Numbered from the stretch's first letter, positions 1 to 54,335 are shown. The stretch is DNA of 54,335 nt from Nemertoderma westbladi (GCA_032718475.1 JAUCBJ010003881.1:1-54335), one strand, 5' to 3'. Program-made: numbers and translations. Notes: generated by a model from the letters alone, not told the origin.

Positions 1-1169
1 TATATCGAAAACTCAACTTTAAGAGGAGCCACAAGTATGGTTGGTGACAGCCGTTTAATTTGTTGTTCCATTTCTATAGCAACACTCTGACATCAAGTTA
101 CAATTGGGGGAGAGGGGGGGGTCCGGTATTGCTGTATATATATATATTACATCAGTATTTTTCATTTATAATAATTATTATTCTCTGTAATTACTTTTTT
201 TATTCAACGTGCGAAATCGTCAAAATGTGTGGATTGATACCGATAGCGCCCAGTTCCGAAGTAAATTCGAGATGGATTTTATTTGACAGTAAATTGCCCT
301 AACTTTAGTTAATTAGCCTAATGAAAGAACAACACTGACATCGGGTATTTTGAATATTAACTTGTTACATTTGGCGGTTATTTATTAATGCAAAATGTGA
401 CTGACGGAAAATCGAATTACGTAAAACCGATCACTTTCACTACAGAAAATGTATACAAGCCAAGTATTACAATACCTTATTGGGTATATAGAGTTAATCC
501 ATAATCATAATCCATGGGCATTAATTATCATAACAAATTGCTTTTGGTATGTATGTTTGTAGTCTGGGAGTACTGTAGTCTCAGTGCTCGGTAATAGCTC
601 ACGAATTCAATACAATCGCGCAAAATAAGTAATAAGTCGAATCCGTTCTTATTCTTGTAAATATTGTTTCAATTTAAACCGCGATTTAACAAATCCCTTT
701 AGGAATCTATTTCAAGGCGCATTCAAAATTTTATAAAAATAGTTAGAGCGGTTTTTGCTGTGGGTCAGTAGTCAGTAGCTTTTTTCTCAGACTTTATAAT
801 AGGTCACTGTCACTTTAAAGCGGCAAAAAGCGCAACTTTTATACTTGTGGATAGCTATTGAGCTAAAACTCAAATTTTCACCCAAAGTCTACTAATTTTC
901 ATGTAAAACATGATACTAAATTCCAAAGTCTACATAACTTGTTATATTTCGCAGTTGATTACTACAGTAATTCTCTGTCTGCGTTATAGTTGGAAAGTGT
1001 GAGTAGAACTATTTACATCATTGTGTGCAAAGTAGCACTTTGCAGAGTTATGACCCGAGTTTATTTATGTACCGAGCGACCGCAGCGAGGGAGGTTTACA
1101 TAAATAACCAAGGGTCAAAAATAAACAAGGTACTTGATGACCTTCCATCTAAGATCCTTTGCATTTAAA

Positions 1170-1445
1170 AAATAATTACATAAATTTTGTAAATTAGGCA
1201 AAAAATAATAATTACATAAATTTTGTAAATTAGGCAAAAAAAAATTTGTAAATTAGGCAAAAAAAAAATAATTACATAAATTTTGTAAATTAGGCAAAAA
1301 AAAATTACATAAATTTTGTAAATTAGGCAAAAAAAAAATAATTACATACATTTTGTAAATTAGGCAAAAAAAAAATTACATAAATTTTGTAAATTAGGCA
1401 AAAAAAAAATAATTACATAAATTTTGTAAATTAGGCAAAAAAATT
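1170..1445. repeat. AT-rich ~37-41 bp tandem repeat (aataattacataaattttgtaaattaggcaaaaaaa), ~7 copies
   Basis: Direct inspection; A-tract length varies; imperfect internal palindrome ttacataaattttgtaa. Confidence 0.9.
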
Positions 1446-1573
1446 AAAATTTAGATAATTTTTTATCCACTAATTGTATACCTACTAGCTAAGCGAATTG
1501 TTTGAAAAACATCAATTAATTTGGATAAAATGCTCCTAAATAATAAAAATAATAATAAAAATCTCCTAAATAA

Positions 1574-2098
1574 GGGGGCCATGCATAAATGACGTCACGT
1601 TTTTTAAAGACATTTTTGACCCCCCCCCCCCCCCCCCTTTCGTCACGAAATGGCGGTGGCGGAGTGGCGGCGCAATTTTGTCGACAAGCCGGCACAGCAT
1701 TCTTAAAAATGCAGCTGCAATGCAGCATGCCAATCCTAGTAGTAGTCGCAGGGGATTGATAATCAAAACGGGTTTTGGAACTACCGCTACCATGAAGGGA
1801 TGGAAGATTTTTAGTAAAAATGCAAAAAGATGACAAACACTAATTTTACCAATTATGGAAGGGCAGTAGAGGTCGTATCGTAATGTAAGATTTTAATGGT
1901 TATCATTGGAAGAGGTAATAGTTTAATAGTAAACACGTTAATAGTATACATGTTTAATAGTAATACAGTAATTTTATCGGAAACTTGTGTGACGTCACGA
2001 TATTGCGGACACCCCTCCTCCCACTCGTCACAAATCATCACGAAATACCAAACCCCCTCCCCCCCCTGTCCAGCGTGACGTCATTTATGGATGGCCCC
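1574..2098. mobile_element. MITE with GGGGCCATxCATAAATGACGTCACG terminal inverted repeats and TAA target duplication (PIF/Harbinger, Tourist-like)
   Basis: Left taa|gggggccatgcataaatgacgtcacg and right cgtgacgtcatttatggatggcccc|taa. Confidence 0.75.
1664..1746 (+). mobile_element. Extremely 5'-truncated RTE 3' end (same family as the 46310-47498 copy), nested in the MITE
   Basis: Near-identical to 47416-47499 (gcaattttgtcga.aagccggcacagcattctt...tgcagctgcaatgcagcatgcc.atcc) and ends in a (TAG)n tail. Confidence 0.85.
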
Positions 2099-2205
2099 TA
2101 AGGGGATGAAAATTTATATTCAATAAATGACCCCCCCCCCCCCCCCCCCCCCCCAAGCAATAATACAGAATAAACATTGAAGGAAAGATAAATTGGGGAA
2201 CTCAC

Positions 2206-2418
2206 CTTAAGGAAATCGACAAAGTCGTCGTATTTCTTTAGTTTTTCCGAATAAGCCAGAGCGTTCGAGTAGTTGAGACAGTAGCGTTGGTAAGCTGGGC
2301 AGACTTTAGCGGAAAACTTACTGAAAACATTGGCGATGCGTTGAGAACTTCCAAATTCTTCGGGTTTAACGTTCCGAAACATGTTGTGGAACATATCCGT
2401 GCACATAGAAGAGCTAAT
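2206..2418 (-). CDS. PLEKHG7: RhoGEF DH-domain exon (ISSSMCTDMF...YQRYCLNYSNALAYSEKLKKYDDFVDFLK)
   Basis: ttgcag| acceptor and AAG|gtgagt donor; 213 nt, phase 0/0; conserved DH motif YxxYCLNY. Confidence 0.92.
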
Positions 2419-5400
2419 CTGCAACCATTTAATGGATATTAAATAATTTAGTTTTTGGCATAAAACATTAATTATTTTAAATATTCTAACCTTTATCACC
2501 AACCCAATTAGTAAAGGCGTTTGAAACCCGACTATATAAGTATCATATATTTAACGTCTTATCTTTTAAACTTCACGGTTTCATTCAATACGGTAAGCCC
2601 TACTGTATAATGTGTTTTTCATAATAATAATTAAATAAACAATTGTATAGCGCCAACGTTACGGTATACAGTAGTATTCTGTGGCGCTAAGCAATCTCTG
2701 CGGAGCACAGTAGAGAAATTAGCTAAAATATGTTAAAATATACTGTACAGTATATAACCAATTAATTCTTCATATTTTTCATATATTTTTCACTTCCCGT
2801 TAATTTACATAACTTTAATGATCTGGGTTTAATTACCAATAAATTAATTATTAATTAAAATTACAACCAATTCTTCTTACTAATATTAATAATTCACTCA
2901 CTTGACACAATTCATCTAAATTGGCAAATAATTTTAGGGGTTCCATGTTAAGAAGAAATCCTTCGCATTGCACCATCTTGAGGGGCTCAAGGAACACCTG
3001 AAATACAGAAGATACATTTACGATAATGGCACTAGATGGCGCAAGTAATACAATTACTTCTATATTCCGTGTCTTTTGTAGGTTTTAATCAGCTGGTATT
3101 TGCGTCGAAATTTTCCCGTTGTATAGATATACTAGCAGGCAATACCCGAGGCATGTTACCCGGTATTTCCCGCTACCGGCATAGGCCTACTGGCGTACTG
3201 GTACCGGTATAGGCCTACTGACGTACCGGTACTTAGTACCGGTACCGAACGTGAATTAAACTTTACGAAAAGTGGCCTATAACGACCGCTGGTTAAAGTT
3301 ATACACACATGCCAAGTTCCCATTTACCACCGGGTTCACTTACATTCTTTAGTACCATTAAGTGATCGAGAAGGTAGTTTAGCTCGCTAGTAAAGATTTC
3401 CCAGGCGCATTCCCGTCGCTTAGATTCCAGTTCATCGCAACAGGAAGATGGACTACCGGGGGCGTCCAGACGACTCAACAAGTCATTCCAACGTTGACTC
3501 TAAATAAATAGTTAATATATAAACTGAAACTGGAGTTAAAGGTTAACAGCTAAACATTTCTTCGGCATGCTTTTAACATCATAAACTCGCAAAAATGCTT
3601 TCAGTGACTTGATGCCGCCAAGTCCAGTGAAGTTACACTCCAGAGTTCCATATAAGATAAGATACAAAACCAATGTGGCTCTAAAGCAAAATCATATCCT
3701 TATGGGAATAAACAACCCTTGAACAAATATGGTTGCATAACAGATAGTACTCACCTTACTGCTTTATTCCAACTGTCACCAAATAAGCATTTTGCGGCAA
3801 TACACAATAGTGTTGCCTTTATCATCATTTCTGTGGTACTATAATATGAATTATTTACTCAACTAACTCTTCAGTTAGAGGCAATTTATTACTTGGGAAT
3901 ACTCACTAGCTCATAATTATTAATTGAAAAACGTATTAGTGTAGTGCCTAATGGACTAGTAGGAAAGGAAAATAATTTAAATCACTGTGCTGGCTACAGT
4001 CGGAAGGGTACGCAGCAAACTTCGCCCGCGTCCAATCTTCGCCCGGAGCAATCTTCGCCCTCAAAATGTGCAACTATCGCCCGTCGGATACCTTCGCCCG
4101 TGAGCAACCTTCGCTCAATAAACAATTATTGTTTTGGTTAGAAAAAGCCGTCTCTGTAACCTGCTCCTTTCCCTCAATTAGTAACACCATCGTTTATTAT
4201 TTTGGTTAGAAAAATCCGTCTCTGTAACATGCTCCTTTCCCTCAATTAGTAACACCATCGTTTATTGTTTTGGTTAGAAAAATCCGTCTCTGTAACCTGC
4301 TCCTTTCCCTCAATTTGTTACTAAATGGTTACTAACACAAATCTTATTGGGCGAAGGTTGCTCGCGGGCGAAGATTGCCTTGCGGGCAAAGGTTTCCCCG
4401 GGCGATGGTTGCACGCGGGCAAGGGTTGGGCACGGACGAAGGATGTACACGGGCGAAGATTGCGCCCAACCGTTGGAAGGTGGCGAAAATTTTAATTAAA
4501 TCCCTGAATACAATAATGGGAGTCTAAATATAATTATAATTACTACAGAAATGAGTAGATTAATTAACACGAGCGGCAATACCTTTTAGTGCTTAGCGAG
4601 GTGTTCGTTGTTGGAGTTTATCAAGCTGATGTGTTGCGTAGCTTAGACTTAGGTTGGTATAACCAAAACAAAAAAACAATAATATATGATAAAGCAAACT
4701 CGGGTACACGTAGCCATTGATGAATTCATTGATAAATAGCTCTCACAAATCATTCAAACTGCCTCCAAATGATGACGTTTCCTATCCCATGTAGGTTCCA
4801 CATAAACAATTGTTGCAAGAACCCTCGTCGTTTGAGGCAAGGACTGACGGTGCATATATAATTCACGTGCTGCCTTCTCCTAATTCACGACTTACCTACT
4901 AATATATGCGTCCAACTGTTGACACTTTGAAAGCTCATTAAATATATCAAGTTTCCCAATTACAAAAAGAATTTCGAGTTTGTCGAGGACTTAGAGCTTT
5001 TCTTAAGGATTTTGATACATCCAAATTAAAAAAAAAAGTTTGACTCGGAGGCAGTGCGGACACAATCCGGAATCGATGTCTATCCCTGGGATATTTTATC
5101 GCAATAACAATGTGGCATGCCGTGCACCCTTCTCAACCCGCCGCAGGATAGAAGCTGGCAACCTGCTTAGAGGCAACGTAATTTCTCGATAATTACCAAG
5201 TATATTTTGCTCGCGGCAAGTGGGACATGAAAGGGGATATTTTCTTCTGCGAGAGTTTGCGTCCTGATTAGGACAGGAACCGATAAGACCAGCTGGTCGG
5301 CAAAACGATCGTCACTGGAATTAATCAGTGAATCTGAATTTTGCCAGAGATTCCTTGCGATGGAACAAAGGATCCGGGCGTTAAGGGATTACACAATGTA

Positions 5401-8400
5401 ATCAATAGATGCAAAACCTCAAATATATATCACCGATATGAGTCTCGCGCGAGGGATACAGATATTAAGCTGTATTCATTATAGTATTCCGTCGTGAGTT
5501 GATAGTATATGGATTATTTTGTGTAGCACACACTGGTTGTGGTGGTACGAACGACGCCGATAGGCACCAAGTAATACCGTTCGTTGTTCCCAGTAGTACA
5601 CGCCATGCACTCATGGAATGCATCTGCTAGATGAAGTGTAGTAGTGATACAAGGAATCTATCTCGGTTTGCTAATCCCCCCGCTGTAATACGGGTTGTTA
5701 TTATTTAAAAGAAGCCCCAGAAAAATTTGTGCATCAAAGCGTAATGTACAGCGCAAAACCTGTGCAGGTTGAATTCAAGTAGATTCCAATTTCTTACTTC
5801 CACGCTACATATAACTGGCGTTGAGTTTCTTCAAAATGACTTTTAGAACGATATATATTATATATCCATTTATTAATCAACAACTAATGAAAATATGTAA
5901 TCATCCCAACACCAGCTTGTAACGTGAAATAGTTACAAATATAGACCACAAAGCCTTTTTCTGAAGTCATGGTCCTTCCCCTGTTATATTTTTACAAATC
6001 TTCACCACATTGCTTGAAATTTGAAACACAACCAGTACAACTCAGTGTCGATGTCCACATTAAATTTTCAGAATATTAGATTTTGCCATTTAATTTTTAA
6101 TGAGCGTTTTAAAAAAAAGTATCGCGGCCATTCTTCACATTAGTTGTTGATTACATCATTAGAAAGCTTGCGTTCCAAACTTCGTCGAGATACAGTTAGC
6201 GTTCAAAAATTGCTAGAATTATAGTTAGATCTGGAGGCCATATATTATATTTAATAAATACACAAATGTTCTGGAACATTTTGTTGGTATGAATAGCTAC
6301 GCAATATAGATATTGCTAGATATACTAACAGTTGTTGCCCACCTACTCATATACCGAGACCAAAATATTGATTGGGCGAAGGGATGAGGGAGGGGGTCTC
6401 GTATGCGTGTTGGGTGGTATTCATTCGGCGGAGTTTATTCGGTATATGGCAAGAGGGTTCTTTATTGGTCGTGTCATACTTACTCGGTATATGGCAAGAG
6501 GGTTCTTTATTGGTAGTGTCATACTTATTCGGTATATGGCAAGAGGGTTCTTTATTGGTCGTGTCATACTTACTCGGTATATGGCAAGAGGGTTCTTTAT
6601 TGGTAGTGTCATACTTATTCGGTATATGACAAGAGGGTTCTTTATTGGTAGTGTCATACTTACTCGGTATATGACAAGAGGGTTCTTTATTGGTAGTGTC
6701 TTACTTACTCGGTATATGGCAAGAGGGTTCTTTATTGGTCGTGTCATACTTACTCGGTATATGGCAAGAGGGTTCTTTATTGGTAGTGTCATACTTACTC
6801 GGTATATGGCAAGAGGGTTCTTTATTGGTAGTGTCATACTTACTCGGTATATGGCAAGAGGGTTCTTTATTGGTCGTGTAATACTTACTCGGTATATGGC
6901 AAGATGGTTCTTTATTGGTAGTGTCATACTTATTCGGTATATGGCAAGAGGGTTCTTTATTGGTAGTGTCATACTTACTCGGTATATGGCAAGAGGGTTC
7001 TTTATTGGTATTTACTAACTCTATTTACACCATACTTACTCGGTATATCTCTGAGGTTACTTGTAAGAGAGAAGATCTTAAGATAGCCTACAAAGTTAAA
7101 ACCGAACAACCAACAACCGAAAACATTAACAAGGTTGAGAAAGCTAAGGACGATCTTAAATTGGCCTACAACATCAGCCAGGAAAAGTACATACAGGATA
7201 AAACTGAAGCAATTACAACTGCTCACATACAGCAACAATCAAGACTTACCTGGCAAACTGTAAATGAGGTATCTGGTCTTCACACCTGAGGGGACTTCAC
7301 ACCTGCCGAACTCCAAAGAAGCATTAAAAGCATGTCCAATAATAAAGCGAGTGGATTAGATGAAATCCCAGCGGAGGTATGGAAAACCGGAGTGCTAAAT
7401 AGACCATTATTGAATGTTTGCAACCGGATGTTAAAAGGGGAAAAGCCACCACAAATTTGGACTAAAGGTCAACTAAAGCCTCTCCCCAAGAAAGGAGACC
7501 TCGGCATACCAACAAACTATCGTGGGATCTGTCTGCTTGTGGTAGCTGCCAAAATATACAATAAAATGATTCTATATAGGATTAGGCCTCACATAGAGAA
7601 ACTACTGCATAAGAGCCAAAACGGATTTCGACCAAGTAGATCAACAATAGCTCAGATACTTGCACTACGGAGACTGATTGAAGGAATCAAGTCAAAGAAT
7701 CTTCCCGCAGTCATGACTTTTGTGGACTTCAAGAAGGCATTCGACTCCATCCATAGAGGTAAAATGCTTGAAATCCTAAGAGCTTATGGAATACCAGAAG
7801 TAATTGTTGCTGGCATTGGATTGCTATATTGTGACACAGAAGCGCAGGTACTCTCACCAGATGGTGAAACTGAGTTTTTCTCAATCCTGGCTGGCGTACT
7901 GCAAGGTGACACATTAGCACCATTACTATTTGTAATTGTGCTGGATTACGCAATGAGGACGGCCACAAAGGGTGAAGATCTGGGATTCACACTTCAAGAA
8001 CGCAGAAGTAGTAGATATCCGGCAACTACAGTCACAGACACCGACTTTGCGGATGACATCGCCCTGCTCTCTAATACGCTAGCAGATGCACAGCTTCTAC
8101 TAAATAAAGTGGAGAGGGCTGCTAAGGAGGTTGGATTGCATATAAATGCTACCAAGACCGAATTCATGACCTTTAGGGTCGTTCTCACAAAAAGTGGCCA
8201 AACTTTTATGTCAAAATGTCCATGCATTCGCACGGTTATATTTCCAAACGACACAGATTTAACCCCATGAACCTATATACCAATCGGAAGAGCGGAAATC
8301 TGCTCATATTACAGCAAATTTTCAACAGATTCCATTCACAACCTAGAGAATGACACCATTTCAAATATCGAAAATGCATGTTTTTTGAAATGTCACATTG

Positions 8401-11400
8401 AATTATTTTTAAGTATTTGGCTTCTGAGCTAAAGCAATGAAAGCAAAGGTTCCACATACCATACATCAAAATAAAGCAAATTTAATGCTCTTTCACATAC
8501 TATTGGTGGTTTTCAACCGAAGCTACTCACATTTTATATATTTACTATTTACTAACAATTAATTACGCCGTCACTAGGATTTTGTCCACCATGTAACGCT
8601 CGTTTTTATGACATGTTTTTTTTATATTTATTCACAACATCTCCAAGTGAGATATTTCTAAACGGCGATTTATTTAGCTATCAGCAGGTAAAAAAATTAT
8701 AAGAATTCGTTCATTAGAACTCGAGCGTTGTGCGAAAACGTAAATCTACATAAAATACCGTCATTAGGAATGTCCTCAATGTAACGCTACTTTGAATAGC
8801 AATAACTTTTGCTTTACTAATCACATCGACACCATTGAGGGCTCATATGAAAGAGCAATCGCAGATCTATCGAATCACATATTTGATTTTAATATAGTTT
8901 CAAAACAGACTATAGTCAACGCCATGCTAATGAAAAATGTCTTCAATGTCCATCATGTAACGCATGTAACGCTGTCACAATCAATAGCGTTACACTTGAG
9001 ACATGTCCATCATGTAACGTAGTTGGGCCTGAACATACCTAGCAGTACGAGTGGCGTTTCTTTTTACAAATTAGGCAGTCAGGGTCAAATTAACAATAGT
9101 CGATGGTTTCTGGTTTTCAGTATTTAGTATAAACTACTGTAGTAGTCTCATGAGTTTGTTTACGTTTCTTTATTTCGGTTCTAAAACAGTACTTCTTAAT
9201 CGTCATGCAATTACAATTGTCAAACGGAATTAAGCGTGTTGTGTCCGGTAAGAACTTCTCGATTGAATTTATAGTGATGGCGTTACACGTGAAGGACATA
9301 GAGATTAAGTTAGTGATGGCGTTACACGTGAAGGACTTAGAGATTAAGTTAGTGATGGCGTTACACGTGAAGGACTTAGAGATTAAGTTAGTGATGGCGT
9401 TACACGTGAAGGACTTAGTTACACGTGAAGGACTTAGAGAATACTTTAGTGATGGTTCTAAGGATTCCGTTAACTATTTTGTACAATTATTGTTACAATA
9501 GTATGTATATTCATATTGTATGTATACAATAATACAAACTAAATAATTTGCTGATTTGAAAAATATTATTTTCAGCCATTGGGTCGATAAATAAATCCGT
9601 AAAAAACCCGTATAAATATAAAATAAATCCGTACATGACATTAAAGTGACTGTTGAATTTCTGGTATATATTTTAAATGTCAAATCCTGGATACTGATTG
9701 GCTAACAAGTAGCGTTACATTCGAGACAACGAGTTAGATTGTGGGCGTTTTGTGAAATGAAGGCTGCTGATTGGCTAACAAGTAGCGTTACACCAGGGAC
9801 AAAATGTTACATTGTGGACATTAGTTTTTCGCGAATAAAACCTTACGACTTTACTAAATAAACGGCCCACTAGTGTATTCGAAATCGCCTCATCGAGTGC
9901 TCTCGAAATATGTATATATTTATATGGTTTTGACAAAAAAAAATTTGACAATTTTTCTCTCAAAATTTTGGCCACTTTTTGTGAGAACAACCCTTTAATG
10001 TTGATGGAAACTTGACAACCATTGATAATAATCAACTAAGGCAGGTCGATGACTTCCAGTACCTTGGATCATGGATAGAGAGTAGCAAAAAGGACATAGA
10101 AGTTAGGAAAGCAAAGGCTTGGGTAGCTCTATCAAAAATGGATACCATCTGGAAATCAGATCTCTCCAGGCACCTGAAGACCAAGTTCTTTCGAGCCACA
10201 GTGGAAAGTGTATTTTTATACGGGGGTGAGACCTGGACACTGACTAAATCACTTGAACAACGAATTGATGGTTGCTACACAAGACTACTAAGGGCAGCCC
10301 TAAACATCAGCTGGAGACAACACATGACAAACGCCGAGCTTTATGGTACAATACCACCTGTATCAACCACCCTCCGTGAACGCAGATTAAGATTCAGTGG
10401 GCACTGCTGGCGAAGTAAAGACGAGGTCATACCAGATCTACTTCTCTGGCAACCAACTCATGGAAAGCGTAGTCGTGGACGACCTGCCATAACATATATA
10501 GATCAACTTGAAAGGGATACTGAACTTGGGAGAAACGAAATTGCGACAACTATGGAGAATCGGGAAGCCTGGAAGGATCTCATTTCCACTGTCCGAGCTC
10601 GCTCGACCTAGTAGTAGTAGTACTCGGTATATGACAAGAGGGTTCTTTATTGGTAGTGTCATACTTACTCGGTATATGACAAGAGGGTTCTTTATTGGTA
10701 GTGTCATACTTACTCGGTATATGGCAAGAGGGTTCTTTATTGGTAGTGTCATACTTATTCGGTATATGACAAGAGGGTTCTTTATTGGTAGTGTCATACT
10801 TACTCGGTATATGACAAGAGGGTTCTTTATTGGTAGTGTCATACTTACTCGGTATATGGCAAGAGGGTTCTTTATTGGTAGTGTCATACTTATTCGGTAT
10901 ATGACAAGAGGGTTCTTTATTGGTAGTGTCATACTTACTCGGTATATGACAAGAGGGTTCTTTATTGGTAGTGTCATACTTACTCGGTATATGGCAAGAG
11001 GGTTCTTTATTGGTAGTGTCATACTTACTCGGTATATGACAAGAGGGTTCTTTATTGGTAGTGTCATACTTACTCGGTATATGACAAGAGGGTTCTTTAT
11101 TGGTCGTGTCATACTTACTCGGTATATGACAAGAGGGTTCTTTATTGGTAGTGTCATACTTACTCGGTATATGGCAAGAGGGTTCTTTATTGGTAGTGTC
11201 ATACTTACTCGGTATATGACAAGAGGGTTCTTTATTGGTAGTGTCATACTTACTCGGTATATGACAAGAGGGTTCTTTATTGGTAGTGTCATACTTATTC
11301 GGTATATGGCAAGAGGGTTCTTTATTGGTAGTGTCATACTTAGTCGGTATATGGCAAGAGGGTTCTTTATTGGTAGTGTCATACTTACTCGATATATGGC

Positions 11401-14400
11401 AAGAGGGTTCTTTATTGGTAGTGTCATACTTACTCGGTATATGGCAAGAGGGTTCTTTATTGGTAGTGTCATACTTACTCGGTATATGGCAAGAGGGTTC
11501 TTTATTGGTAGTGTCATACTTAGTCGGTATATGGCAAGAGGGTTCTTTATTGGTAGTGTCATACTTACTCGGTATATGGCAAGAGGGTTCTTTATTGGTA
11601 GTGTCATACTTACTCGGTATATGACAAGAGGGTTCTTTATTGGTAGTGTCATACTTACTCGGTATATGACAAGAGGGTTCTTTATTGGTAGTGTCATACT
11701 TACTCGGTATATGGCAAGAGGGTTCTTTATTGGTAGTGTCATACTTACTCGGTATATGACAAGAGGGTTCTTTATTGGTAGTGTCATACTTACTCGGTAT
11801 ATGACAAGAGGGTTCTTTATTGGTAGTGTCATACTTATTCGGTATATGGCAAGAGGGTTCTTTATTGGTAGTGTCATACTTAGTCGGTATATGGCAAGAG
11901 GGTTCTTTATTGGTAGTGTCATACTTACTCGATATATGGCAAGAGGGTTCTTTATTGGTAGTGTCATACTTACTCGGTATATGGCAAGAGGGTTCTTTAT
12001 TGGTAGTGTCATACTTACTCGGTATATGGCAAGAGGGTTCTTTATTGGTAGTGTCATACTTAGTCGGTATATGGCAAGAGGGTTCTTTATTGGTAGTGTC
12101 ATACTTACTCGGTATATGGCAAGAGGGTTCTTTATTGGTAGTGTCATACTTACTCGGTATATGACAAGAGGGTTCTTTATTGGTAGTGTCATACTTACTC
12201 GGTATATGACAAGAGGGTTCTTTATTGGTAGTGTCATACTTATTCGGTATATGGCAAGAGGGTTCTTTATTGGTAGTGTCATACTTAGTCGGTATATGGC
12301 AAGAGGGTTCTTTATTGGTAGTGTCATACTTACTCGGTATATGACAAGAGGGTTCTTTATTGGTAGTGTCATACTTACTCGGTATATGGCAAGAGGGTTC
12401 TTTATTGGTAGTGTCATACTTACTCGGTATATGACAAGAGGGTTCTTTATTGGTAGTGTCATACTTACTCGGTATATGACAAGAGGGTTCTTTATTGGTA
12501 GTGTCATACTTATTCGGTATATGGCAAGAGGGTTCTTTATTGGTAGTGTCATACTTAGTCGGTATATGGCAAGAGGGTTCTTTATTGGTAGTGTCATACT
12601 TACTCGATATATGGCAAGAGGGTTCTTTATTGGTAGTGTCATACTTACTCGGTATATGGCAAGAGGGTTCTTTATTGGTAGTGTCATACTTACTCGGTAT
12701 ATGGCAAGAGGGTTCTTTATTGGTAGTGTCATACTTAGTCGGTATATGGCAAGAGGGTTCTTTATTGGTAGTGTCATACTTACTCGGTATATGGCAAGAG
12801 GGTTCTTTATTGGTAGTGTCATACTTACTCGGTATATGACAAGAGGGTTCTTTATTGGTAGTGTCATACTTATTCGGTATATGGCAAGAGGGTTCTTTAT
12901 TGGTAGTGTCATACTTAGTCGGTATATGGCAAGAGGGTTCTTTATTGGTAGTGTCATACTTACTCGGTATATGACAAGAGGGTTCTTTATTGGTAGTGTC
13001 ATACTTACTCGGTATATGGCAAGAGGGTTCTTTATTGGTAGTGTCATACTTAGTCGGTATATGGCAAGAGGGTTCTTTATTGGTAGTGTCATACTTACTC
13101 GGTATATGGCAAGAGGGTTCTTTATTGGTAGTGTCATACTTACTCGGTATATGGCAAGAGGGTTCTTTATTGGTAGTGTCATACTTACTCGGTATATGGC
13201 AAGAGGGTTCTTTATTGGTAGTGTCATACTTAGTCGGTATATGGCAAGAGGGTTCTTTATTGGTAGTGTCATACTTACTCGGTATATGGCAAGAGGGTTC
13301 TTTATTGGTAGTGTCATACTTACTCGGTATATGGCAAGATGGTTCTTTATTGGTAGTGTCTTACTTACTCGGTATATGGCAAGAGGGTTCTTTATTGGTA
13401 GTGTCATACTTACTCGATATATGGCAAGAGGGTTCTTTATTGGTAGTGTCATACTTACTCGGTATATGGCAAGAGGGTTCTTTATTGGTAGTGTCATACT
13501 TAGTCGGTATATGGCAAGAGGGTTCTTTATTGGTAGTGTCATACTTACTCGGTATATGGCAAGAGGGTTCTTTATTGGTAGTGTCATACTTACTCGGTAT
13601 ATGGCAAGAGGGTTCTTTATTGGTAGTGTCATACTTACTCGGTATATGGCAAGATGGTTCTTTAATGGTCGTGTAATACTTACTCGGTATATGGCAACAG
13701 GGTTCTTTAATGGTAGTGTCATACTTACTCGGTATATGGCAAGAGGGTTCTTTATTGGTAGTGTCATACTTACTCGGTATATGGCAAGATGGTTCTTTAT
13801 TGGTCGTGTAATACTTACTCGGTATATGGCAACAGGGTTCTTTAATGGTAGTGTCATACTTACTAGGTATATGGCAAGAGGGTTCTTTATTGGTAGTGTC
13901 ATACTTACTCGGTATATGGCAAGATGGTTCTTTATTGGTCGTGTAATACTTACTCGATATATGGCAAGAGGGTTCTTTATTGGTAGTGTCATACTTACTC
14001 GGTATATGGCAAGATGGTTCTTTATTGGTCGTGTAATACTTACTCGGTATATGGCAAGATGGTTCTTTATTGGTAGTGTCATACTTATTCGGTATATGGC
14101 AAGAGGGTTCTTTATTGGTAGTGTCATACTTACTCGGTATATGGCAAGAGGGTTCTTTATTGGTCGTGTAATACTTACTCGGTATATGGCAAGATGGTTC
14201 TTTATTGGTCGTGTAATACTTACTCGGTATATGGCAACAGGGTTCTTTAATGGTAGTGTCATACTTACTCGGTATATGGCAAGAGGGTTCTTTATTGGTA
14301 GTGTCATACTTACTCGGTATATGGCAAGATGGTTCTTTATTGGTCGTGTAATACTTACTCGGTATATGGCAAGATGGTTCTTTATTGGTAGTGTCATACT

Positions 14401-17400
14401 TATTCGGTATATGGCAAGAGGGTTCTTTATTGGTAGTGTCATACTTACTCGGTATATGGCAAGATGGTTCTTTATTGGTCGTGTAATACTTACTCGGTAT
14501 ATGGCAAGATGGTTCTTTATTGGTCGTGTAATACTTACTCGGTATATGGCAAGGGGGTTCTTTAATGGTAGTGTCATACTTACTCGGTATATGGCAAGAG
14601 GGTTCTTTATTGGTAGTGTCATACTTACTCGGTATATGGCAAGATGGTTCTTTATTGGTCGTGTAATACTTACTCGATATATGGCAAGAGGGTTCTTTAT
14701 TGGTAGTGTCATACCTCCTCGATATATGGCAAGAGGGCTCTTTATTGGTAGTGTCATACTTAGTCGGTATATGGCAAGAGGGTTCTTTATTGGTAGTGTC
14801 ATACTTACTCGGTATATGGCAAGAGGGTTCTTTATTGGTAGTGTCATACTTACTCGGTATATGACAAGAGGGTTCTTTATTGGTAGTGTCATACTTACTC
14901 GGTATATGGCAAGAGGGTTCTTTATTGGTAGTGTCATACTTACTCGGTATATGGCAAGAGGGTTCTTTATTGGTAGTGTCATACTTACTCGGTATATGGC
15001 AAGAGGGTTCTTTATTGGTAGTGTCATACTTAGTCGGTATATGGCAAGAGGGTTCTTTATTGGTAGTGTCATACTTACTCGGTATATGGCAAGAGGGTTC
15101 TTTATTGGTAGTGTCATACTTACTCGGTATATGACAAGAGGGTTCTTTATTGGTAGTGTCATACTTACTCGGTATATGACAAGAGGGTTCTTTATTGGTA
15201 GTGTCATACTTACTCGGTATATGGCAAGAGGGTTCTTTATTGGTAGTGTCATACTTACTCGGTATATGACAAGAGGGTTCTTTATTGGTAGTGTCATACT
15301 TACTCGGTATATGACAAGAGGGTTCTTTATTGGTAGTGTCATACTTATTCGGTATATGGCAAGAGGGTTCTTTATTGGTAGTGTCATACTTAGTCGGTAT
15401 ATGGCAAGAGGGTTCTTTATTGGTAGTGTCATACTTACTCGATATATGGCAAGAGGGTTCTTTATTGGTAGTGTCATACTTACTCGGTATATGGCAAGAG
15501 GGTTCTTTATTGGTAGTGACATACTTACTCGGTATATGGCAAGATGGTTCTTTATTGGTAGTGTCATACTTATTCGGTATATGGCAAGAGGGTTCTTTAT
15601 TGGTAGTGTCATACTTACTCGGTATATGGCAAGATGGTTCTTTATTGGTCGTGTAATACTTACTCGGTATATGGCAAGGGGGTTCTTTATTGGTAGTGTC
15701 ATACTTACTCGGTATATGGCAAGATGGTTCTTTATTGGTAGTGTCATACTTATTCGGTATATGGCAAGAGGGTTCTTTATTGGTAGTGTCATACTTACTC
15801 GGTATATGGCAAGATGGTTCTTTATTGGTAGTGTCATACTTATTCGGTATATGGCAAGAGGGTTCTTTATTGGTAGTGTCTTACTTACTCGGTATATGGC
15901 AAGAGGGTTCTTTATTGGTAGTGTCATACTTACTCGGTATATGGCAAGATGGTTCTTTATTGGTAGTGTCATACTTACTCGGTATATGGCAAGAGGGTTC
16001 TTTATTGGTCGTGTCATACTTACTCGGTATATGGCAAGAGGGTTCTTTATTGGTAGTGTCATAATTACTCGGTATATGGCAAGATGGTTCTTTATTGGTA
16101 GTGTCATACTTACTCGGTATATGGCAAGATGGTTCTTTATTGGTAGTGTCATACTTATTCGGTATATGGCAAGAGGGTTCTTTATTGGTAGTGTCATACT
16201 TACTCGGTATATGGCAAGGGGGTTCTTTATTGGTAGTGTCATACTTATTCGGTATATGGCAAGAGGGTTCTTTATTGGTAGTGTCATACTTACTCGGTAT
16301 ATGGCAAGAGGGTTCTTTATTGGTAGTGTCATACTTACTCGGTATATGGCAAGGGGGTTCTTTATTGGTAGTGTCATACTTATTCGGTATATGGCAAGAT
16401 GGTTCTTTATTGGTAGTGTCATACTTATTCGGTATATGGCAAGAGGGTTCTTTATTGGTAGTGTCATACTTACTCGGTATATGGCAAGGGGGTTCTTTAT
16501 TGGTAGTGTCATACTTATTCGGTATATGGCAAGAGGGTTCTTTATTGGTAGTGTCATACTTACTCGGTATATGGCAAGAGGGTTCTTTATTGGTAGTGTC
16601 ATACTTACTCGGTATATGGCAAGAGGGTTCTTTATTGGTAGTGTCATACTTACTCGGTATATGGCAAGGGGGTTCTTTATTGGTAGTGTCATACTTACTC
16701 GGTATATGGCAAGAGGGTTCTTTATTGGTAGTGTCATACTTACTCGGTATATGGCAAGAGGGCTCTTTATTGGTAGTGTCATACTTACTCGGTATATGGC
16801 AAGAGGGCTCTTTATTGGTAGTGTCATACTTAGTCGGTATATGGCAAGAGGGTTCTTTATTGGTCGTGTCATACTTACTCGGTATATGACAAGAGGGTTC
16901 TTTATTGGTAGTGTCATACTTACTCGGTATATGACAAGAGGGTTCTTTATTGGTAGTGTCATACTTATTCGGTATATGGCAAGAGGGTTCTTTATTGGTA
17001 GTGTCATACTTAGTCGGTATATGGCAAGAGGGTTCTTTATTGGTAGTGTCATACTTACTCGGTATATGACAAGAGGGTTCTTTATTGGTAGTGTCATACT
17101 TACTCGGTATATGGCAAGAGGGTTCTTTATTGGTAGTGTCATACTTAGTCGGTATATGGCAAGAGGGTTCTTTATTGGTAGTGTCATACTTACTCGGTAT
17201 ATGGCAAGAGGGTTCTTTATTGGTAGTGTCATACTTACTCGGTATATGGCAAGAGGGTTCTTTATTGGTAGTGTCATACTTACTCGGTATATGGCAAGAG
17301 GGTTCTTTATTGGTAGTGTCATACTTAGTCGGTATATGGCAAGAGGGTTCTTTATTGGTAGTGTCATACTTACTCGGTATATGGCAAGAGGGTTCTTTAT

Positions 17401-20400
17401 TGGTAGTGTCATACTTACTCGGTATATGGCAAGATGGTTCTTTATTGGTAGTGTCTTACTTACTCGGTATATGGCAAGAGGGTTCTTTATTGGTAGTGTC
17501 ATACTTACTCGATATATGGCAAGAGGGTTCTTTATTGGTAGTGTCATACTTACTCGGTATATGGCAAGAGGGTTCTTTATTGGTAGTGTCATACTTACTC
17601 GGTATATGGCAAGAGGGTTCTTTATTGGTAGTGTCATACTTACTCGGTATATGGCAAGAGGGTTCTTTATTGGTAGTGTCATACTTACTCGGTATATGGC
17701 AAGAGGGTTCTTTATTGGTAGTGTCATACTTACTCGGTATATGACAAGAGGGTTCTTTATTGGTAGTGTCATACTTACTCGGTATATGGCAAGAGGGTTC
17801 TTTATTGGTAGTGTCATACTTAGTCGGTATATGGCAAGAGGGTTCTTTATTGGTAGTGTCATACTTACTCGGTATATGACAAGAGGGTTCTTTATTGGTA
17901 GTGTCATACTTACTCGGTATATGGCAAGAGGGTTCTTTATTGGTAGTGTCATACTTAGTCGGTATATGGCAAGAGGGTTCTTTATTGGTAGTGTCATACT
18001 TACTCGGTATATGACAAGAGGGTTCTTTATTGGTAGTGTCATACTTACTCGGTATATGACAAGAGGGTTCTTTATTGGTAGTGTCATACTTACTCGGTAT
18101 ATGACAAGAGGGTTCTTTATTGGTAGTGTCATACTTATTCGGTATATGGCAAGAGGGTTCTTTATTGGTAGTGTCATACTTAGTCGGTATATGGCAAGAG
18201 GGTTCTTTATTGGTAGTGTCATACTTACTCGGTATATGACAAGAGGGTTCTTTATTGGTAGTGTCATACTTACTCGGTATATGGCAAGAGGGTTCTTTAT
18301 TGGTAGTGTCATACTTAGTCGGTATATGGCAAGAGGGTTCTTTATTGGTAGTGTCATACTTACTCGGTATATGGCAAGAGGGTTCTTTATTGGTAGTGTC
18401 ATACTTACTCGGTATATGGCAAGAGGGTTCTTTATTGGTAGTGTCATACTTACTCGGTATATGGCAAGAGGGTTCTTTATTGGTAGTGTCATACTTAGTC
18501 GGTATATGGCAAGAGGGTTCTTTATTGGTAGTGTCATACTTACTCGGTATATGGCAAGAGGGTTCTTTATTGGTAGTGTCATACTTACTCGGTATATGGC
18601 AAGATGGTTCTTTATTGGTAGTGTCTTACTTACTCGGTATATGGCAAGAGGGTTCTTTATTGGTAGTGTCATACTTACTCGATATATGGCAAGAGGGTTC
18701 TTTATTGGTAGTGTCATACTTACTCGGTATATGGCAAGAGGGTTCTTTATTGGTAGTGTCATACTTACTCGGTATATGGCAAGAGGGTTCTTTATTGGTA
18801 GTGTCATACTTACTCGGTATATGGCAAGAGGGTTCTTTATTGGTAGTGTCATACTTACTCGGTATATGGCAAGATGGTTCTTTATTGGTCGTGTAATACT
18901 TACTCGGTATATGGCAACAGGGTTCTTTAATGGTAGTGTCATACTTACTCGGTATATGGCAAGAGGGTTCTTTATTGGTAGTGTCATACTTATTCGGTAT
19001 ATGGCAAGATGGTTCTTTATTGGTCGTGTAATACTTACTCGATATATGGCAAGAGGGTTCTTTATTGGTAGTGTCATACTTACTCGGTATATGGCAAGAT
19101 GGTTCTTTATTGGTCGTGTAATACTTACTCGGTATATGGCAAGATGGTTCTTTATTGGTAGTGTCATACTTATTCGGTATATGGCAAGAGGGTTCTTTAT
19201 TGGTAGTGTCATACTTACTCGGTATATGGCAAGAGGGTTCTTTATTGGTCGTGTAATACTTACTCGGTATATGGCAAGATGGTTCTTTATTGGTCGTGTA
19301 ATACTTACTCGGTATATGGCAACAGGGTTCTTTAATGGTAGTGTCATACTTACTCGGTATATGGCAAGAGGGTTCTTTATTGGTAGTGTCATACTTACTC
19401 GGTATATGGCAAGATGGTTCTTTATTGGTCGTGTAATACTTACTCGGTATATGGCAAGATGGTTCTTTATTGGTAGTGTCATACTTATTCGGTATATGGC
19501 AAGAGGGTTCTTTATTGGTAGTGTCATACTTACTCGGTATATGGCAAGATGGTTCTTTATTGGTCGTGTAATACTTACTCGGTATATGGCAAGATGGTTC
19601 TTTATTGGTCGTGTAATACTTACTCGGTATATGGCAACAGGGTTCTTTAATGGTAGTGTCATACTTACTCGGTATATGGCAAGAGGGTTCTTTATTGGTA
19701 GTGTCATACTTACTCGGTATATGGCAAGATGGTTCTTTATTGGTCGTGTAATACTTACTCGATATATGGCAAGAGGGTTCTTTATTGGTAGTGTCATACT
19801 TACTCGGTATATGGCAAGATGGTTCTTTATTGGTCGTGTAATACTTACTCGGTATATGGCAAGATGGTTCTTTATTGGTAGTGTCATACTTATTCGGTAT
19901 ATGGCAAGAGGGTTCTTTATTGGTAGTGTCATACTTACTCGGTATATGGCAAGAGGGTTCTTTATTGGTAGTGTCATACTTACTCGGTATATGACAAGAG
20001 GGTTCTTTATTGGTAGTGTCATACTTACTCGGTATATGGCAAGAGGGTTCTTTATTGGTAGTGTCATACTTAGTCGGTATATGGCAAGAGGGTTCTTTAT
20101 TGGTAGTGTCATACTTACTCGGTATATGGCAAGAGGGTTCTTTATTGGTAGTGTCATACTTACTCGGTATATGGCAAGAGGGTTCTTTATTGGTAGTGTC
20201 ATACTTAGTCGGTATATGGCAAGAGGGTTCTTTATTGGTAGTGTCATACTTACTCGGTATATGGCAAGAGGGTTCTTTATTGGTAGTGTCATACTTACTC
20301 GGTATATGGCAAGAGGGTTCTTTATTGGTAGTGTCATACTTACTCGGTATATGGCAAGAGGGTTCTTTATTGGTAGTGTCATACTTACTCGGTATATGGC

Positions 20401-23400
20401 AAGAGGGTTCTTTATTGGTAGTGTCATACTTACTCGGTATATGGCAAGAGGGTTCTTTATTGGTAGTGTCATACTTACTCGGTATATGGCAAGATGGTTC
20501 TTTATTGGTAGTGTCTTACTTACTCGGTATATGGCAAGAGGGTTCTTTATTGGTAGTGTCATACTTACTCGATATATGGCAAGAGGGTTCTTTATTGGTA
20601 GTGTCATACTTACTCGGTATATGGCAAGAGGGTTCTTTATTGGTAGTGTCATACTTACTCGGTATATGGCAAGAGGGTTCTTTATTGGTAGTGTCATACT
20701 TACTCGGTATATGGCAAGAGGGTTCTTTATTGGTAGTGTCATACTTACTCGGTATATGGCAAGATGGTTCTTTATTGGTCGTGTAATACTTACTCGGTAT
20801 ATGGCAACAGGGTTCTTTAATGGTAGTGTCATACTTACTCGGTATATGGCAAGAGGGTTCTTTATTGGTAGTGTCATACTTATTCGGTATATGGCAAGAT
20901 GGTTCTTTATTGGTCGTGTAATACTTACTCGATATATGGCAAGAGGGTTCTTTATTGGTAGTGTCATACTTACTCGGTATATGGCAAGATGGTTCTTTAT
21001 TGGTCGTGTAATACTTACTCGGTATATGGCAAGATGGTTCTTTATTGGTAGTGTCATACTTATTCGGTATATGGCAAGAGGGTTCTTTATTGGTAGTGTC
21101 ATACTTACTCGGTATATGGCAAGAGGGTTCTTTATTGGTCGTGTAATACTTACTCGGTATATGGCAAGATGGTTCTTTATTGGTCGTGTAATACTTACTC
21201 GGTATATGGCAACAGGGTTCTTTAATGGTAGTGTCATACTTACTCGGTATATGGCAAGAGGGTTCTTTATTGGTAGTGTCATACTTACTCGGTATATGGC
21301 AAGATGGTTCTTTATTGGTCGTGTAATACTTACTCGGTATATGGCAAGATGGTTCTTTATTGGTAGTGTCATACTTATTCGGTATATGGCAAGAGGGTTC
21401 TTTATTGGTAGTGTCATACTTACTCGGTATATGGCAAGATGGTTCTTTATTGGTCGTGTAATACTTACTCGGTATATGGCAAGATGGTTCTTTATTGGTC
21501 GTGTAATACTTACTCGGTATATGGCAACAGGGTTCTTTAATGGTAGTGTCATACTTACTCGGTATATGGCAAGAGGGTTCTTTATTGGTAGTGTCATACT
21601 TACTCGGTATATGGCAAGATGGTTCTTTATTGGTCGTGTAATACTTACTCGATATATGGCAAGAGGGTTCTTTATTGGTAGTGTCATACTTACTCGGTAT
21701 ATGGCAAGATGGTTCTTTATTGGTCGTGTAATACTTACTCGGTATATGGCAAGATGGTTCTTTATTGGTAGTGTCATACTTATTCGGTATATGGCAAGAG
21801 GGTTCTTTATTGGTAGTGTCATACTTACTCGGTATATGGCAAGATGGTTCTTTATTGGTCGTGTAATACTTACTCGGTATATGGCAAGGGGGTTCTTTAT
21901 TGGTAGTGTCATACTTACTCGGTATATGGCAAGAGGGTTCTTTATTGGTAGTGTCTTACTTACTCGGTATATGGCAAGATGGTTCTTTATTGGTAGTGTC
22001 ATACTTATTCGGTATATGGCAAGGGGGTTCTTTATTGGTAGTGTCATACTTACTCGGTATATGGCAAGATGGTTCTTTATTGGTAGTGTCATACTTATTC
22101 GGTATATGGCAAGAGGGTTCTTTATTGGTAGTGTCATACTTATTCGGTATATGGCAAGATGGTTCTTTATTGGTAGTGTCATACTTACTCGGTATATGGC
22201 AAGATGGTTCTTTATTGGTCGTGTAATACTTACTCGGTATATGGCAAGGGGGTTCTTTATTGGTAGTGTCATACTTACTCGGTATATGGCAAGATGGTTC
22301 TTTATTGGTAGTGTCATACTTATTCGGTATATGGCAAGAGGGTTCTTTATTGGTAGTGTCATACTTACTCGGTATATGGCAAGATGGTTCTTTATTGGTC
22401 GTGTAATACTTACTCGGTATATGGCAAGGGGGTTCTTTATTGGTAGTGTCATACTTACTCGGTATATGGCAAGAGGGTTCTTTATTGGTAGTGTCTTACT
22501 TACTCGGTATATGGCAAGAGGGTTCTTTATTGGTAGTGTCATACTTACTCGGTATATGGCAAGATGGTTCTTTATTGGTAGTGTCATACTTATTCGGTAT
22601 ATGGCAAGAGGGTTCTTTATTGGTAGTGTCATACTTACTCGGTATATGGCAAGAGGGTTCTTTATTGGTAGTGTCATACTTACTCGGTATATGGCAAGGG
22701 GGTTCTTTATTGGTAGTGTCATACTTACTCGGTATATGGCAAGATGGTTCTTTATTGGTAGTGTCATACTTATTCGGTATATGGCAAGGGGGTTCTTTAT
22801 TGGTAGTGTCATACTTACTCGGTATATGGCAAGATGGTTCTTTATTGGTAGTGTCATACTTATTCGGTATATGGCAAGATGGTTCTTTATTGGTAGTGTC
22901 ATACTTATTCGGTATATGGCAAGGGGGTTCTTTATTGGTAGTGTCATACTTACTCGGTATATGGCAAGATGGTTCTTTATTGGTAGTGTCATACTTATTC
23001 GGTATATGGCAAGGGGGTTCTTTATTGGTAGTGTCATACTTACTCGGTATATGGCAAGAGGGTTCTTTATTGGTAGTGTCATACTTACTCGGTATATGGC
23101 AAGGGGGTTCTTTATTGGTAGTGTCATACTTACTCGGTATATGGCAAGAGGGTTCTTTATTGGTAGTGTCATACTTACTCGGTATATGGCAAGATGGTTC
23201 TTTATTGGTAGTGTCATACTTATTCGGTATATGGCAAGAGGGTTCTTTATTGGTAGTGTCTTACTTACTCGGTATATGGCAAGAGGGTTCTTTATTGGTA
23301 GTGTCATACTTACTCGGTATATGGCAAGATGGTTCTTTATTGGTAGTGTCATACTTACTCGGTATATGGCAAGAGGGTTCTTTATTGGTCGTGTCATACT

Positions 23401-26400
23401 TACTCGGTATATGGCAAGAGGGTTCTTTATTGGTAGTGTCATACTTACTCGGTATATGGCAAGATGGTTCTTTATTGGTAGTGTCATACTTACTCGGTAT
23501 ATGGCAAGATGGTTCTTTATTGGTAGTGTCATACTTATTCGGTATATGGCAAGAGGGTTCTTTATTGGTAGTGTCATACTTACTCGGTATATGGCAAGGG
23601 GGTTCTTTATTGGTAGTGTCATACTTATTCGGTATATGGCAAGAGGGTTCTTTATTGGTAGTGTCATACTTACTCGGTATATGGCAAGAGGGTTCTTTAT
23701 TGGTAGTGTCATACTTACTCGGTATATGGCAAGGGGGTTCTTTATTGGTAGTGTCATACTTATTCGGTATATGGCAAGATGGTTCTTTATTGGTAGTGTC
23801 ATACTTATTCGGTATATGGCAAGAGGGTTCTTTATTGGTAGTGTCATACTTACTCGGTATATGGCAAGGGGGTTCTTTATTGGTAGTGTCATACTTATTC
23901 GGTATATGGCAAGAGGGTTCTTTATTGGTAGTGTCATACTTACTCGGTATATGGCAAGAGGGTTCTTTATTGGTAGTGTCATACTTACTCGGTATATGGC
24001 AAGGGGGTTCTTTATTGGTAGTGTCATACTTATTCGGTATATGGCAAGAGGGTTCTTTATTGGTAGTGTCATACTTACTCGGTATATGGCAAGATGGTTC
24101 TTTATTGGTAGTGTCATACTTATTCGGTATATGGCAAGAGGGTTCTTTATTGGTAGTGTCATACTTACTCGGTATATGGCAAGAGGGTTCTTTATTGGTA
24201 GTGTCATACTTACTCGGTATATGGCAAGATGGTTCTTTATTGGTAGTGTCATACTTATTCGGTATATGGCAAGAGGGTTCTTTATTGGTAGTGTCATACT
24301 TACTCGGTATATGGCAAGATGGTTCTTTATTGGTAGTGTCATACTTATTCGGTATATGGCAAGAGGGTTCTTTATTGGTAGTGTCTTACTTACTCGGTAT
24401 ATGGCAAGAGGGTTCTTTATTGGTAGTGTCATACTTACTCGGTATATGGCAAGATGGTTCTTTATTGGTAGTGTCATACTTATTCGGTATATGGCAAGAG
24501 GGTTCTTTATTGGTAGTGTCATACTTACTCGGTATATGGCAAGATGGTTCTTTATTGGTAGTGTCATACTTATTCGGTATATGGCAAGAGGGTTCTTTAT
24601 TGGTAGTGTCATACTTACTCGGTATATGGCAAGAGGGTTCTTTATTGGTCGTGTCATACTTACTCGGTATATGGCAAGAGGGTTCTTTATTGGTAGTGTC
24701 ATACTTACTCGGTATATGGCAAGATGGTTCTTTATTGGTAGTGTCATACTTACTCGGTATATGGCAAGAGGGTTCTTTATTGGTCGTGTCATACTTACTC
24801 GGTATATGGCAAGAGGGTTCTTTATTGGTAGTGTCATACTTACTCGGTATATGGCAAGAGGGTTCTTTATTGGTAGTGTCTTTAACGATGCCATTGTTAA
24901 CCCAAGAGCTTTGTTTTGATAGTCTTTGTTCATCACTTTGGATTTGAGGACAGACCAGGCCGATCTATTCTTAACTTTGTCTAAATTAATAATAAAAATA
25001 TCATATTTGGTTATTAAATGAGACAATATACGGTGGGTAATGTATAAAATAATGTAAACAACCTAAAATAACTAGAACGCCACCAAGATGGCTTTAAACG
25101 AACCTGTCTTACACAGACTCCAAGAAACAGATGGGATTGGAAGATACAAACCAAGAATGACTTGCATCAACCAAACAAACTGCCTCCCATCGAATGTAAT
25201 ACAAATTCGCCGAGGCAAACAAATCATAATCACAATTACTGCGATGTGTCTCCTATGAAAGTATGTGAAATCTTCCATTAAGTCTACCCAACAGCCGTTG
25301 GTACCCGGCCGGCAGCCACCCTGGTTCAGTTTTCTGGTTTTGTTAGTTTAATCGACAGCTGTTGTAAACGTCCCAGATATACAAAACCTACTAAGCCTTT
25401 ACAGTTGAGCTTAGCCTGAGTTGATGATAGTATTATAACGATGACAATAGGCTCTATAGATACATACGATATATAAATGATATTGTACTGCTTAACATTA
25501 CACTAACTGACTGAATAGAGATAGAACAATAATTAACGATATAATTAATATACGTAACGCCAATTGACAATAATAAGTAGTGAAATGTTGTTCAGCTGTA
25601 AAAGTGTAGTTGTGAGTATTTAATTTCGCGTTCCATAATGTTGACAATATGCTAATATTTCGAATATCGCACATCGAATCGTTCCCAACTTTTTTATTCA
25701 ACAACTAGATACTAATTGATAAATATTCGCGTTTACAATTTTTGCGTACCTGCTTGAGTGTTTGAGATGTTGGATTGTTTGGTTATACACACATACATAA
25801 CCACATCGTGTTTTTGAACGACTCAACTCTTGACAACAACTACCCAGTCTAAAGACAGGCTTGTTATAAAGAGAAGCATTACATAAATGTCGGATCAAAA
25901 AAAGTAGCAATGTTTTTATTTTTCATAAAATAGATAATTCCCCATAACATATTGGTCTAGTGTGATTGGCCAGTAAATAGGATATTAGTAGACTTCGTAG
26001 AATAATTGCAAGTTGCTGGGGATACTAGGGGATTTTGGGACACATATCATTGGGACATTGAGCCTACATGGAATTAAGCCCACACATCATTGGGACATTG
26101 AGCCTACATGGAATTAAGCCCACACATATCATTGGGACATTGAGCCTACATGGAATTAAGCCCACACATATCATTGGGACATTGAGCCTACATGGAATTA
26201 AGCCCACACATATCATTGGGACATTGAGCCTACATGGAGTTAAGCCCACACATATCATTGGGACATTGAGCCTACATGGAATTAAGCCCACCCATTGAGC
26301 ATACATGGAATTAAGCCCACACATTGAGCCTACATGGAATTAAGCCCACACATTGAGCCTACATGGAATTAAGCCCACTCATTGAGCCTACATGGAATTA

Positions 26401-29400
26401 AGCCCACACATTGAGCCTACATGGAATTAAGCCCACACATTGAGCCTACATGGAATTAAGCCCACACATTGAGCCTACATGGAATGAAGCCCACACATTG
26501 AGCCTACATGGAATGAAGCCCACACATTGAGCCTACATGGAATTAAGCCCACACATTGAGCCTACATGGAATTAAGCCCACACATTGAGCCTACATGGAA
26601 TTAAGCACACACATTGAGCCTACATGGAATTAAGCCCACACATTGAGCCTACATGGAATTAAGCCCACACATTGAGCCTACATGGAATTAAGCCCACACA
26701 TTGAGCCTACATGGAATTAAGCCCACACATTGAGCCTACATGGAATGAAGCCCACACATTGAGCCTACATGGAATGAAGCCCACACATTGAGCCTACATG
26801 GAATTAAGCCCACACATTGAGCCTACATGGAATTAAGCCCACACATTGAGCCTACATGGAATTAAGCCCACACATTGAGCCTACATGGAATTAAGCCCAC
26901 ACATTGAGCCTACATGGAATTAAGCCCACACATTGAGCCTACATGGAATTAAGCCCACACATTGAGCCTACATGGAATTAAGCCCACACATTGAGCCTAC
27001 ATGGAATTAAGCCCACACATTGAGCCTACATGGAATTAAGCCCACACATTGAGCCTACATGGAATTAAGCCCACACATTGAGCCTATATGGAATTAATCC
27101 CACACATTGAGCCTACATGGAATTAAGCCCACACATTGAGCCTACATGGAATTAAGCCCACACATTGAGCCTACATGGAATTAAGCCCACACATTGAGCC
27201 TACATGGAATTAAGCCCACACATTGAGCCTACATGGAATGAAGCCCACACATTGAGCCTACATGGAATTAAGCCCACACATTGAGCCTACATGGAATTAA
27301 GCCCACACATTGAGCCTACATGGAATTAAGCCCACACATTGAGCCTATATGGAATTAATCCCACACATTGAGCCTACATGGAATTAAGCCCACACATTGA
27401 GCCTACATGGAATTAAGCCCACACATTGAGCCTACATGGAATTAAGCCCACACATTGAGCCTACATGGAATGAAGCCCACACATTGAGCCTACATGGAAT
27501 TAAGCCCACACATTGAGCCTACATGGAATTAAGCCCACACATTGAGCCTACATGGAATTAAGCCCACACATTGAGCCTATATGGAATTAATCCCACACAT
27601 TGAGCCTACATGGAATTAAGCCCACACATTGAGCCTACATGGAATTAAGCCCACACATTGAGCCTACATGGAATTAAGCCCACACATTGAGCCTACATGG
27701 AATTAAGCCCACACATTGAGCCTACATGGAATGAAGCCCACACATTGAGCCTACATGGAATTAAGCCCACACATAAATCTCTTGTTTAGCTCTTCCTTTA
27801 CATAGGGATAGACGGGATGGCGCTTGCGATTTTGGTTATGTGGGCACATCGCACCCCCCCCCCCCCCCCATCCATAGTAACAGTGATTGCTGGATGGCTA
27901 AGTGTCTTTGGACTCAACACCATAACTTACTCATAGGAATTGGCTGACAGTTGTACTTACTCTCACTCAAGCCGGTACATTAAATGGTATACTGTGCAGT
28001 ACAACGATAATAATGCGCATAGCAGACAATCACTTTCAACCTTCACTTTAATTAAATGAATTACAATTGACAGGAAAGGAATACACCGAGGCTTATCTAT
28101 ACAAACTGTCAATGGCTGCCATCTTATCATCACGTTTTATTAACACTGCCCTCCTTACCAACACAACTGAGGCTTTATTATAAAACCACCTAATTTATAT
28201 TATATTAATTTAGTGGCACATGAAAAGTGGACTACTGAGATAACATTAGCTACTATAAGATTATTTCGAATCCACAAATCCAATTTTCATCTTCCACTAT
28301 ATAATATATTTAAATATTAATATATAAGTTGGAAAATATAGTTGTTCGGAAAAAAGTGTGGGACAGGAAAAACTTTCAATTGAACAAGGTTAGGTTTCAG
28401 GTTTGTGCTAATTGTCAGATTTGTCAATTGGTGCTAATAAAGGGAGGGAGAGGGGGGGGGATACTTAGTAAGCAAAGAGCTAAATTTGCTGATTTATGTT
28501 ATTCATTCATTTCATTTGCACGGCATACGGCCGCCCCGGCAGGCTATAATTAAAACGGTCAATAATCAAAAAAATAAATCAATAAATCAGTAAATCAATA
28601 AAACAATAAATCAATAAAAGTCAGGTCACTCAAAGACACCATGGTGATAGTTAGCTCTGTGTGTACCTAGTCATGAGTTATTATTGTGTGGTTGATTTTT
28701 CGATTCCATAAAAATCAAGGATACATTCATGCCTTACGTGGTTTTTTGAGTTGATGTTGTTTAGGATACTATTTAAAAACAGCGCATTGAAAATGTCCTT
28801 ATATTTGGCTGTTGGCTTGTTGCGTTCTTTCGCATTCTTTATGGTATGTTTGGTGCTGTAGGATGCCGTTACTAGGCTGGTTACGCGTGGTAGTCCGTAA
28901 ATCCACGACGCAGCGTTGTAGTCATCAAATAGGGGGTCTTTATATATATTAAGGCTATGCTGCGCTAGAAGCCAGGCGAAGAGGTATATTATTTTTGGAT
29001 TGCGAGAGTTGAAAGCACTGTATATGATCCTACATTTGTTGTATGCCACTAGGGATGATAGGGTTTCTTGTCCTAGGAGAAGGTACAGGGTATTGTTGGA
29101 TACGTAATTTTTGACACCTAATATTGATCTCATAGCCTTTCGAAAAATGACTTCAAAATCGTTGGTGATAGCATCTGTGTAATTTGCTGTTCCATATAGG
29201 ATTGATGGGGTGCAAATGGTTTTCCATATGGTCTTCGTAACTATCAGGGGCACATCAGAAGTTGATAACCCCCGGTTCTTTAATCGCGCCACATTCCACC
29301 AGCACCTTTTGACGAAGTTGTCTTTTAGGCTGTCCTGAGTTAAGGGGAAGGGCAGTCCTAGGTATCGACAACTATTTTCGTGTTCTAGGGTAGTGTGACC

Positions 29401-32400
29401 AATTTTCAGGGTTTGTTTAGTGGTTGTCTTTGTTGTTGGTGAGCAGATAACATAATGGGATTTTGTTGGGTTCGCTTTTAGGCCATGTGCAGAGAAGTAG
29501 GTAGTACAGACTGTTGTTAACTTCTGTAGATCGCTCTTTAGGTTTGCTAGAAGCAGTATGTCATCTGCATACCCAATTATAGGGTAGGAGTGCTTGTTGA
29601 TGTGTATACCTAATCCTAATGATTCTATGTTGACGAATAATTCTTTTAGATAAAAATTAAAGAGCCAGGCAGATAATACCCCCCCCCCCCCCCCCCCCCC
29701 CCTTGTCTTACGCCTTTGGATAGTTTGATTGATTGTGTGTATAAACGTCGTCCTGTTCTTACATAAGCTGTAGATTTTTTGTAGAGTGATTCAAGTAGTT
29801 GTAACCAGGGTTTATCGATATTTGTTTCCCTAAGCTTACTAAAGAGAGATTTGTGGTTTACGCAGTCGAAGGCCGCAGATAAGTCTATTGAGAGCATGTG
29901 GACATCTGAGCCACCTGCATTAAAACGCTTAATTAGTTTATTGGCTACCATGTAGGGGATTTCTCCATTGATTCCTTTCTTGTATGCCATTTGGAGATGG
30001 CTAGTTGCCTCTCGAGTGAATTCGCTCAGAACTAGAATTTCCCACAGCTTGACGAAGATTGATGAGATTGAAATTCCTCTGTAATTTGTTGTATCGTTTT
30101 TCTTTCGAGTAGCATTCTTGAGGTGAGGTAGTAAGAGACTCGCACATAGGTTGTCCGGAAAGACTCCACACTGGGTCATGCTGTTGAAAAGGAGGGAAAA
30201 GGAAGGTCATGCAGTCTTTATGTCTTGGATTGTAAAGAGTTTGGCATTGAAGAGCTCACTATTTGGACTACTTTCTAGGTTTTCCCCGTCGACTTGAGTT
30301 TCGTCGTTGGTGGTTTGTTGGTGGCTATTTTTATCACTACTGTCTGTCTCAAAGAAATCTTTATAGTGGGTATAGAGTTTATTCGCATTCGCTTCTGTGA
30401 TGGTAGTATGATTGGTTTCCTCACGTTTGAGTTTGTTCCAGAATTTGTCTGTGTCGTTTGCACATGTTTGGGCGATCAAAATATGTTCATGGTATGCTCT
30501 ATGTGCTATTTTGGCTCTTATACGACCCTCTTGTAGTCTCTGAAGGGAGGCGTCTTTCAACGTTAAGTTGTTGTTGGAAGTTCGTTTAATTTTTATCATT
30601 TCTAGAGATTTCAGTGATATAGTAGACCGAGTTGGGAGTGTCTTGCCATTGTTTCCATGGTTCTTCCAGCGTTTCAATTTTTTGGGTATTATGGACGGGA
30701 TGTGGTGTTTGGCAGATTGTAGCATTGTATGGTTAATCTTTTCAACCATCTCTTCTGGTAGCAATTTGTTTGTTGAGTACGAAACACCATCATCGTTAAG
30801 CAAGATTTCGCTAAAGCTCAGTAGCTCGTCATTAACAGATTTTCTATAGGCTTCTTTCTGTTCTGTTGTTGCTTCTTTAAATAGAAAGAAGCGAGGTCTA
30901 TTATTCCTCCACGCCGGTTTGTTTTGTAATTTTTGTTTGTGCTCCATTTGAGGAATGTTGAAGTTGCAGGAGACAGGTGTATGATCAGAAATGTTATCAT
31001 CGTTTTGTTGGAAGATATGGCGTTCTTCTAAACAATTAGTAATGTTTTCTGAGGATATTATATGATCTATTAGAGAGCTTCTTATTGTGATTCCTGTTCT
31101 TGATTTGAAAAAATAGGTTGCATTTCCGCCTGTTGTTTTGGAGTGTGTGCTTGAAAAGGCTTGTAATTTATAGGGGCGGACAATTTGTGTGTGAAAAATT
31201 GTTCCAAAGGTAGATCTTTTATTTTCTTCATTATGGTCTTCGTTGTGGGTTATATCACCATTTATGTCTCCGGCTATGATTATTTCATTTCCATTTTGTA
31301 TTGAATCATCAATTATTGATGTAAGCTTTCCGCATTCCTCTAAATAGTTGGTTCGTGAGTAGTTTGATTTATTATCAAAGGGCATATATGTTCCTATGAT
31401 AGTGATATTGCAGTGGAAGTGATCATCAATTGTCATCGCAATCAGTCGGTCAGAGGTAGTGGTAACAGATGAACAGTATGTGCAGATATCATCTTTAATT
31501 AGGAAGGCTAGACCACCTTCTCCCCGTACTCGTTTTTTATTAGACTTCATTCCTTCGGCTACAGAAAAGGTATAACAGGTGTAGCCGGCTGGTAGGTTTT
31601 TTTTGTTAAAGTTGAACTGAGCTTCTCTACAGCTGAGCCAGTGCTCTTGTAGTACCAGAATATGTGGGTCTTCATTTTGTAGGAGGGAGTAAATGTACTT
31701 TTTATTTCTTGTGTAGCCTTGGCAGTTAAATGTTATGATGTTCAAACCTAATGGGTTTGTATGAAAGTTTCTATCACGGTCAGAGTTTACTTTTGCTTCA
31801 GTATTACATGTGGTTGCCGGAGGTATAAAGATGCTTGCTTTGTTTGTTTTAAAAATACCGATTGTAGTCCCTTGTGTGGGACCGTTCTTTCCGATAGTTC
31901 CCAGAGTTGATGAAACCATTGTTCATTGTTTGTTGCTCATCGGAAGCATTAATATTTATTTCTCGTTGGGTTCTGTTCCCATCTTTCCAGGTTGGTTGTT
32001 TGTCTCTGTGGTCATATTGGCTTCCATCGCAATAATAGATCCGGGAGTTTTGTTTGTTGTTGCTCAGCAGGTTACCCCTGTGTCCCCTATAATTGTGTGA
32101 TGTATATCTGTTGGTTTGTTTCGTGATTCTCTGTATCCGTAGTTGTCTGTTGGTTTCCACGATTGACATTGTGATTTGTTGCTCCAAGCATATGATTGTC
32201 TTTGGTAGTTTTTGTGGTTGGTTCCCTCATGATTATCTTTAAGGTCATGTTCGTTGTTACTATACGGGTTATGAGTTGTAGTTTGTCGGTTTCTGTCTTG
32301 TCTATTTCTATGGTAATTGCATGTTGTTGGGTTGTCTCCAGGCCACATATGGTTGTTTATAAAGATGTGGTAGTCAGCTGGTTGCACTGTTATTATGGCT

Positions 32401-35400
32401 TCTTTGATTTCTCCTTTATTGCCTCTAACCCAAACGTGGACCGGATATATTCCAGTTTGTTTGTAACAAAATTGAGAGAGGCTGACCGATCCTGTATTTT
32501 TTGGTAAACCTGACCCTAGTATTGTTTGCACTTGTTCATTATTTTTCAAGTCTGTTTTCTTTTTAGTTACTTCTGGGTTTGTAATCGGAATGTGTTCTTT
32601 TTTATTGCTCTTCTCTATGTTTTGTAGGATTACATTTTGTCTCTCAAGTAGCATTGCTATTTTGGAATCGTGATCCAGATTACTGAATAAGTTGCTAATT
32701 GGTATTGCTGTTTCTTTTGTTGTTTGTTGTTTAGGGCTAGGCCTCCCATTTGAATGATGTACAGATGTCCAGGCATTTGGATTATATGTCACTTCCTCCA
32801 GCGTTCTTGGTCTGACTACAGTTGGTTTCGATTCTGAAATGTGTCCATTGTAGACAAGGTTTGCAGTATCAATGTCGACTACAAGAAGTTCCTTTTCTGG
32901 AGTTTCAATCTGATCCCATGTTTGAAAGGTATCATCACTTTCGGAGGCTGGGCAACTCGCCCCGTTGCTATCAATCGGGGTCGGGGTGGGAGTAGAATTA
33001 TCACTATCATAGTCATCTGAGATGCTTTGGGACTCATCCTGCGATTCATCGCTGTCTTGGATTGAGATTTCAGTATTATTAATATTTGTCTGTTGGTTTT
33101 TCTGTTTGCGCTTCCGTTTTTTCTCCTTTTTTGTTCGCCTCTTTGCTGCTTTATTTTGTTGTTTTGTTCCGGATGCTACTGATTTCTGCAGGTCATTTAT
33201 TTCTAGGGTCATATTTGTGATTGAGTTCTGTAGCAGGTGAATGGTTTCGATTGCAGCATTATGAGCTCCAGAAAGGGATTTCACCTCAAGCTGTAGATTT
33301 GCAACAAGGTCTGTCAGTTGAAGTATGCTGAAACAATCCATTGTATCTAAATTTACACGCTTTTTAAACGATTGAGAGATGGTATTATTCTCTATAGCGA
33401 GAGCAAACTCAGCCACATCTGTGGATAATTCTTCCATGGAACGTCTATTGACCGCAGTTATACTGAGACTGGGATTATTTCCTAAAACGTAGAGTTTTAT
33501 GTGGTCTAGCAGAATTTTTTGCAATCTATTTAGTGTTCCAGATCCCAAGGGAATCAATGTCTTAATGAATATGTCTTTGGGGTTGTTTATTAGTTTTTCA
33601 GCACGTATTATAGACATTATATCTTCAGTTGTTGATGCATTTATTAGTAGATTCAGGTTGTTCAAGTTAGGGTCTATTGAGAAGGTTGGTTCTTGTTGTG
33701 TTGCGGTTATTTCGATGCGACAGTCTTCTACAGATCTCTTGAACCATGCACGGATCTCTGGACTATTTTCATGGTCTTCTCTTACTGATGAAGATTTCTG
33801 AGCTAGGGCTAAGCCATAGAGACAAATGTATATCCCACAGTCATAACCGTTTTTTTGTCCCGGGTATTGTCTCGTGTTTTGCTTTGTGATCCATGGTGAT
33901 TCTTGCAGATTATTAGGATTTTTCACTTTATGTATGAGGTTGAATAAATTGGTTATTGTGGCAGCAATTGACGATGTTGGATTGTCGTCCATGGGATCTA
34001 GGGTATATACTATTTTTTTTGTTGGATCTGCTACATGAAGTGTGAAATGTTTATGTTCATCGTCGATGTCTGGTATGAGTATGATTGAGTTTTGATGAGT
34101 CGTTGGATCCCAGGAACTTGTGATATGTCTAAGGGCAGCTGAAATATCCCACTCCTTTTGGTGTAGCTTTTTACTTAATTCAATGGGGATGGTTATTGTG
34201 TGTGAAAACTGTATCTCCAATATTCCAAAGAAATATTCTATTATATGGTCACTGATATATAATTCTTTATCCCCTCTAGTTGTGATTGTTTTCTCTCGTG
34301 AAGTAGGATCAGGTATTTTTATTAGGTGTATTTCTCTAGGTAGGGGGGGGGGATTAGGGTTCTAGGATTGGTTCTCTTTGGTTTTGTTATGGCTTTGACG
34401 ATTTCAGCTGTTGGCGCATTCTGCATTGATGATAGGTTTTTTGAAGAATCGGCAAAAAAGCCCATTGACTCCTCTATTTCAGATATGCTAATGTCGTTTA
34501 GAGTATCGCTGGTGGTAGAGAAGGTTACATTGATTTTGTTACTGTGTGTGTTGGATAAATTCTTTTTTTTTGACTTCTCTTTTGGTTCCAAAGTTGAGGT
34601 GTTTTGTTTTGTATGTTCATGTTTTTTTGGAGCGTTGGTTGATGACTTTAATTTTTTGTTTTTTTTTGTATTTATACTGGTAGTGTCAGTTTGTGTGTTT
34701 ATGGGGGGCATACTCGAACCCATCAGTCTGTTGTGACCCGTATTTTCCTCCATTGCGAGAGAGTCAGGTTCGGTTTCTTCATTTGGCGTCATCTGATTCA
34801 GAGGGTCAGACATGTGACTGTCAGGTGGGGTAGGCAAAGGGATGCCTCCAGCCAGGCGCTGGTGCGGGAGTGGTTGGGGTTCGTGTTTTGGTGAGTGCTG
34901 TACTGGCGCCATGTCTTCAGGCCGTGATGCGCAGTTCACACAGTTATCGCGCCGCTCGCGGTCCGGTATATACTCCTTTCCGCTATGCAGGCAGTTTGCA
35001 GTCCGCAGTCTGTTTGGCGGATGGGTTTGGGCAGTCTGTATGTGTGTCTTTCACACACTATTATATACAGGATAAATTCCCCCAACTTCCTCTAAGTCAC
35101 AATTATTTTAGTTAAAAGTTTACTGTTATATTTATACTCAATTATATAACTTTCTTAGGAATACATTAACAACCTTATTATCGCAACATTGATTAAACAG
35201 TGTTTAATCAATGTAAAACTATATTTTAGGATTAGCTGTGAATTCTGGAACATTCTATGTAGGCCTACACTGTATCTACAATATCATAATATTCCAATAA
35301 GTTGATAATTTACAATATAATATACAAAAGAATATATTGACTCTTTGGTAAATTGCGTAATTTTGTCCAGGAAACGTTTACAAATCAGATTCAAGTAATT

Positions 35401-38400
35401 CATAGATGATACAGAATGGATGTTATAAATTGATAGAACTTCACCACAAACTAAACTGATATAAAAAATAGGCGGAATCACCGCACTCTGGCTAGCTGGC
35501 TAGTCCTGTCTACAATAATAGCACTAAAAAAAACACTTCAAACACATATTATCAAAATAGTAAGTCAAATAATGATGAGATTACAGTCAATGACACGAGT
35601 GTGTTTGAAACAATTAAGAGGATACAGAAGGAATGAATTAAGCATTAGTATAACCAGTGTTTCAATCGGCTATTAGGTTATAAATAATTCAATTATACAT
35701 TTCTGATACTTCGTACTGTAATTACGATTTATTTATGGGTTTAAGTTGTGTAGTATATTTTTATTATTTTGCATTTGTAACCAAGTAACATAAACCTTTG
35801 GAAATAAGCTGAAGATTTAACTGCATTCCAATATGTTAAGTTGCAAAATACCTACATTAATTGGTGTATTATTATAGTTTTTTTTACATAACGTAATAAT
35901 AAATCTGGACAATACCCTTCATTAATTGGAGTTTTGTTATTGTTTTTGACATGGCTTAAAAATAAATCTACCTTTATTTATAGGAAGCACGTTTTTTGAA
36001 ATAGATGAAGAACAATTTACACAAAGTAACTTAATATCCCAAGCAACCACTCTGGAGTGATCCACTCTGGAGTGATCCACTCTGGAGTGATCCACTCTGG
36101 AGTGATCCACTCTGGAGTGATCCACACTGGAGTGATTAGAAAGGTCACTTCTGTTACAAATATATTTCAATCCAAAATAAGTTCGATTTTACTGCCACTA
36201 ATTCGGGACGGATACTATTTATTACAATAAAAATTAAGGCGGCAGTGTCATATCGTTAACGATAGAGAAGTTATGTTACGGGCCACGCTGCGGTTACAAA
36301 TGCACCACAAATACAGTAATATGCCTACCTACGCCTTGGAAAAATGTCAAAAAAATTTAAAAATTGAAAATCCCACCATTCAACTAGTATATAAAACAGG
36401 AGAGTTTCTTAGTAAACCTATTTAATAATTAATTGAATAATATTTAGTATCTAATCTTACCGAAGTTTATTGTTGCTAACCACTCATAATCTGAACGATA
36501 TAAAATAGATTTGATAAAGTTAAATACGAAAATGAAATATATTGGAAATAGAGAACAAATTTACCCAAATTTTAGTTAAGTGCACTGAATATCTACATCT
36601 TATCGTAAAACTTTTAAAGTTTTTCAAACTTTTTGTGGTGAGTTTAGTGGTTTGGTTGCGTGAGGAAATTGTTTAGACTTACAGTTATCGGCTGTGGGAG
36701 AGAATTGGGAGGCGTCTCCATTCCAGTATAGGTAACTGCGACTCTGTAAGTCGGCCAGTGTGGAGGCTTCATCCTGGGTAATGAGAAGATCACCTGGCTG
36801 CAGGGCGTCGTCTGTGGATAGTTGTATAACCATAGATCCGCGTCTATTCGACAAATAAAATATATGTCAATATACCGTCTTACTGTTCCACATTGTCCGT
36901 CTCTCTTACTGTCCCACATTGTCGGTCTCCCTTACTGTCCCACATTGTCCGTCTCCCTTACTATCCCACATTGTCCGTCTCCCTTACTGTCCCACATTGT
37001 CGGTCTCCCTTAATGTCCCACATTGTCCATCTCCCTTACCGTCCCACATTGTCGGTCTCCCTTACCGTCCCACATTGTCGGTCTTCCTTACTGTCCCACA
37101 TTGTCGGTCTCCCTTAATGTCCCACATTGTCCATCTCCCTTACCGTCCCACATTGTCGGTCTCCCTTACCGTCCCATATTGTCGGTCTTCCTTACTGTTC
37201 CACATTGTCCGTCTCTCTTACTGTCCCACATAGTCTGTCTCTCTTACCCACATTGTCTGTCTCTCTTACTGTCCCACATTGTCGGTCTCCCTTAATGTCC
37301 CACATTGTCCATCTCCCTTACCGTCCCACATTGTCGGTCTCCCTTACCGTCCCACATTGTCGGTCTTCCTTACTGTCCCACATTGTCCGTCTCCCTTACT
37401 GTCCCACATTGTCGGTCTCTCTTACTGTCCCACATTGTCGGTCTCCCTTAATGTCCCACATGGTCCGTCTCCATTACTGTCCCACATTGTCCATCTCCCT
37501 TACCGTCCCATATTGTCGGTCTTCCTTACTGTTCCACATTGTCCGTCTCTCTTACTGTCCCACATAGTCTGTCTCTCTTACCCACATTGTCTGTCTCTCT
37601 TACTGTCCCACATTGTCTGTCTCTCTTACCCGCATTGTCCGTCTCTCTTACTGTCCCACATAGTCTGTCTCTCTTACCCACATTGTCCGTCTCTCTTACT
37701 GTCCCACATAGTCTGTCTCTCTTACCCACATTGTACGTCTCTCTTACTGTCCCACATTGTCTGTCTCTCTTACTGTCCCACATTGTCCGTCTCCCTTACT
37801 GTCCCACATTGTCTGTCTCTCTAACTGTCCCACATTGTCCGTCTCTCTTACTATCCCACATTGTCGGTCTCCCTTACTGTCCCACATTGTCTGTCTCTCT
37901 TACTGTCCCACATTGTCTGTCTCTCTTACTTTCCCACACAGTCTGTCTCTCTTACCCACATTGTCCGTCTCTCTTACTGTGCCACATTGTCTGTCTCTCT
38001 TACCCACATTGTCCGTCTCTCTTACTGTGCCACATTGTCTGTCTCTCTTACTGCCCCACATTGTCCGTCTCTCTTACTGTCCCACATTGTCTGTCTCTCT
38101 TACTGTCCCACATTGTCTGTCTCTCTTACTGTCCCACACAGTCTGTCTCTCTTACCCACATTGTCCGTCTCTCTTACTGTCCCACACAGTCTGTCTCTCT
38201 TACCCACATTGTCCGTCTCTCTTACTGTGCCACATTGTCTGTCTCTCTTACCGTCCCAGATTGTCTGTCTCTCTTACTGCCCCACATTGTCCGTCTCTCT
38301 TACTGTCCCACATTGTCTGTCTCTCTTACCGTCCCAGATTGTCTGTCTCTCTTACTGACCCACATTGTCCGTCTCTCTTACTGTCCCACATTGACTGTCT

Positions 38401-40871
38401 CTCTTACTGCCCCACATTGTCCCTTCCTGTCCCACACTGTCCCATACTCACTTAGTTTTAGTTCCCTCCTCTTCGTCTGGTGAGGTGGAGACAGCCTTGG
38501 ATTTACTCTGAAATAGAAAGTAAAATGTACAACATTTGTGTTTCTAACAGAAATAATGATTCGAATTAAAATGATTAATGGAAGTGACACGCCCAACGAA
38601 AACAGTAAGAATCCCAATGGATTCATTATCTGTCGCCATAGGGGGTATAAACCCCTACTAATAGATTCCATCCCCAAATAATTAGAATACAGTGACGTTG
38701 GATGTCAAATACACAGCAATAATGCCAATCATAAAGTCATTTCAGAAGATAATATTCCTAATTAAACCTCCGACTCCGTTGTAGTTAATAACCGCGTGAG
38801 ACGAAGATTTGCTGAGATTTTCTATTACAATTTTAACGATTACGGGTTTCGCTTTCGTATTTGCAAGGCCTTATTTCAATTTGTATTAAATTACAAACGC
38901 CAGAGGGTAATTATATTACGAGATGGACGTTATCCCGTAGATAATGAAAAAAAGTGAACGGAAAAGTAAATAATTCTATTCCATCAAATCCACCAGATCG
39001 ACATTCCTGGTTCCTTGGGGTATTTAATCAACCACCCCTATACCATACATAGTTCATAGTGCTAACACGATTCACACCGAATGCCTAATATAGAAAGGCG
39101 GTTCTTAACCAGATAGGTTACTAAGCTCCCTTCAATAGGCCAACACTAAGCCAACTCCCCTTTAGCAGGTTACACACTAAGCCAACTAACTCCCTTTTAG
39201 CTGGTTACACACTAAGCCAACTCCCCTTTAGCAGGTTACACACGAAGCCAACTCTCCTTTAGCAGGTTACACACTAAGCCAACTAACTCCCCTTTAGCAG
39301 GTTACACACTAAGCCAACTCCCCTTTAGCAGGTTACACACTAAGCCAACTCTCCTTTAGCAGGTTACACACTAAGCCAACTAACTCCCCTTTAGCAGGTT
39401 ACACACTAAGCCAACTAACTCCCCTTTAGCAGGTTACACACTAAGCCAACTCTCCTTTAGCAAGTTACACACTAAGTCAATTCCCCTTTAGCAGGTTACA
39501 CACAAAGCCAACTCCCCTTTAGCAGGTTACACACTAAGCCAACTCCCCTTTAGCAGGTTACACACTAAGCCAACTCTCCTTTAGCAGGTTACACACTAAG
39601 CCAATTAACTCCCCTTTAGCAGGTAACACACTAAGCCAACTAACTCCCCTTTAGCAGGTTACACACTAAGCCAACTCTCCTTTAGCTAGTTACACACTAA
39701 GTCAATTCCCCTTTAGCAGGTTACACACAAAGCCAACTCCCCTTTAGCAGGTTACACACTAAGCCAACTCCCCTTTAGCAGGTTACACACTAAGCCAACT
39801 AACTCCCCTTTAGCAGGTTACACACTAAGCCAACTCTCCTTTAGCAAGTTACACACTAAGTCAATTCCCCTTTAGCAAGTTACACACTAAGCCAACTCCC
39901 CTTTAGCAGGTTACACACTATGCCAACTAACTCCCCTTTAGCAGGTTACACACAAAGCCAACTCTCCTTTAGCAAGTTACACACTAAGCCAATTCCCCTT
40001 CAGCAGGTTACACACTAAGCCAACTCCCCTTTAGCAGGTTACACACTAGGCCAACTAACTCCCCTTTAGCAGGTTACACACTAAGCCAACTAACTCCCCT
40101 TTAGCAGGTTACACACTAAGCCAACTCTCCTTTAGCAAGTTACACACTAAGTCAATTCCCCTTTAGCAGGTTACACACTAAGCCAACTAACTCCCCTTTA
40201 GCAGGTTACACACTAAGCCAACTCTCCTTTAGCAAGTTACACACTAAGCCAACAACTCCCCTTTAGCAGGTTACACACTAAGACAACTAACTCCCCTTTA
40301 GCAAGTTACACACTAAGCCAATTCCCCTTTAGCAGGTTACACACTAAGCCAACTCCCCTTTAGCAAGTTACACACAAAGCCAATTCCCCTTTAGCAAGTT
40401 ACACACAAAGCCAACTCCCCTTTAGCAGGTTACACACAAAGCCAACTAACTCCCCTTTAGCAGGTTACACACTAAGCCAACTAACTCCCCTTTAGCAGGT
40501 TACACACTAAGCCAACTCTCCTTAAGCAAGTTACACACTAAGCCAATTCCCCTTTAGCAGGTTACACACTAAGCCAACTAACTCCGCTTTAGCAGGTTAC
40601 ACACTAAGCCAACTCTCCTTTAGCAAGTTACATGACAATTTTGTAAATATTCGTGGTTTGGATGTAAAATCCAAAACCTCAATAATTGACCATAACTTTA
40701 AGAATTGCATTCCATTGTTTAACTAACGTCACTGGCTCCGAGTCCAGCTGTGGCTCTTCGGCGAACGAACGCCGATGGGGGCAACTGAACCTCTTGGGAA
40801 CTCCGTTCCTCTGTCTCCGGTAGTTCCGTTCCGGACGGGCTGGTTAATTCCGCCGGCAGTTTCTCCCTCAT
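2206..40871 (-). CDS. PLEKHG7: Multi-exon Dbl-homology RhoGEF gene, PLEKHG7-like (partial; 3' exons not found in window)
   Basis: Exons joined by hand with matching phases: 40728-40871, 38452-38507, 36683-36843, [35482-35509], [25802-25848], 24844-24980, 3344-3499, 2902-2997, 2206-2418. The DH part reads KRRECAWEIFTSELNYLLDHLMVLKN/VFLEPLK...LFANLDELCQ/IS...CPAYQRYCLNYSNALAYSEKLKKYDDFVDFLK, which resembles, from memory, PLEKHG7 (WELFTSE..LDHLLVLK..LFANLEEL..YCLNYS..DDF..YLK). Confidence 0.8.
2902..2997 (-). CDS. PLEKHG7: RhoGEF DH-domain exon (VFLEPLKMVQCEGFLLNMEPLKLFANLDELCQ)
   Basis: tttcag| acceptor and CAA|gtgagt donor; 96 nt, phase 0/0; DH motifs VFxEPL and LFxNLxEL. Not in the ORF track. 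Confidence 0.92.
3344..3499 (-). CDS. PLEKHG7: RhoGEF exon, start of DH domain (SQRWNDLLSRLDAPG...KRRECAWEIFTSELNYLLDHLMVLKN)
   Basis: tatttatttag| acceptor and AAT|gtaagt donor; 156 nt, phase 0/0; DH first conserved region (R..WEIxxSExxY). Confidence 0.92.
4001..4472. mobile_element. Foldback/MITE-like element: cttcgcccg subterminal repeats in inverted orientation around ~3 copies of a 68-bp internal tandem repeat
   Basis: 4019-4115 holds repeated (aatc)ttcgcccg and 4349-4460 the reverse complement cgggcgaag(att). Internal repeat ttattgttttggttagaaaaatccgtctctgtaacc... at about 4126, 4194 and 4262. Confidence 0.7.
5876..6151. mobile_element. Small MITE-like element with 14-bp TIR and TA flanks
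   Basis: ta|atcaacaactaatg ... cattagttgttgat|ta is a perfect inverted repeat. Confidence 0.55.
6435..7048 (-). repeat. Distal block of the 45-bp exon/splice-donor satellite (~13 copies plus a partial copy at 7031-7048)
   Basis: Same unit as 10621-24880; separated from it by the RTE insertion. Confidence 0.97.
8176..9993. mobile_element. Non-autonomous DNA transposon with 27-bp TIRs and 4-bp TSD TTTA (Sola2-like by termini and TSD)
   Basis: ttta|gggtcgttctcacaaaaagtggccaaa ... tttggccactttttgtgagaacaaccc|ttta (1 mismatch). Removing it and one TSD restores the RTE frame EFMTF-NVDGNLTTID. No transposase ORF. Confidence 0.9.
9271..9450. repeat. 39-bp tandem repeat inside the DNA transposon (agtgatggcgttacacgtgaaggacttagagattaagtt), ~4 copies
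   Basis: Direct inspection. Confidence 0.9.
10621..24880 (-). repeat. 45-bp satellite, ~317 copies; unit on the gene strand GACACTACCAATAAAGAACCCTCTTGCCATATACCGA|GTAAGTAT (exon end plus 5' splice site)
   Basis: Constant 45-bp period with no indels and a handful of recurrent substitutions. The first unit is the 3' end of exon 24844-24980. Confidence 0.98.
24844..24980 (-). CDS. PLEKHG7: RhoGEF exon whose 3' end seeds the 45-bp satellite ((D)KVKNRSAWSVLKSKVMNKDYQNKALGLTMASLKTLPIKNPLAIYR)
   Basis: tttttattattaatttag| acceptor and first CGA|gtaagt donor; 137 nt, phase 1/0. Joins the phase-0 exon at 3499 in frame. Unique coding-like sequence runs directly into the repeat unit. Confidence 0.75.
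25802..25848 (-). CDS. Tentative small exon ((R)LGSCCQELSRSKTRC)
   Basis: tctttag| acceptor and weak G|gttatg donor. Phase 2/1 exactly bridges the 35482 and 24980 exons. Confidence 0.4.
26041..27774. repeat. Minisatellite: ~5 copies of a 45-bp unit, then ~51 copies of a 29-bp unit (attgagcctacatggaattaagcccacac)
   Basis: Direct inspection; the 45-mer is the 29-mer plus ~16 bp (atcattgggac...). Confidence 0.97.
28681..31919 (-). pseudogene. LINE ORF2 (AP endonuclease and reverse transcriptase), disrupted
   Basis: In-frame stop with an apparent deletion at about 30207; frameshift in the G24 run at 29679-29702; frame resumes LSAWLFNFY...GYADDILL. Confidence 0.88.
32064..34939 (-). pseudogene. 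LINE ORF1 with Ulp1/SENP-like (C48) cysteine protease domain and coiled coil; one frameshift near the homopolymer at 34343-34352
   Basis: YISDHIIEYF...LIP...HKHFTLHVAD...YTLDPM...PGQKNGYDCGIYIC matches the Ulp1 His/Asp/Gln/Cys signature. Heptad-like segment LTDLVANLQLEVKSL...MTLEINDLQK. Confidence 0.75.
35482..35509 (-). CDS. Tentative 28-nt micro-exon ((Y)RTSQLARV)
   Basis: tattattgtag| acceptor and CG|gtgatt donor; phase 1/2, compatible with neighbours; GC-richer than its flanks. Confidence 0.4.
36047..36136. repeat. 15-bp tandem repeat ccactctggagtgat x6 with internal palindrome cactc-tg-gagtg
   Basis: Direct inspection. Confidence 0.92.
36683..36843 (-). CDS. PLEKHG7: N-terminal exon (RGSMVIQLSTDDALQPGDLLITQDEASTLADLQSRSYLYWNGDASQFSPTADN)
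   Basis: aatag| acceptor and T|gtaagt donor; 161 nt, phase 2/1; GC-rich island in AT-rich intron. Confidence 0.7.
36875..38445. repeat. ~26-bp minisatellite (cttactgtcccacattgtccgtctct), ~60 copies, filling almost the whole intron 36844-38451
   Basis: Direct inspection; shorter variants are interspersed. Confidence 0.96.
38452..38507 (-). CDS. PLEKHG7: N-terminal exon (SKSKAVSTSPDEEEGTKT(K))
   Basis: ctttctatttcag| acceptor and AA|gtgagt donor; 56 nt, phase 0/2, matching both neighbours. Confidence 0.7.
39143..40632. repeat. 31/35-bp minisatellite (cccctttagcaggttacacactaagccaact[aact]), ~45 copies
   Basis: Direct inspection. Confidence 0.96.
40728..40871 (-). CDS. PLEKHG7: N-terminal exon (MREKLPAELTSPSGTELPETEERSSQEVQLPPSAFVRRRATAGLGASD); the ATG may be the start codon
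   Basis: gttctttacag| acceptor followed directly by ATG, GAC|gttagt donor; 144 nt, phase 0/0; GC-rich. Confidence 0.65.
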
Positions 40872-40980
40872 CTGTAAAGAACATACAAGAACTGCAGTTT
40901 AGAGAGGAAGTCAATAGAACAACCAGGATACACCATGGAGTAGTTAACCGAGTAAGGGATAGTATACATACACCAGACCA

Positions 40981-42157
40981 GTATGGAACCGGATAGAATG
41001 GGACCGGATAGTGTAGAACCGGATAGTGTAGAACCGGATAGTTTAGAACCGGATAGTGTAGAACCGGATAGTGTGGAATCGGATAGTGTAGAACCGGATA
41101 GTGTAGAACCGGATAGTGTAGAACCGGATAGTGTAGAACCAGATAGTGTGGAATCGGATAGTGTAGAACCGGATAATGTAGAACCGGATAGTGTAGAACC
41201 GGATAGTGTGAAATCGGATAGTGTAGAACCGGATAGTGTAGAACCGGATAGTATGGAACCGGATAGTGTAGAACCGGATAGTGTAGAACCGGATAGTATG
41301 GAACCGGATAGTGTAGAACCGGATAGTGTAGAACCGCATAGTGTAGAACCAGATAGTGTAGAACCGGATAGTGTAGAACCGGATAGTGTAGAACAAGATA
41401 GTGTAGAACCGGATATTGTAGAAACTGATAGTGTAGAACCGGATAGTGTAGAACCGGATAGTGTAGAACCGGAAAGTGTAGAACCGGATAGTGTAGAACC
41501 GGATAGTGTAGAACCGGATAGTGTGGAATCGGATAGTGTAGAACCGGATAGTGTAGAACCAGATAGTGTAGAACCGGATCGTGTAGAACCGGATAGTGTA
41601 GAACCGGATAGTGTAGAACCGGATAATGTAGAACCGGATAGTATAGAACCGGATAGTGTAGAACCGGATAGTATAGAACCGGATAGTGTGGAATCGGATA
41701 GTGTAGAACCGGATAGTGTGGAATCGGATAGTGTAGAACTGGATAGTGTAGAACCGGATAGTGTGGAACCGGATAGTGTAGAACCGGATAGAATGGGACA
41801 GGATAGTGTAGAACCGGATAGTGTAGAACCGGATAGTGTAGAACCGGATAGTGTAGAACCAGATAGTGTAGAACCGGATAGTGTGGAATCGGATAGTGTA
41901 GAACCGGATAGTGTGGAATCGGATAGTGTAGAACTGGATAGTGTAGAACCGGATAGTGTGGAACCGGATAGTGTAGAACCGGATAGAATGGGACAGGATA
42001 GTGTAGAACCGGATAGTGTAGAACCGGATAGTGTAGAACCGGATAGTGTAGAACCAGATAGTGTAGAACCGGATAATGTGGAATCGGATAGTGTAGAACC
42101 GGATAGTGTAGAACCGGATAGAGTGGTTCTTAGTGTAGAACTGGATAGTGTAGAACC
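40981..42157. repeat. 15-bp minisatellite (ccggatagtgtagaa), ~78 copies
   Basis: Direct inspection; a 195-bp higher-order duplication is marked by gaatgggaca at 41791 and 41986. Confidence 0.97.
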
Positions 42158-42687
42158 GTTGCATATACCTGAATAAGAATTAGAATGTTCTAAAACACAA
42201 TTACCCATTGTGTACGTTCGGAGAGCAACCCATTGCGGATATTACAATACTACAAACATTGTTTGGTAATATTTGTATTTGCCAGGGGGAGGGGGGGGGG
42301 GGGGTCGTCAATTCGAATGGTATCTAAACCTGTAAATACTTAATGAATGATCTATTGCGGCATGTATTTCAAAAAATAATAAAAACATGTTTGTTCTTGA
42401 TTTTAGTGTTAGATTATACTATTTATCAATTTCATGTAACATCAACTGGTTGATAAACATTAAAATGAGAACAAATTATTACAACAACGCAAAACATTAA
42501 GCAATAATAATTGTACCAAGTGTATGATTTTATATTTTATTACCATGCATTGCACAGTGACAGAATGTTTTTAAATTTACAGAATGGCTTTAAATATGAA
42601 ATAATTAAGCATACATAGACAGATATATACAATTATACAAGCACAGTTAAAGTGTTAATACAACTACAATACAAAAGTGGGGTGTAT

Positions 42688-42862
42688 ACATTATTATACT
42701 GTACACTCAAATATAGAGACATTATTATACTGTACATAAAAAGATATATTCATTATTATGCTGTACATACAAATATAGATACATTATTATACTGTACATA
42801 AAAAGATAGATATACATTACTATACAGTAGGAACAGTATTATTATACTGTCTGTACATGCAA
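42688..42862. repeat. Degenerate ~30-35 bp tandem repeat (acattattatactgtaca...)
   Basis: 5-6 recurrences of cattattatactgtaca. Confidence 0.7.
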
Positions 42863-43518
42863 ATACTGAAGTGATACTTTATTATAGAAGCGAAATAATA
42901 ACATAGATAATATTATACAAAGAGAAGTTACGTTAATTAAAGACTTGCGCCTTTAACAAATAGGATATAAATATCACTTCGTGATTTCAAACCCAAAAAT
43001 TGGTTAGTGGTAATTCACTGGAATTCCTTCTTTCAGGTCATTTATATGAATATATAAGATTTTTTCATTTGGAAAAATAATATAATAAATATAAACTCTT
43101 ATGACTGGTTGTTAGGGAATATTCAGGTTGTTAGGGCCCAATAATTAACAATGAAGTAAAATATAGTTTTTAGAATTAATTCAATTATCATAATAATTAT
43201 CCTAATTTCAATTAAATTTCCCATTAACCTCAACACAATTTGACACTAAACCTGCAAGGTTTTTTTTATAATACGGTAGCATTTTGCGTTGAGTTACAAA
43301 AAATTAAACGAAATTTATTTCCGCTGGGGTCAATTTGCGCCAAAATTTGTTTGTTTTATAGTTTTGTCTGTTTGCAATTTTGAATATAACTGAAAATTTC
43401 CTGATACCACAACCATTTCAGAACACAAAAACATAATGCTTTAGGCTGCGTCGCCGGGATTTATTATTGTCTACTATCTATTCTAAGGATATATTAATAA
43501 TTATATTATGTTTATTGT

Positions 43519-45437
43519 ACGAAAGTGAGAAAAGTGCCTAAGTATGTTACAATAGTGAGAAAAGTGCCAAAGTATATTGCAATAGTGAGAAAAGTGCCCA
43601 AGTATGTTGCAATAGTGAGAAAAGTGCCCAAGTATGTTACGAAAGTGAGAAAAGTGCCCAACTAAGTTGCAATAGTGAGAAAAGTGCCCAAGTATGTTAC
43701 AATAGTGAGAAAAGTGCCCAAGAATGTTGCAATATTGAGAAAAGTGCCCAAGTATGTTACGAAAGTGAGAAAAGTGCCCAAATATGTTACAATAGTGAGA
43801 AAAGTGCCCAAGTATGTTGCAATAGTGAGAAAAGTGCCCAAGTATGTTGTAATAGTTAGAAAAGTATCCAAGTATGTTACAATAGTGAGAAAAGTGCCCA
43901 AGTATGTTACGAAAGTGAGATAAGTGCCAAGTATGTTGCAATAGTGAGAAAAGTGCCCAAGTATGTTACGAAAGTGAGAAAATGCCCAAGTATGTTACAA
44001 TAGTGAGAAAAGTGCCCAAGTATGTTGCAATAGTGAGAAAAGTGCCCAAGTATGTTACGAAAATGAGAAAAGTGTCCAAGTATGTTGCAATAGTGAGAAA
44101 AGTGCCCAAGTATATTACGAAAATGAGAAAAGTGCCCAAGTATGTTGCAATAGTGAGAAAAGTGCCCAAGAATGTTACGAAAGTGAGAAAAGTGCCAAGT
44201 ATGTTGCAATAGTGAGAAAGGTGCCCAAGTATGTTACGAAAGTGAGAAAAATGCCCAAGTATGTTACAATAGTGAGAAAAGTGCCCAAGTATGTTGCAAT
44301 AGTGAGAAAAGTGCCCAAGTATGTTACGAAAATGAGAAAAGTGCCCAAATATGTTACGAAACTCAAGTATGTTGCAATAGTGAGAAAAGTGCCCAAGTAT
44401 GTTGCAAAAGTGAGAAAAGTGCCCAAGTATGCTACGAAAGTGAGAAAAGTGCCCAAGTATGTTACGAAAGTGAGAAAAGTGCCCAATTATGTTGCAATAG
44501 TGAGAAAGGTGCCAAAGTATGTTGCAATAGTGAGAAAAGTGCCCAAGTATGTTGCAATAGTGAGAAAAGTGCCCAAGTATGTTACGAAAGTGAGAAAAGT
44601 GCCCAAGTATGTTACAATAGTGAGAAAAGTGCCCAAGTATGTGACGAAAATGAGAAAAGTGCCCAAGTATGTTGCAATAGTGAGAAAAGTGCCCAAGTAT
44701 GTTGCAATAGTGAGAAAAGTGCCCATGTATGTTGCAATAGTGAGAAAAGTGCCCATGTATGTTACGAAAGTGAGAAAAGTGCCCAATTATGTTGCAATAG
44801 TGAGAAAGGTGCCAAAGTATGTTGCAATAGTGAGAAAAGTGCCCAAGTATGTTGCAATGGTGAGAAAAGTGCCCAAGTATGTTACGAAAGTGAGAAAAGT
44901 GCCCAAGTATGTTACAATAGTGAGAAAAGTGCCCAAGTATGTGACGAAAATGAGAAAAGTGCCCAAGTATGTTGCAATAGTGAGAAAAGCGCCCAAGTAT
45001 GTTGCAATAGTGAGAAAAGTGCCCATGTATGTTGCAATAGTGAGAAAAGTGCCCAAGTATGTTGCAATAGTGAGAAAAGTGGCCAAGTATGTTACGAAAG
45101 TGAGAAAAGTGCCCATGTATATTGCAATAGTGAGAAAGGTGCCCAAGTATGTTGCAATAGTGAGAAAAGTGCCCAAGTATGTTGCAATAGTGAGAAAAGT
45201 GCCCAAGTATGTTACGAAAATGAGAAAAGTGCCCAGGTATGTTACAATAGTGAGAAAAGTGCCCAAGTATGTTACGAAAGTGAGAAAAGTGCCCAAGTAT
45301 GTTACGAAAGTGAAAAAAGTGCCCAAGTATGTTGCAATAGTGAGAATATGAAAATGCGAAAGTGATATAAGTGCACAAGTATGTTACAATAGTGAGAAAA
45401 GTGCCCAAGTTTGTTACAAAAGTGAGAAAAGTGCCCA
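43519..45437. repeat. 30-bp minisatellite (aatagtgagaaaagtgcccaagtatgttgc), ~64 copies
   Basis: Direct inspection; 300-bp internal duplication (4447x region repeated at 4477x). Confidence 0.97.
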
Positions 45438-46007
45438 GTTTGTGAATACCGGTACCTATTGGGTATACTGTAAAGATGACAAAAATCCAATGGCCTCAAA
45501 CAATATTACCATAATTATCACTTTCAATTTCGTTTTTCATTCCTTAGCAACATGGATTTTACATATAGCAACAAGGTAAACTATTGGTGGAATTTTCCCA
45601 AATTAGGTTCAAACAAACTTTAGTCAAATTACTATCGATTCTCTAAACTATTGTTTGCTCTTCTACATTAACAATTCAGTTACCAGAAAAGCATTTGTGA
45701 AATCATATAAATTTCCATTTTGTACAATATATATATGAAGCATATTTACACAACTTATATCCATTAAACGGGGGTATGTAACCCATCACATTCACATTTG
45801 TCGACCTCAAAAACCCTTAATGCAAAAAAACTTTACTCGTTATATATCAAAAACTATTGTGCCTTTTACTGTAATATGCAGTATTAGACTGGCAATAGTA
45901 ACCAGAAGTAGTAGAGCAGACCTAGTACATCAAAAATAAAGTGAACCTAATCGCGAACGGCAGAAGTTGATAGGTATCAGTAATTAATACTTTATGCCGA
46001 AATGCAA

Positions 46008-46153
46008 TCACCACCGGCAGTTGCCACTGTTTGTCACCGGCAGTTGGCAACGTTTGTCACCACCGAAAGTTGACACTTTTTTCATCACCGTTTGTCACCA
46101 CCGACAGTTGCCAACGTTTTGTCACCACCGGCAGTTGCCAACGTTTTGCCACC
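46008..46153. repeat. Degenerate ~25-28 bp tandem repeat (tttgtcaccaccggcagttgccaacg)
   Basis: About 5 copies visible. Confidence 0.75.
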
Positions 46154-46309
46154 TGTGCTGTCATTAAGTTTGTTCGTAGGTGCATATTTTTTTTCGAGGT
46201 ATATTAATTGTGTAGGCCAAACATTAATTGAATCAGTTTTCTATATAACCTAGTTTAGTTTCACGTGATATATGACAAACATCACGTCACAAACATCATA
46301 TATGACAAA

Positions 46310-47498
46310 GATCGATCAACTTGCTTGCTGGTCGAAAAAGCCAACCAACCACCAAGGTTAAGGCTGAATCACCAGCCGATCGCCTCAATGGTTGGAAGGC
46401 CCACTTTGAAAAGCTCCTCAATAATGACAGTGCAGCAATCAGATCAGTATACGATGGTTCGACAACATTTGTGTCTACTGTTGACGGTGACACAGAACCA
46501 TTTGAAGTGTTATGGGGCGTCCTCCAGGGAGACACACTTGCACCATTCTCGTTCATAATTGTTGTTGACTATGTTCTACGCATGTCCTTAGATCATCATA
46601 ATGATGATGGGGTGATGATAACTCCACCTACTGGCTCCAGAAGTCGAGGAAATCCTGCCAAGTACCTAACTGATCTAGACTTTGCTGATGACTTAGGAGT
46701 ACTCTCAGAATCACTAGAGGGAGCCCAACGGCTCCTCAGCTCATTAGAACATGCTGCTTCTAGTGTTGGTCTTTTTATTAACTCCAGAAAGACCAAAATT
46801 TTGACAGTTAACTTTGAAAGTCCTCAGCAAGTCTCTGATCGGATGAGCATAAGCTCAAAAGATGGTATGCTTGAGCATGTGGATGACTTCTGTTACCTGG
46901 GATCATGGATCCGGAAGTCAGGTGAGGACCTTCGAATACGTAAGGGAAAGGCATGGGCAGCCTTGAATAGGCTTTCCAGGATTTGGAAGTCACCGAGAAT
47001 TAATCGGAAACTTAAGGTCCGATTATTTAGAGCAGCAGAGTTCCAGTACTCCTCTATGGGAGTCCATGCTGGGCTCTAACTGCTGAGGACACCAAATCTC
47101 TGGACGGCACATTCACAAGAATGCTACGCCGGGTTCATTGTGTCAAGTTCAATGCACACATCTCCAACCAGACACTATATAACATTGGAGGTGTCTCATT
47201 GGTTCCCCCAAGCTTGACACTAGAACAAAATCGCCTCCGCTTTGCAGGACATTGCTTTCGCCGTGAGGACCAGCCAGTGCATAATCTTGTACTTTGGCAG
47301 CCTCATGGAGTGAATAAGCATGGTGGACAGCCCATGACTTTCTTGAGACGCATCTTAAAGGACACTGGCCTTGAAGATGCGGATGATCTAGCAAATGTCA
47401 TGAGTGATAGGGAGTTGTGGCGGTGCAATTTTGTCGATAAGCCGGCACAGCATTCTTAAAAATGCAGCTGCAATGCAGCATGCCGATCCTAGTAGTAG
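46310..47498 (+). mobile_element. RTE-clade retrotransposon, second family, 5'-truncated, internally deleted, frameshifted
   Basis: GVLQGDTLAPF, TDLDFADDL, YLGS, RLRFAGHCFR; (TAG)n tail. TSD tatgacaaa(c) at 46271/46301 and 47499. Confidence 0.9.
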
Positions 47499-48859
47499 TA
47501 TGACAAACGGCTTGCATTTCGACTTTGTGTTCGATTTATGATTCGAATGATAGATAATAATGCGATGATCCGAGCGCAACGGAATTGTTAACGAGCAGTT
47601 ATCGCTTGGATGACGTTTGGAATATAGTTGACGTTCGAGCAGGATTTCTAATTACACTCAATCTTCACAAAGAGTATAGATACTGAAGTAATACCTTGAA
47701 ACACAATATCCTCAACACGAAAACGTAATGCATCTACATACAACGTATATTATCGCATTCTCTTACATATCTGAGTTTTCACCAAAGAATACTTACAAGC
47801 GAATCCAGGTAATTTGTGCAACAGTCTTGCTGAAGGCGATTACCCTCCTTACCCATCCAATTACAGGAATAAGGATATTGAATTACTCCAAGAACCTTTC
47901 AGAGGAGTAGCTAGTCCAACAGAAAGTGTGGTGTGATCAAATCCTAATCCAACAAAGTTGGGTTGTGATACGAACGAATAAATTGATTTTATTTTTATAT
48001 TGTGAATGTATTTCCTTCTAATCAGTTGTACAAAAATTTAATTGAGTGAAAATTATTTATCCTGAGCAAAATAACTTGGCATCCCCGATTTTGAAAGCAT
48101 AATTTCAGTAAAGATACAAATTCCGTCACGCAAAATGTAATCAATTAAATTATAAATATAGTTTTAACTTCCATATAAGCCTACGCTATAACGGTGTTCG
48201 CCTGGCAATGTTGGTTGTCGCACGCACACCGCACCATGCAAGGCAAATAAATAATGGAATGGGGTTCAATCACTATATATCAATCAATAATTCCCCGTAT
48301 GGCGACTAAGACTACACGCGGAGTGAAAGTTATATAAAGCAGTGGTAATGTGATGATGCACTGCCTTCTCATCACACAACCCCATCATCTTTATCATTAT
48401 CATTGTATCCTCAACATCGAAGGTGCTTTTACATTACTACCTATTTTTTCCAGCAATAGTTAGCTACCCTGTTGTGGTAGGTATAGGTACGCACATACAG
48501 CAATCTGACCTCCTAAAATCAAACAAAAGATAAATACGCAACGCAACATCTTTTAGCGGTAATGTCTATAACTGAGAACCACGTACCCCCCTCACCAGTC
48601 GGTTGCCATATAGCAGAAGATCATACATACACAGTTATACCAGAGCAGTCGCTGGCACAACTCACTCTTTGTGCTGCTGGTATTTGGTGTTAGAACCATA
48701 GAGCACTGCTTAGTATAGTTTCGCGTCGCATTTACTGCCACGACAGTAATATAATCGACAGTAATTACATATTATTATATACATATTACTTTTTGGTGCA
48801 TCTACAATCAAGGTATATGTTGTCTTCTGTAGTCGAGCCCAACAGGAACTGCCTTATAC

Positions 48860-49225
48860 CAGCACAAACTTTACTGCTGTCATGCCTTGTTCTTTCGTAA
48901 TCGGAGGTTCTCAGCAGATCACCGCATACAAGACCTTAGGTTGATAAGTCTAAGTCTTCTACATGACCAACAATAACGTCTCGTCCACTGACTGTACACA
49001 CAGCAGTTGATGACCCGCAGGGGGGGGGGGGGGGGGGGGGGTTTAGATTTAGAGTTATAATTTGGTCTTTATAGCATTCACAAATAGACCGACATTTGAT
49101 GCTGCTGTTCAACATTGTTGAGTACTCTTTGAACGCCATCCAATGTTTCTGACATCAAATCCAGATCATCAACAAAGTCAAAGTCAGTCACAAGTATTGT
49201 TGGTTTTCTTCTGCTTCTATAACCG
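48860..49225 (-). mobile_element. Highly degraded RTE RT remnant
   Basis: Minus-strand translation near 49160-49220 gives RSRRKPTILVTDFDFVDDL, a decayed TDxDFADD motif. Confidence 0.55.
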
Positions 49226-51084
49226 TTGTATTATCCGCCCACCCAAACTATAAATCCACGATACCACCTAAGCAATATGACACTTCAAATGAGAAATGCG
49301 ACAATATTATTCACATGTACTACTTACTAGGAGCTGAGCAATTGTAGCTGCCAGTAGACAGCAAAACAATAATTAATTGTAGAGGATGTGAGAATGAGTT
49401 TAGGTCTGTGAAGAAAGTAAAAGAGTATGAATAATGAAGGATTGGGTGCTATTTGTCTCATGGGTATCGAATGTTGAGAAATATAAATTAATATTTCAGT
49501 GTTTCAGTATTTCAGTTCATAATATAGTTGATATTTTTTATCCAGTATTCCGAATTACCTCCTAATTACATCACCATTAATGAACGACAGACGATTTGTG
49601 CTGTGAATGAATGCAATAATTATGTGTAGCTTAAATTCGAATACGTTGTAAATAGTGCAGCAATAAAAAATACCTTAATTAATAATGTGAATAAACGGCG
49701 ATCGTGATTTGTGTGCAATACAAGTGACCTTGTATTATTAGCGCATAGAAATAAGAAATGTGAAATAAAAGTGATACAAGGGTAAATATATACAAATATT
49801 TTCACATACATATTTCTATACCAGTTGATGCTCTACGCGTAAATAAAAAAATCTATCATAAATACGACGGGAGTGGAATAATCACTAACCAATGGTTCGA
49901 GTTATGTGTTCTGATAGCCGCATAAATAACAGTCTCTGTTATTGATTGACGGGAATGAAAACGTCTGATAACATGCGACATGCTTGCAACGGACACAACA
50001 GCCACATAAAGGGGGAATATCAAACCGGGAAATAATATGGTTGAAAATTTATAATAATTATTATATATTTTCTGGTAGAAATCTAAACAAATTAAGTAAT
50101 ATTTTAAAAGTTAGTTTTGAAAGGGTACTAATTAAATAGGTTAATTATAATTGTTTCGTCTCAAGTTTCTACAAAAATTTTAAATATTAATTTATTTTAA
50201 TTAGATAATTTATCGAATATTTCTATTAGCCAATCTATTCTGATACACATGTTGTTAGTAGATACATAGACACTTCAAATGATGTGAGTTGATGACATTA
50301 AGTTAAATACAAAAGCCACCAAAGTCACGGATGATGTTAATTAATATCAGAACACATTCTAAATTATGCGGCTATCAGAACACATTCAAAATTACATAAA
50401 CTGTATCTCACCATAGCTTTAGAGTCGAACTTTTCTCCAGGCACAATTAATAATGAACACTTTCTCAAACGAAACCGAATTTCATCGTGTATGCAGTAAT
50501 TAGAACCTCTCACGGTGACAATGTCGGCACAATGGGTGACAACAATCTTTGGTGGCCGGAAACAGGAGGAGTTACATATATCGTATCGGATACAGTGTTT
50601 GTTGTTGCAGAAGTGATAGCGGTACTGTGTGCCGGCGAGGGTTGGAATAAAAAGTGGGATATAGGCCTAACGGATAGTCCGGCCATAGATTGTATACTAA
50701 CATACAGTTAATGTTGCGAACTAGAATTTACTACAAAAATGTTAAAAAGAATACTTACTGAGTTGTATAACACGGTTATAGATATATAAAATGTAGAATA
50801 ATACTGAATCTGGATGTGGCAAGTTTTAATTATATTCAATTAAATAAACCTTGTCATGAAAAACTCTAACACCATATTTCCCAACAATGGTTTCACACAG
50901 CCAGTGCAAAGCTTCCCAAAAATGATTGAAACCTACCAAAGGGATCACAAGGAGAAAGCTTCTACAAAATGAGCCAATTGTTATACAGTTTGGGACATAA
51001 AACGACATTTTAGTTAAATGTTATTAGCCGATTTAAGTCTTTAATTATCTATATTTGATATATTTCATTTGTTCGTACCCACTA

Positions 51085-52075
51085 ACTCCATTTTAGTTCC
51101 TTTAGTCAAGGACAGGTCTGGAGACCTGACCAGTAGAGAAAACTACCGAGGCAATACCCTGTCCAGTATATTCAGTATTGGAGAAAATTATTCTAGAACG
51201 TATAATTGAGTACCTTCATACAAGTGACAACCAATTTGGTTTCAAACCTAAATCAGGTACTGAACTTTGTATATATACCCTAAGGAAAAGGAAATCATTA
51301 ATTATTATCTCTCTAATAATTCATCTGTTTATATCTACATGTTGGATGCTTCCAAAGCATTCGATCGAGTAAATCACTTTAAATTATTTGATACGCTCCT
51401 TACAAGGGGTGTTCCTGTCTACATTGTGAGTTTGATTGAGTATTACTATTGTCATCAATTGTTGCGTGTGCTCTGGGACGGTTTTCTGCGTCAAGCATTT
51501 ACAGTTACTAATGGGACCAGGCAAGGCGGTATCTTATCGCCCTTGCTCTACAATATCTTTGTCGATGGTATCAGGTTGGCGCTGGATGACAGTGGTATAG
51601 GCTGTATGATAGATGGTGTCAGAGTTAATAACCTATTATATGCCGATGACCTCTGCATTCTGTGGGCTACAGAAACTTGTAAATATTGCTGACCGTTTTG
51701 CTGATGATAATTCTATTGTCTCATGGTCTGTACGGCAGAGCGAACACACTAGTAAGGGCTCTGGGCAATGCCTCGGTAGCTGTGAAGATTGTTTTGTTTG
51801 GCGCCTACTGCACACCGATTTACGGGTGTGCACTGTTAGTGGGCCCGTGGCAGTCACACCCTGTGTATATAATATGATAGATTACGGGTTGCCTATAACA
51901 ACACTGCACGTATGCTGTTTAAATGGCCTCGCCAAACCGACGAAGGTCTACCTACTACAGTAGTATGTCCCTGTCTTTCGGCCAAATTGGTCTACCCATG
52001 TTCTGTCATATTATTAATAAGGCTAGTCGGAGTCTGAGTAATCGAGTAATGAACTCGAACATTGTTTTTAACTCT
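51085..52075 (+). mobile_element. Degraded LINE RT fragment (RTEX-like)
   Basis: LVPLVKD..NYRG, NQFGFK, LDASKAFDRVNH, GTRQGGILSP, LYADDL, with frameshifts and deletions. Confidence 0.85.
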
Positions 52076-52129
52076 TGTAGACCTTAACTCAAGGTGTTTT
52101 TGATTTACCCTCAGTACCTGTGTGCAGTA

Positions 52130-52209
52130 GGCGCATGGTTTCTTAGACGCATGGTTTCTTAGACGCATGGTTTCTTAGACGCATGGTTTCGTAGGCGCAT
52201 GGTTTCTTA
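52130..52209. repeat. 16-bp tandem repeat (gacgcatggtttctta) x5
   Basis: Direct inspection. Confidence 0.85.
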
Positions 52210-52225
52210 TATTTAGTGTAGGACT

Positions 52226-52343
52226 GGACAATTGCGACCCGGACAATTGCGACCCGGTCAATTGCGACCCATGTGTTTAAATAAAAATTATAGGTCGCAA
52301 TTGTCCGGGTCGCAATTGTCCGGGTCGCCATTGTCCTAACATC
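52226..52343. mobile_element. Tiny foldback element: 3x15-bp repeats inverted about an AT spacer, flanked by the 9-bp direct repeat tgtaggact (MULE/Foldback-like)
   Basis: (ggacaattgcgaccc)3 ... (gggtcgcaattgtcc)3; tgtaggact at 52217-52225 and 52344-52352. Confidence 0.7.
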
Positions 52344-52563
52344 TGTAGGACTACTTTAATCAAATATATATCCTTTTTTAATAGTTGTGTGCTAATTTAA
52401 TATAAACCTTGTACAGTAGAATATGCCCCCGGTGGGGATTAAATAATAATAAATAAATAAATAACATAGTTTATTCGGTTATACGACGTTGTTTGCGTTG
52501 AAAGTCCCCACCCCCATGAATTGAGGGAGCTGTTACACATCTACAATTTGTTAAAACAATGCT

Positions 52564-52780
52564 TGTGGAACCTTTTATCCTGAGGAACCCTTGACACTGT
52601 GGAACCTTTAACAATGTGGAACCTTTGGCACTGTGGAACTCCTGCCACTGTGGAACCTTTTACCCTGTGGAACCTTTAGTACTGTGGAACTCTTGCCACT
52701 GTGGAACCTTTGACCCAGTGGAACCTTTGACCCTGTGGAACCTTTGGCACTGTGGAACCTTTAACTCTGCGGAACCTTTG
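52564..52780. repeat. ~17-bp degenerate tandem repeat (ctgtggaacctttgaca)
   Basis: About 13 recurrences of tggaacc. Confidence 0.88.
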
Positions 52781-53264
52781 AGCCTGAAGCGACATTTTGG
52801 CCCTATATGGGTACCAAGTTCGTATCCATATAGGGTGGGTTGATAATTTGTTGCTATGCTATTCTACCACTATACAATATTAAAATTGATAACTACACCG
52901 CTCTCACCCCCGCAAAAATTAAAGATATGAGAGATTATACCGCTTCGAATCCCACTGCACTCATTCCACTCTTAATATAATTGGCTTCAGAAATAATATT
53001 CATCACTCGGACTAATTATCTTCCCTTCATAATCGCTTTGTTACCTACTTCTCGGGTAGCTAGCTGCTGATTAGCTTAGCTACTAACCAAACTATATATC
53101 ATGATACTTGAATTGTCAGCACATCATTATTGCTATGGTACTGAGATGTCACAGTGACTAAATATTACATACCATTGCTATAGCAACATCAACGTTGGAT
53201 TAAATTGTTGACAAACCAATTACGTAATGTTTGCAATGTCACTGTCACTCTATAAATGATAAAA

Positions 53265-54182
53265 ATGTACTGGTGTGCCGATAGGGGGAGTTGCCAACCT
53301 AACACACACAACTCGAATGTACTGGTGTGCCGATAGGGGGAGTTGCCAACCTAACACACACAACTCGAATGTACTGGTGTGCAGGTAGGAGGAGTTGCCA
53401 ACCTAACACACACAACTCGAATGCACTGGTGTGCCGATAGGGGGAGTTGCCAACCTAACACACACAACTCGAATGCACCGGTGTGCCGATAGGGGGAGTT
53501 GCCAACCTAACACACACAACTCGAATGCACCGGTGTGCCGATAGGGGGAGTTGCCAACCTAACACACACAACTCGAATGTACTGGTGTGCCGATAGGGGG
53601 AGTTGCCAACCTAACACACACAACTCGAATGTACTGGTGTGCAGGTAGGAGGAGTTGCCAACCTAACACACACAACGCGAATGTACTGGTGTGCAGGTAG
53701 GAGTTGCCAACCTAACACACACAACTCGAATGCACTGGTTGCCGGTAGGAGGAGTTGCCAACCTAACACACACAACTCGAATGCACTGGTTGCCGGTAGG
53801 AGGAGTTGCCAACCTAACACACACAACTCGAATGTACTGGTGTGCAGGTAGGAGGAGTTGCCAACCTAACACACACAACTCGAATGCACTGGTGTGCCGA
53901 TAGGGGGAGTTGCCAACCTAACACACACAACTCGAATGCACCGGTGTGCCGATAGGGGGAGTTGCCAACCTAACACACAAAACTCGAATGTACTGGTGTG
54001 CAGGTAGGAGGAGTTGCCAACCTAACACACACAACTCGAATGTACTGGTGTGCAGGAAGGAGGAGTTGCCAACCTAACACACACAACTCGAATGTACTGG
54101 TGTGCAGGTAGGAGTTGCCAACCTATCACACCCAACTCGAATGCACTGGTGTGCAGGTAGGAGGAGTGGCCAACCTAACACT
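53265..54182. repeat. ~52-bp minisatellite (aatgtactggtgtgccgatagggggagttgccaacctaacacacacaactcg), ~18 copies with 2-3 variant classes
   Basis: Direct inspection. Confidence 0.96.
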
Positions 54183-54335
54183 ATACGATAATTACGCAAT
54201 ACAATAATTAAGACAGGAGGAGGGGGGGGGGGGGGTGACTGGACGCAACACCCGCCTTGGCGAATTAATATCCCGCCTCAATGTGGTAAATTCTCAATTT
54301 ATCAATTTAGGGAAAGTGGGACGTTATTTTAATCA

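Follow-up and report, generated by a model that had tools for sequence, protein, structure and literature searches.

An intron of a RhoGEF gene of Nemertoderma westbladi begins with a 45-bp minisatellite of about 329 copies (14.8 kb). The array is a boundary-spanning minisatellite of the "mirage" or F7 type: the first unit spans the exon–intron boundary, the splice signal is reiterated, and it is intact in many units. Very probably, we are dealing with an intronic minisatellite lying across the boundary between exon B and its intron, spliced out from the first donor in one assembled transcript, and likely due to neutral repeat growth. The window is the whole stretch of DNA analyzed (54,335 nt, GCA_032718475.1, JAUCBJ010003881.1:1-54335), and all positions refer to it (Table 1).

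Table 1. Positions of the array, of the inserted elements and of the host-gene exons in the window
Feature	Position	Strand	Evidence or remarks
Exon E, DH domain	2206–2418	-	Pfam RhoGEF E 9.7e-06 and homolog search
Exon D, DH domain	2902–2997	-	
Exon C, phase-0 acceptor at 3499, start of DH region	3344–3499	-	X4 downstream loose end = 3470–3499; tblastn of homologs
Distal array remnant	6435–7039	-	One damaged unit, 12 full units, 10 intact donors
5′-truncated LINE, reverse transcriptase, short TAG-repeat tail, inserted in array	7049–10620	+	RVT_1 E 1.2e-34; ORFs; duplication
DNA element nested in LINE	8176–9993	.	~27-bp terminal inverted repeats, 4-bp flank duplication
Main array, 316 x 45 bp	10624–24843	-	1 true + 239 extra GTAAGT donors; mean 2.3% from consensus
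Exon B, 137 nt, AG acceptor, GTAAGT donor	24844–24980	-	Exactly covered by X4 contig, one other letter
Exon B 3′ tail, last 37 nt = exonic part of repeat unit	24844–24880	-	Ends at donor in use
Exon A (upstream coding exon, RhoGEF gene)	36683–36843	-	Upstream loose end of X4 contig maps 36683 onward; aligns with homologs

Tandem Repeats Finder places the 45-bp array at 10621–24880, with a second piece at 6435–7010. The unit consists of the last 37 exonic nt and the first 8 intronic nt, and its consensus is identical to the tail of exon B. A 20-mer of the unit has 328 matches against none in 100 shuffles and, thus, the repeat is not explained by chance. Divided into units starting at the donor, the main block (316 units, with ~13 further copies past the LINE) contains no indel and resolves into 26 unit types. 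These sit in nested ordered blocks, with unit types recurring in blocks of 12–32 units (one 32-unit block is present twice, 42 units apart), as expected from unequal exchange. The duplicated blocks and the mean difference of 2.3% from the consensus reveal unit turnover and concerted evolution.

The GTAAGT is kept at 240 of the 316 main unit starts, the true donor included, and is lost in 76 (about one quarter): the +1 G is replaced in 74 units (by A in 49 and by C in 25) and two further units are otherwise damaged. Main block and distal copies together contain 249 intact extra GTAAGT donors. No other position of the unit is changed as often as the +1 G, which has undergone two independent changes. 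Among 17 changes, five fall at donor positions +1 to +6 (P 0.07) and three at the GT (nominal P 0.04, post hoc). A selective erosion of the donors is not accepted, because the statistics are post hoc and donors 2–6, the five extra ones closest to the exon, are intact and identical to donor 1; the excess of changes at the GT weakly suggests that the neutrality of the donors is incomplete. The first-pass annotation had described an exon ending in a GTAAGT donor, a unit made of 37 exonic nt plus the start of the intron, a donor kept in most copies, and a main block free of indels and stops; each of these points agrees with the present counts, and exon B is exactly covered by a transcript contig.

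The LINE forms a 3.6-kb insert with a 12-bp target-site duplication (7037–7048 and 10621–10632). The DNA element nested in it contains a 39-bp tandem repeat (9272–9418). On the far side of the LINE, 11 of the 12 full units of the remnant have exact counterparts among the main-block unit types. The unit adjoining the 5′ end of the LINE (6979–7039) carries 20 unrelated bases in place of four unit bases. The exon frame hits a stop at 10440 and, since the LINE cuts the array, the ~13 distal copies are out of frame with exon B. The ~330-fold in-frame array of the first-pass annotation is, therefore, correct in its number of copies but not in the frame of the last ~13.

The reality of the array can be judged on contig depths. 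In the DNA run X2, the unique part of the exon has a depth of 28 versus a repeat peak of 19,181 summed over ~110 short contigs. The corresponding estimate is 180–360 copies after correction for contig overlap (with contigs assumed to be 40–60 nt) or 718 uncorrected, but a contig depth is no true copy number and is taken as "hundreds" only. Runs X1 and X3 have zero depth on the unique exon bins, and the copy estimate rests on X2. Hundreds of copies in a DNA run argue for a real array. Both X2 and X4 have a common substitution at 24934 that is absent from the window and are, thus, not mere copies of the assembled haplotype. The overlap of the exit contigs with the repeat is ~30 nt, too short to tell an allele without the array from one that has it. 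It is hardly credible that the array is an assembly artefact or grossly over-expanded. The X2 depths (roughly 180–360 copies), the end of the unique X2 contig at 24853, where the repeat starts, the 26 unit types in nested blocks, and the LINE with its target-site duplication all speak against an artefact, the length of 14.8 kb being that in the assembly.

The frame of exon B is open over the main block, with no stop in 4,740 codons. Four of the 135 possible single changes of the unit give a stop and, among the 17 distinct changes present, none does (P = 0.60 for no stop). One antisense frame of the array is likewise stop-free over 4,753 codons. The open frame is, thus, expected without selection, because the unit is mostly in-frame exon, few changes lead to stops, and an antisense frame is open as well. 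As controls, in 5,000 trials random intronic 45-mers in tandem left a given frame free of stops 45% of the time, and the unrelated 15-bp array at 40986–42158 has two of six frames stop-free (~390 codons). A priori, about one unit length in three would be divisible by three. On the antisense, random 45-mer, and 15-bp array controls, the open frame is rejected as a sign of translation; the unit-change counts and these controls support the caveat, already attached to the in-frame array, that the frame may follow from a stop-free unit plus homogenization. Purifying selection on the encoded peptide is not apparent, with 15 amino-acid changing versus 2 silent changes (4.3 silent expected), at the low power given by 17 changes. 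For annotation, this is a warning that a 4,740-codon open frame arising from repeat arithmetic need not be protein.

The host gene appears to be a PLEKHG7-like RhoGEF, as judged by its DH domain and its closest relatives. The last exon of the gene identified in the window is exon E, and the domain seen is DH; the Pfam RhoGEF score of exon E alone is 26.3 bits, under the 27.6 cut-off. A protein search with exon E gives 25 matches at E ≤ 0.001. The eight matches with names checked belong to a lancelet, a hemichordate, echinoderms, a clam (mollusc), and cnidarians, and several of these eight are named PLEKHG7-like or PLEKHG5-like. Both DH and PH domains are present in all three homologs scanned. 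The region modeled has 37–52% identity to the homologs. A word-indexed protein search with exon C (a weak search) gave two candidates, none at E ≤ 0.01. Upstream of exon A, 38452–38507 (minus strand, 56 nt, AG..GT) is a likely additional exon in frame into exon A; it would encode an Arg-rich stretch resembling the RRxS motif of the homologs.

Twelve of the 25 matches (those with at least 421 residues) were aligned with the five-exon model spliced at the first donor, and 11 rows cover the B/C junction. The spacing between an aromatic residue and a conserved Trp is that of the model in 10 of them, with two extra residues in the other one, and a 15-residue insert or repeat at the junction is absent from all 11. 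These PLEKHG7-like DH-PH RhoGEFs (lancelet, hemichordate, echinoderms, molluscs, cnidarians) share the B/C spacing of the host gene in 10 of the 11 rows, and none of the rows has the 15-residue repeat encoded by the array.

Run X4 is labeled "DNA?" and is taken as RNA (transcriptome) from its behavior; it was available as contigs only. One contig, 5,426 nt long and with a depth of 221, covers exactly exon B, leaves the upstream intron flank without cover, and has loose ends in exons A and C. This cover and the loose ends indicate that exon A is spliced onto exon B, and exon B from donor 1 onto the acceptor at 3499, so that an intron of 21,344 nt is removed; the use of exon B in transcripts, a condition of the first-pass annotation, is in this way confirmed. 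The contig runs unbroken through the 37 nt shared with the repeat. As far as this assembled contig from one run goes, the authentic donor is the main one used in the mRNA. No repeat unit is present in the main X4 contig, which speaks, for this one run of contigs, against units in mature mRNA (as expected of a coding VNTR).

Two X4 records only fall on 24799–25060. The second is a repeat-only contig of 75 nt (depth 82, two other letters), which has no loose end toward an exon and differs from consensus unit 1. Its length would suit a single variant unit closed into a loop (45 + 30, with a word length of 31), such as the interior of the array would yield in nascent RNA or in stray DNA. Its depth, spread over 329 copies, comes to ~0.25-fold each. 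Were all words of the repeat contig from mature mRNA, with none lost, the upper bound would be ~0.37 extra units per mRNA. Run X4 holds 0.60 of the words of 2200–3520, above the exon share, and some intronic sequence is, thus, present. No ladder junction is seen in the X4 contigs (one run, in which contigs drop rare variants); a short contig leading from a variant unit to exon C could escape the X4 mapping, and the individual behind X4 may differ in the first units of the array.

These data bear on a short ladder, in which donors 2–4 would be used often enough to yield RhoGEF forms with one to three extra 15-residue repeats, ~28 residues before the DH domain, regulated or functional. The predicted exon lengths would be 182, 227, and 272 nt. 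Such a ladder is unlikely, although it agrees with the kept frame, with donors 2–6 intact and identical to donor 1, with the repeat words at depth 82 in X4, and with the use of two pseudo-donors in human 6-16 and CBS (accessible text of PMC1557585). Against it stand the main contig, unbroken across the shared 37 nt, the X4 repeat contig, which is not consensus unit 1 and has no link to exon C, the bound of ~0.37 units per mRNA, the unit variants without protein-level constraint, and the 11 homolog rows without insert. A major ladder is unlikely, and a minor in-frame use of donors is possible; since the product is in frame, a possible slight use of donors 2–4 would be tolerated, not selected. 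The tunable exon-length ladder of the first-pass annotation finds no support in this evidence: donor 1 is used in the X4 contig, there is no protein constraint, and no insert occurs in the homologs aligned.

The surroundings are rich in satellites, and eight arrays longer than 500 bp account for 43% of the window. In the intron preceding exon A (36844–38451), a 26-bp satellite takes up nearly everything, from just past the donor to 35 nt before the acceptor. Five other unrelated minisatellites occur at 26040–27774, 39143–40632, 40986–42158, 43524–45437, and 53264–54181 (periods 29/42, 31, 15, 30, and 52). Upstream of exon B, 25070–25900 is a high-copy interspersed repeat with a summed depth of up to 135,000 in the DNA runs. 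Open frames at 29680–30180 (minus strand), as judged by eye, resemble another reverse-transcriptase fragment.

The most economical account is, thus, that of a neutral satellite, in which one of the many intronic satellites of the gene would have been seeded across the donor and then have grown. A 45-bp tandem duplication across the donor would have been the seed. Slippage and unequal exchange would then have expanded and homogenized the array, like the other satellites in the introns of the gene, and the LINE would have landed later near the distal end. During splicing, the 137-nt exon is probably recognized starting at its 3′ splice site, and the spliceosome then probably settles on the nearest upstream donor; the copies downstream would be passed over by exon definition or oriented scanning, by analogy with human F7.

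In the accessible text of PMC1557585, minisatellites with a first monomer spanning an exon–intron boundary are described in F7, 6-16, CBS, lamin B2, and PDGF. Splicing of F7 minigenes takes place, at any copy number, from the functional donor lying farthest upstream. The authentic donor alone is used in F7, lamin B2, and PDGF, whereas 6-16 and CBS use the next two pseudo-donors too, which is not seen here (same text). The 37-bp VNTR of human F7 intron 7 has, like the present array, a boundary-spanning first monomer and reiterated identical donors, of which the most upstream is used; but it contains 5–9 copies with 4 exonic nt (PMC1557585), whereas the present array has ~329, with 37 exonic nt in a unit that is in frame. 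The minisatellites of human 6-16, CBS IVS13, lamin B2, and PDGF show the same anatomy with 10–26 copies and use of the authentic donor, and the present array is ~10 times longer in copies (PMC1557585, same portion).

In invertebrates, the lancelet "mirages" (Adh3, troponin C, the globins BflGb6/BflGb9, PGBD5) are similar tandem duplications of exon–intron boundaries with concerted evolution, reported in the accessible parts of PMC3087553 and PMC3902484 not to disturb splicing; the globin mirage there has 3–6 units, whereas the present array reaches 14.8 kb and is split by a LINE. The accessible portion of PMC10078293 contains no matching case, and a literature search with few subscription papers within reach found no larger published donor array. 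The array is, thus, ordinary in kind, and it stands out by its size (~10 times that of the published cases compared) and by an AATAAA in nearly every unit. The first-pass annotation held that either of its readings, the ladder or a decoy U1-binding array in which the first donor must win, would be unusual. The choice of the first among identical repeated donors is, however, published for F7 (PMC1557585, accessible text). The first donor is the one used in the X4 contig; a decoy array with a function is very improbable.

An AATAAA is present in 305 of the 316 main units and an ATTAAA in the other 11, 17 nt past the donor position, for a total of ~320 hexamers across the array, a feature absent from the first-pass annotation. 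The presence of a full-length contig shows that mRNA is made despite any premature cleavage. Of 11 positions of the U1-pairing consensus, the donor matches 9, against 7 for the four other donors checked. One could, thus, imagine a functional array in which ~250 strong U1 sites shield the ~320 AATAAA, slow splicing, or soak up U1, with array length tuning output. The strength of the donor, its coupling in almost every unit to a hexamer downstream, and telescripting, an established process in the accessible literature, point in that direction; but the AATAAA is merely three exon codons copied along, the donor is gone from one quarter of the units while the hexamer persists, and monomer number is without effect on donor choice in F7 minigenes (PMC1557585, accessible text), which makes such a function very improbable. 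A broader version, also improbable, would see each unit as a self-shielding cassette (a strong U1 site plus a poly(A) hexamer), with array length as a heritable dial on U1 loading, on premature polyadenylation, and on a minor in-frame ladder of +15 residues just upstream of DH. A demonstrated effect of array length on splicing or output would make the array a regulatory VNTR of a new kind.

With the preferred reading, that of an intronic minisatellite spliced out from its first donor, the first-donor rule of F7 is extended from fewer than 10 copies in minigenes to a natural gene of an invertebrate, with ~250 identical strong donors spread over 14 kb. The array offers a test case for exon definition versus proximity models and for U1 protection against ~320 poly(A) hexamers.
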